Shown here: positions 1-64,000 of the stretch, piece after piece
Layout: every line of letters begins with the position of its first letter
Numbering within the stretch: the stretch's first letter is position 1
DNA from: Octopus bimaculoides
Lineage: Eukaryota
DNA: 64,000 nucleotides
NCBI RefSeq assembly: GCF_001194135.2
Contig: NC_069003.1
Location: 20,058,049-20,122,048 of the forward strand
Direction of reading: 5' to 3'
Position numbers and translations under genes: made by a program
The notes under the pieces: model-generated
Database searches by the model: none
Told to the model about the DNA's origin: nothing
What the model saw: the letters and a program-made list of their open reading frames with translations, nothing else

Positions 1-39
1 TCGATAGACTATGCACTAATACCATCATCATATTATGTC

Positions 40-515
40 AAACTGTTTTTACGAAACCAAAATAGCTAGCTTTTATCAGTATCGATATGTTTTATTAACT
101 GCGAGTCAGTTCCGATCAGACATGAAAGTCTTTCCTCCTATGTCACTCTTCTCGCTTATTCAGACCTAGTTTACCTAGGAAAACATTTTCTAATGTCTCC
201 TCTGTTTTTAAGATAATTTGGTAAGAATTTGAGAGATTTTGCCGTTGTTTTTACGAAAACAAAATACCTAGCTTTCAGTAGTAATATCAAACAGATATCA
301 AAAGCGCTTCTACGATGACTATCCTAACAGGATAATCGTATTGTCCAAAAAGTAATAAGTTCATCATTGTTATTATTACTAGTATCTAATGTGACGTTCC
401 CGAGTTATAAACGATATGGTGTGTGATTTGAGGGACATTTTGCTGCTATGTTACGAAAGCAAAATAGCTACCTATCTCCATTATCAACAATATTTTTATT
501 AACTGCGAGTCATAC
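40..515. repeat. Degenerate ~200-bp tandem repeat next to the gap
   Basis: Motif tttacgaaa.caaaata.cta.ct recurs at ~48, ~250 and ~451; ttttattaactgcgagtca recurs at ~90 and ~494. Confidence 0.55.
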
Positions 516-577
516 GTGTGTGAATTAGAAACATTATCCAAGACGTTTCTTCCCACTGTTATTGGTTCACCTGTCAT

Positions 578-1246
578 NNNNNNNNNNNNNNNNNNNNNNN
601 NNNNNNNNNNNNNNNNNNNNNNNNNNNNNNNNNNNNNNNNNNNNNNNNNNNNNNNNNNNNNNNNNNNNNNNNNNNNNNNNNNNNNNNNNNNNNNNNNNNN
701 NNNNNNNNNNNNNNNNNNNNNNNNNNNNNNNNNNNNNNNNNNNNNNNNNNNNNNNNNNNNNNNNNNNNNNNNNNNNNNNNNNNNNNNNNNNNNNNNNNNN
801 NNNNNNNNNNNNNNNNNNNNNNNNNNNNNNNNNNNNNNNNNNNNNNNNNNNNNNNNNNNNNNNNNNNNNNNNNNNNNNNNNNNNNNNNNNNNNNNNNNNN
901 NNNNNNNNNNNNNNNNNNNNNNNNNNNNNNNNNNNNNNNNNNNNNNNNNNNNNNNNNNNNNNNNNNNNNNNNNNNNNNNNNNNNNNNNNNNNNNNNNNNN
1001 NNNNNNNNNNNNNNNNNNNNNNNNNNNNNNNNNNNNNNNNNNNNNNNNNNNNNNNNNNNNNNNNNNNNNNNNNNNNNNNNNNNNNNNNNNNNNNNNNNNN
1101 NNNNNNNNNNNNNNNNNNNNNNNNNNNNNNNNNNNNNNNNNNNNNNNNNNNNNNNNNNNNNNNNNNNNNNNNNNNNNNNNNNNNNNNNNNNNNNNNNNNN
1201 NNNNNNNNNNNNNNNNNNNNNNNNNNNNNNNNNNNNNNNNNNNNNN
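578..1246. other. Assembly gap (N run)
   Basis: 669 consecutive N; the four long X-filled ORFs in the track are artefacts of it. Confidence 0.99.
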
Positions 1247-2959
1247 AAGCAGGCTATCCACATGCTAGAAATAACAGTCAAATTTAAGCTTTTTTTCTTT
1301 CAGAATCATAATCTGTATCCTTCTGCGTACTTCGCCCCAAAAAAATTCTTTAAGAAGTGAAAACTAAAGAAATGGGGGGGGGGGGTTGAAATTGCGATTT
1401 TTGCAATTTTTTTTTTTTCCGAATCGGGATCTCCATAGCCGAGAACGTGGGTTTCTGTAAAAAAAAAAATGCCATGTACGCCGACTACTTTATTTGGCAC
1501 ACATACGGTTTCGCACCACAAGGGAGGTCACTGTGTTACAATTCTAGTTATTAATGTAGGTTATCATTGTAACTTACCTGACATGTGCACCCACAAGCGA
1601 AACTCATAGTAGCAACAGACTAACTCAACCAAAATAAAAATATTAATCTATATTACGTTATCGAGTTCCTTCCAACAGTCAACACTAAAGATGTGTATAT
1701 GTAAGAAAATGACAAAGGAATAAACGATTATCATATGAATTTCATTAGCATAAGGCTGTTTCTGCTATAAGATGTAGTGAACTCATAGTTGATTGCCTGA
1801 GTAACACTTTATAGCTTCATCAGAGCCTCGAATATGAAGTTCCTAAGACAATCGTCTATTCCTGTGATCTCATTTTCTTATTACCAGTCTATACTCGACT
1901 AATGCTTCATTCTGAAGTATATGTATATTGTTTTCTACACCGGGTTATTAGTCTCACAATGCCTAATCAAAATATATGTGTGTATATATATAGTCCTTAG
2001 GTTTTTGACATTAAACCTAAACAAGGTGAGGAGCGTTCTCAGAATTCATTAATTGAAGGGCTGGTTTTCATAAGCCATATTTTTTAAGTTGTAATATTCG
2101 TGCCTTATCCAAGAGCATGTGTAATCAAAACAAAATGATATACCTCTATATAACATTTTATTAATTCTAGTTCACCATCACAAATAAAGAGTATGTGGTT
2201 GTGCTACCTGCTAGTTGTACCATGTTTCATTTACTCAGCAACACTAGGTACAAACGTAACTGCAGTGAAGAAGCTTGGTTCCAAACCATATGGTGCTACT
2301 GTGTGGCACCTTGAGCAAGTGTTTTCTAGTATTGCACCAGCACAACCAAGGCTTTGTGAGTGGATTTGGTAGACAGAAACTGAAAGAGATCCAGTGTGTG
2401 TACATTTCAGAATTTTCGATTTGAGTCAAATACAACAAACTAGTCCAAATACTTGTTAGAATATCTGCATAAGTGGAGTCAGGACAAGTTAGTTTGTGCT
2501 GGCATCAAGTTATATAAATTGTTATCAAGTCAAACTGTTTGACTTCATTATTACTAGACTAAGAATGCCAACAGGTTTATTAATGATAGAAAATGGTGCA
2601 TCAAAACAATGAGAGAAATCAGTCAAGTAAATATATATATGTACATACCCGCAAGGTCGATGCTAGGAAGTGCAGGGCCCAATTATAGAATTGTCAGTGG
2701 GGCACTCTAACTCTTCAAAAGCTGAAGATTGATGTATGTTTCATATTATACACCAGTCCCAGCCAAAATGCATTGTGGGCAAGAGGTTCTGCCATTAGTC
2801 ACAATGATATGCTAAACAGCGTCCTCTACTCAAGCATGGGATCCAGTTTGAACAAATCTGTCTAATTGACTTAAAACTGTCCCTGCATACACAGAAATTA
2901 AGCAGTTGAACAGATACAGTTGTAATGTCTTGGCTGAAAATATTATCATCCACATTATT

Positions 2960-3305
2960 TATCTCTTTTACTTGTAGCCATGCTGGAGCACCACCTTTAG
3001 TCGAGCAAATCGACCCCAGGACTTATTCTTGTAAGCTTAGTACTTATTCTATTGGTCTCTTATGCCGAACTGCTAAGTTACGGGGACGTAAACACACCAG
3101 CATCGGTTGTCAAGCGATGTTGGGGGGACAAACACAGACACACAAACATATACATACACACACATATATATACATATATACGATGGGCTTCTTTCAGTTT
3201 CCGTCTACCAAATCCACTCGCAAGGTTTTGGTCGGCCTGAGGCTATAGTAGAAGACACTTGCCCAAGGTGCCACACAGTCGGACTGAACCCAGATCCATG
3301 TGGTT
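2960..3305 (-). mobile_element. Composite tRNA-derived SINE with internal (TA/TG)n; many copies (e.g. 5840-6120, 21530-21800, 22660-23230, 24135-24600, 35150-35550, 59030-59620, 61310-61690)
   Basis: Shared ggcaccttgggcaagtgtcttctactatagcc...gtgagtggatttggtagacggaaactgaaagaagccc body. Confidence 0.85.
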
Positions 3306-4274
3306 CGTATATATATATATATATATATATATACATGAACCGTCCACTTTTGCATGCTTGAATGGATCAGACATTTCATACAGCTGGATGCCCTTCTTTT
3401 CACCAGCCCTTACCTGTTTCCAAGTAAGGTAATATTTCACTATGCCCAGACATTGCATGGAAGTGAAAACAAAAAACAGCTCTATCATGACTCTATTGCC
3501 TGATATCAAAACAATGAGAGAGTAACACACACACACACACACACACATATAAATATACATATATATATATATATATATATAGTTCAAAAACACAATAACA
3601 AAAAAACAAAAAAACAACAAAGTGAGGACGTGATATGGATAGTATTATTGGACGCTCAGGAAAGGAAAGAGAGAGTGTATGACGTTTCGGGCGTAGCCCG
3701 TCGTCGGAAAGATGGAAAGTTCGGAGAATGGAAGAACGGAGAAAGAGGAAATATATATATATATATGAGATATCTGGTGCCACATAGAAAGCACCCAGTG
3801 CACTCTATGGAGTGGTTGGCATTAGGAAGGGCATCAAGCATGCCACAACAGATAATGGAGCCTGATGCAGCCCTTGGCCTTCCCAACTCAAACTGTCTAA
3901 CCCGTGCCAGCATGGAAAATGGAGTTGAAAGATGATGATGATGATATATACATATATATGCACACAAACACACCTTTATATATATATACACATATATTTA
4001 CATATCTATATATACACACATACCCATGCTTCTCCGTCCAACCCATGCTAGCATGGAAAACGGACATTAAAGGATGATGATGATGTATATACATATAAAT
4101 GTTTGTGTTTAGTTATGTGTGTGTGTATGTACATTCCTACCTACCCACATACATACGATAGGCTTCTTTCAGTTTCCATCTACCAAATCTACTTACAGGG
4201 CTTTGGTCAACCCTGGGTGAACAACACTTGCTCGAAGTGGATATCCATGCTAGTACATGTGTGTGTATACACAG

Positions 4275-4308
<34 letters not shown>

Positions 4309-4528
4309 GTTATATTTTACTTGTTTCAGTCATTAGACTGTGGCCATGTTAGGGCACTGTCTTGAAGAATTTTAGTCAAATGAATTGACTCCAGTACTTG
4401 TCAGTCTCTTTTTCTGAACTGCTGCATTATGGGGACATAAACACTCTAATACCAGTTTTCAAGTGGTAAGTGGAGACAAACAGAGACACAATGACACACA
4501 CATATATATATACATATAATGACACACA

Positions 4529-4567
<39 letters not shown>

Positions 4568-7500
4568 TGACACACGCGCATATACATATATATATAACAG
4601 GTTTCTTTCATTTTCCGTCTACCAGAGCCACTCACAAGGCCACAGGTTATACTTGCCAAAGGTGCCATGTAGTTGGGAAGCAAGCTTCTTACTACATTGC
4701 AACTTTTATGAAATTTGTAAATAAGGCATGAGTAATAATAGTTCGGAAATAAAGTTTAATATTTAATTTTATATTTATTTGTGTGTGTGTGTGAAATTGA
4801 TAAAATAGATATAATTTATTATAAAAATTTAGTTTCATTTTGATTAAAATCTCAACGACTTTAGAGCAAAACATCTCATTACAGTTTACCTGCATTAAGC
4901 TTATCCAATGTAACTGATTTGTTGCATTTTATTATATATAAGATAAAAAAGTTGAATGAACTTTGAAATATGAAAGACAAATAGAACACCTAAACAGAGA
5001 CACTGTTATAGCAAGCAAGTAGATACGTTGTTTGATAATTAAGCATTGTCTCAATGCTTAATTATTTCATTAAGCATTGAGACAAAAGCAATGCCAAAAA
5101 TAGACGGAATGACTTCAGCTCATATCGAATGATTTAGAAAGTATAAATCTTATACATTGGAACAAATTCAACAGCTTCAAATATTAAAGTGTTAATCACA
5201 GAAAAAGTATGTATATATATTTATACAAAAAGATGTGATATATATATTGATATATATGTATATACATATGTACTGGTGCCACATAAAAAGCACTTAATCC
5301 ACTCAGGGGTGGTTGGTGTTAGGAAGGGCATCCAGCTGTAAAAACCATTCCAAAACACAGTAGCCTAGTATAGTCTTCTGCCTAGCCAGTTCCTGTCAAA
5401 CCATCCAACCCATGTCTGCATGGAAAACTGACATTAAATGATGATGACACATGTATGCATGCATGAGAGTTAGGGTCTTGTCTTCACATTACATAATTGA
5501 TGTAAATAAATGTCACTGCTATACAGCTGTGTTCTTACTATCCAATCTGTAAAAGCATGCCTGGTCATGGGGAAATATCTTACTCGGAAACAAGTGAGGG
5601 TTAGCAACAGGAAGGGCATCTGGCCACAAAAAATCTGCCTCAGCAAATTTGTCCAAACCATGCAAGTATGGAAACTGGATGTTGAGATGTTACACAATCT
5701 TTTCTATACTTTTTGGATGTGTGGTCAAGTAGTGCACTTTGCAATTATGTGGTTTCAGATTCAATCCTCTCAGGTGAAATCTTAGGCAAATATCTTCTAC
5801 AGCTCCAAACTGACCAAAGCCTCCTCAGTGGATTTGGTTGGTAGAAAGCTTGCTTCCCAACCACATGGTTCCATGTTCAGACTCACTGTGTAACACCTTG
5901 GTAAGTGTCTTCTACTGTAGCCTTGGACCAACCAAAGCCTTGTAAGCAGATTTGGTAGACAGAAACTGCAAGAAGCACAGTGTATATGTATCTACATATA
6001 TCCATGTGTATTTGTGTTTATCTCCCACTACTGCTTGACAACCGCATTGGTGTGTTTACATCCCCATAACTTAGTGGTTCAACAAAAGAAACTGATAGAA
6101 TAAGTACCCAGCCATAATTCAATAGCTGGACCATGTAAAATAATGGTTTATGATTTAGGCCTATGGCCTGCAATTTCTGAGGTGGTGGGTAGTAGTAGTT
6201 GATAACATCAACTCCAGTATTTGACTGGTACTTTCATTGAAGCTTGCAGGGATGATTGCCAAAGTTGACTGTGGTAGGATATGATCTCAGAATCTAAAGA
6301 AGTATTGCAAGATATTTTTCCTGCTGCTCTAACAATTCTGTCTACCCACCTCCAATTTAAGCAGAAAACCAGTAGTTTTGAGGGAAGGAGAGGAAGTTGA
6401 TTATATTGGCCCTGTGTTCAACTGGCTACTTATTTTATTGACCCCTTAAGGATGAAAAGTGAAGTCAACCTCAGTGGAATTTGAACTCGGAACATAATGA
6501 GTCAGAAGAAATGCCACAAAGCATTTTATCTAGCACAATAACAACTCTGCCATTTTACCACCTTAGAAACAATTTAAATAACCATTTCTTTTATAGGCCC
6601 AAGACCTGAAATTTTGGGGAAGGGTACTAGTCAATTACATTGACCCCATTGCTCGACTGGTACTTATTTTTATTGACCCTGAAAAGATAAAAGGTAAAGT
6701 TAACCTTGGTATTTCAACCCAGGACAAAGATGGATGGCTGCTAAGCATTTTGTCCAGCGTGCTGACAATTCTGCTAGCATGCTACTTTAAGATCATACAT
6801 TCTTAACTAGGAACTGAACCCGGGCCGCCTGGAATTCTAACCACTATGCTACTGATTATTATGATTATTTCTCATGTGATTATGAATGGAATGACTAAAT
6901 CTACCTAATAATTCTGCATTTCTTTTTCTTTTGTGAATGGGGTTATATTCTACTTATTGAAATGTTTTGCATTTATAATTAACTACTGATTTTATGAATC
7001 TGTAATTAAAGATTACATTTGACAAATATTGTTTAAATGACAAAAAAAAGAGCTTTAGTACAAGTTAGCAGCTTTGTGTTGGCTGCTAATCTGAGATTAT
7101 GGCAGGTTTAAACCTCAATGCAGATAAGTGTCTGTGCTGCAGAATTTCAATTCTCTATTATCCAGCCTCTTCAGCTTGACATATTTCTCAAAGTTATTAA
7201 ATATTTTATAGAAATATCATAGGAATAAACATTTTCTCTGTGTTTTTCTGATTTACATGAGTTTTTAAAGGATTTTCAAGTATTACAAATGACGATGATG
7301 ATGATATATATATATACATGTTTGTATATATATTATATGTGTGTGTGTGTATTTATTTATAGTTTACTTGTTGCACAGGCTGTTTAAACAAAACAATTAC
7401 ACTATGTATTTGCAATGAATAATGTTTACATTACTAGAGCTGCTTTTAATTCATTATTTAATATTAATATATATATATATAAATTTTTTTTACTTGTTCC

Positions 7501-8827
7501 AACCATTGAATTATGACTATGCTGGAGCACTTTCTTCAAAGGTTTTAGTCATACAAATCAACCCTACATACTTGTTGCTAAATCTCAAATTTATTCTGTT
7601 GAGATAATTTTGCCAGCTTGTTAAATTACAGGGATGTAAATCAACACCTGTTTTCTAGTAGTGGGGGAGAGGAGAGACAGAGATGTACACAAACACACAC
7701 ATACATACATACAACTGCTTCCATGCAGTCTCTATTGAATTCTCCATCCCATCATCATCATCATAAATTATAATTTGAACTAAGGCAGTGAGTTGGCAGA
7801 ATCGTTAGCATGCCAGGCAGAATACTTAGCGGCATTTCATCTGTCTTTACATTCTGAGTTCAAATTCCACCAGGACCAGCTTTGCCCTTCATCCCTTTCT
7901 TGGGGTTGATAAAATATGTACCAGTTGTGCACTAGGGTTGATGTAATTGACTTAGCCCTTCCCCTAAAATTGCTGGTCCTGTGCCAAAATTTGAAATGAC
8001 AGTCTGTATATACTTGGTATGCCAAAAGGAACCAATGAGAAAACATTACATGCAATACAGACTATCAGTAAGTAGTGGTCATATGTTTTATTGGATCATA
8101 GGTATGCTGGAATTTCTGTCTTTGCCACAAAATACTGCATGCAAAGTATATCAGCATCAAAGAAATTGCTTTGAAGTAACAGTAGGTGAAAAATTCAAAT
8201 AGCTGCTTGCATGCTTCTAGTTTTTATCAGCCAACATCTATACTTGTGGAAGCAGGGATGGCTAGGTGTATGTAGTTTTAGACTACCTGGTTGTGAATAG
8301 ATTGCAGGTATTTCACTGTATATTGAGGACACTGCTTAATTCTACATTCTTGCAATGCTTTCTCCTGCTTACACAATATCAGTGTACATAGGTTAGCATC
8401 AAGATTCCAAGACTGATAGGGTCCTCATGCAGCCGCTCAGTGTTCCCATGCTTTTAAGATGGCACTGGGTCAAGGGGCTATTTTATCTCATCTGCTTTAT
8501 GTGAAGGAGCCAGATCTAAAGCTGTCTTAGTATTTAGATCATCTTCATTGTTTTAACATCCACTTTTCCATGCTTGTTTGGGTCAGATGGAATTCATTAG
8601 GGCAGATTTTCTAAGGCCAGATACTCTTCCTTTTGTCAAACCCTTGTTTCTATGTAAGGTAATATTCCCCTATGGCCAGATGTGTTTTACGTGAAAGGGT
8701 GAAACAACATTGCATATATTACTGTGACATTCATTTACAATCATCACATGGTGCCAAGGCAAGGGATGGACACATACATTTGTATATGTAAGTGTGTGTG
8801 TTTTTTATGTTTCATATTTTCTGTCTG

Positions 8828-8846
8828 TTCCTTAACCCTGTCTTAA
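8828..8846 (+). promoter_or_regulatory. TM2D1: U12-type branch point and putative non-canonical (AA) 3' splice site
   Basis: TTCCTTAAC at 8828-8836, 11 nt before exon start ATAT; nearest AGs are at 8791 and 8879. Confidence 0.65.
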
Positions 8847-8926
8847 ATATGTCTGTGATGAACCAATCATTGATTCAAAGACACAACAAGCCAAGAACTG
8901 TGACCAAGAAACAAGAACTGTTGTTG
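8847..8926 (+). CDS. TM2D1: TM2D1 coding exon (YVCDEPIIDSKTQQAKNCDQETRTVV)
   Basis: 80 nt; donor G|GTAAGT at 8927; preceded by TTCCTTAAC U12-type branch point, no AG acceptor. Confidence 0.85.
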
Positions 8927-11900
8927 GTAAGTTTGCATTTAAGATATTGCGTCTTCTATCCCAGTGTATGTAGAACTAAAAATGAGAAGGGAAGAGGGCA
9001 GGTCAGGCATTGTTGATAATTCCAGTAACTCACTCATTTGAAAGAAGTAAGCAACAAAGGAGGGGTTTGTGCCCCCAGACTCTGCAAACCCTCCAAGGTT
9101 GGTGAAATCACCACAGTTAGTGTGAGCTTTGAATAGCAGCAACTTGATAGTATCAGGAGAATTTCCTAATGGGATAATGTTTTGGGGAGGAAATACTAGA
9201 AAAATTGGTATGTGCAAGGCCTAGTGAAGTTAGGGTGGTGAGGTGATACAAGTGGATTGGGTGGGCCTGAGTGGAAATGGCATACCTATCTACTAAAGGT
9301 CCGTTAGCACTGAGGAGCTGACATCATTCATCATCATCATTTAACATCCGTTTTTCATGCTGGCATTATTAGATGGTTTGACTGGAGCTGTAAGCCACAG
9401 ACCTGCACCAGGCTCCAGTCATCCGTTTTTGGCTTGGTTTCTACAGCTAGATGCCCTTCTTAATGCCAACTACTTTACAGAGTGTACTGGGTACCTTTTA
9501 CGTGTCACCTGCACAGGTGCTTTATACATATCACCAACATGGGTGCCTTTTATGTGTCACTGGCACGCGTGCCTTTAGTAAAAGAAGCAGTGAAAAGACT
9601 GCAGGTGTGTGTACCAGAGGCTGGAAACCTTCAACCCCAGTCTCTAGTTTGAGATTAGCTCTACATCTCAATGTACTGTCTCATACGGCACTTTCTTTGT
9701 GTAGTGCCACAAACTTGAAGAGTACAAGCACAAGTGGTTCTCCAACTTTTTAAGGATTCATCAAAAGCTGCAAAGTAGTCTTACATAGGACAGAAAGAGT
9801 TGGTGATAATTGAAAGTTCAATACTTTCTTTATCCTGTTGACTGTATTAACAGGAACCAAGTCCTAATAGAATTTTTATAATGAAATTTTCTGGTAATTT
9901 TTTTTAAAGGTGTTTTCTATGTATACTTGCACATGTTTTTATCTCTGCTCGCTTTATCAACTCCTTCAACACTCCAACCCAGAAATATCAATTCTTTAGT
10001 TGTATCAGTTTTACAAAATTAATACATGTAATCTGGATGATTATCAACTTTTTGTTTTCAAAGTCTGAGTCATTTAGTAAGATATTTTTAAAATGGAATC
10101 TTACTTTTCCCATTGTTATTATCTAATACTTATAAAATTATTTATCTAATCATTTTGCAGTGACATGTCGAACAGCTCCAAATATTACCTGTCGTGGAGA
10201 ATCAAAGAATGAATCACAGAAATTTACAAGACACCTACCCTGTAAATGGACGTAAGTCCTGGAGATTTTAATTTTCCTTCTGTTTATTATATTAAATTAT
10301 CATTATCATCTAAGATCTATTGTCCATGCTGGCATGAGTTGGACAGTTTGACCAGGGCTCGTAAGCTGAGGAGCTGCACCAGACTTCAATCTGATTTGGC
10401 ATGGTTGCTACAGCTGGATGCCCTTCAAAATGCCAACTACTCCAAAAGTATAGTGGGTGCTCTTACATGCCACTGGCATAGGTGCCAGTTGTGTGACACC
10501 GGTATTTGCCACGACTATGATTTCACTTGGCTTGCTGAGTCTTCTTCTCAAGCACGGTATATTGCCAAAGGTCTTGGTCATTTGTCATTGGCTCCATGAG
10601 GCCCAACGTTCAAGAAATGCTTTTTACATGCCACTGGCATTGGCCACATTGCCTCACATTTCAGAGTCAGAGCACAATGTCTACCAAAGACATACATTTT
10701 TGATTCTTCATCATCATACCAACAGCTTCTTTCTGCACCCCTATGATCTATTCCTTCTTTGTAATGAGTGAAAATGAACTCAAAACCACAAGGTTGGGAA
10801 GTAAACTTCTTGACCACATGCCTATATCATCATCATTTAACGGCCATGTCCTACCATTCATGCCAGTATGGTATAGGTTGGATGGGTTGACAAGGATCCA
10901 GTATGTCCAGGCACTACATCATGCTCCATGGACTGCTTTGGCATGGTTTCTATGGCTTGATGCCCTTCCTAACACCAGGCACTTTACAGTGTGTACTGGG
11001 TGCAATTTCTGTGTCACCAGCACTATTGGGATTGCCATGCAGCACTGAGAGAAGAAGTTGAGGTCAGAGTAAGTTCTTGTTATGAAGGAGCTGCATGGCT
11101 ACTCACAATTAGGAGAGAGAGAATGAGAATTGGTGGTGTCTCTAAAGAGATAACGATGGAGATGAGATGTCTGGATGGCACCTCAAGGTACAAGGTGAGC
11201 AGTAGTGAGTGGGGATGCAGTAGCTTGGAGTGTGGGTTGGGGTTGCAAGAGTGTATGAGGGGGAGAGGGACATCAGTAAAGATTGGAATGGGTTGAAAGG
11301 AGGGGGTGCATTAACTGGGGAAGGTAGGGGGTGCTAGCAGCAGCATGGTAATGGTGATATAGTTGACAGGAAGAGGAAAGAGATGACTTGCTTGAGTAGG
11401 TTGTTGGAGTGAGGTAGAGAGAGATGATAAAGTAGAACATAGGATTTGGAGAGGATCAAGCAGAACCCACTGTAAGTACTCCTGCAAGGAATTAGCTATC
11501 AGTTTACATAGTAATTAAATGGCAATGTGTATGCATAAGGATTGTGATATCTGGCACCTTGCTGTACTCAAGAAGACACATCTGCCATAGCAGAATTGAT
11601 ACCAATGCTAGTGCTACATAAAAAGCACCCAGTAAACTGTGGAGTGGTTGGTGATAGGAAGGGCATCCAACCGTAGAAACCATGCTAGAACTTTTCATAG
11701 AGCTTGATGCAGCTCCTGGCTTTACCAGCTCCAGTAAAACCATCCAACCCATGCCACCTCGGAAAATGGACATTAAATGATGATGATGGTATGAAAAAAA
11801 AAAAAAACAAATTGCCACTCATGATGAATAAAATGGAGACAGCATCAAAATATATAAATTATTTTTCTTAATGACTTTCTGAATGTCATTAGCATAAAAA

Positions 11901-14900
11901 CACAGGTTTTAAAACACAGCAACATCCTACATATTCCAGAATCTAACGATGAAATTTTCTCTTTTTTCTTTTCTGAAGAAAAATTTGTTAATGAGTTTTA
12001 TCTTTGATTCTATCTCATTAAATCAGCCGTGATTCTGACATCAACCTAATAAGCAATGCAAATTGATTTAGCTCTATTTTGCTAATGAGGTTCAAATTTC
12101 TCTTGCTTTATCTACTAATGAAGGTTAGAAGTAAAATGTCATAAAGTTCATTATATTTCATCTCCTTGTTTTTTGAATCTTAACTGTTTAGAAGAATTTC
12201 TTTAAACCATTTTGATACATGCATGATGTATCTGTATATTTCTATCTACCTGATGGCAGGTTAGAAATATATGAATATTTACATATTCATAGTTGACCAC
12301 TACATTGAGAAGCTATCTGCATCTAGATAAAGGGGTAAACTATGAATATGGAAATAAGCCATCCTGGACCAAATGTGGATTGCTGTTTGGAAGGCATAGC
12401 ATCTGTCAACTGCCTGGCCTAGGGTTACAGGTGAAGCTATAAAGAAACATGTTACAGTTTCAATGAAAGTTGTCCACTTACCAATGGGCAAAGAAACTCC
12501 TGGAAGGTCAAGGGTCAGGATCACCATATTCCTAAGGTGTATTTTTGTTAATTTCTATAAACCAGATGATCATAGAAATTATCAACCAATGAAGAATTTC
12601 AATTCTATCAATTACTACTATAACCAACTTTTTTACTGGTTGATCTTCTTTGAACTTATATTCCATCAGATGATTCCAAATTATTGAGTCAAAAGTTTTG
12701 CAATATTTTGGTAACTCATTTACTCTGTGCACCAAGTTACAATAAAAGCAGCAGCATTCAAAGTAGAGGTCGTTGTGTTGCACTGATCTGAAGCCACCTT
12801 TCTGCCAGTTGTTTGATCTCACACTGATACCAGTTCTTGTCCTTTGAGGTGAAAAACTCCTTCACTGAAGCTTCCACCTCTTCTTTGTTGATGAAATGTC
12901 ACAAGCACTGGAGGTGTGTCATGAAACAGAACAAGTAATAATCCAAGGGAGATATTTTCCTGCAATACTAATGTGCATAAGCAGTGGTTAAGCAAGGGTC
13001 AGCTCCTGGAACCAGATACCAAACATGGGTATTTCAAACACAAGGTAATGCTCTATGTCTGGTGGAATTATGAAGAGATAATTCACAAGATCATTCCAGA
13101 CAGTCAAACCACCAATGCCAGCCTGTACTCCAAACAACTGGAGTGGATATATGCCACTGTGTGGCAAAAGTATCAGACATTGGTTAACAGAAAACAAGTT
13201 CTTCCGCAGCAAAACAATGCAAGATCTCATACCACTCAACCTAGATTAAACTCCAAGAACTTGAAGGAATCAAACACCCAGCATATAGCCGAGGCCTGGC
13301 TCCCTCAGATTATTATTTGTTCCAATCCATGGCTCACTTCCTGCACTTGTGATGCTTTATCAACCAAGAAAAGATGGAAGCTTCAGCAAAGGAGTTCTTC
13401 ACCTTAAAGGACAGGAACTGGTATCAGGATGGGATCAAAGAACTGGTGAAATGTGGTTTCAGACCAGTGCAACACAATGGCCTCTACTTTCAATGCTAGT
13501 CTGCTTTTGTTGTAACTTGACAAATAAAGCAAATTGTTATGAAAATATCACAAAACTTTTAACTCAACACAATACAATTGGTTAATTTAATTTTTTTTTT
13601 GTTTTTTATATCGTTTCCCTTCTTGCAGGAATGGTCACTCATTTGAAACAGCTTTACTGTTATCAATATTCCTTGGTATGTTTGGAGTTGACAGATTTTA
13701 TCTTGGTTACCCTGCTATTGGTAAGTCACTGCTATTAGTATTTACTAAGAATTTTTATAAATATATGAACTATAATGTAAGTGAGCAGTTGTTGAGGTGA
13801 CTAATTCAGTTGAGTGCTATACTAAATGCTTTATATAGTAATTTTTGATGTTGTCCCTCTTGAGACAAATCTTGTTAAACTTTCGATTTTGTCTTTTCTC
13901 CATTCCAAAGGGCATCTACTGACAGTGAAATAGGTGTCCCTCAGTTTCAGTACTGAATATTCAGTTGTTCAATCTCAACTAAATATACCATGCGTGATAG
14001 CATGTATGATGCACCCCCCCCCCCACTTCTTTTTTCTTTTAATGTCTCAGAAAATCACACTGGATCCTATATGCAAAGTTGGACCTATATAACATACTTT
14101 AATACACTAAAGACTTTTTTCCCTGAATATGCACTGCTGAAATTGGAGTGTGTCTTTTATGCCATTAATGTTCCCTCAAAAATGGAGTTTGAGAATATTC
14201 TTCAAAGGCTGAATAGATACTCTGAGTTAATTTGATGTTAGAGACTTTTTTTTTTTTTTTTTAGAACCTTCCCTTATTTCTCTTGTCATTAAATCTTTAT
14301 TTACATTTTTTTAGGGTTGCTGAAATTCTCAACTCTGGGATTTATGTTCCTCGGACAACTAATTGACATCTTATTAATTGCTACCCAGGTATTTGTAACA
14401 TGTTATTTACAATCAATATAACCTTTTGTGTAGATCGTAAATGTTTTTAATCAGTCTTTTATCCAAAAACCTAGTGTTCTCCCTTGGTTTACTGTCATTC
14501 ACTGTATTTTAGCTGAGCTTGTTTGAGTATTTGAACTTTTTCTCGTTGATACTGAATCAAAACAAGACAAGATCTCTTGGCTTAATGTAAGATCTTCCTC
14601 AATTATAAACTTGGCACCAGCAAAAGAAAGAAAGTTTGCTAATGCTTACCATCAATATCTTGATTTTATTTGAATCTATTTGAGTCTGACTTCCTCTAAG
14701 ATAAAATTTGAAATAAAAATGAAAGCACACCTGGCTTTGCTCAAAGTGATTCTCTTGCTCATAAACTTGTCATGTGTAAATGAAACAGTTGTTGAGAGCC
14801 AGGTTAAATCCACAGAATGTTAGTCCTCTGGAATTGCCTCTTTCCAAGTTTTCCTGCAGCTGTCGATTTGCAAGTGTGCAAGAGGGACATTAACTGCATC

Positions 14901-15437
14901 AGTATTACAGGTCTCGCATAAGGCAGTAAGCTGGCAGAATTGTTGGCACTCTGGGCAAAATGCTTAGCAGCGTTTCATCTGTCTTTACATTCTGAGTTCA
15001 AATTCTGTCAAGGTTGACTTTACCTTTCATCCTTTTGAGGTCAGTAAAATAAATACCAGTTAATCATTGAGGTCAGTGTAATCAACTTAGCCCTTTCCAC
15101 GAAATTTCTGGCCTTGTGCCAGTATTTGAATCAAATATTAAAGGTTTCACAGGGCCTGCAAGACACTAAGCATAGCAATTTACTTCAGACCAATGCAATA
15201 AAAATAGAAAATAAAATAAAGAAAAACTGTTCTTTGGTAACAGGAATATAGACACAGGCATGGCTGTAATCTTGTATTTTATTTATTAAGAATTTCACTA
15301 ATCTTGTGTTTTATTTATTTATGTTTTAGGTTGTGAAACCTGCTGATGGATCAGATTATGTCATTGACTGTTATGGAGCTGTTTTGACCAGACTATCAAT
15401 GGATAATGAGACTTATATCAAACCACCAAATTACTAA
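8847..15437 (+). CDS. TM2D1: TM2 domain-containing protein 1 (BBP), 5 coding exons, N-terminal exon not found in window
   Basis: Spliced translation YVCDEPIIDSKTQQAKNC...CRTAPNITC...CKWTNGHSFETALLLSIFLGMFGVDRFYLGYPAIGLLKFSTLGFMFLGQLIDILLIATQVVKPADGSDYVIDCYGAVLTRLSMDNETYIKPPNY*; DRFYLG TM2 motif and phases 2/1/2/1/0 all consistent. Confidence 0.95.
10161..10251 (+). CDS. TM2D1: TM2D1 coding exon (TCRTAPNITCRGESKNESQKFTRHLPCKW)
   Basis: ttttgcag| acceptor, |gtaagt donor, 91 nt, phase 1 to 2. Confidence 0.93.
12682..13575. mobile_element. Two mariner 3'-end fragments in inverted orientation (12682-12920 minus; 12990-13575 plus)
   Basis: Plus ORF HKVMLYVWWNYEEIIH...YSKQLE...LVNRKQVLPQQNNARSHT; mariner-type terminus at both outer ends. 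Confidence 0.8.
13629..13720 (+). CDS. TM2D1: TM2D1 coding exon (NGHSFETALLLSIFLGMFGVDRFYLGYPAI)
   Basis: tcttgcag| acceptor, |gtaagt donor, 92 nt, TM2 motif DRFYLG. Confidence 0.96.
14315..14388 (+). CDS. TM2D1: TM2D1 coding exon (GLLKFSTLGFMFLGQLIDILLIATQ)
   Basis: tttttttag| acceptor, cag|gtattt donor, 74 nt, second TM helix. Confidence 0.95.
15330..15437 (+). CDS. TM2D1: TM2D1 last coding exon (VVKPADGSDYVIDCYGAVLTRLSMDNETYIKPPNY*)
   Basis: ttttag| acceptor, 108 nt ending TAA. Confidence 0.95.
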   Translation, partial: VVKPADGSDYVIDCYGAVLTRLSMDNETYIKPPNY

Positions 15438-18416
15438 TGAACATTAACAACCTCAATTTTCCTTGATCTCTTCATTGACAGTGTAGAGAAAGCATTATCC
15501 ACTGTTGCGTTTTGACATTTATGCTATCATGCATGATGTGATGTTACTTGTATAAAGGTGCAGATATAACCATGAGGTTCAGAAGCTTGCTTTGCTATGT
15601 GATTCTGGGTTCAGTTCCACTGCATAGCACCTTGGGCAAATGTCTTTTACTATAGCTTTGGGCTGAACAATACCTTTTGAGTATTATTCGGTAACCAGGA
15701 ACTATACCAAAGACCATCAATAAATTAATTAATTTTGTTTCCAATACATAGAAGAGTTTATAGCACAGTAAAGTCTCATAAGCAGAATAACCTACCTCTG
15801 ATCTTTAATCTCCCATCTTCCAAATCAACATCCCGGTTTACAGGATTACTAAACAACTAGATAGATACACTCATTGGATGGGTTCATAGAAATTTTTACA
15901 ACTGACTAAGCAATGTTTCTACTATGAATGTAGAAAATCTCTTTACTAATGTTTCTATATTGGGAATTGTAGGCATAACATTAGACCAAGTGTATGCACA
16001 CCCCTACAATAAAAGTACCCAATATGCCAAGAAACCTCATTAGAAAGTTCCTATTGGCTTGCACAACTAAGGTTCTCTTCCATTGCCTGCAAGGCAATTC
16101 ATAAATCCAAGAGAATGGAGTGGCCATGGATTTTGAACTTGGGGCCATATTTGTAGCCTTTTATGTGACTAGTGTTGAAAACAAGGTTCTTCCCAGACAT
16201 AAAGCCAAAACCATAGCTGTTACTAGCAAGCAGGTATGACTTGATAGTATGTATCATGCTTTCACTAATGATTTAGATATCTATATTGTCATGAGCAAAC
16301 GGAGATACCTTCCTGCGACTTGATCCAGAGGAACATCCAGGGGTGACAGCTGGCGGGAGAAAGAGCTGCACCAGTGCTAAGCTGGTATTTGTTTCCGGCT
16401 GAGTATACTGGTGCACTGTAAAATGAAGCACTCTGCTCAAGCAAACAACAATATGCCACTCTGTGAAGAAACTTTATGATAGAGGGCCCAGTACCCTAAC
16501 CACTTGGCTGTGCATTTTACATTCCTAAACATAACCACATCATATCTATACTTGTACATTGACAACATTGTGATGGTCACATAAAAACAGGCAGCTATTT
16601 AAAAAAATGGAAAAAGAAAAAACAATTCCATTTTACAATTCAATGTAGTTTCAGCAGAGATTCAGACCACATATTCTTAGATATAAATGTAGAAATAGAG
16701 AGGAATTTTCTATCACACCTTCACTTACATACTCTTAATGCACAGAGTTAGTGTATCCATTGAGATATAAAATTTCTATAGTAAAATCACTTCTAAAATA
16801 CTTCCTTAAATTTCCATTCATAAAAGCAGTTTTAAATAAGGAAAATCATTAACCCTCTTTTTTCTGTATTCCTGTTGAAATACACTGCTTTGTTTCAATT
16901 CATTTTGAAAATAATAAAGAATTTAGTAAAATAACTGTAGTTATTAAGGTGGCGAGCTGGCAGAATCGTTAGCATGCTGGGTAAAATGCTTAGCAGCTTT
17001 TCCTCCATCTCTATGTTCTAAGTTCAAATCCCACCAAGGTCAACTTTGCCTTTCTTCTTTTTGGGTTGATGAAATAAGTGCCAGTTGAACACTGGGGGTT
17101 GATGTAATCAACTTACCTCCTCCCTTGAACTTGCTGGCCTTGTGCCAAAATTCAAAATCATTATTAAATTGGAGTTTGAGACAAAAATTAATATAAAATT
17201 TTATTAGATGGTTTTAATGCAGATCAATTTAAAATATGAAGTTTGTGTCATGGATCCAGGGTTGAACCCAGGCAAGTTGATATAAAGAGTTAAAGTTAAA
17301 TTTCAGTTAATAACTAATTCTCTAACACATCAGACCAAGCTGTGGAACTGTACAAGAACAAATTCAACATTTAAGCAGCATGTATATAATGTGGTATATG
17401 TATCAGATGCAGCATAATTATACAATAGATGGATATGTCAAATAAAACAAAAAAACTCATAAAACAACACATATGTCACACTTCACCACAAACTAATAAT
17501 TAGAATAGATTACAAAAAACAGCAAAAATGAAGACAACCATCTCATCACAATGAAACTAGAACACCTGTAAGTCACAACATATTTGACACAACCAACGTA
17601 AATGTAAAGATTTTGACGTAAAACATGAAAGTTGTAAACTTCGTAACTCGTACAAGTACAATACTTTCTCATTCATTGACTGTGCTTTTACAAAGAACCA
17701 TTGGGGTTTTTGTCTGTCATAGTCAACTATGTATCTGTACTTATATGCACACTGGCTTGGACAAATTAAAAAAAAAAATCTTTCTTTCTTTTTCCTTGCC
17801 ACTTTTATTACTCAAGGGAAAAAGCTTTTTCTTAAGGGCTGAAACAAGCTTGACATTAATGTTATGGCAAGCTTTGTCATCAAAATGCAAAGAGCCAACA
17901 TAGATATCAAGGCAGCTCATCTAATACTGTAACAGTCCACTGCCCTGTATTGTTACTTTTTTTATTGATACTGAAAGGCTGAAATGCAAAAGTTGGCATT
18001 TGAATCCAGTAGGATATGAACTTGGAGCATGGAATTAAAACATTATAAGGCCGTCTGTCCAATATTTTAATGACTACCAACTTGCCAACATTACAAAATA
18101 TTAGAATATGGAATACGAAACAAAACTATGAAGAAACATTTATTAATTGATGGCACTACCATATTTAGAATTAGAATTTCTTAAAAAATGACAATATAAA
18201 CTTTAGCAGATTTATTAATAGCAAGATACAAACAAAATATTAACTCAGAGCTCATGTGAAATGAGTTTATCCAGGGTTAAGAAGTTAAGTGGCCTTCTCA
18301 ACCTTGTGATTTCTGGTTCAGAACCACTGCACTTCAGGCAAGTGTGTTCTATATCTCCAGGCTGACCAAAGCATTGTGAGTGAATTTGGTAGGTAGGAAC
18401 TGAAAGAAGACTGTCA

Positions 18417-18454
<38 letters not shown>

Positions 18455-19539
18455 TTTATATTCAAGCTATATTAAAAACAATTATACATTAATCTGATGG
18501 GTTACTCTATACTTTTGTAGAGTATGTTATTCTTATACAAGAATGTTGATAGTGATCAGTTAAGCCATCATCCAACGAAAGTTCAAAGTCTCTACAGCAT
18601 TCTTGTATAAGAATAATAAATATATATATATGAGTGAGTGGACAAATGAAAGAAAAATGCATTTAACACATTTAGTAGGAATTGCATGTATTATTTAAAG
18701 TAGTTTGATTTGGATTCTATACAGCTTAAAGTTTTGAGGGCCTCTAACAGAAGCCCACAGGACTAAGTTGCATGGAGCCAAATCAAATTGTTTTAAATAG
18801 TGTGCATGATTTGTGTTTGTGCCTAAATTTTCGTGACCTCACATCGTAGTTGTAAGCAAGCATCACCACTGTACAAGTGGTATCTTTCATTTACAATCTT
18901 CTGTGAAAACATCCGAGCATGGGGAAATATTCTTTGGATGCAACTGAGAGGGTCAGTAATAGGAAAGGCATCCAACCATAGAAACTTTGTCTCAGTGGAG
19001 TCTGTCTGACCCATGCAAGCTTGGAAAAGTGGACATTAAAATGATGTGATGGTAACATATATAGGCAAATTGGCAGAGGTCATTAGAGTAACAGATCCAT
19101 CTTGTAGTATTTCTTTCTGTTCTGGGTTCAATTCCTGCTGGTGTCAATTTACCTTTCGTCCCTTCAGGGTAATTTTTTTTCTCTCTGGGGAAGAAAAAAT
19201 ATCACTTATAGTCAGACCTGGAGAGGGATGGGTTTTGCCAGGTGTAATAAAATTGTAATAAAATTGTTCAAGATACACCTTATATCATGATTTCACTGCT
19301 ACAACTCCATCAGGAATTGAGAACAAAGCATATTTGTATGTGTTGCTATATATGTATATAGACTTGTTTCTCCATTTTTCTTTCTCTCATCCCTTTTTGT
19401 CGAAGAGCATAGACTTGAAACATCAAAGATTTTTCCATTTTTCCTGAGTGTCAAACTAATACACCTGCTTGTTCCCTCACCTGTCTCTCTTTTATTTTCT
19501 ATTCATTTGAACCATATGTGTGCATGCATATATATATAT

Positions 19540-19586
<47 letters not shown>

Positions 19587-22500
19587 ATGACAAACCCACT
19601 GTTGTGGACTAGCTTTATTTATTTGGCTGCTGTCATTTTTTTTCTTTGTTATATTCTATCTTGATAACCTATCATTTATCACTTTTCATCATCATCTTCA
19701 CTTTTATTTTGCTGTTTTATTATTATTATTTCTTTTTATATTTAAGTTTTTACTAACAGATGGAACTTCAGCCAGAAATTATATTTATATTGTGTAAATC
19801 AATCAAATAAATAAGTTTATTCTTTTAATCTCCAGTATATGTTTTTTCTCTGTTAACCCTTTTGTTACTATGTTTCTGATGATACACACTGCCTTTGTTT
19901 CAATTAATTTTCAAAATAATTTAGGAAAATTGCTTTGACATCATGAAGTTAATGTTTGGAACATAAATTAACATAAAATTTATGGAAAAAGGTTTTAATT
20001 TAGATCACTTTAAAATTGGAAATTTGTATCACAAGTAAGGGCAATCCCAGGTGAGTTACAATATTTAACCCTTTTGTTGCCATATTTCTGTTGATATACT
20101 CTGTTTTTGTTTCAATTAATTTTGAAAGTAATGAAGAATTTAGTAAAGTAACCTGGTCATTATTCAGCTGATGTTTGGAATAGAAGACAATTTTAATTTA
20201 GATCATTTTAAAACAGGAGGTTTGGATCATAGAACCAGGGGCAGTCTCAGGTAAGTTGTAAAACAGACAATATTTTAATGTTTTTGCTCCCATATATCTG
20301 TTGAAATACGCTGATTCCAAACAACAACAAACTGTAGTTAATTGACTTCTAGATGTGAAAGTTTACCCTTTAACATTCACATTACTCTGTTAGATGTAAT
20401 GCTTATTTATTCACATCGTTTTGAATTAATGAAGCATTACCTTGTAGCTTTGAGATTTTGATGACATGGTAGTTTATTTTTAGAATGACATTGTTGGGTA
20501 GGTATGTAGGGCTAGATCTGGCTACTTTTTGAACATAAAGCAGGTAGAAGATTATGGCTGGATTAAATGCTAAAGGGTTAAAGTTAATCCAAGTCAGATT
20601 AACCAAATTAAAAAACAAAACAGTATTAAATGAGCAAACTAATGCATGAATACAAATTAATTCAGGGATTAAAAAAAAATATTTTTGCTCATTTCTTCAT
20701 TCACTTTGTTTTAAAGAATTAAGTGGGATTGCGTAGGAGCATTGCCTATGAACTCGTAAGAGACAAATTGTAGATGAGGACCTTTGCTGCAGACTAGTTA
20801 CTGGACTGGTTGACAGAAAAGGGGACTTCCAGTCAGGTGGGAAAGAGACCCAGGCTTCAATAGTGGTTCGCTTCCTCACTCACGTTGTAGATGTTTAATA
20901 CACAATAAACACATCGTTTTTATGTTTATGTATAGCTTAATGGAAGCTAAAGTTGTACTTAATTTGGTAGGAATCATATAATAGCAGAGAAAGAGAAAGT
21001 CATTAGAAAACATTGACAGCTTGTTAAAAATCAAAATCAAATTCTGGTTGATGAGTAGTCTAAAAGGTTCTTCCATGCCCCCTTTATTTCTCCTACCAGA
21101 ACTTCACCATTTCACCACACCTCAACTGGTCTATGTTTTTCAAAACTCACCTGGGACTGCCCTCTGGTTTTATGATACAAAGTTCCTGTTTAAATTTGAT
21201 CTTAATTAGAACCCTTCATCAAAATGTCACATTAATTTATATTCCAAACATCAGCTTAATAATGGTTCCAAATTTTGGTACAAGGCTAGCAATTTCAAGG
21301 GAGAGGGGGTAAGCCAATTACATCGACCCCAGCACTCAACTGATACTTACTTTATTTACCCCAAAAGGATGAAAGGCAAAGTCAGTCTTGGCAGCATTTG
21401 AACTCAGAAATGTAAGGACAGGCGAAATGCTGCTAACTATATTGCCCAGCATGCTATTAATTCTACCAGCTCACTGCCTTCACAGCTTGATAATAATGAC
21501 AAAGATATTCTACTAAATTCTTCACAGGTGCAGGCTTAGCCATGCAATTAAGAAACTTGCTTTGCAACCATATGGTTTGAGGTTTGAGTCGCACTTTGAG
21601 CAAATGTCTTCTACATCTCTGAGCTGACCAATGCCTTGTGAGTGGATTTGGTGGATGGAAACTGTAGGAGCTTGTCACATGTGTATGTATATCTTTGTGT
21701 GTGTTTGTCCCCTAACCATCACTGCTTGACAACCAGCATTGTTTGTTTATGTTCTCATAACTTAGCAGTTTGGCAAACGAATGATAAAATATGTACTGGA
21801 AATAATTTGTTTGACTAAATCAATGGCTCTGAACCATTCTTTACCTATGGACCCTTTTGATTACTATTCTATTTTGGTAGACCCCCCATTGCCATTCACT
21901 GTTTAAAAAACTAGTTTTATAGATACTTCTTTTAAATTTACTATTTTGTTTTTCACTTGTGTAAGATGAATTATGTAAAGGCAGTGCCCCAGCACGGCCA
22001 CAAGTGAAAGATAAAGATTATTTTCAAAAATAATTGAAACAATGACAGTATATTTCAACAGAGTTATAGCAACAAAAGGATTAAGTGAATAATTTGAAAA
22101 ACAACAATGGCAAGAATAACAAGAAGAAAACTAGCTCCATTGAAAATGGGACCCTTTAGCATTCACATTATTCTGTCAAATGTAATGCTTATTTATTTAC
22201 ATTGTTTAGAATTAAATCACGCATTATCTTGTAGCTTTAAGATTTCAATGATGTGACTGTATCTTTTTAGAATGACATTGTAGGGTAGGTGTGAGAGGTT
22301 AGATCCGGTTAGTTTTAGCATAAAACTGGTCAAATATTTAAGCAGGATAGGGTTAAACTAAATATATACAAGACATTGGATAGGGGTTTGTATGAGTTGG
22401 GAGAATGTGAGAAATTAATTAAATAAATTAATTAGTTAATTTGAAAGCAGGTGGGGAAGGTGGAATTGTTGAAAGAGTGAAAGAGGCCTTGAAGAAAAAG

Positions 22501-23419
22501 GATGGGTGGGTGAAGAATAATAGGAGGAAGTGTGGATGGACGGTTAGGGAGAAGCCAAGACGAAGAAGACAAAAATAATGATGAGTATAAAGATTGGTGG
22601 TGATGGTGATGATGATTATCATTTACATCATTATCTTTTATCTTTTACTTTTTTCAATCATCTGACTATGGTCATGCTGGAGCACTGCCTTGGAGAGTTT
22701 TGATAGAAATAAATCAACCCCAGTACTATTTATTTAGTGTAAAACTTGGTACTTATTCTATCGTTCTCTTTTGCTGAACTGCTAGGTTACAGGGATGTAA
22801 ACAAACCAGCACCAGTTGTCAAATGGTGGAGGAGTACAGACACAAAGACACACACATGGATGTGTGTGTGTGTGTATATATACATACATATATTCTTGTA
22901 CTTGTTTGAGTCATTTGATTGTGGCCATGCTAGAGTACTGCCTTAGAGGGTTTTAGTCAAAGAAATTGACCCCAGGACTTATTCTTTGTAAGTCTAGTAC
23001 TTATTCTATCAGTCTCTTTTGCCGAACCACTAAGTTACAGGAACATAAACACACCAGCATTGGTTGTCAAGTGATGGCGAGGGGACAAACAGACACACAA
23101 TTATATACATATATATATATGACAAACTTCTTTCAGTTTCCATCTACCAAATCCACTCACAAGGCTTTGGTCAGCCCGAGGCTATAGTAGAAGACACTTG
23201 CCCAAGGTGCCATGAAGTGGGACTGAACCTCAATTCATATTTTGAGCAATTCACGACAAGATACGCCTTCGACAAAACAGTTGCTCCCGCAAAGCAAATT
23301 AAATCAAATTTGGGATTTTGCGGAGGGTCAAAGTTGCTAACAAAAACAGGACAGTGAAACCAAACAGGAAGGGCTGTTAAGGTTAAACAAGGTGAGTTGG
23401 CGAACGCTGGACGAACAAG

Positions 23420-23740
23420 CTCTGACTTGGTGGCACATGAAAAACAGCATTCGAGTGAGGTCATTGCCAGTGCTGCTGGACTGGCTCCTGTGCAGGTAGC
23501 ACATAAAAAACACCATTCAAGCATGGCCGTTGCCAGTACCGCCCGACTGGCCCTCGTGCCAGTGGCACGTAAAAGCATCTAATACTCTCGGAGTGGTTGG
23601 CGTTAGGAAGGGCATCCAGCTGTAGAAACTCTGCCAAATCAGATTGGAGCCTGGTGCAGCCATCTGGCTCTCCAGTCCTCAGTCAAACCGTCCAACCCAT
23701 GCCAGTATGGAAAGCGGACGTTAAATGATGATGATGATGT
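23420..23740 (+). mobile_element. Non-autonomous retroposon with (GAT)n tail and ggcacgtaaaaagcacc modules; copies ~3760, 5270, 11580, 32890, 54180 (+) and ~9330, 10290, 10820, 25640, 49240, 56640 (-)
   Basis: Shared 3' end ggaagggcatccagctgtagaaac...ccaacccatgccagcatggaaa.cggacgttaaatgatgatgat. Confidence 0.85.
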
Positions 23741-25101
23741 TCTGAACAGAAATAACAGCAATAATATAACAACCAGTTAATGATGTGGATTGAAAAATAT
23801 CTCTAACATATAAATATAAACAAGTAACAGAATGCCGATATGCCTGGCAAACCGTGATGTTTAAGATGCATGCAGATTGATCATTAAACAAATTAGAAAT
23901 CTGATGATTACACTATGTATGAAAGGGCTAACTTTATGAGCATTACAAAATATTTTTTTTTAATGTAAAAATACCATAATAAAAAACGTGAAAACCAGAC
24001 CATGTTTTAACTTAATTCAACTGATATATATCTATATTGCTTTGGCAATTCATATACTAAAATGATAGAGATTGGCATGGCCCCTGTGCAAGGATCACAT
24101 GCAAATTTGTGAAGCATTCCATATTTTTCAGGCACAGGCATGGTTGTGTGATAACAAGTTTGCTTCCCCTCCGCATAGTTCTGGGTTCGGTCTCACACCT
24201 TCGGCAAGTGTCTTCTACTATAGTTTTGAGCCAACCAAAACCTTGTGAATGAATTTGATAGGCGAAAACTGAAAGAAGCCCATTGTGTGTGTGTGTACAT
24301 AATATATATATATATGTGTGTGTGTGATAAAGACACATACAGATATATATATATATATATATATCTGTATGTGTCTTTATCACACACACACATATATATA
24401 TGTACATATGTCTATGTATGTGTGACTTTGTATTTGCCCCCCCACCACCCCCACCACCACTGCTTGACAACTGGTGTTATTGTGTTTGCATCCCTGTAAC
24501 TTAGCAGTTTGGCAAAAGAACTAATAGAATAACTACCAGGTATTAAAAAAAAGCAGTACTGGGGTCAATCCATTCATTTGACTAAAGATTCAAGGCTGCA
24601 GTCTAATGATTGAAACACATAAAAGATATATATATATTTATATTTTCACATATGTGTGTGTGTGTGTGTGTGCATTTATATATATATATATACATACAAG
24701 TGTGTGTATAAGAGGTGAGGATAATGTGTATGCTTGTGTGTGTATGTGTGTGAAAGAGAAAGAGAGTGGTTAGTGAGACTGGCAGTGTGTTAGGTGTCTA
24801 TGTGTTTGTATGTACATGTATACCTTTGTGCGACTGAGTATGCAGCATTAGTTGGATATGCATGTGTGTGTGTGTGTGCTTGATGAGTTTCCACATAGTT
24901 TCCATCAATCAATTTTCCTTCACATGAAGACATCACTCAACAAACACTTTATAATATTCAGACTTTCCTGAAACAGTAAACTATGACACATCATGAGACT
25001 TCATCCATCACATCCATCCAAGATCTGTCTCTCCTGAGAAGCCATCTAGCTCTAAACAATACTGAAGCAATCTTTCTCTCATTCAGCCAAAATCACATTT
25101 A

Positions 25102-25105
<4 letters not shown>

Positions 25106-25191
<86 letters not shown>
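25106..25191. repeat. (CT)n microsatellite
   Basis: ~43 units, one interruption. Confidence 0.97.
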
Positions 25192-25193
<2 letters not shown>

Positions 25194-25612
25194 GAACTAT
25201 TAAACTTGGCAGAATGAAATCTCAAGTGACAGCCTAGACAGCGATACGTGGCTTCACCTTTATGCTTGACACTGCACATACTCAATGAAGACTAAAAGCT
25301 ATTAGAATCTTTAATTAATTGTAATTACACATTGGCTGCAGAAGAAGAACTGAAACATTTTGTTAACGAGCTAGGTTTAGATTACAGCTGCTTGATTGCT
25401 TGATGAGTGACAACAAAAAAAAACAAATCAAAAAATCTACAATAAGAAGAAAATCAATGACTGTGAAATGGTAATTGCAAACACAAAAAAACAACAATAA
25501 TTATAATAATGAAATCATCATCATCATCATCATTTGATGATGATCATAATATATAAATATATATGTCATTGCTTTATGATATTTGTGTTTTAATTCATTA
25601 TTATATGTGTGC

Positions 25613-25643
<31 letters not shown>

Positions 25644-26584
25644 CATTATCATCATCATTTAACGTCCATTGTCCATGCTGGCATGGGTTGGACAGTTTGA
25701 CCAGGGCTGGCAAGCTGGAAGGCTGCACCAAACTCCAGTCTGATTTGGCATGGCTTCTATGGCTGGATGCCCTTCCTAATGCCAACCATTGAGAGTGTAA
25801 TGGGTGCTTTTATGTGCCATCAGCATGGGTGCCATTTGTATGATACCAGTATCTGCCATGACTGTGATTTTTCTCAGCTTGATGGGTCTTTTTCTCAAGA
25901 ACAACATAATGCCAAAGAAACTCAGCCACTTTGCCTCTGTGAGGCCCAATGCTCAAAAGGAACTCACTTCCATGAGGCTCAACACTTGAAAGGAACTCAC
26001 ATCCATGAGGCCAAACGCTCGAAAGGAGCTCAGCCACTTTGCCTCCATGAGGCCCAATACTTGAAAGGTGCTCTTTCAGCGCTACTGGCATGGGTGCCAG
26101 TTACATGACACCAGCATCAGTCACAACTATGTTTATGACCTTGAGGGTAGGGCCCAGTTAGAATTTTCTTCTGGTCAAGTAGCCCATCCTGCTCAAAAGG
26201 TCCCTGAATATGGGTTATTTAAGGATGGTGAACAAAACACCCATGGGTATTTTGTTGCAGAGGTGAATTATTCAAACCCCAAAGACTTCTTCTCAACACA
26301 TAGCTACAATACTTCCTCACTACTTCTGCTCATGATCAGAGATGCACATATCATCAGCCACTAAGGAACATGCTCAACTGGTTAAGGTCAAGCAACTGAG
26401 AAGCAAATCTGTGGTATTAAGCAGAATGTTTGCTGCAGCCCATCTTTTATGCCAAGACAAAACATGTACATGATAACACTCCCTATCAGTTATGATCAGA
26501 AGCGACTGTATTGTATTGCATCAGAGCATTAAACAAGCAATAATAAATCTCTGAACGAGGTATAAACAGTAGCTGCACAACAAT

Positions 26585-26999
26585 GTGAAGTATATTTGCC
26601 ACTTAAATGCAGCTAACCACTAAGGGTGAATGCTACTGTAGCTTGTAGCCCCAAGAGAACCCCTTCTCCAGCTGGCTATTGACACACTTTGTTTACACTT
26701 TTTCGAGATCGGTGATTTTTCGTCACTGGAAAAAGGATAAATATGTATTTGCATCAGGACTCCTTAACATCGAAGACCGGTGATTGTCGTACGCTGACAA
26801 AGGGTAAATATCCAGAAACTCAGGTCCGTGCATATCATGTCAGGTCGACGATGGGAAGGATGACTTCCCTTTGCAAATACTGATAGGGCACAGAAAGTGT
26901 GTCAATAGCCAGCTGGAGAAGGTGTTCTCCTGGGGCTACAAGCTACAGTAGCATTCACCCTTAGTGGTTAGCCGCATTTAAGTGGCAAATATACTTCAC
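26585..26999 (+). mobile_element. Penelope-pLTR/retrozyme-like element with 106-bp inverted arms
   Basis: 26585-26690 and 26894-26999 are reverse complements with 3 mismatches; hammerhead motif in spacer; abuts (TA)n; homologous to 58.3-kb element. Confidence 0.65.
26789..26831 (+). ncRNA. Minimal type I hammerhead ribozyme motif (G8A-mutated)
   Basis: GTACG-CTGACAA-AGGGTAAATATCCA-GAAA-CTCAGG-TC|CGTGC: stem I 5 bp, stem II GGGT/ATCC, stem III AC/GT, GUC cleavage triplet. Confidence 0.6.
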
Positions 27000-27000
27000 G

Positions 27001-27002
<2 letters not shown>

Positions 27003-27075
<73 letters not shown>

Positions 27076-27080
27076 ATATA
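27003..27080. repeat. (TA)n microsatellite
   Basis: Direct observation. Confidence 0.97.
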
Positions 27081-27852
27081 AAACAACAAACACAGTAATC
27101 ACATAACGATTAAACCACCAGTAATAGTTAAAAAGCAGTGTGTTTAATGACAATAACAAGGAAAACAACACCAACCGTAAGATATTTATAACAAGAATAA
27201 CACTGACAAGGAATAAAAGACAACAGCAACCACAGCAACATTTACAACTACAACATGTACAGCAAGAGCATATTCAACAGTAACAGAAAATAACAACACC
27301 CTTCACCACATCTGCAACAAAAAGAACTTATATAATGGTTTCTGGTTTTGACACAATGCAAAAAAATTTAAGGGGTAGCTGTAAGACAATGCCACTGATT
27401 TTGGGGGAATAAGAGGCAAAGTTGATCTCAGTAGGATTTGAACTTGGAATGTAAAGAGTCAGGAGTAATACTGTAAAGTATTTTGTTCAACATTCTAAAC
27501 ATATATAATGGAGGTAACAACATATATATATAACAGCGGCAACAACAATCTTAACTATAAATACAACAACAATGCTGTGACAATGGCCTCTGCTCCTCAG
27601 AGATAGCCAGATCCATGCCACTTTCACTTGGATTGCTTGACAAGTTAGAAATAGTAGCCAAATTTCCACCAAATATCATCAAAAACAAAAGGACACATTG
27701 GATAATGTAGTCCAAGATATACGTTTTTTGGGGGGGAAGCCAGACGGGATGGTCATAGCTGGAATGCTTTCAATGTTTGATTTGTTTGATCAAGTCTGAT
27801 GTGGGTCTAAACAAAAGCAAGAAAATCAACTATCACTCCAACAACTACAGTA

Positions 27853-27941
<89 letters not shown>

Positions 27942-27949
27942 TACTACTT

Positions 27950-27998
<49 letters not shown>

Positions 27999-28640
27999 TA
28001 CTACTACTACTTCTACTACTACTACTACTACTACTACTACTGCTGCTACTGCTACTGCTACTACTACTACTACTATGACAAAAGCAGCAACAGCAGCTGA
28101 ACCACAACAGCTATAACAACAAAAACAACATCACAACAAGTGAGATAAATTCAACCAACTCTACAGCCACCACCAACAATAACAACAACAACTTCACCAA
28201 AATCACCAACAAATACCATCATTATCACTATTATTACTACCATTCCAAACATTATCACCAGAACACCATCAATTCAATTACCTCTGCAACTACCAACACC
28301 ATTTTAACACCAACAGCAACATCTTCAATAGCATTTCACTTGCTTAATTCCACCACCACCACCACCACAAACACCACCACCACAAACACCACCACCACCA
28401 CCACCAGACTAAATGTCCGTCAATAAAATCTTACTGTCTTATAAAGATGGTAATTCCATCTGCTTCAAGACCAAAATCTTGACACAGTATAACCTATAAT
28501 ATAGTTTAATAAGGATGGAACTGGCTGGTGATTTGGTCTTGAAGCTGTTCAAACCGATGGTGGTGGTGGTGGTGGTGGTTGTGGTGGTGGTGGTGGTGGT
28601 ATTGATGGCGGTAATGGTGATGATGATGATGGCTTTCATA
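27853..28640. repeat. Compound trinucleotide tract: (TAC)n ~75 units, then (AAC)/(CAC), then (GTG)/(GAT)
   Basis: Source of poly-Y, poly-S, poly-T and poly-V ORFs. Confidence 0.95.
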
Positions 28641-29399
28641 GTTACTGAATTAATGGCGTGCATTTTAAATGAAACAGCAGCATATCATTTAGAAAGATAA
28701 GTCCAGGCTTTAGAGTTAAATGATGTCTACAGTGGAAGAATTATAAGAAATGGAGATCAAAAACAAACAACAACAAAGAAAGCAGAAACAAAACTGATTT
28801 CATACGGAGCAATGATAATATTAAAGACATATAAAGCATCTATTTATTTAGGCTTATTTCTATATTCCATGGTAAAGTCACTGTTATTAATCTGAGAGAG
28901 TGGGTGGGGGTAAATAGAAGATGAAAGAAAGACAGACAGAATAAATAGACAGACAGACAGACAAACAGATAAATAGATAGATAGAGAGAAAGGAGGAAGG
29001 AAGGAAGGAAGGAAGGAAAAGAGGGAAGTAACATGAAAGAAGGAATGTAAGTAAAATGTGTGAATGAAAAAAGAATGAAGGATGAAAGAGTGGAAGACAA
29101 GAAGAAAGAAAATAATGAAAGGAAGGAAAAAAGGAAGAAAGTTTCTGCCTACCAAATCCATTCATTGATCGATTTCATGCTATAGTAGAAGACACTTGTC
29201 CAAGATAGCATGCAATGGGACTGAGCCTGAGACTACATGGTTGGGAAACAAACTTCTTGACCCCCCCCCACACACACACACACCTCAAATTTTGATAAGT
29301 GCCAAGCATGAAGCCCTTGGTCCTTGATTTCACTTTGTAACTTATGCAAATTAAAATAAGAAAAGAATCTTATACATATGTAGATAAGGCCTATACTAT

Positions 29400-31025
29400 T
29401 ATATTTTACAAAGGATATTCCTTAATTCTTCCTCTCTGAAGATGAAATAGTTGGCTTATATGAAATTCTTTGCTAGAAAGAATCACTAAAATGAGTCTTT
29501 GTTGATGCAATGTGAAGTCTTGTATTACTCTTGAGCCTGGCGAAAGTTTTGCACTTTCTATTACATAATGCACAACTATGCTGGCTGGCAGAAGGAACAG
29601 GTGCCACAGTATGAACTCTTTTGACATGCCTTTTCAATCTTCCAACTGAGAGGCACACCTTTCCACTTGTTGCATATGTTCTGTTGTAAACAATAGCCAT
29701 ATCACAGTTTACCATGGATCAATTCCTGTGAGTTCTCTGATGGCTGACCAGGCCTGCACAACTCAAGCATCTCCTCCCACAAACCACACACACAAAAAGC
29801 AATTCTCCCTTATTCTCCACAGGTTCATTCCTTCTAAGCCTTCTTCTAATCTTCTTGTGCTTCATTGTCTCTCTTTCAAACCTTGAACAACCACTGTGCA
29901 CTCTCTTCCTCCATCCATCTCAGTCTTGTGCCTCTCTCTCTCTCAATCAACAACTGAAACACTTGTCTGTGTCAGAGCAATTCTGAGGCAGTCCTTGAAC
30001 CTCTATTTTGGGTTTATGTGCTGATCTCCTGCCATCTTCCAGCTCACCATACAAAAGTTGCTTAGGAAGTCTTTCACCATTCATTCTTACCAGATGTCCA
30101 CCCCACCTCAAGTGACTTTGCAGAATCATTAATTCTATACTTCTACTACAACTTCTCTCAAGTACCTCCACATCACTGATGGTCATTTTCCAATTTATCT
30201 CAAGAATTTTCCTAAGACAATATTGATGATATCGTTTCAAATACCTTAAATGCCTACGATAAACAACCCACATCTCACATTCATATAGCAAAGATGGCAG
30301 GACACGTGCTATCAACCCTAATTTTAATTTAGGAAGATATACTATGGTGTGATCAGACATGCCTGTCAAACCTACCAAAGGCACTCCTAGCCTTGCTGAT
30401 TCTATGTGAAATTTCATCATCAAGACCAGCGGTGTCAAAAGTACTTTCCAAATAAATGAATTTAATTACAACTTCTAACTTTTGACCATTCCTTCACAGT
30501 TATAGAAGGTTCCACATAAAGTTTAGAGGCAGGCTGGTATGTTAGAACAGTTTTTTTCAAGTTCATTGAAAGGCTCAATGCTGTACATGCTGCAGAAATC
30601 ATATTCATCATGTGTTGCATATCTTCTTGGGAATGTGCTAACAGGTCACAATCATCTGCATACAAGAACTCAATGGTGGAAGAATGAAGAACTTTCGTTT
30701 TGGCACAAAGTCTTTTGAGTTTGTAAAGGTTTCCTGCTGTCCTATATTTTATATAGACTCCTTCAGTGCAATCATCAAAAACTATTTGAAAGATTATTGT
30801 AAGATACAGAGCAAACAATGTAGGAGCAGGAATATCACCTTGTTTTACACTATTTTCTACAGAAATTGGATCTGACAAGGTACCTCCAATATTGACTCTC
30901 ACTTCCATCTTGTCATGTAATTGTCTAAGAATTCTCACAAATTTTTCAGGGCAGCCTAGCTTTTGCAGGATCTTCCAAAATGCAACTCTATTTATAGAAT
31001 CAATAAAAACCTGATGTAAATCCAT
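29400..31025 (-). mobile_element. 5'-truncated RTE-clade (BovB-like) LINE: RT core, thumb and C-terminal C2H2 fingers; decayed
   Basis: ORFs with VKQGDIPAPTLF, LYADDCDL, LLYECEMW, HLRWGGHLVRMNGERLPKQLLYGEL, CVVCGRRCLSCAGLVSHQRTH; frameshifts and stops. Confidence 0.9.
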
Positions 31026-31029
31026 ATCC

Positions 31030-32185
31030 TGACAGTTTCAGAAGACACCACCAATACAACGCACTATTGCTCGCATCAGAGATAAATTTGAAGCATACAG
31101 AACTGTTCAGAACGTTACTAAGCAATGCTCTGGAAGACCACAAACATCTACCAGCCCCAATAGACACAACCAATTAATGGAAACCCTTTCCCGATCCCCA
31201 AAGAAATATGTAAGACAATTGAGTCATGAGATAGGAATCCCAAAATTGAGTGTTCATCGGATGTTGAAACGAGCTCATTGGAAAAGTTATGTTCCAACAT
31301 TAATGTAAGCCCTCAATGAAGATGATCCTGATCGGAGAGTTCAATTTTGTGAATAGTATCTGAACAAATTCGCAGAGGATGCAACGTTTCCAGAGAAAAT
31401 CTTATGGAGCGATGAGGCCACCTTCAAGTTAAATGGTTCATTCAACCGACATAATTTCACATACTGGGCTTGTGAAAATCCACATTTTACTATGGAACAC
31501 CATCTGAACTTACCAGGCGTTACAGTGAGGTGTGGGATATCAACATTGGGTATCGTTGGACCATTTTTTTTTTTACCAAACTGTCTGTGGCCCAGTTTAC
31601 TTAAACTTACTGATGGAAAATGTTGGTCCACGAATTGAAGAGATGTTTGGGGAGGAGGAGATTTACTTCTAGCAAGATGGAGCTCCTCCTCACTACCATC
31701 GTGATGTACGGGCTTACCTCGATGCAACAAATCCAAACAAATGGATCAGGAGGAGAGATAGCATTAGATTTCCTGCACGTTCCCCAGACCTCACGCCAAT
31801 GGATTTTGTTTATGGGGACATCTCAAAGATAAGGTTTACGCTGCAAAACCAGTGACAATTGATGATTTGAAAAATGAAATTCGAATACAATGTCTTGCAA
31901 TTCCAAATGAAATGTTTGGCAATGTTGTCGAATCCATTGTTGGACGTTATCCACTTTGTTTGGAAAATGAAGGAAGGCAGTTTGAACTTTTGCGAACACG
32001 CAGGAATGAGTGAGAACATTAAATAATTCTAAATGACAATAAATAATCATTTCTACAACAATTTATTTTCCTGAATTTAATTTAACTTTTCAGGATTGTA
32101 TGTATATCAATAAACATCTACTTGAACACAAAATGCATGAGTACTGGGAAGTTAAAGGGTGAGTACATCTTTTTGGGACACACTG
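31030..32185 (+). mobile_element. IS630-Tc1-mariner transposon relic, DD41D (rosa/Visitor-type), 5' end missing
   Basis: WSDEATF...QDGAPPH...SPDLTPMD with 41 residues counted between 2nd and 3rd D; LWGHLKDKVY after a frameshift; 3' end ...gggacacactg|ta. Confidence 0.85.
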
Positions 32186-32329
32186 TATATATAAACACAA
32201 AAAAATCAATGAGAGGATGTTGTACATGTAAAGTATTAGCAGACGCTCGCTTTTGGTTGTGTATTAAATCGATATTTATCTCTCACTGGATGGAGTATGT
32301 TTTTTGTTGATTCTACTATTATTCTTTCT

Positions 32330-32790
32330 AATTAAGGGCCTCTCGCTCAGGAAGAAAGGTAGACTGTATGATGCATGTGTGCAAACTGCCATGCTACACA
32401 GCAGTGAAACATGGGCCATGACTATTGAGGACAAGCATAGGCCTGAAAGAAATGAAGCTAATATGATCCGTTGGATGTGTAATGTCAGTGTGCATACATG
32501 ACAGAGTGTAAGCGCCCTGAGAGAAAAGTTGAGCATAAGAAGCATCAAATGTGGTGTGCAAGAGAGAAGACTGAGCTGGTATGGTCATGTGTTACCTATA
32601 GATGAGGACAGCTGTGTGAGAAAGTACCACTCCCTAATTGTGGAAGGAAACTGTGGAAGAGGTGGACCCAGGAAGACATGGGATGAGGTGGTGAAGCATG
32701 ACCTTCATACATTGGGCCTCATAGAGGCAATGGCAGGAGACTGAGACCTTTGGAGATGTGCTGTGATTGAGAAGACCTGGCAACTAAAGT
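32330..32790 (+). mobile_element. RTE-type LINE 3' fragment
   Basis: KGRLYDACVQTAMLHSSETW...RLSWYGHV...GRGGPRKTWDEVVKHDL. Confidence 0.85.
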
Positions 32791-33484
32791 GAGATTGCAG
32801 CCATGCATGTCTGGCCCAGTTAAGAGTACCCTGATGCGTCAGGCGACATGATATGCTTGAGAAAACCTGTTCCATCAAGTAAAACCAATATCGTGGCTGT
32901 AGCCAGTGCCCCCCGACTGGCTCCCATGCCAGTGGCACATAAAAAGCACCATCCAATGTGGCTGATGCCGGTACCCACTGACTGACCCCTGTGCTGGTGG
33001 CACGTAAAAAAGCACTATCTGAACGTGATCGATGCCAGGTCCGCCTGACTGGCTCCTGTGCTGGCGGCATGTAAAAAGCACCCACCACACTCTCAGAGTG
33101 GTTAGCATTAGGAAGGGTGTCCAGCTGTAGAAACATTGCCAGATCAGATTGGAGCCTGGCGTAGCAGCTGGCTCTCCAGACTTCAGTCAAACCGTCTAAC
33201 TCATGCCAGCATGGAAAATGGACGTTAAACGATGATAATAATGATGAAGATAATGTACTTCTTTAAGTATAATAAGCATTTCTATCCAATCAACCAAACA
33301 TATTGAGTTTTATCAAAGAGTGTTTGTGCTCTGCAAAATATATCTAAATGTACTTTACATTACTTACATTATCAAATATGTGTGTGTGTGTGTGTGAGAA
33401 AAAGAGAGAGACAGTTGTGTGTAAGCATCTAAATATGTATGTATGAATTAATATATATATATATAATTTATATAAACGATGATG

Positions 33485-33531
<47 letters not shown>

Positions 33532-33972
33532 TATATACACACATACATATATACATACACACACACACCTATATGCATACAACACATACACACATGTACA
33601 TATGTATGGATGTGTGTATGCATATTTCTTTGTTTATTAACATAAAAAGAAAAATCAATAGCCTTCATCATTGTGAGTAAAGCCACCTAAACTGTCTTAG
33701 CATATATTATTATATTTGCACAGTTGTCAAAGATGTCAGAATCTCAGGAATTGCAATGCAAAACTTAATTGGTTCCATATTGATCATTCATTTATTGATC
33801 AGTCACCATTGTATTAAAGATATTCAAATATCTTTTATGATATTGCTCCTCTTTTCTGTTTCAGTCTTTCATCTTATCTATGTTATGAACTTGATAATAC
33901 TTAAACTTCAATTACTAACTGTTATACTTCACTTATGCTTGTACTGCACTTACAAACACTTACATTTCTCTG

Positions 33973-34470
33973 ACACCTACACTTCACTTACTAACACTTA
34001 CATTCCACTTACTAACACTTACACTTCACTTACTAACACTTACACTTCACTTACTAATACTTATACTTCACACACTTGCACTTTGCTCATAATGCTTATG
34101 TTTTACTTGCTTACTGTAATGCTTCACTTACTAACTTGTATTTCACTTAGAAGTACACTTCATTTAATATCACTTATACTTCACTTTCCCACACTTAAGT
34201 ATCACTTAGTTAATACACTTCTTTTATTGACATTTATTCTTCAGTTACTCGGATATACACTTCACTTGTTTGCTAACACTTATGCACCACTTACTAACAC
34301 ATATACTACATTTACTCTTTTCTCATTAACATACTCCAGTGGCTTAACACTTAACACTCCATTTGCTAACACTTGCAAAAACTTACACTTCACTGACTTC
34401 ATTTATGCATTAGCTAATAAAGTATAAGTGTTAATATCACACTTCACTTGCTAACACTTTTGTATTACTG
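33973..34470. repeat. 21-bp minisatellite ACACTTACACTTCACTTACTA, decaying rightwards
   Basis: 4-5 near-perfect units at 33973-34075, then degenerate CACTT-rich units. Confidence 0.85.
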
Positions 34471-35980
34471 GCTAACATGTACTTCATTTTAAAAACAAAA
34501 ACGTTGTGCTGCCTTTTGCATAACTGTCAGAAGAACCCCCATATATTCAACAGGTTCAAAAGAGCAGATACCATTGTAGTAACATAAAATGGAGTTAGCA
34601 GAAGGGCTTAGCAGGACAGTTTGGAATAGCAAGGGAGCCAGTGCTTATTAGGTCTGATTTACTTTTTTGGATATGTTTCAGATTGCTTTACTGGCAAGGC
34701 CAACCCTGATTAAATAGATCTTTATTTGAAAGCAATCCAGCCATAACCATACTGCTTTTTCTTTTTTTTTATATTCAGACAACTCCTAAGACTGTATTTT
34801 CCAATATGATTTTCCTTTACTCAAAAGAAAAATTTGGCTAGTATCTTAGGCAGTGGGTATGTATTAAATGCAAATGAGAGAGACACTACATGGTAGTTTG
34901 ACCTAATAAAAAGAGTAGCCAAATCTTCCTCAAATCTCAGGCTACAATCACTGGTACCAGCACCACCACAACCATCATCATTATCATTTAATATCTACTT
35001 TTTCCTGTACACATGGATCAGACAGGATTTTACTGAGGTAGATTTTCTATGGCCAGATGGTTTTCCTGTCTCCAATACTCATCTGTTTTCTCCTTATTCT
35101 GACATGATTTTCATGGAAAACTGTAAGCAGACAACATTGCTTGTATGGTGATGCTTTTCTTTTACTCTTTTACTTGTTTCAGTCATTTGACTGCGGCTAT
35201 GCTGGAGCACCACCTTGAAGGGTTTGTAGTAACGCCGTGCGCATGCGTAGTCTCACGCATGCGTAGAATTAAGCCTAGCACAAATTGTACCGGTCTCTTT
35301 TGTTGAACTGCTAAATTATGGGGATGTAAACACATCACCACTGGTTATCAAGTAGTGATGGATGGGACAAACACAAACACACACACGTATAAATGAAGGG
35401 CTTCTTTCAGTTTCTGTCTACCAAAATCCACTTGTGAGGCTTTGGTCAGCCTGAGGCTATAGTAGAAGACACTTGCTCACGGTGCCACACAGTAGAACTG
35501 AACCTAGAATCATGTGGTTAGAAAGCAAGCTTCTTACTACACAGCTATGCCTGCGCCTATGCTTGTTTACAACAATCACTTGATATCAAGAGTTCATATA
35601 TGCACACATATATACCCTTTAATTTTTTTATTCTCTTACAGGTTTCAGTTATTGGACTGCAGCCATGTTGGGGTACTGCCTTAAAGAGTTTAGGCAAACA
35701 AATTGACTCAGTACCTTCTTAGTGAGACAAGTACAAGAGAAACTCTTGGCTAAGAGTAAACCATTATACCTAGTGGTCACTGACGAAGTTCCACACTCTA
35801 TAACCCGGTGGTTACCTAGGAAAACTTGGTGTGGATGAATGACTGGTGTTGACAATGTTTGCCATGTACGAAGTGTGAGTTAGCAGCTAGTTCAGAAAGG
35901 TATTCAGCATTCAGAGAGGTGTTCACCACAAGGGCTTGTTCATAGTGTCTGCCCGTTTTTTATAGTTGTCTATGCTATAA

Positions 35981-37495
35981 AAGGTCTCCATTCATGGTGA
36001 CTGTACAGTGCAGGTAGAAGAAGAAGCTGACAAACTCCATGATATTGGGGCCAACATCAAGAAAAGGAGAGTTCAGGCCATCTCCAACATGCACCAGCTT
36101 GGTCTCCACCAAACTCACTTAAAAACTAAGCTTTGCAGATTCCTCTTGGTATAGGATCAGTGTGTCCCTGAGCTGGTTGATTAAGTTTCTGAATAGGGTG
36201 GTATTGTCTGCATACACCAGGCCTGGTAATCAGATAATCAATGACACAGTCAAAGAGGTCAGGTGCAACCATGCAACCCTCTCTGACCTTCCCGTTCACC
36301 CGCCTGCGACTCTTGGCACTGCTATAAAGTTATTGGAACAAGGTGGTGATTTTCAGAGATGTGCCAGTGAGCTTGAGAATTTTCCAGAGGGATATATGGT
36401 CAACCATGTTGAACGCTGCCTTGAGGCTGATGAAGGTGGTGTAGAGGTGGCAATCTTTGATGGGACTCCTGAGATCTTTCGATGAAACAAAGGACAGAAA
36501 TATTGGTGGTAGATCGATTCAGCATAAGTCCAGCTTGTTGTGGATGGTGTCTGCTTCTAATGGCAGCAAGGGCATGGCTGAGGAGGATCCTGGTGAAAAG
36601 CTTGCCTGGCATGGAAAAGAGGCTGATGCTCCTGTGATTGCTGCAGACAAGTTTGTCACCCTTCCATTTCCAAATAGGGAGGATGATGCTTTAGGTCCAG
36701 TCATTTGGGAGCTGCTCTGACACTCATACATGGTTGAGGACACAAGTGAGCCATCTGGATCATATTTTCTCCACCCACCTTCAACATCTCCATGATGATA
36801 GCATGGATTCAAGGGGCTTTGCAGTTGCTGAGTTTCTTCAGGGCATCACTGACTTCATCAGGGGTGGCAGAATCAAGTGTCAGTTGTGGCTGTATCTGTA
36901 GTGATGGTTAGGCTGGGGTTGAATAGGACCTCCAAGATCAACCATACATGGTTGATCCCTTTGGTGCCACTGTTCTATCTCCTGGAAGATGAAATTCTGT
37001 ATCTACATATTGGTCCTCTCCATTCTTCTTTATGGAGCAGAAATATGGCCCCTTACAAAGGCCTTGGCAAAGAGGATGGATGGCTTCAATAGCAGAGCCC
37101 AGAGAACCATTGAGAACATTTCCAACAAAGAACTGTATGGGCACACACATCAGCCTGCAGCCTCCCACCTCATTGCTATCTGCCACATGCGCTGATGTGG
37201 ACATATCCTCTACCACCAGATCTTCCTACTAGGGCCTTACTCTCATTGGACACAGCTGCTGTGGGCTGGAAGAGGCCCCATAGTAGGCCCTGCACCAGAT
37301 GATTGGACATGATTAAGAAAGACCTCCAGTGGCTCAACGTCATCTTAGAGGATGCAGAGGGGCTGGCACAAGACTGCCAGTGATGGAGAGCACTAGTGGA
37401 CCGGGTCAGCTCTTTGCACAATAATGCCTGTGGGACCACTAACTTGGAATGATCCTAGCCCCATCAAGCAAGAGCATGTAGTGAAAGTGAAGTGA
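35981..37495 (+). mobile_element. RTE-clade LINE with inverted 5' segment (35981-36940 minus, 36945-37495 plus)
   Basis: Minus: LKKLSNCKAP...PGKLFTRILL...QQAG...YLHCTVTMNGDL; plus: KFCIYILVLSILLYGAEIW...RPCTRWLDMIKKDL; (GTGAA)n tail; ATGCTATAA/ATGCCATAA flanks. Confidence 0.8.
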
Positions 37496-40400
37496 ATGCC
37501 ATAACAGAGGCATTCAAAGACTAGCTATACATGGGAACTCCTGTACGCGGCCACTGACCCAATTCTTATAGCTGGATCAGTGAAAGAATTAAGACAAAAA
37601 TCTTAAACATAGAAGCAGCGCCTAGAATCATATGAACCTAGCAAAAACAAAAATCTTTATTTATTTGTAAAAATGCAGAACTTCATTGCCATCTTTGAAG
37701 TGACCAAGCTAGATATGCAGATAAAACGAAAGGCTGAAATTCTATACCATCTACCCAATGTAATGTAGGGTGAACAAGAGTTACATTTGGATCACAGACA
37801 GTCTGAAGAGAACTACATATGTAGCAGATGCACATAAATAGTTAGCAATAAGAGCAACTACGAAGTGAATTCTTTTAAATAACCAGAAGCCCCTTGGGAA
37901 GTAGGTGACAGCTTTGGTTCCCAAGATAACTTAATTCTTTTGTAACCATTTGAAATACACTGCTTTTGTTTCAATTAATTTTTTAAAATAATGAAGAATT
38001 TAGAAAAATAGCTTTGTCATTATTAAGCTGGTGTTTGGAACATAAATTGACATGAAATCTTAATGAAATGTTTTTAAGTTAGATAGTTTTAAATTAGGAA
38101 GCTTGTATCATAGATCTAGGAGTGGGGTGGTTTTCTCAGACAGGTTAGTATCAAAAAGGTTACATAGTAAAGAAGTATTCACCCCCAACCAAAGCAATCA
38201 GTACAGGATGGAAAATATTCAGGAAGTTACTACCTCTTCTGACAAGAAAGGGATTCTCTATTCACGTGAAGGGCATATTGGATGATGTTTGCGTTCTATG
38301 ATCCTGAATTAATTGTCTCGGAGGGATTAATTGGGGTTAAAAAGCTTTGATTATAAGCCGTAAAAAGCAACATCTAGAGGAACCAATATGAGAGTTATGT
38401 CCCATTAATATCATCGATAAGACTCCATAGGTTATGTCCCCTGTTATTTCCCAACTTCTATCCCTATGATTAATTTCTTTTTCTTTTTGTATGTATTTCC
38501 AGAAAAAATTAAGTAATATAAAAATATTTATGTATCCAAAGACACCAGGAAATAAGTTTTCAGATTTTAAGTGAACAGCGTATAATAGTATAGTATCTAG
38601 GATATTAGTTGTTATCTTTCTGTAAAGTTTACTTGTTGATTATATTTTTCTTGAAAATAAATGAATAAATAAGTCCGCATTATCGATTTAATGTCCAATT
38701 TTCCATGCTTGCATAGTAGGGTGGAGAGAACAAGATTTTTTTATCACCAAGATGTGTCAAGAATCACAAATTGGTTTACACAATTTTATTTTAATGCATG
38801 TGTAATCTAGACCTTATGTAACACATATTTTCGGTGACCTAGTATTAAAAATAATAAAGAAAACAAAGTTGAAGGGTCTATTTATTTCACATAATTTCAA
38901 GTGTGTTGTAGAGCCTGAAGATATAAATTTTAGAGATTGAGATTTTAACACTCTTGTTTTTAAAGGATTTTGCAAAACAAAATCGATTCATAACAATGAA
39001 TGTAAAAAATAAAATGAGGAATGACAAACTTGTTATAAATTGGTTCTTTGCTCATTATTCAAAATTTTAAGTGAACTGCTGAGCCTGAAGATGTAAATCT
39101 AAGAACTTTAGATTTTATCACAGTTGTTTTTAAAGAATTTCACAATAAAAAATATATTTTGGAAACATATTTTGAAAATCTGTGTAAAAATTACCTTTTT
39201 TGCTCCACCCTAGGTTGGACGCAGTATACTGAGGTAGGTCTTCTATGGCTGGATGCCCTTCCTGTCTCCAACACTTACCTGTTTCCAAGCAAGGTAATAT
39301 TTCTCTCCGTGGCTAGACAAGTTTTAGCAGAATAGTGGAAATAGATGACAATAATCACACAATGTTAAGACAGATGGATGAACACATGCACACACAAATA
39401 TACACAGTAACTGTTCCATCTTCATAATTGATTTCTAAGCATCCTCTTCTCAATGGCATTTCTTCCCTTCCATATATGACTATTCAGTCTCACTTCAGAT
39501 CTGTGTAGTTTGAAAAGTAGGTGACAGACGTAAGTTGTGACTTCCAGTGGATCCCTTTGTGACATAATAATCTCTGTGAACCACCATATGTTTCCTCAGA
39601 CACAAAATTGATTTGCAAGCCCTTTCATATGTCGAATCACACAGTCTAGGAAGAAGAACATTACATACAAGTAATCTTTCATGGGACATCAGATGGTTCA
39701 CATACCCAGTCTTGGAAAGGAGTACACAGCAGACATTTCACACCTCCAACATTTTATGTATTCATGGAGGTTCTAATGACAGCTGCTCTGAAGCCAGTGC
39801 TTTATGCATTTGTATTCAAGGTGACCCTCTTCAAAAGTTTTACAACCTTCCCTTATACACTTCTCATATAGTGATAATTACAACAACTGAGATAGTGCTG
39901 TAGTTAGAAGAGTGCTGGAAGAATGGATGATAAAATGATGAATTGTAGGGATGGATTGAATGTGACTTGAAAGACAAAATGATATGCTTTTAGGGCCTCA
40001 TTTTTTTGCAGTCTTCTCAAGCACTGCGAATCACCAGTCATCTCTTCCATAAGACTCAATATCCTGAGGTTGGTCATTACTTCATCTTCCCATGTCTCAC
40101 CCACATTTAATGACTAGCATGTCATTATGGAGCTGTCCACATCCTTAACTGTACAAGTGCCATCTTTGTCCTTGCACACTACATTTGATGCCTCTTATAT
40201 CTAGTTTTTTACCTTAATACTTTGCACTTTGTCATATATGCACACATCCAGCAGAGGATGCTAGCCTTATTCCATTTATATAGTGTAGCTGGGACAGCAA
40301 AAGTAAAATTGCTGTACTTTATGACAAACTTCAAACAGAGAATAAAACTACTCTTCACCAGAATCAAAAAATTTTGTTACACAAACCTAAACACTTATGC

Positions 40401-43106
40401 AACCCAACATCTGGCCAGTGTCTGCTCACTCCCTGAATTCTTTACACGCATATATTGTGTGAAACAAATTATATAGTCGAGTAAGTATATAGCTGGTTAT
40501 GACCAGGCAGAAGTTACCATTGGTTTCCAGTTTATTATTGTACTCAGCGATTCAAGTGACTAATGGAGGTACCTCCATTAATAAAGAGGTTATGTCCCAC
40601 TGGCCATCAGGTTTGCTGAGTCGCCTGTGTTGCCAAGTGCAATAATAGACACAAAACCAATAGTAACTTTCTGACTGGCCATAAGCAATGATATGCTACT
40701 TGACTACATAATATATAACTACTAAAAAAACAAAATCTTTTAGAGTGTGCTTTCTTTTTGGAATTATAGACAAGTAACTGATATATATATATATCTTGGA
40801 CTTCTTGTAGTTTCTGTATACCAAATCCACTCACAAGGTTTTGGTTGCTCTAGCTCTATAGTAGAAGACACTTGCCAAAGATGCTATGCAGAGCTGAACT
40901 GAGACTGTGTGGTGTGGTTTGGGAAGAAAACTTCTTAACCATACATCCACATACCAAAACATATGACTGGAGTGAGCTATTCTTTTTATTACACACCTGT
41001 AGCATACACTCAAGTGGAATTCCTCACTCCCCTTTATCATATATATGTGCATTCGAATATAGCTGGTAACAGCAAGCCTTTGGCCACTATTTGGATCCTG
41101 TTGTATTCACTATTCTGATTGGTTGGTATTGGCGCAATTTGCCTCTTATTCTGTCATGCCAATCTGCAACGTATAACCAATTGGAGCCCTAAATTAAAAT
41201 CATGAGATAGCTTGTTCTCAACCCAGTTTTGAGCCTACAGCTCCTTATAAAAACCCAGCTTTTCCTTGTCTTGATGTCCTTAGTTTCAGACCTTTTAAGG
41301 TCTAGCCACTGACCACACAAGACACAGTCAGTTCCAGCAACAACACAACAGTAACCACATTGAGACTTACCAACTTCATTCAACAGTATTACAGCAATCC
41401 CTTTCTTTGTCACCACTATTATCTTCTTAATGTCATCAACATCATCTCGCTACATACACAGCTCAACAAGCAGCTTGCTCAGGTTCCAACACTGCACTGT
41501 TCGTGAATTACTTCACCATGGATCAACAACGAATATACAACCGGTGAGAACTCCTGTACCAAGTGACCCAGGCAGCTGCATTAGTCACAACTTTGTACGA
41601 CATGTACTGCAACCGGCTCCGCATCATGGCCACAACTTCTTGATGCAGTATTTCAATTACTATGTACAATTGACTACAAGCTGGTATTCTCATTCTTGTG
41701 TCTATGAACATTTAACTTCTCATTGTAGACTCTTTCACTGTCTACTTCATTGCTATTCTTATATGTACTTAACATACATCCATCCATGCTTATACACACA
41801 TACACTTAGTTCTTGTGACGGTCTATCTATTATTCTGTATACATGACGCACACACAGACATACATGTTAACATATCAATAAATCTTCTCAAACATTCTAC
41901 TTGGTTGTTTCTTTCTCTTTTTCCCACTGGCACATATATGTATTATTCATTTTATATTTATTGTAGCAACTGTGTGATGTACTAAGGAGACTCATTCTTG
42001 TTACATAGCATCACGGTCATTACACACCTATTTACAATTGTTTCCTCTAAATTCACTCTCTCCAATCTTGCCATACAATGCAATAATGCAAATATTGGCA
42101 AAAGTAATTGTCAATTATACAGCTATTGATTATTTTCCAGGTGCCATTGAAATGACACATGCTGAATTAGCCTCATTAGAATAACGTATCTAGGTTCAAT
42201 ACTCCAATCAATACACATGCACATGTTCACTCATTCATACAAATATAATCATTGCCTCAGCTCCCAAATTGACAGCTGTTGGTGCATCAAGTAAAAATTC
42301 TCATGCTATCCCTTCTAGTTCCTCACATTTTGAGTTAAAATCCTGCTGAGATCAAAATTGTCTCTTGTCTTTCCAGAGTTGATAAATACAATATTAGTAT
42401 ACAATCCAGTACTGGGGTGAATTCCTTCGTTTTAGGATAAAGAAAAAAATGAAAGGGTAAATATTAACATTATTTCTCAAATTTTAGGTGGACAAAAGAA
42501 TGCCTATTTGTTTTTTTCCTTTTTACTATTTACTCCCTTTCTCACTGTACATACTATTGTTGTTCAATCCTGAGTCAGATCTATAATCGGACATTTCAAC
42601 GATCACTGTGATCATTTTGTGCGCGCGCGTTCGTGCTAAGAACTACATTATCTAATGTGCCATTTTTCTATTTTTCTTAAGACACTAATGTATAATTTTA
42701 GAGAGTGAGATTTGGCTGCTATTTCTAGCATGTTAAACAACCGTTTGCAGACGCCTTCATTTGGCATACATAGGTATTTAGATTTTGTCCTCAATTCATT
42801 GGAAGTCGATAAAAAACAACTAACAAATAATATACCAATAAACCAACAATAAATCCATTAACAAAAAAAAAGGTTTAACTAACGACGCTATTGTTCACCA
42901 ATTGTCACGCAAGATAACTAAGCAAATAGTTGAGGGGAGATAATATAATCGACATCACCCGAAATATGTGGCTTTGTGTTTATACTGGGAGGCAATCCCA
43001 TCGAGGTGTTTTGGTGGTGGTGGTGGTGGTGGTGGGACGATAAGGCAAAATCCCAGACAAATACTGGATCGATATAATCGATAACAGACCTTGTTAAAAT
43101 GCATTA

Positions 43107-43495
43107 CAGTACCAGATCAAATATCCGGCAAGTTTGGGACCGGAAGTGGCCTGGATTTCTGGTTGTTCCGGTTTTCTGGAGACAGTCTAAATATATACTT
43201 AAAATATAAGCATAAACTATGAAGTGCTAAATTGTATTTAACCGATTGAAATCAATACACTTCTAAAGCAGGGTTTGTTTGATACATATTAATCCACTTA
43301 AAATATATTATAATGTACCATGTATACAATATAAAGAACATGATTTTATTTAACAGACACAAGAGTATATTGATCCACTTAGAAAAGTGACCAATTGCAA
43401 AAGCAGAGTCTGGTTACCCAATACAGGGACGGTATATTACACGGTATTGGACTGTTTGCCGGATTTCTGGAAGCCGGATAAGAAGTCCGGCACTG
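43107..43495. mobile_element. Degenerate Tc1/mariner(pogo)-type MITE relic overlapping the MYSM1 promoter
   Basis: Ends CAGTACCAGA...TATCCGGC and revcomp CAGTGCCGGA...TATCCGGC match 16/23; TA on the left flank only. Confidence 0.4.
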
Positions 43496-43560
43496 CATTT
43501 GTTTTGTAATCCATAGTGAAACTCTCCTCGCTGGGGAGGTAGAAACAGTGTTACAAAATG
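43107..43560 (+). promoter_or_regulatory. MYSM1: MYSM1 proximal promoter region
   Basis: Perfect ETS motif ACCGGAAGTG at 43139-43148, five further CCGG cores, YY1-like AAAATGGC over the ATG, local CpG enrichment. Confidence 0.55.
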
Positions 43561-43610
43561 GCAGACGATGTGGAAATCGACGTCGAGGGAGATTTTGACT
43601 TCAAACTCGA
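43558..43610 (+). CDS. MYSM1: MYSM1 exon 1 ([17 protein letters not shown])
   Basis: aaaATGg start, |gtgagt donor, phase 2. Confidence 0.9.
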
Positions 43611-45559
43611 GTGAGTAATTTCTATTTAGAATATGTCTTTGGAGACTAATTTTTTCATATTTGATGTCCTACAGTCGAAAGATAGTTACTGTAAGTTACT
43701 AAAGCCTCTTACTTTATTTCTGTTGGCTTCCAGTTTCTTCCATTCAACTGTAAACTGAGATTTGGCAGGTGTCCGTTCAACTTCAAAACATCAAATCAAA
43801 GTTTTAATTATTATATTTGATAATACGATTTTAATTACAAAACATTCTTTGTTATCATGGATTTATATCTAATAGCTATCTTTTTCGTTATTCAATTTGT
43901 TAATTCGAAAATCGAATTTGTTTTCTCCTCGGTATTTCATAACTGCATCATAAAAACAAAAATAAAAGAATTAAAGAAATTTTAAGTATCTTCAGTCGGG
44001 CTTTATTTTGTATTTAGTTTGTTCGGTTCTTTGAATTATAATCCTGATTTAACTTTTTATCATTCTGGTGCCAAGTAAAATAAGAATTTGTAATATCCTC
44101 TTGAAGATATCGGTGTAGTCGATTATAATGTTTAATCTAAAAATGAAATAAAAATATGCTTTGGCGATTGTCAAATGAAATCTGTTGCGTCACGTAAGAC
44201 CAGATAATTGGATGGATTTTGCTTGTGTCGTCCCGTTACTCCAAAAATATCTGTAAATTATCCTCTCTCCCTCTTTCTCTTTCTCTCTTGTTTATATACT
44301 AGGAGCACGCATTAATCGTGTGTCTAAGCAACCTCCGATATCAATATTTTGAAATTTGAATTTTTGTTTATTTTTTTGTTCTCTAATTTTCGAGTAGTTA
44401 GTGGGTGCATGTAAAGGGAATAACTGTCCATTACTCAGTTTTTATTCTTTGGCACTTATTTTAAATAAAATCCTTTCTCGTCCACTCCCCCAAATACTCG
44501 GATTCTTTACGAAAGACGAACAACGTTCTCGATTCGACAAGAAATTAAATTTAATATTTATTTTGGTTTATGGTTACTAGTATAGATAAAGATGTTATAG
44601 TTTACCTCCAAGTCAACCCTAGTCTAGTAGATTTTTGCTCGAAAGCATTTCAGCTGCGATCCTCTTGTCTGTCTTTCTGTGTGTGTGTGTGTGATACAGG
44701 ACTGCATTATTTAATTTGTATTGCCTTTTTTGTACGGTGTGAGAAAGAATCAGCTGCTGTTTCTATAGATTAGAATTTTTTCCCCCTTTTTTAAAAAATA
44801 TATTATTTCACCTGTCTCGTGAGATGGACGCAAATAGTATAAATTTACCAGGAAAAGGGTACGAAATTTGCTGAGAGGAGATGCCAAAGTGTAAAAAATT
44901 AAATTTGTTTGACTAAGGTTGCTAAGTGAAAGCTATTTTGAACATCCATCAATCGGAGTTTAGAGGCAGGTGTAATAGTAAAAATCTATCTTTTTTTGTT
45001 TTTAAAGGTGGATGATATGAGAAAGATTCTAGCAGATCACCTAGAAGCTCTATATTTAACATGAAATGAAGGAGTAACCTGAGAGTTAGTTGAGTTTGAG
45101 ATGGAATTTTGATTCCAGTTTGTATCATTCCATTACACTTTTGTTATTCTTTCTCATTAGGCCAAAGACGTTTTTTGTTATCGTGGAGGGAGATGTCCTG
45201 TTTCCCCTCTTGTATCAGATCTCCAGTTAGTTTAACATGATCAGCCAGCATTGTACTATCACAATGCTCAACATTTTTTGAGGAAGGTGATAACAACGTG
45301 AAACTTGGAGTTGTGAAAAAGTGCAGCATCAGTTTTGAATAAATGATTATATAGTGGTGTACAGAGAGAGAGGGAGAGAGAGAGAAAGAGGAATGGGGAA
45401 TTGTCTGCAATGAGTGTAACAGAGTCTACTTGCATTCATTCAAAGCAGGAAATTCAATTTCTAACTATTTCAAGTCTTATGCTTGTGTACCTTCAGCATG
45501 AAACTCAGAGCTATGATGAAGGGATTCTTTTACTTTGAATACATACATACATATATACA

Positions 45560-45646
<87 letters not shown>

Positions 45647-48618
45647 CAGGTCATTAAGAATGATATGTCTGATTTTCTTATGCACCAACTTTGACAGTCG
45701 TTAACTCTAATGTTTTATTCTGACAATTCTTTGTTTTACAACATTGAAGACTTACATCATTACTTTTTGAAATGCAATTCATGGTGTCTGATTATATTGT
45801 GAGTTTTCCCTTGTAAATCAATTTTTGTGAATCCATGGATAGATAAAAAATTTGTGTTGTTTATGAATATGAGTTCCGTCGTGGAACCAATGCATCCCAG
45901 ACAGCTTGAAGCATCAGTGAGGTGTTTGGTGAAGATGCGGGGATTGAACGCACAGTACGTCAATAGTTTGAGATGTTCCAGTCTGGAACTCTTGAAAATT
46001 AGCCCCATAGTAGACCTGAGACCAAGTAGATGATGATGAGTTGGAAATTGTAGTGGAAGTGGATAGATCTCAAACTACACGTGAGTTAACAGTAAGGTTT
46101 GATGTTCTGATCCCAACTGTATTGGACCATCTGAAACAAATTGGCAAGGTAAAGAAGCTGGACAAGTGGGTACCACACGAACTGAACGAGCATCAAACAA
46201 CACATTGTCTTGAAACTTGCTGTTCTTTACTGTCATGGCATAAAAGCAAACCATTTTTGCATCATATTGTTACGTGTGATGAAAAATGGATTCTTTTCAA
46301 CAATAGCAAGTGTTCTGCATGGTGGTTGGATAGAGACAAAGTGACAAAACACAATCCAAAAAAGAATATTCACCTAAAAAGCTAATAGTGTCTGTTTGGT
46401 GGTCCAGTGCTGGTGTCATCCACTATAGCTTCATGAGATCTGGTAAGTCAATTACAGTGGATGTATACATCAACCAATTGGATGAAATGATGAGTGAACT
46501 TGGAATGAAACAACTGAGATTGCTCAATAGAGACAGGCCAATTCTCTTGCAAAACAATCCTTGGCCACATGTTGCACAAAGAACGCAGCACCTGATGAAC
46601 CAGAAGACTGCATCAAGCTCTAATGTCTGCTATGCTATGGTTTCTGCTGCTGAATGCCCTAATGCCAGTCACCCACTTTACAGGGTGTACTGGGTGCTTT
46701 TTACTTAGCCTCAGCACCAGCAGGGCCATGTAAAGAGTAACCCACAAGGCAAGACACCTCAACTAAAGTGGGGTAGTATTGAGAAATGTAGCTTTGTGCC
46801 TGGGGGACAGAAACAGATTTTTTACTGTAGAGGAGGTACATGGCTTAAAGACCTCCTTCTGTCAGGAATGACCATGGTATTGCACCTAGAAAGTTACCCT
46901 CCAAGACATAAGTCCAGGTAAGATTATTTATGGAAGATCAGCAGTCACCCATGCATTCCAGCTTCCCCTCTTCATGCCACTGATGTTATCTAAGGGAAAA
47001 GCAATGGGTGAGACAGCTTGGCACTAGTGACATTGCTACAGCTGAGTGAACTGGATCAATGTGAACTAAAGTATCTTGTTCAAGAACACTACACAGCCCA
47101 GTCTTGGAATCAAACTTACTACCTCATGATTGTGAGTCCAATGCTCTAAGCACTAAACCATGTGAGCCCACCTAGATATACATAATCTTTATCAGCATTG
47201 TTTTATACCCACTTTTCATGCTGGCATGAATTGGATGGGTTGCAGGAAGACTGCTTCTTGCTTGCATTTCATTTTTGGAATGGTTTCTATAGCTAGACAT
47301 CCTTCCTAATACTATCTATTTTACAGAATGTACTTGGGGTGTTTTTCATGGAACCAGTTTGTAGAGAGGTGGGCATGTCTTTGACATGACTACTCTGGCC
47401 TGCATGGGTGGTGGACTTAATCCATCACCACCACATGGTCCTAGGTTGCTTTTAGCAAAGGTGTCCACTCTGTTGTTGTAAGAATTTAAGTCAGGTCTGC
47501 AGTTTGAGGATACCTTCCTCCGTCCTTCTCTTCAGTCTTGGAGGCTGTTCAAAAGTCTTACAAAACATTCCCTGTCCCTTAGTGCAAAGAAATCATGAAA
47601 TCTTCTTTTGAAGATTGTAAAAATGTGGTTTTAAAGGAAATCTGTCTGCCATTATTAAAAGGTTGATTGAGAACCCATTCTTTGCTTGTGATTTGACTGT
47701 TTAATTTCTTGTTTTTTCTTTTCATGTTCTTATTTTTAGACCAAATGGAATCATTGCATATGATGTTAATGAATTACCATCAAAAAGTGCCAATCTGTTA
47801 CCAGAATACACCAATCCTCCATGGATGTTGGAACAAGTAGGTTGTTGTTGTTAATCTTGTTTCTTGTTTATAGATTCTTATGTTGAGAAAAAACATCAGA
47901 TTGCAATTCACTCCCAATAAACGGTAATTGCTCAGTCTTCTTGAAGTTCTGGATCTGCCATATGTACAGCTTTAAGAAAAGGTGGCTGGAGTGAAGCTAA
48001 TCAACATAGATTGAACAAAAACTGGATTATGAGTCATTATATCCTTGTCCTTTTTTTTTCCCCGCTGGCTTGGGTTGGATAATACAACAGGAACTGACAA
48101 ACGATGGGACTGCACTGAGCTCCAACGTGCTTTGGCATGGTTTATACAGCTGGATATCTTTCATAATGCCAACCACATTTTTCATAGCACCAGCATCAGT
48201 GAGGTCACCAAATAGCTTGTGAGATGAGACCCGTCAACTAAGTGGCAGTTTTGAGAGAGATGAAAGTATGTGTGTGTGTGTATTGTACATGCATACATGC
48301 TTGCATATATTGTATATGCATATATTGTACATGCATGTATTGCATGTGCATATACATGCATGCATATATTGTAAGAATGTAATTTTAATGTCCACTTTTC
48401 CGTGCTTGCAAAGGTCGGATGGAGTTTATTGAGGCAAATTTTTCTACAGACAGATGTCCTTCCAGTTGCCAGCCCTCATCTATTATTAAGTTAGGGAATA
48501 TTTCTCTATTGCTTGACAAGTTTTCACAGAATATTGCAAATGAATGAGATTCATTTACAGCAATTGCACAATGACAAGACAAGGAAACAATACACATTAT
48601 ACACACAATTATGTACAT

Positions 48619-48650
<32 letters not shown>

Positions 48651-51600
48651 AAGTGAATGACATGGCACTCCATCGGTTATGAAGACGAGGGTTCGAGTTG
48701 ATCTGATCGACAGAACAGCCTGCTCATGAAATTAAAGTGCAAGTGACTGAGCACTCTACAGACACGTGTACCCTTAATGTAGTTCTTGGGGAGATTCAGC
48801 GTAACACAGTGTGACAAGGCTGGCCCTTTGAAATACAGGAAGAAAGAGTGAGAGAAAGTTGTGGTGAAAGAGTACAGTAGGGTTCGCCACCACCCCCTGC
48901 CAGAGCCACGTGGAGCTTTAGGTGTTTTTGCTCAATAAACACAATGGCCGGTCTGGGAATCGAAACCACGCTCCTATGACTGCAAGTCCACTGCCCTAGC
49001 CACTGGGTCATTGTGCCTCCCCATAAAGTGTATAGATAGGAATGCAATATCCAGGCGAGTACCATTCAAGCACTGAGTTTTAATGAGCACCTGGAATTAC
49101 TTGAAATAAGCATTCCCACTGTGTTTTATCCGATGGGTAAATCCTGGGTTTGCTTCTCTAGGTTATGAATATTTAACTGAGTGTTTATTCAGTACAGTAA
49201 TGATGAATACAGAGATTAGTACACGTGTCATCATCATCATCATCATCGTTTAACGTCTGTTTTCCATGCTAGCAAGGGTTAGATGGTTCAACCGGGGTCC
49301 GGGAAGCCAGGAGGCTGCACCAGGCTCCAGTCTGATCTGGCAGTGTTTCTACAGCTGGATGCCCTTCCTAACGCCGACCACTCTGTGAGTGTAGTGGGTG
49401 CTTTTTACATGCCACCGGCACGGGCCAGAGGAAGCTGGCAATAACCACGATCAAGTTGGTGCTTTTTACGTGCCACCGGCATGGAAGCCAATCAAGTCAA
49501 GTCAATAATTTTGTTGTTGTTTCTACAGTCAATTATAACATATTTCTTTTAATTTGTTGAATCACCATCTGTGAGTTATCAGAGGATGTGCAGATTAGTT
49601 ATGGTTCAGTTCAGTCCATTATCACTGAAGATTTGGGTTTGAGATGTGTGTCTGCCAAGTTTGTGCCAAAACTGCTTTCAGCTGACTAAAAGAACACTCG
49701 GGTTTCAGTTGGACAAAATCTCGATTGTGTTGAGAACAATGAAAAGTTTTTGAAAATTTTTCATAGGCCTCTGAGCAGATATCGCCAAGCTTTTGGCAAA
49801 ATTTGGTGCAGATTCTTTGCTCAACTTTCTCTGTCATGGTCAATGCAATGAACACACACTGCATGTTACTTCCAAGCACTGCTGTAAACAGCAGAAGTGA
49901 GCTAAAATCTTAAAACTTAGTGCACATGCATAGCAGAGTTCAAGGTCAATCTGTGCCAAACAGCTTTAATCTGTATGCTTTAACTTCATTAGTAATGCAA
50001 CAGTCTAGATACTTATTGATCAGACCACATATATAATGTATGTGTGTGTGTATGGTATATTATATGCATATTACATTTGGTTTTAACTTTCTTTTTCTAG
50101 GGGTGGACTTTGGACAGTTGTATGGATGAAAAGTCAAAAGCCACAATTGAGAAAATGTTACAAGAAGAACAGTATCCTTTTGTTAAGACACACACAAACA
50201 TACAAATTATACACCATTCTGTTATTGAAACATCAAAGTCATCACCATCCTATTCTCAGTTTAATATCTACTTTTCTGTGCTAGCAGGGTCAGATGGACC
50301 TTGTTGAGACAGGTTTTCTATGGTTCGATGCTTTTCCTGTCACCAATTCTGACTTGTTTTTAAGCAAGACAATATTTCCCTATGGCTGAACTTGTTTTTC
50401 ATGAAAGATTGAAAACAAATGACAATAAACACATACACATACTCATGTCTTGCACACACACACACACACACACACACGTACTTGCACAAGGTGGGCTAAA
50501 AGTTACACATCAAAACATTTGACATTCTTTTTATATTACGTTATTATTATTCATTTTGTCCATCATGTACAAGTATGTGTGCATTCATCATTATTTTATT
50601 TACTTTATTCAATTTTAGAAAAATTAAAGCATGTCTTTGACAAATCCGAAGCATACTGAACTTATTTTTGTGCATGACTTTTGGCCCACCCTTTATATGA
50701 TGAGCTTATTCTTTCAGTTTCCATCTACCAAATCCACTGACAAGGCTTTAGTCAGCTTAGAGCTATTATATAATAAATCTGCCTATGATGTCACTGACTG
50801 GAACTGAACCCAGAACCATGTAGTTGGAAAGTGAACTTTCTTAATTACACAGCCATTGGTAATGTTTTATAATAGTTTAATTGAGTAAGGAGTGGGCTCT
50901 GCACTCATAACCTTTTTTTTTATGATGTTAAGGTGTGATTTGGAAGCCTTATTTAGTTGGTAGTTCTATGAAAGTGGGACGCTACAAAGAAATTCCCCTG
51001 TTGCTTTGCATTTCAAAGTGTTTTCTTTCAATGTGTTAAGATATTATATGAATGGAAAAGGTGTTGCTAAAATGATTCATGAAAAGTCGCCAAAAACTCC
51101 TGTCAAGCGCAAACCAGTAACTAACAAGAAGTTATGGACAGCCGATGAGAAGAAACTCTTTCAACAAGGATTGGTGAGTCAAAGACCTTGTTTCATTTAT
51201 TTATTTATTATCTCTTTTATATTTTCTTTGTTTCAGTCACTAGATTGCGGCCATGCTGTGGCAATGCTTTGAGAGGTTTAGTTGAACAAATTGACCCCAG
51301 AATTTATTTTTAAGTCTGGTACTTTGCTGAACCACTAAGTACAGGGATGTAAACAAACCAACAAAGTGGTGGGTGAATGAATGGAAATGTGAAGAAACAC
51401 ATGCACACACACACACAACAGACTTCTACACTGTCCTATTCATTCAGAAGGCAAACGCATTGGTCAGCCCAGGGCCGTAAAATAAAACACTTGCCTAAAG
51501 TGCAGCACAGCCTGCTTGCACCTATTTTTATTTTTTTATTATTTTTCTTAATCTCCAGCTCATACCAATATGGAAAACAGACGTTAAATAATGATGATGA

Positions 51601-54600
51601 CGATGTGACTGATGATGATGATGATGATAACATTTTGTATAAAGTGGTAAACTTTTTGGTTATGGGTTTCCCATAGGCCAATCTTTATTTTACTGCATTT
51701 CTTACATAATTAGGGCAGAATAAATACCACAAGGTATTTTTGAATCATAACAGTGGTTTATTAGCATTTGTCTTCTCGGTGAGTATATCAATGATCTATA
51801 CACACACAAAGGCAGTGACCTGCTGAATCATTAGCATGCTGGGCAAAATGCTTCTTGACATTTCATCCGTCTTTACGTTCTGAGTTCAAATTCCGCCAGG
51901 GTCAACTTCGCCTTTAATCCTTTTGGGATCGATAAATTAAATACCAGTGAAACACTGGGGTCGATGTAATTGACTACTCCCCCCATTCACATATACGTGT
52001 GTATGACTGTTGGGGTGATGAGGACTGTCTAGTTGTAGGATGACTGAGGACTTGTGTGGCGACTTTGTTTAACCCTTTAGCATTCAGAATACTCTGTCAA
52101 ATGTAATGTTTATTTATTCTCATTGAATAATGGCATGATCGTTTATTTTCAGAATAATATTGTAGGGAAAGTGTGAGAGGCCGGATCTGACCAGTTTGAG
52201 GATAAAACAATGCTGAATATTTTGACCAGATATGACTGGTTTAAATGCTAAAGGGTTAAAGTGAAAAAGAGTTGTGCACCATCATTCTCTCATCCACGAC
52301 CACCTTAACCCTTTAGCATCCAGATTACTCTGTCAAATAGAATGCTGCTTTTTATTTATATTATTTTGAATTAATCATGCAGTGTTTTATAGCTTCAAGA
52401 TTTCAGTGATGTATAATTTTAGAATGACATTGTAGGGTAGGTGTGAGAGGTCAGATCTGGTTAGTTTGAACATAAAACAGATAGAATATTTGGGTCAGAT
52501 ATGGCCAGTTTAAATGCTAAAGGGTTAAATCTAGTGACAAGATCAAGTCGAGATGTTTGGGGATAAAGACAGATGGTCAAGATGTCTTGCTTGCTCCACA
52601 GTGCATTGCTGCAGCTGCCTTCCTCTCTGTTGGGCCATAAAAGTTTCTTCTGCAATGTCTGCCAGATTCATTCTTTACATGTGTAGATAGGTAATCCCTA
52701 ACTCACCTGTTGGCTACCCTCACCTGGTGTAGCCTTCCTGTTGAAATGGCTTACCAGGATGTGACTGTCATTGAATGCAAACAGCTACTTGGAGCCACAG
52801 ATGAGAGTTGGGAGTGAGGTGGAGACTAAAAAGGACAAACCACCTCTAAAAGTGTGACAGATTCCCCCACTGTCAAAGGTACTACCCCTCCCTGACAGCC
52901 TCTACACACATATATACTTAAATGATGAAATTATGCACAATTTTTGTCGGCAAAATTTTATTTTACTCACAAAGCCATTGGTCTGTCTTGTACTATATTG
53001 TCCTACTTGTCTTTTCTTTTTAAAGAAAATTGTAGTATATAATTTGAGAGAGATTTGACTGCTGTTTCATCTTGGTTGTGAGGTTACATAGAGGCTCCCT
53101 CGTTGATTCATTTTGTTAAGACTAACTTGATTATCATTTTTCCTGCAGATAGCATCTCTGAGATATCTCTATCAGTAGCTTATCCTTCTAAAAGCTTGTT
53201 AAAAGCTCTCAGAACTTCTGCCCATTTCTTACTCCACATCGTTTTGCTTTCATTCAATTTTACTGGATAATTCTTTTTTAATTTTATGTTTTTTGCTTTT
53301 CTTTTCTAACTTTTTTTTTTGCATTTTAGGAGCTCTATGGAAGGAGTTGGAAAAAAATTGCTCTTCTCATTCCTGAAAGAACAAGTTTACAAGTGAAGAA
53401 TTATGCACAGCACTATTTTAAGAATATGGTATGTTGTATTTAAAAAGTATCCTTAGCTGTGAGTCTTTATAAGGTGTGTAGCCATACAAGTGAGCCTGTA
53501 CAATATGTGTGTTTATGAGTTTGCATAAGGGAAGGTTTGTGGCTTAGTGGTAAGGGTGTTGCACTCACAATCACAAGATGGTAGTTTCAATTCCTGGACC
53601 AGGCGTTGCATTGTGTTATTGAACAGAACACTTCATTTCATATTGCTCAAGTCCATTCAGCTGTAAATGAGTAACCATGTGTTGGACCAGCATCCCATTT
53701 AAGGGGAATATTGTGATTTTGATCACTTATACACCATGGAAACCAAGTAACTGGCCCTGTGAGTCATAGGATTTGAGGCCCTAATATCCAGGGATTGTTC
53801 ATGATAAGCACGACAACCCAGCAAATGTGCTTTCATTAGGAAAAAGAGCTGGAAAGTGAAGAAAATGGGAATACAAGAGAAAGTAAAGGAATACAAATTG
53901 TTTATTGTTTGGTGATTAACCCTTTAGCATTCAGGTTACTCAGTCAAATGTAATCCTTATTTATTCACCTTATTTTGAATTAATCATGCATTATATTTTA
54001 CATTTGAGATTTTAATGATATGATTGCTTATTTTTAGAATGACATTGTAGGGTAGATGGGAGAAGCCAGATCTGGCTGGTCTGAACATAAAAGACACTCA
54101 TTCCTCTATCATGCTTTCATATCCTTCAGTATTGTACCCTGCTCAGTTAAGAGGGCTTTGTCTTGCAGGTACTTGGTGAGCTCAATAGTGCTGGTGCTAT
54201 ACAAAACAACACCCAGTACATTGTGTAAAAAGTGGTTGGTACTAGGAAGGGCATCCAGCCATAAAAACCATACCAAAGCAGACATTAAAGTTCTGTGTAG
54301 CCTTCTGGGCTTGTCAGTTCATGTTGAACTGTTCAACCCATAGCAGCATTGAAAAAGGGATGTTAAATGATGATGATATACAACAGGCTTCTTTCAGTTT
54401 CCTTCTATTAAATCCACTCACAAGGCTTTGGTTAACCCAAGGCTGTAGTAGAAGCTACTTGCCCAAAGTACCGTATCATGGAACTGAATCCAAAACTACA
54501 TATGGTTGGAACTAAGCTCCTTAACCACACAATCACCCCTATCCCTCTTTTCTCATCAGAATAAATTAGTAATTAGCCTTTCTTTAATATCTTAGAGGCT

Positions 54601-57600
54601 ACTTACTCTATTTTTGGTTTTTGGTAATGTTTTGCTATATTATTTTCTTGTTTCTTCTTTTTATTACAAATTTTAATCTAGTTGAAACAAAAACCTAATG
54701 TATCAGAGAAGCCGATAAGTTTGCTGCAGCATAATTCAATCAAAGACCCTCTGTCAACCACTCTAGCATCTGTGACCACAGCACAACCCACTGTTTATAC
54801 TGTTAATACAAAGAGGAAAAAGCCTCCTTCCCATCAAAATGGTATGGTGTCACCACCTTGTAGCGTTGTTGTCAACTCCATGGACTTGATATCTGTTAAC
54901 AGTGACAAGATGAACATCTCCATCACCAACCTTGATGTTCTGACTCCACTTGACCAAAACAAAGCCACATTGAATAGTGAATCTGAGGATGAAGACATTG
55001 ATGTTGACATTGAAAGTGTGGATAACTTGGAGAACAACCAAGTTTTGAACAATCGGTCAGCATCTCCAAACTCTGTCTATTTCGCACTTTTGAAGTCTGC
55101 CAACATCAAGAAACAGAGTTGTGCAAAAGTGAAAAAGAAACTGCCTCCGTCTAATCCAGTCTGCATTAATGTAGCCCAGACCTGTGTCAATGGGAATTCA
55201 TTGGTGAAACCTGATCCAGTAGTGCCATTGGCACAACACTGTCCTCAACCTGTTGATAATGATGCAGTTCCTGGTTCCGAAATTGACTGTGATACAGATA
55301 TGACAAAGGACCCACAAGACGAGGAACTGGCTCCACCACCTGTAGATGAAACAGAGGAAATGGATAATTTTGACAGCCTTTGTAAGTTTAATCTTGTTTC
55401 TATGGTTATTCTAATAAACTTATTATTTTTTTGTTTACTGAATGCATGCGGCATAGCTGTATGGTTAAGAACATTGTTTTGCAATAATGCGACCCCTCCT
55501 CACTTCCTGGTTCAATCTTACTGTGTGACATCTCGCCCAAGTGGTTTTATCTACAGCCCTAGTTCAACCCAGAAGAGATGGGAACTGGAAGTCTGTCTGC
55601 TGTCAATTAATGGACTTAATCTAGCATCTGATTCAACACCACACTTGGCCTGTTACCTGTTTAATAGGGACCACTCTGTTACAAGCATTTGGGCCACATT
55701 TTAATGCTGAAGGTATCAAGACCTTATTCTCCCACCAACCAGTCTTGGAAGTCTTGCAAAAAGGTCATGAGTATGGTTCTTATTCTTCTAAGATATGATG
55801 GCTGGTGGGTGTGTGGTTTAGAAGTTTGTTTTGGAAGTACATGATCTTGGGTTCAGTTCTGCTGTGTAGTATCTTCAGTAAATGTCTTCTACTGTAGCAT
55901 TGGGCTGACCAACATGCGTATGTGTTTGTGTGTGTGTGTACATATATATATATATTGGATATTTAATGAGTATTCTTTTCATTCAGCTGAAGAAAAATCA
56001 ATCCCTTGCATAGTACCAAGTGAAGAAATAGTCCTTGACTATGAACATATCAGTGAAGAAGAAAGAAAGGCTTTTCCAGAATTCTTTGATGGAAGACTTT
56101 CCAAAACACCACAACGATATTTGAAAATCAGGAATTACATGTTGGATTGCTGGTAAGTGTTTCTTGGGGTTTGAAAAAAAGGGGTGGGGAGTTTACTTAG
56201 TCTTCCTTTCTTTACTGTTATGTAATCAATTGGCATGCTAGAGATAGCAGCTAAATCTGGCTCAAATCATAGCCGACAGTCTTAAAATCAAGAAGGATAC
56301 ATAGAAAAGTTAGTCCTACATATAGATATAGTAGTTATATAGTTCCTTCCTGAGTCATATGGACTCATAGGGCTGGTTTAATGGATTCTCTGACATATAT
56401 ACTCCCTGGGACAGGACTCTGGTCCATCACAGTAGTCCTAGATATACTGCCTGAAATAAAGATTTGATGGTCATGATTGGAATGCCTTTGATTATAGGTT
56501 TGTTCATTCGGAGCCCATCTGGAGGTAGACAATAACATGAGAGTAAAGTCACCAGAGATGTTACATTTCTGGAACTCATTGTTTGGAGTAATTAGCATTA
56601 TTTTCGTCATTATCATCATCATCATCATTAATGTTTTATTGTTCACTTGGCTTGATGCATCTTTTCAAGTGTAGCATAATGCCAAATGGTTTCTGTCCTT
56701 GTCTCTGTGAGACCCAATGCTCAAAGCCCTGCATAATGCCAAATGGTTTCTGTCCTTGCCTCTGTGAGGTCCAACACTTGAAGGGTGCTTTTACGTGCCA
56801 CCGGCATAGGTGCCATTTGCGTAACACCATTATTTGCCATGACTGCGATTTTACTTGGCTTGATGGGTCTTTTTCTCAAGCACAGCATAATGTCAAAGGT
56901 CTTGGTCATTGCCTCTGTGAGGCTCAACATCCAAAAGGAGCTCAACCACTTTGCCTCTGTGAGGCTCAATGCTCAAAAGTTGCTTTTTATGTGCCATCTG
57001 TACGGGTGCCACGTGACACCAGCATCAGCCACAACTGTGATTTCACTTGGCTTGATGAGTCTTCTCAAGTACAGCATGTTGCCAAAAGTCTCAGTCACTA
57101 GTCACTGCCTCTGTGAGGCCCAAAGTTCAGAGATCATGTTTCACCACTACATCCCATGTTTTCCTGGGTTTACCTCTACCACAGGTTCCCTGCACAGTTA
57201 GGGATTGGCATTTCTTTACACAGCTTTCCTCACCCATATGCATCACATGACCATACCAGTGCATTCATTTCTCTTGCACACCACATCTGATGCCTCTTAT
57301 GCCCAACTTTTCTCCAGTAGTATAATAATTTGCTATCATTTTTGTTACAACAGGAAAGCCTGCAAACCTTCATTCTTAAATAAAACCTCAGTCCGTCCTG
57401 GTTTGAAAAACTGCGGAGATGTGAACTGCATCGGTAAAATCCATACTTATATTGAAAGCATTGGCGCCATAAATTTTGGATGTGGTAAGAATAACTTTAA
57501 ATTCCTAATCAAGAATTTATTCAATTTATTCATGGTCTTTTATTCTATTTGTTTATTTGTTTTATATTTGTCTTTTTGTGCTAGCATGAGTTAGTTGTGT

Positions 57601-60600
57601 ACATATTATTGAACCATTGTTTTAAAGCCAGTTGCCCTTTCTGTCATTAATTAACCTTCACCTAGTTTTTGAGTAAGGGATTTATTTTTATTCTCTACAT
57701 CTTTGGAAGTGTAGAGCTGGTGGAAGATTTGTTGACTGGGAATTATCAACATAGTTCACTGTTTCATGTTTATGTGTGTGTACGTGTGTGTTTCTTTCTC
57801 TCTCTTTATGTCTGTGTGTATTTCTCTATAAGTCTCTCTTTTTCTCTTTCTTTTATTTGTTTGTCTCTTTCTCTCTTTGTATGTATGTATGTATGGCTCT
57901 CTCACACTCTCTCTTTCTCTTCTGAACTCCCCTTTCTCTCCCTTTTTCCCTCTCTCATCTCTTCCCACTCTCCCATCTCCCTCCCTCTCTGCCCTTCTCT
58001 CCTTCCCTCTCTCTCCCTCTCTCTTCTTGTATATGTCTTTACCTTTCTGTTGTTCTCTATCTTTATTTTGCTTCCCAGAACAAGCATCTTACAATCAGCT
58101 ACCAAAATCTTCAACATCAACAACGAAGAAGACATGTGCAAATGAAGAGGTTCCGGACCAGCAGACTAGCAAGTTAGATGCTATGGTGAATATTTACTTC
58201 ATAATTTTTTTCTTTAACTCTTTCATTACCATACTTTCTTTGAAATACACTCTTTGTTTCAATTAATTTTGAAAATAATGAAGAATTTGTAGTAAAGATT
58301 GTTTGCCAACACAACATGGCAGTCCTGGTTTAGGACGAATGTTGCTGTAATTTAACCCCAGGAGACATCGTCCCCAGCTGGCTATACGACATGATCTGTG
58401 TCCTTATATTTTCGAACAAGGGAATCTAGCACTCCTACTCAGCTCAAAACAATATCTGTGTATCACGATTTCCAAGTTATTTCCTTCATCAGCACAGAAT
58501 AATTGTTTGGCTAGAGGTGGCGCTACCAAATTCCTGTTTGAAATGTATAGTTTTCAAAGTGACAACTAGTCACTGATCTATAAATTAGAAAATTACTATT
58601 TTTAAATCTCACAGCGTGAGATATTCAGCAACAGTACTTTGTAGTAAAGATTGTTTGCCAACATAACATGGCAGTCCTGGTTTAGGACGAATGTTGCTGT
58701 AATTTAGCCCCAGGAGACATTGTCTCCAGCTGGCTATATGACACGATCTGTGTCCTTATTTTTTTGAACAAGGGAATCCAGCACCCCCACTCAGCTCAAA
58801 ACGTTGTGAGATTTAAAAATAGTAATTTTCTAATGAAGAATTTATTCAAATAACTTTATCATTCTTAACCTGATGTTTGGAATATAAATGAACATGAAAT
58901 TTTGATGGAAGGTTTTAATTTAGATGACTTTAAAAAGGGAAGTTTGTATCATGGAACCAGGGGACAATTTCAGGTGAGTTGGTATCAAAGGGGTTCAAAG
59001 AGTGCTTAATATTAATCTTTATATCTTTTAGCTGTTTCCATCATTGAACTGTGGCCATGCTGAGGCACTGTCTTGAAGGGTTGAGTTAAACAAATTGACC
59101 CCAGTACTTACTTTTAACCCTTTAGCATTTAAACCAACCATATCTGGCCAAAATATTCTACCTGTTTTATGTTCAAACCAACCAGATCTGGCATCTCATG
59201 CCAACCCTAAAATGTCATTCTAAAAACAAATGGTTACCTCATCAAAATCTCAAAACTATAAGATAATGCATAATTAATTCAAAACTGTGAATGCTAAAGG
59301 ATTAAACCTGGTACTTATTCTGTCAGTCTCTGCTGAACTAAGTTACAGGGATGTAAACAAACCAATACCAGTTGTGAAGTGGTGGTGGTGGTGGACAAAC
59401 ACAAAAAGGCACACACACACATTCCCATACATCACTTTCTAGTATATTATGGTTGCATAACGAAATACAGTGTCCCTACACATCATTAATATTCACATAC
59501 ATATATGTACGACAGGCTTCTTTCAATTTCTGTCTAAATCCACTCACAAGGCTTTGGTAGACCCACAGCTATCATGAAAGATATATGCCTAAAATGCCAT
59601 GTAGTGGGACCTTACCTATGAAAATGAAGATATTGGAAGGGGTCTATTAGTAGCAGAAATAGTTACCAAACCCCTGAAATTCTAACCTTAGAAACAGAAC
59701 TTGCTGCTCTAAGACAACACTTTTGTAACTGCTTCAGATTTTGCTTGTATATTTGTTTCAGAGACCCAGACGAAAGCGTGTAAAAGATGATGAGGGTTTC
59801 TGGGTTTGTGATACGATTTCTAAAGACAAAACAGCCGAGGTAAATCTTGATTTTTTAATCTTTTATTTTCTGCTATTTCTTTAGTAAATATATCGTCATT
59901 ATCGTCATTTAACATCCATTTTTCATGCTGGCATGGATTGGATGGTTTAACAGGATCCAATGAGCTGTAGGGCTGCATTGTGCTCCAATGTCAGCTTTGG
60001 CATGAATTCTTTAGCTGAATGCCCTTTCTTATGCCCACCACTTTACAGTGTGTACTGCATGCTTTATTAGGCCACTAGCTCTAGGAGGTTTACCAAGTAA
60101 TTTACATGAAAAGGAAAAAGGGAGAAAAGGAAAAGCCTTCCTTGACTAAGTGGGAAGTATTAGAGAAGGTGGAATGGTGGCTTTATGCCAGGGGTAAACA
60201 GTGGCGTCTTGCTATGGGGAAGATACATGACTACTCCACATTTATATAAGAGTGGGCGGGAGTTAAGGTATGCAAGTATTTCAAAATATCTCACAGAGTG
60301 ATGACCGTTCCCTGCATAGTTACAGGCTGCTCTTTGGTAAGGCATGGCACCCGTTCAGCCACCCTGCCAGGGATATGGTGAAATGATGGGACTGCAGCAT
60401 GGCAGATTGTGAAGAGGTAGTGGAAGAGCTCAACTGAGCCAATGATGCTTCTTATATTGATGCTGAGCGGAAGAACCCTAGAAGATCAATGGTCAAGGTT
60501 AGGGCAGCAAGCTGGCAGAAACGTTAGCACACTGGGCGAAATGCTTAGCGGTATTTCGTCTGTCGCTACGTTCTGAGTTCAAATTCCGCCGAGGTCGACT

Positions 60601-62658
60601 TTGCCTTTCATCCTTTCGGGGTCGATAAATTAAGTACCAGTTATGCACTGGGGTTGATGTAATCGACTTAACCCCTTGTTTGCCTCCTCTATGTTTAGCC
60701 CCTTGTGGGCAGTAAAGAAATAAGAAGATCAATGGTCAAGATCAGCAAGCTCTATCAAGTGAGTAACTGCAATGCACCTATAGGGGTAACTATAGAGTAA
60801 CTGCAATGCATCTATAGGGGTAACTATAGAGTAACTGCAATGCATCCATGGTTGTGTAATCAGTTAATGAAAGATTCATTATGACTCAAGCTCTCAATTC
60901 AAATTCATAATAATGGAATTGAATGGTGACAGAGAGTCATGGGAATCCATGAAAGCAGTGAGCAAAAATAAGGTGTAAGTATCTGGGAAAAAGGTATTTA
61001 CTTACCTTTATTTATTTTAACCTTTTTCCTCTTTTTTTCTTTCCTTGTTCTTTCTCTCCTGTCTTGAAAGTTACTTGATAACCTCACTAGTGCTGGTGCC
61101 AGAGAAAAAGCAGTCAGTACACACTGTGGTGTGGTTGACACTAAGAAGAGCATCCTACCTCAGAAACTGTGCCAAAGTTTATATTGGCACTTGTTGCAGT
61201 CCTGCAGCTCATTGGATCCTTTTGAACAATCCAACCCATGTCAGTATGATAAAATGGAAAACAGATGTTAAATGATGATGGTGACGGTCTTTTATCTTTT
61301 ACCTTTTCCTTTTTTTAGTCATTAGACTATGGCCATGCTGGGGCACTGCTTTGAAGAATTTTAGCCGAACTTATTATTTTTGTAAAGCCTGGTACTTATT
61401 CTGTTGGTCTCTTTTGCTGAACCGCTAGGCTACAGGGATGTAAACACACCAACAGTGGTTGTCAAGCAGTGATAGGGGACAAACATAGACACACACACAC
61501 ACACACAGATATATGTATATATATAACATGCTTCTTTCAGTTTCCATCTTCTAAATCCACATCCACTCATAAGGCTTTGGTCAAACTGAAGCTATATTAG
61601 AAGACACATGCCCAAGGTACCATGCAGTGGGACTGAACTTGAAACTATGTAGTTGAGAAGCAAACTTCTTACCAAACAGCCCTTCCTGCATGTATGTATG
61701 ATGATGATGATGTTTTTTTTAAAGGTAGCAACAAAAATTGTATTTTGTGTGAAAATCAGTCAAAGCTAAATCACTGATAAAATTGGTAATCAGTATTAAA
61801 TAGGGTACAGGTAGGTGTAGCTGTGTAATTTGCTTCCCAACCACATGGTTTTGGTTTCAGTTTCATTGTGTGGCACCTTGGGCAAGTGTCTGCTACTAGA
61901 GCCCTGGGCCAATCAAAACCTTACAAGTGGATTTAATAAGCAAAAGCTGAAAAAAAGCCCATCAAATATATATATGTGTGTGTGTGTGTGTATGAGTGTA
62001 TTTTAAAAAGCTTTTGCAATGAATTCTTGATACTGTCACAATATTTGAAGAAAGATTTTCTTAAATTAAATTTTTTAAAATTATATAAAATAAATTTAAA
62101 AAAACAGAATGATATGACCCTTTGGAAAGGAAATTTTCATATTGTGTCAAGCAGTTTTGCTGTTTACAGTTTTACAAACGTGCAATATTATGGGGTAATT
62201 TATATTATTTTATGTTTATGTGTCCTTATCACATGTTGTAAATGGGTGTCACTATCATACAAACAGGGTCATTCGTTTCCAATGTCTGGGGAAACATGTC
62301 TGACCATGAAAAATACTACCTTGCTTGGAAACAGGCAAAGGTTGGCAAGAGGAAAAATATTCAGCCATAGGAAATCTGCATCGATAAATTCCACCTGACC
62401 CATGCAAGCATGGAAAAGTTGAAGTTAAAAGGACAATGATGATAATGACAATAAACATGCTCTTAACAACAACCATAGTAACCACAGCAATAACATGTCC
62501 ATCATCAATACCTGTCCATCATCAATCTAATTTGTTTTTAATGTTTTCTTTTGTAGAACAAGGAATGTAATAAAGCCTCCCAACCCAAAATGAGCCGAAC
62601 GAAACTTATTGAAGATCCATTCCGGTTAATTCCATGCCAGATGTTCCCAGAAGAAATG
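43558..62658 (+). CDS. MYSM1: Histone H2A deubiquitinase MYSM1, exons 1-11 (579 codons; SANT and SWIRM), continues beyond window
   Basis: [13 protein letters not shown]-terminus; WTLDS...[11 protein letters not shown]; [28 protein letters not shown]...[12 protein letters not shown]; [32 protein letters not shown]...[36 protein letters not shown]; DPFRLIPC; exon lengths sum to 1737 nt in frame. Confidence 0.96.
45646..46590 (+). mobile_element. Mariner (DD34D-type) transposase relic, 3'-truncated
   Basis: ta|tcaggtc start; [40 protein letters not shown]. Confidence 0.88.
47740..47836 (+). CDS. MYSM1: MYSM1 exon 2 (PNGIIAYD...NPPWMLEQ)
   Basis: ttttag| and |gtaggt, 97 nt, restores frame. Confidence 0.85.
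48660..49020 (-). mobile_element. Full-length tRNA-derived SINE (different family)
   Basis: Head ggaggcacaatgacccagtggctagggcagtggac...ggtttcgattccc (A and B boxes). Confidence 0.75.
49550..49960. mobile_element. Rearranged mariner fragments (N-terminus on minus, HTH region on plus)
   Basis: Minus [18 protein letters not shown]; plus [19 protein letters not shown]. Confidence 0.75.
50101..50171 (+). CDS. MYSM1: MYSM1 exon 3 ([23 protein letters not shown])
   Basis: ttctag| acceptor; followed by U12 donor GTATCCTTTT. Confidence 0.93.
50172..51040 (+). other. MYSM1: U12-type (GT-AG) intron of MYSM1
   Basis: 5' GTATCCTTTT; phase 2; next exon starts ATAT; joins EEQ|YY. Confidence 0.85.
50487..50693. 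mobile_element. Tc1/mariner-type MITE inside the U12 intron
   Basis: TIR caaggtgggctaaaagt versus revcomp aagggtgggccaaaagt; TA at right flank. Confidence 0.65.
51041..51173 (+). CDS. MYSM1: MYSM1 exon 4 (YYMNGK...[14 protein letters not shown]), start of SANT
   Basis: ttaag| and |gtgagt, 133 nt. Confidence 0.92.
52073..52255 (+). mobile_element. piggyBac-like MITE (CCCTTTAGCATT TIR family)
   Basis: TTAA|CCCTTTAGCATT...AATGCTAAAGGG|TTAA. Confidence 0.85.
52309..52524 (+). mobile_element. piggyBac-like MITE, same family (other copies ~20366-20577, ~22150-22355, ~53920-54090, 59118-59301)
   Basis: TTAA TSD both sides, matching TIRs. Confidence 0.85.
53330..53428 (+). CDS. MYSM1: MYSM1 exon 5 ([33 protein letters not shown]), SANT
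   Basis: ttttag| and |gtatgt, 99 nt. Confidence 0.96.
54682..55381 (+). CDS. MYSM1: MYSM1 exon 6 (700 nt, low-complexity linker)
   Basis: tctag| acceptor, open frame, |gtaagt at 55382, phase 1 matches exon 7. Confidence 0.9.
55987..56152 (+). CDS. MYSM1: MYSM1 exon 7 (SWIRM N-half)
   Basis: ttcag| and |gtaagt; [26 protein letters not shown]. Confidence 0.96.
57354..57484 (+). CDS. MYSM1: MYSM1 exon 8 (SWIRM C-half)
   Basis: acag| and |gtaaga; [40 protein letters not shown]. Confidence 0.97.
58079..58185 (+). CDS. MYSM1: MYSM1 exon 9
   Basis: cccag| and |gtgaat, 107 nt, EQASYNQLP...KLDAM. Confidence 0.88.
58289..58834 (-). mobile_element. Retrozyme/Penelope-pLTR-like partial tandem (352-nt monomer, ~1.5 copies) inside a MITE in MYSM1 intron 9
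   Basis: 162-nt direct repeats 58289-58450 and 58641-58802 (~11 mismatches); perfect 30-nt inverted repeat 58584-58613 / 58805-58834; 13-nt flanking duplication TAATGAAGAATTT at 58276-58288 and 58831-58843. Confidence 0.7.
58455..58498 (-). ncRNA. Minimal type I hammerhead ribozyme motif
   Basis: Minus strand TCTGTG-CTGATGA-AGGAAATAACTTG-GAAA-TCGTGA-TA|CACAGA: 6-bp stem I, intact core, near-palindromic stem III ATCGTGAT, AUA triplet. Confidence 0.7.
59762..59839 (+). CDS. MYSM1: MYSM1 exon 10 ([26 protein letters not shown])
   Basis: tttcag| and |gtaaat, 78 nt. Confidence 0.9.
60498..60722 (+). mobile_element. Young tRNA-derived SINE (Meta-domain-like core) with 18-bp TSD; family also at ~7783, 14921, 16948, 51810, 62700 (+) and ~6300, 21300, 27400 (-)
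   Basis: B-box GAGTTCAAAT; core gcctttcatcctttcggggtcgataaattaagtacc; AGAAGATCAATGGTCAAG at 60480-60497 and 60723-60740. Confidence 0.85.
60761..60846. repeat. 34-bp tandem repeat, 2.5 copies
   Basis: GAGTAACTGCAATGCA(C/T)CTATAGGGGTAACTATA starting at 60761, 60795 and 60829. Confidence 0.92.
62557..62658 (+). CDS. MYSM1: MYSM1 exon 11 (NKEC...[16 protein letters not shown])
   Basis: ttgtag| and |gtgagt, 102 nt; DPF.LIPC precedes the MPN domain in known MYSM1. Confidence 0.9.
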
Positions 62659-63180
62659 GTGAGTTTTGTTGATTTATGTTGCTATGTTACCCAGCTTGTG
62701 ATGTGGCAGAGTCATTAGAATGTTGGATAAAATGCTATATAGTACTTGTTTCAACTTTCTGTACTCTGAGTTCAAATTCCACTGAGGTCAACTTTGCCTC
62801 TCATCCTTTCGGGAGTAAATTGGTGGCATTATTTGAGCATTGGATGAGATGTCTTGCAGTATCTATGTTGGTGGAATGTCACTGAGACAAGTGGTGAAGT
62901 TTAAGTTTTTCAGGGCCATATTCACAAGTGATGGGAGGCATGAGGCTGAATTGGAAGCTAGAATTACTATTGTTGGCACAATAATGTACCAGCTCCGGTA
63001 GTCGATCTTCACAAGAGAAGAGGTTGGTGAAGAACCAAACTCACTAACTTTTTTTCAGTTTTTGCACCTATCATCACCTGTGGTTATGAATGTTTGGTAA
63101 CGCCCAAAAGAGAATGATTGCAAATTCAAGCAGTCAAAATGGAGCACATTTGAAGAATCTCTTAAGTAATATTACTCAAA

Positions 63181-63438
63181 TTATTTACAATTGATGGATA
63201 TTTGTCCTCATCTTGTTTGTTGTTAACCCTAACCCTCCAGCCTTCATCAGGTGTCTTGGGGAAATTTCGAACCAATGTTGTTGTTGTTGTTGTTGTAGTT
63301 GTTGTTGTTGTTGTTGCTGCTGTTGTTGTTGTTATTGTTGTTGTTGTTGTTGTTGTTGTTGTTCAGGTCACTGCCTGGAATCAAACTTGGAATCTTGGGG
63401 TTAGTAGCCTGCGCTCTTAACCACTACGCCATATACCC
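63181..63438 (-). mobile_element. tRNA-headed SINE-like element with (AAC)n middle and partial hammerhead core
   Basis: Head GGGTATATGGCGTAGTGGTTAAGAGCGC...AGTTTGATTCC (A/B boxes); GACAC-CTGATGA-AGGCTG at 63255-63238. Confidence 0.65.
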
Positions 63439-63486
63439 GTGGTTCAGAGCGCGGGCTACTAACCCCAAGATTCCGAGTTTGATTCC

Positions 63487-63520
<34 letters not shown>

Positions 63521-63650
63521 CATCGAAAAATACCTTAGGAATGAGAACCCAGGTTCAAAAGTTTGTGTTAACAACAAACAAGGTGAGGACAAATATCCGT
63601 CAATTGTAAATAATGTACATAATTCCTCCTCTTTCAAATATAGAACTGTA
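63439..63650 (+). mobile_element. Second copy of the same tRNA-headed element, head-to-head with the first
   Basis: 48-nt head matches left copy with 3 mismatches; shared tail GTTAACAACAAACAAG.TGAGGACAAATATCC.TCAATTGTAAATAA. Confidence 0.7.
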
Positions 63651-64000
63651 ATATTTCTCAGTTAGATACATAGATCAGGGATCAGGGAGTCTCTTCAGGC
63701 AGAGCCACTACCTCTCTGCATTGAGATGTCACAGTTCCAGTACTATGGATGCATAATTATAATGTCACAAGAATCACAAGACAGATTCTCCAAGCCAAGC
63801 CAACTGGCAGGAGACTTAAAGGTTTATTAAATTGAGATCGTTTTATAATATCTATAGACTCAGTCGGTCACACTTGAGAATCCAGTTGGAAAGTGTTATG
63901 ATGGTTGCTTCTGATGGGACCCTATGGAGGAGGTGTTTGAAGAATCTACACCCATGATCCTCCAGGAAAATTGGGTAGAGAAGATGGATGGATGAATCGA

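What the first reader, a model, noticed from the sequence alone, without database searches (positions are those of the whole stretch)
58276..58843. Retrozyme/Penelope-pLTR-like element: 352-nt hammerhead-bearing monomer in partial tandem, with inverted tail and 13-bp TSD
Seen: a ~545-nt insert interrupts a MITE in MYSM1 intron 9 and is flanked by TAATGAAGAATTT on both sides. It has two 162-nt direct repeats 352 nt apart (~93% identical) and a perfect 30-nt inverted copy of an internal segment at its right end. On the minus strand at 58455-58498 it reads TCTGTG-CTGATGA-AGGAAATAACTTG-GAAA-TCGTGA-TA|CACAGA, a type I minimal hammerhead with a near-palindromic stem III (ATCGTGAT, one transition from ATCGCGAT). 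Established: minimal type I hammerheads with palindromic helix III, partial tandem pLTRs and inverted tails characterise Penelope-like elements; animal non-LTR retrozymes are few-hundred-nt hammerhead monomers that yield circular RNAs. Inference: this is a non-coding, self-cleaving, probably circRNA-forming mobile family; I do not know of it being described in cephalopods.
Basis: partly seen in the sequence, partly recalled or inferred. Interest (0 to 1): 0.82.

Follow-up and report, generated by a model that had tools for sequence, protein, structure and literature searches.

The report
Octopus Penelope-type hammerhead retroelement copy
This is an old, decayed copy of a small non-coding mobile element in an Octopus bimaculoides MYSM1 intron; it carries a hammerhead-ribozyme relic and the insertion scars typical of Penelope-like retrotransposons, so it is a real but already known kind of element.

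Summary
A 542-nt insert (58289-58830) lies between perfect 13-bp duplications. Uninterrupted copies of the host repeat show the empty site. The insert is 1.46 tandem units of 352 nt plus a 30-34-nt inverted tail.

The minus-strand hammerhead motif is very unlikely to be chance, at about 0.005 expected per window. It lies at the position homologous to a cleaner minimal hammerhead in a related O. bimaculoides family. It is also the top window hit of a covariance model built only from that family (15.6 bits, E about 0.04).

Helix II is defective, and Rfam Hammerhead_1 does not score the motif. The locus holds a single ribozyme, antisense to MYSM1.

The window is O. bimaculoides CM046623.1. O. vulgaris and O. 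sinensis carry the same insertion with one unit deleted, so it predates their split.

Partial tandem, head-to-head copies, two clustered 3' ends about 53 nt apart (a "tail"), an AT-rich target and no poly(A) all point to Penelope-type mobilisation. No partner element, tandem array or circular RNA could be shown.

Verdict: new member of a known kind, of modest interest.

The parts
58276..58288 (.). Left target-site duplication, TAATGAAGAATTT
   Evidence: Exact 13-bp repeat. It occurs once in uninterrupted host-repeat copies.
58289..58450 (-). Body copy B1, the 3'-terminal 162 nt of the unit in the ribozyme-sense (minus) orientation. The element's 3' end is ...CAAUCUUUACUAC at 58289 (RT start zone 1).
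   Evidence: 93% identical to 58641-58802. Its 3' terminus is homologous to the outer ends of L004 74826 and L004 99368.
58361..58375 (-). Conserved stem-loop of the body module: GGAGAC-ATC-GTCCCC here, and the perfect GGAGAC-ATT-GTCTCC in B2 at 58713-58727.
   Evidence: The module is shared with the window 26585-26999 element and with L004b. The 5-bp stem is 100% paired in 7 sequences, and 2 pairs change on both sides.
58455..58498 (-). Minimal type I hammerhead relic. Helix I is 58498-58493 with 58460-58455. CUGAUGA is 58492-58486, the helix II region 58485-58473, GAAA 58472-58469, the helix III insert UCGUGA 58468-58463, U16.1 58462 and A17 58461. The predicted cleavage site is between 58461 and 58460.
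   Evidence: chance 0.005 per window; top hit of model R1, 15.6 bits, E=0.044; 97.7% of cells paired, 9 of 11 pairs changed on both sides; positional homology with the L004b hammerhead; the paralogue reads CGCG.
58499..58587 (-). Spacer of the unit, between the tail region and the hammerhead in sense order.
   Evidence: Present once in the insert. No ORF, tRNA or Rfam match.
58588..58640 (-). Tail region, lying between the two zones where copies end. It contains the hairpin TCTCAC-AGC-GTGAGA at 58607-58621 and is the source of the inverted tail.
   Evidence: inverted repeat I1. It is homologous to L004 98786-98834, where the hairpin is AAATCTCTC-A-GAGAGATTT. The long arms of L004b and of the L007 43.5-kb copy end within about 8 nt of the 58588 equivalent.
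58641..58802 (-). Body copy B2, the upstream partial unit. It is truncated at the equivalent of 58450, 10 nt 3' of the predicted cleavage site, and has no hammerhead.
   Evidence: In O. vulgaris and O. sinensis only one B copy remains at this locus.
58801..58830 (+). Inverted tail, a reverse-complement copy of 58588-58617. It joins B2 through a 2-nt overlap (AC) and overlaps the duplication by TAAT.
   Evidence: 34 nt, 97%. It is conserved in the O. vulgaris and O. sinensis orthologues.
58831..58843 (.). Right target-site duplication, TAATGAAGAATTT
26585..26999 (.). Member of a related family. Two 115-nt inverted arms (94% complementary) lie 185 nt apart, next to a (TA)n tract, and share the body module. 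No hammerhead was seen.

Best explanation
The insert is a fixed, ancient copy of a non-autonomous, non-coding retroelement of the Penelope-like (pLTR-derived, SINE-like) kind. Its sense strand is the window's minus strand, antisense to MYSM1.

In sense order the 352-nt unit runs: tail region with a hairpin, then spacer, then a minimal type I hammerhead, then a 162-nt body with a conserved stem-loop.

**Shown**
- It is a true insertion with a 13-bp duplication in AT-rich DNA.
- It consists of body-(tail/spacer/hammerhead)-body plus a short inverted piece.
- Related O. bimaculoides families have the same collinear layout, cleaner hammerheads, and head-to-head pairs of 5'-truncated copies.
- The 3' ends of copies fall in two zones about 53 nt apart, on either side of the hairpin.
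- The same insertion is present in O. vulgaris and O. sinensis, with exactly one unit missing.

**Inferred**
- A Penelope-like RT/GIY-YIG protein supplied in trans cut both target strands 13 bp apart.
- It primed cDNA from both ends at internal sites of a longer-than-unit (tandem) RNA. One cDNA ran 1.46 units and the other only 30 nt. The two joined by microhomology.
- The hammerhead, which can only form a stable helix III as a dimer, would process multimeric transcripts of tandem master copies.
- This copy is inert. It has a single ribozyme, a C-to-U change in helix III, and what looks like a 1-nt loss in helix II.
- The one-unit loss in the vulgaris/sinensis lineage came from recombination between the two body repeats.
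For: - **Insertion and anatomy:**
- **Motif not due to chance:**
- **Independent model:** a covariance model built only from the two L004b hammerheads ranks 58498..58455 first in an exhaustive scan of the window, at 15.6 bits and E=0.044. The same model finds the Rfam-grade L001 hammerhead at 21 bits.
- **Pairing:** across four hammerheads, 97.7% of cells are paired and 9 of 11 pairs change on both sides; 0 of 500 shuffles reach this.
- **Unit homology:** the whole unit aligns collinearly with the L004b arm, score 79 against 8.8 +/- 3.9 for shuffles. The hammerheads are therefore positionally homologous.
- **Paralogue:** the copy at L004 74546-74826 is a head-to-head pair and reads AUCGCGAU.
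- **Dimer folding:** restoring CGCG gives a predicted dimer with an 8-bp helix III, favoured by 9.9 kcal/mol over two monomers, against 2.8 for the observed sequence.
- **Related copies:** L004b and the L007 43.5-kb copy are head-to-head pairs in (TA)n or with a 9-bp duplication. Each has one arm about 55 nt longer, running through the hairpin.
- **Published Penelope signatures:** partial tandems, an adjacent inverted 5'-truncated copy and a 30-40-bp tail at one end (PMC8557442). Cleavage and extension of both strands, internal RT initiation at two sites in a stem-loop, and an AT-rich ATT target (PMC11167929). Minimal dimeric hammerheads with palindromic helix III (PMC4209133).
- **Octopus has such elements:** a canonical Penelope-like remnant with a GIY-YIG end and flanking minimal hammerheads lies in the same gene, at L007 33040-33880. 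Penelope families are recently active in Octopus (PMC13282606).
- **Not a SINE:** no tRNA-like head, Rfam tRNA match or poly(A).
- **Orthologues:**
Against: - No autonomous partner sharing the unit's 3' region was found. The one Penelope remnant available shows no similarity to it.
- Helix II is 3 bp with a G.U pair and an unpaired G. It lacks the G10.1-C11.1 pair and the long helix II typical of Penelope hammerheads.
- Rfam Hammerhead_1 gives nothing at E<=10. It also misses the cleaner L004b motifs, so this negative is weak.
- The covariation set is small, and all but the window motif were first found with a descriptor that demands helix I pairing.
- The 5' junctions of three arms map to 58450, 58454 and 58481. 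None coincides with the predicted cleavage site (58461|58460), so nothing shows that cleavage shaped the template.
- Only two loci of this exact family were available, and only one contains the 5' half of the ribozyme. The family consensus is therefore unknown.
- A short inverted 5' piece could also arise by LINE-type twin priming.
Confidence: 0.72

Rival explanations
1. The family is a true non-LTR retrozyme. Tandem master arrays would be transcribed and cut by the hammerhead into 352-nt monomers. These would be ligated into circular RNAs, which then serve as rolling templates for reverse transcription. The 1.46-unit insert would be a product of that process.
For: Unit size (352 nt) and GC content (39%) fit published animal retrozymes (PMC7229834). 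The insert is longer than one unit. The hammerhead is of the dimer-dependent type. Retrozymes are now argued to be non-autonomous derivatives of Penelope-like elements (bioRxiv 10.64898/2026.07.22.740005), so this overlaps with the best explanation.
Against: No array with two or more hammerheads was seen in about 196 kb of O. bimaculoides DNA. Published retrozymes carry canonical type I hammerheads with loop-loop contacts, whereas this one is minimal with a poor helix II. Head-to-head truncated pairs and defined 3' end zones need no circle. No RNA data were available.
Confidence: 0.15
2. The element is an ordinary SINE-like element mobilised by a LINE (RTE, CR1 or Dong-R4). The inverted tail would come from twin priming, the partial tandem from template jumping, and the hammerhead would be an inherited passenger or irrelevant.
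For: Octopus genomes are rich in SINEs and LINEs (PMC13282606). A 13-bp duplication also fits LINE endonuclease staggered nicks. Microhomology (TAAT) at the tail-target junction is what twin priming predicts. In L001 a hammerhead sits behind a tRNA-like head.
Against: There is no tRNA-like head, no A or B box and no poly(A) or simple-repeat 3' tail. Head-to-head structures occur in 3 of 5 superfamily loci seen. The two 3' end zones around a hairpin match the Penelope tail. Insertion into (TA)n and AT-rich ATT sites fits Penelope-type targeting.
Confidence: 0.1
3. The hammerhead-like string is a chance resemblance inside an otherwise unrelated repeat.
For: Rfam gives no match. Helix II is poor. 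The descriptor used for the chance estimate was written after seeing the motif.
Against: Only 0.005 such motifs are expected per window. It is the top hit of a model built from another family. It is positionally homologous to the L004b hammerhead within a collinear unit. The CGCG palindrome is present in the paralogue.
Confidence: 0.03

Closest known systems
Minimal type I hammerheads of Penelope-like elements and their truncated or SINE-like derivatives (Cervera & de la Pena 2014, PMC4209133)
   Same: Both have a CUGAUGA...GAAA core and a 6-bp helix I. In both, helix III is reduced to A-U around a self-complementary insert, so only a dimer is stable. Both occur in flanking repeats, as single dispersed motifs, or as two motifs close together on opposite strands. 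Both show high sequence turnover with compensated stems.
   Different: Helix II here is 3 bp with an unpaired 3' G. Published examples have 6-8 bp, G10.1-C11.1 and an extra base after A9. The element has no RT/EN ORF.
Penelope-like element insertion structure: pLTR partial tandems, inverted 5'-truncated copy, 30-40-bp tail (Craig et al. 2021 PMC8557442; Frangieh et al. 2024 PMC11167929)
   Same: The insert is a partial tandem with an inverted piece at the upstream end. The 3' ends fall in two zones flanking a stem-loop. The target is AT-rich and contains ATT. There is no poly(A).
   Different: The unit is 352 nt and non-coding. The interval between the two end zones is about 53 nt rather than 30-40. 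The inverted piece is only the distal 30-34 nt. No partner element was identified.
Animal non-LTR retrozymes (Cervera & de la Pena 2020 PMC7229834; Li et al. 2026 bioRxiv 10.64898/2026.07.22.740005)
   Same: Both are non-coding units of a few hundred nt with low GC and a type I hammerhead. Both have duplications longer than 4 bp and are linked to Penelope-like elements.
   Different: Retrozymes are tandem arrays with a canonical hammerhead in every unit and demonstrated circular RNAs. Here there is one minimal, defective ribozyme in 1.46 units, and there is no RNA evidence.
Schistosoma Sm-alpha-type SINEs with a hammerhead (knowledge of the field; cited in PMC4209133)
   Same: Both are short, abundant, non-autonomous repeats carrying a type I hammerhead. 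The L001 element found here (tRNA-like head plus Rfam-grade Hammerhead_1) is of this type.
   Different: The window element has no tRNA-like head or pol III boxes.

Membership tests
Hammerhead ribozyme, type I (Rfam RF00163) | Conserved core CUGANGA ... GAAA, with a non-G base at position 17 before the cleavage site | tested here: met
   CUGAUGA at 58492-58486, GAAA at 58472-58469, A17 at 58461.
Hammerhead ribozyme, type I (Rfam RF00163) | Open helix I formed by the 5' and 3' flanks | tested here: met
   UCUGUG/CACAGA forms 6 Watson-Crick pairs. 5 of the 6 positions change on both sides relative to L004b and L001.
Hammerhead ribozyme, type I (Rfam RF00163) | Stable helix II (usually 4 bp or more) closed by G10.1-C11.1 | tested here: not met
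   Only A-U, G.U and G-C pair, and a G is left unpaired before G12. RNAfold gives no hairpin for this segment. The model alignment shows a 1-nt gap in the 5' strand.
Hammerhead ribozyme, type I (Rfam RF00163) | Score at or above Rfam's gathering threshold (34 bits) | tested here: not met
   No hit at the gathering score or at E<=10 on 701 nt. As controls, the L001 motif scores 43.1 bits, while the L004b motifs are also missed.
Hammerhead ribozyme, type I (Rfam RF00163) | Self-cleavage at the predicted site | not testable with these tools
   This needs in vitro transcription of monomer and dimer constructs.
Penelope-type minimal hammerhead (PMC4209133) | Helix III reduced to 1-2 bp, with palindromic 15.2-16.2 or loop 3, allowing a dimer | tested here: met
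   AUCGUGAU is self-complementary with two G.U pairs. The paralogue reads AUCGCGAU. The predicted dimer has an 8-bp helix III.
Penelope-type minimal hammerhead (PMC4209133) | [quoted passage not shown] | tested here: not met
   The unpaired base lies on the 3' side and the stem is 3 bp. The genuine Octopus Penelope-flank motifs at L007 33805 and 33109 do show A + GGCUG/CAGCU.
Penelope-type minimal hammerhead (PMC4209133) | Families of motifs with compensatory changes | tested here: met
   9 of 11 pairs change on both sides across 4 motifs from 3 families. The sample is small and partly selected by a descriptor.
Penelope-like element insertion (PMC8557442, PMC11167929) | Partial tandem giving pseudo-LTRs | tested here: met
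   Body-internal-body arrangement: 165-nt repeats 352 nt apart, inside one target-site duplication.
Penelope-like element insertion (PMC8557442, PMC11167929) | Inverted 5'-truncated copy and/or a 30-40-bp tail at one end, reflecting two RT start sites near a stem-loop | tested here: met
   The 30-34-nt inverted piece ends at the 58588 equivalent. Related copies are head-to-head, with one arm about 55 nt longer through the hairpin. The interval is longer than published tails.
Penelope-like element insertion (PMC8557442, PMC11167929) | RT plus GIY-YIG ORF, or a partner element sharing the mobilised ends | tested here: inconclusive
   The unit has no ORF. A Penelope remnant with a GIY-YIG end exists 2.7 kb beyond the window, at L007 33160-33603, but shows no similarity to the unit. 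The genome could not be searched.
Animal non-LTR retrozyme (PMC7229834; bioRxiv 10.64898/2026.07.22.740005) | Tandem repeat with a complete hammerhead in at least two consecutive units | tested here: not met
   There is one hammerhead. The second unit is truncated 10 nt 3' of the cleavage site. No arrays were found in the loci fetched.
Animal non-LTR retrozyme (PMC7229834; bioRxiv 10.64898/2026.07.22.740005) | Circular RNA of unit length | not testable with these tools
   No RNA data can be searched by nucleotide sequence here.
tRNA-derived SINE mobilised by a LINE | tRNA-like head with A and B boxes, and a LINE-like or A-rich 3' tail | tested here: not met
   ARAGORN finds nothing in 58000-59100. 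Rfam gives no tRNA match at E<=10. The 3' end ...CTTTACTAC abuts the duplication directly.

The most novel reading that the evidence does not exclude
The window copy may belong to a very abundant, so far unrecognised Octopus superfamily of hammerhead-bearing, Penelope-dependent non-coding elements. I saw about 5 loci from 3 families in about 196 kb, which would scale to tens of thousands of copies. These may currently be filed among 'unclassified SINEs'. Their two conserved stem-loops would mark the RT entry sites, and young tandem members may still cleave and produce circular RNAs in octopus tissues.
Probability: 0.25. Interest if true: 0.55.

Novelty: new member of a known kind. Interest (0 to 1): 0.35.

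Why it matters
The copy links three things in an octopus genome: a hammerhead relic, a small non-coding repeat, and Penelope-type insertion scars.

If the superfamily is as common as the few loci here suggest, part of the large 'unclassified SINE/unknown' fraction of Octopus repeats could be reclassified as Penelope-dependent elements.

The two clustered 3' ends around a conserved hairpin offer a natural-history test of the internal-initiation model, which was derived in vitro from a lizard element.

For MYSM1 itself the insert is intronic, antisense, old and probably neutral.

Tried and rejected
- **Rfam:** searches at the gathering score and at E<=10 found no ribozyme in the insert. Controls showed that this is a weak negative.
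- **tRNA-like head:** ARAGORN found none.
- **More copies in the window:** only a shared 55-nt module at 26.6-26.9 kb turned up.
- **Six-frame 'spurious ORF' search:** one hit, the artefactual C-terminus of UniRef A0A0L8FIX1. This led to the second family copy.
- **First protein search with the MYSM1 exon:** it missed the Octopus orthologues even though they are in the collection. The exhaustive representative search found them.
- **JGI metagenome scan for AACTTGGAAATCRYGATACACAGA:** no match.
- **PRUNE2 loci:** those of O. sinensis, O. vulgaris and one Argonauta gene were too long to fetch.
- **Back-translating the peptide tail IVLS*:** this failed until the DNA showed a head-to-head junction.
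- **MAFFT alignment of the short hammerheads:** it misaligned them. I used a model-based alignment instead.
- **Idea that hammerhead cleavage set the 5' ends of copies:** rejected as unsupported. The junctions lie at 58450, 58454 and 58481, whereas the predicted cleavage site is 58461|58460.
- **The L007 Penelope remnant as partner element:** no similarity to the unit.
Full report
**What is in the sequence**

TAATGAAGAATTT occurs at 58276-58288 and again at 58831-58843. Between them lie 542 nt (58289-58830). Two direct repeats, 58286-58450 and 58638-58802, are 165 nt long, 93% identical and 352 nt apart. The stretch 58801-58834 is the reverse complement of 58584-58617, with 33 of 34 positions matching. 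The 11 differences between the direct repeats are 10 transitions and 1 transversion, and 4 of them are at CpG sites. That is ordinary decay in a CpG-depleted genome.

A reconstructed empty site aligns without interruption to three other copies of the host repeat in the window (37930-38130, 20050-20265, 19835-20060). Each of these carries a single TAATGAAGAATTT. The 13 bp is therefore a genuine target-site duplication, and the 542 nt is one insertion event.

**Where the window comes from**

Window 33558-64000 is 100% identical to locus L007, which is Octopus bimaculoides GCA_001194135.2 CM046623.1:20091606-20136219. The gene is MYSM1, as named by NCBI and UniRef for the Octopus proteins. It has a SWIRM exon in the window. 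Mapping the O. bimaculoides protein back onto the window places the insert between coding exon 9 (58078-58185) and coding exon 10 (59762-59839), about 100 nt after the exon 9 donor site. The gene is on the plus strand and the ribozyme-sense strand of the insert is the minus strand. The host pre-mRNA therefore carries only the antisense of the motif.

**The hammerhead motif**

The minus strand at 58498..58455 reads UCUGUG CUGAUGA AGGAAAUAACUUG GAAA UCGUGA U A CACAGA.

- Helix I is 6 Watson-Crick pairs, and the core boxes are intact.
- Helix III is one A-U pair around UCGUGA, which is self-complementary if two G.U pairs are allowed.
- Helix II is the weak point. Only A-U, G.U and G-C can pair, and a G is left unpaired before G12.

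Rfam finds no hammerhead at its gathering score, and none at E<=10 on 701 nt. In 400 simulated windows that preserve dinucleotide content, a motif with helix I of at least 6 bp and a self-complementary helix III insert of at least 4 nt appeared 0.005 times per window. None also had a helix II of at least 3 bp. I wrote that descriptor after seeing the motif, so I looked for independent evidence.

**Related copies**

A six-frame translation of the insert matched the last 47 residues of a UniRef O. bimaculoides gene model (A0A0L8FIX1). That C-terminus turned out to be a read-through into a copy of this family in a PRUNE2 intron. The copy, at L004 74546-74826, consists of two 5'-truncated arms joined head to head. 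The arms correspond to window 58364-58481 (92% identical) and 58454-58291 (95% identical). With CGCG restored, the predicted dimer forms an 8-bp intermolecular helix III and is favoured by 9.9 kcal/mol over two monomers, against 2.8 for the observed sequence. Both arms end before the CUGAUGA box, so this copy says nothing about the 5' half of the ribozyme.

**A related family with a cleaner ribozyme**

The same 118-kb locus holds a second element, L004 98786-99373, which I call L004b. It is a head-to-head pair with 201-nt arms (91% complementary), inserted in a (TA)n tract. Each arm carries UCCAGA CUGAUGA (U/C)GAGCAAAGACUCA GAAA CAUG UC UCUGGA.

The window unit, permuted to run from upstream of the hammerhead through the body into the tail, aligns collinearly with an L004b arm. 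The score is 79, against 8.8 +/- 3.9 for shuffled sequence. The two hammerheads therefore occupy homologous positions in homologous units.

I built a covariance model from the two L004b motifs alone. An exhaustive scan of the window with that model puts 58498..58455 first, at 15.6 bits and E=0.044, aligned over the full model length with a 1-nt gap in the 5' strand of helix II. The same model finds a motif in another cephalopod's MYSM1 intron (L001 11957-12001) at 21 bits. Rfam itself scores that motif as Hammerhead_1 at 43.1 bits. Rfam misses the L004b motifs, so its silence on the window motif is not decisive.

On the model-based alignment of the four motifs, 97.7% of cells are paired and 9 of 11 pairs change on both sides; no shuffle out of 500 reaches this. 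Two caveats apply. The set is small, and the alignment is fitted to the structure.

Counting motifs across all the cephalopod DNA fetched gives several further examples. Two of them flank a Penelope-like remnant with a GIY-YIG end at L007 33040-33880, which lies 2.7 kb beyond the window's end. Canonical Penelope-like elements with minimal hammerheads therefore exist in this very gene.

**Insertion anatomy and mechanism**

In sense (minus-strand) order the insert is: inverted tail (58830-58801), body B2 (58802-58641), internal region (58640-58451, containing the tail source, spacer and hammerhead), then body B1 (58450-58289).

The main copy ends at ...CUUUACUAC (58289). The outer ends of the L004 family copy (...CUUUACUC) and of the short L004b arm (...CAACUACU) are homologous to this end. 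The inverted tail ends at the equivalent of 58588, about 53 nt further along the unit. The long arms of L004b and of another copy, at L007 43500-43880, end within about 8 nt of that point. Between the two zones lies a hairpin: TCTCAC-AGC-GTGAGA here and TCTCTC-A-GAGAGA in L004b, a compensated change.

These features match published Penelope-like element signatures:

- partial tandems, an adjacent inverted 5'-truncated copy and an optional tail at one end (PMC8557442);
- cleavage and extension of both target strands, and internal RT initiation at two sites in a stem-loop (PMC11167929);
- a preference for AT-rich ATT targets (PMC11167929).

There is no poly(A), no tRNA-like head and no ORF. A second stem-loop in the body (GGAGAC/GTCTCC) is 100% paired in seven sequences from three families, with two compensated pairs.

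The inferred sequence of events is as follows. A trans-acting Penelope-type RT/endonuclease makes cuts staggered by 13 bp. It primes cDNA on both strands from a longer-than-unit RNA. The two cDNAs join through a 2-nt overlap.

The 5' junctions of three arms (58450, 58454, 58481) lie near the predicted cleavage site (58461|58460) but not at it. I therefore do not claim that ribozyme cleavage shaped the template.

**Age**

O. vulgaris (L006) and O. sinensis (L008) carry the same duplication, one body copy and the same inverted tail at the orthologous site. They lack exactly one 352-nt unit. The internal region cannot arise by duplication of a body copy. The simplest reading is therefore an ancestral 1.46-unit insertion followed by recombination between the two body repeats in the vulgaris/sinensis lineage. 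At the 11 sites where B1 and B2 differ, the single body copy matches sometimes one and sometimes the other. This is expected if most of those differences arose later.

The insertion thus predates the split of these species, which is given as 13-33 million years in PMC13282606. The internal region has no orthologue, so the ancestral state of helix II cannot be recovered from these data.

**Comparison with known kinds**

The element works like, and most likely is, a non-autonomous derivative of Penelope-like elements carrying a minimal type I hammerhead. That kind was described across metazoans in 2014 (PMC4209133) and was recently tied to animal retrozymes (PMC7229834; bioRxiv 10.64898/2026.07.22.740005).

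- It fails the helix II criteria of both canonical and Penelope-type hammerheads.
- Hammerheads have been counted in a cephalopod genome before: 235 Rfam hits in the giant squid (PMC6962438).
- Penelope-like elements are known to be active in Octopus (PMC13282606).
- I found no paper describing this family or superfamily.

**Verdict**

This copy is an old, inert relic. It is a new member of a known kind and of modest interest. The main open point is whether the apparently abundant Octopus superfamily still has intact, tandem, cleaving members.

Noticed in passing
window 24036-24128 (+): U6 snRNA match at 57.2 bits (gathering score 44) with internal gaps relative to the model. It lies in repeat-rich sequence about 20 kb upstream of MYSM1 and could be a gene or a retro-pseudogene.
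   Followed up: no
window 26585-26999: Element with 115-nt inverted arms (94% complementary) 185 nt apart, next to a long (TA)n tract. It shares the 55-nt body module and its stem-loop with the finding but has no hammerhead core. It is probably a head-to-head pair from a sister family.
   Followed up: partly
L004 98786-99373 (O. bimaculoides PRUNE2 intron): Head-to-head pair from a related family in (TA)n. Each arm has a cleaner minimal hammerhead (UCCAGA CUGAUGA UGAGCAAAGACUCA GAAA CAUG UC UCUGGA) that Rfam Hammerhead_1 does not detect at E<=10.
   Followed up: yes
L004 74546-74826; protein UniRef A0A0L8FIX1: The last 47 residues of this 2015 O. bimaculoides gene model translate an intronic copy of the family, running across its head-to-head junction (...FQVI|IVLS*). 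The current RefSeq isoforms do not contain this stretch, so it is an annotation artefact.
   Followed up: yes
L001 11860-12001 (unidentified cephalopod-like contig, ENA ERZ21867824): A tRNA-like head (GGTGGCTCAGTTGTAGAG...GGTTTGATCTCCAG) is followed directly by an Rfam-grade Hammerhead_1 (43.1 bits). This SINE-plus-hammerhead sits in the intron after the MYSM1 SWIRM exon of another species. A Penelope-like RT/GIY-YIG remnant lies at L001 7131-8179.
   Followed up: partly
L007 33040-33880 (equivalent to about 2.7-3.5 kb beyond the window's end): 5'-truncated canonical Penelope-like remnant. Its ORF ends at 33603 and contains the GIY-YIG motif CVYSIPCSCGRLYKGKT. It is flanked by inverted repeats that each carry a minimal hammerhead (GACAC CUGAUGA A GGCUG...CAGCU GAAA CG UU GUGUU). 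A tRNA-like SINE fragment is inserted in its 3' region.
   Followed up: partly
L007 43500-43880: Another head-to-head copy of the L004b-like family, with a 9-bp duplication (GAACCTAGT). Its hammerhead has lost the CUGAUGA box through a 10-nt deletion.
   Followed up: partly
L006 23596-23800 and L008 23595-23800: The O. vulgaris and O. sinensis orthologues of the insertion keep the duplication, one body copy and the inverted tail. They lack exactly one 352-nt unit, which resembles solo-LTR formation.
   Followed up: yes
window 16944-17156: A different copy of the host repeat is interrupted by a typical tRNA-derived Octopus SINE (GGTGGCGAGCTGGCAGAATCGTTAGC...GTTCAAATCCCACC). It is unrelated to the finding.
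   Followed up: partly
window 29947-31025 (-), 12973-13407 (+), 46041-46708 (+), about 580-1250: A LINE reverse-transcriptase fragment (RVT_1, E=2.9e-11), two mariner-type transposase fragments (Transposase_1), and an assembly gap of 669 N.
   Followed up: partly
L005 34284-34334 (Argonauta hians): Hammerhead-like motif with a CUGAAGA core, a 10-nt palindromic helix III insert (CCGAUAUCGG) and a 9-bp helix I. Context not examined.
   Followed up: no
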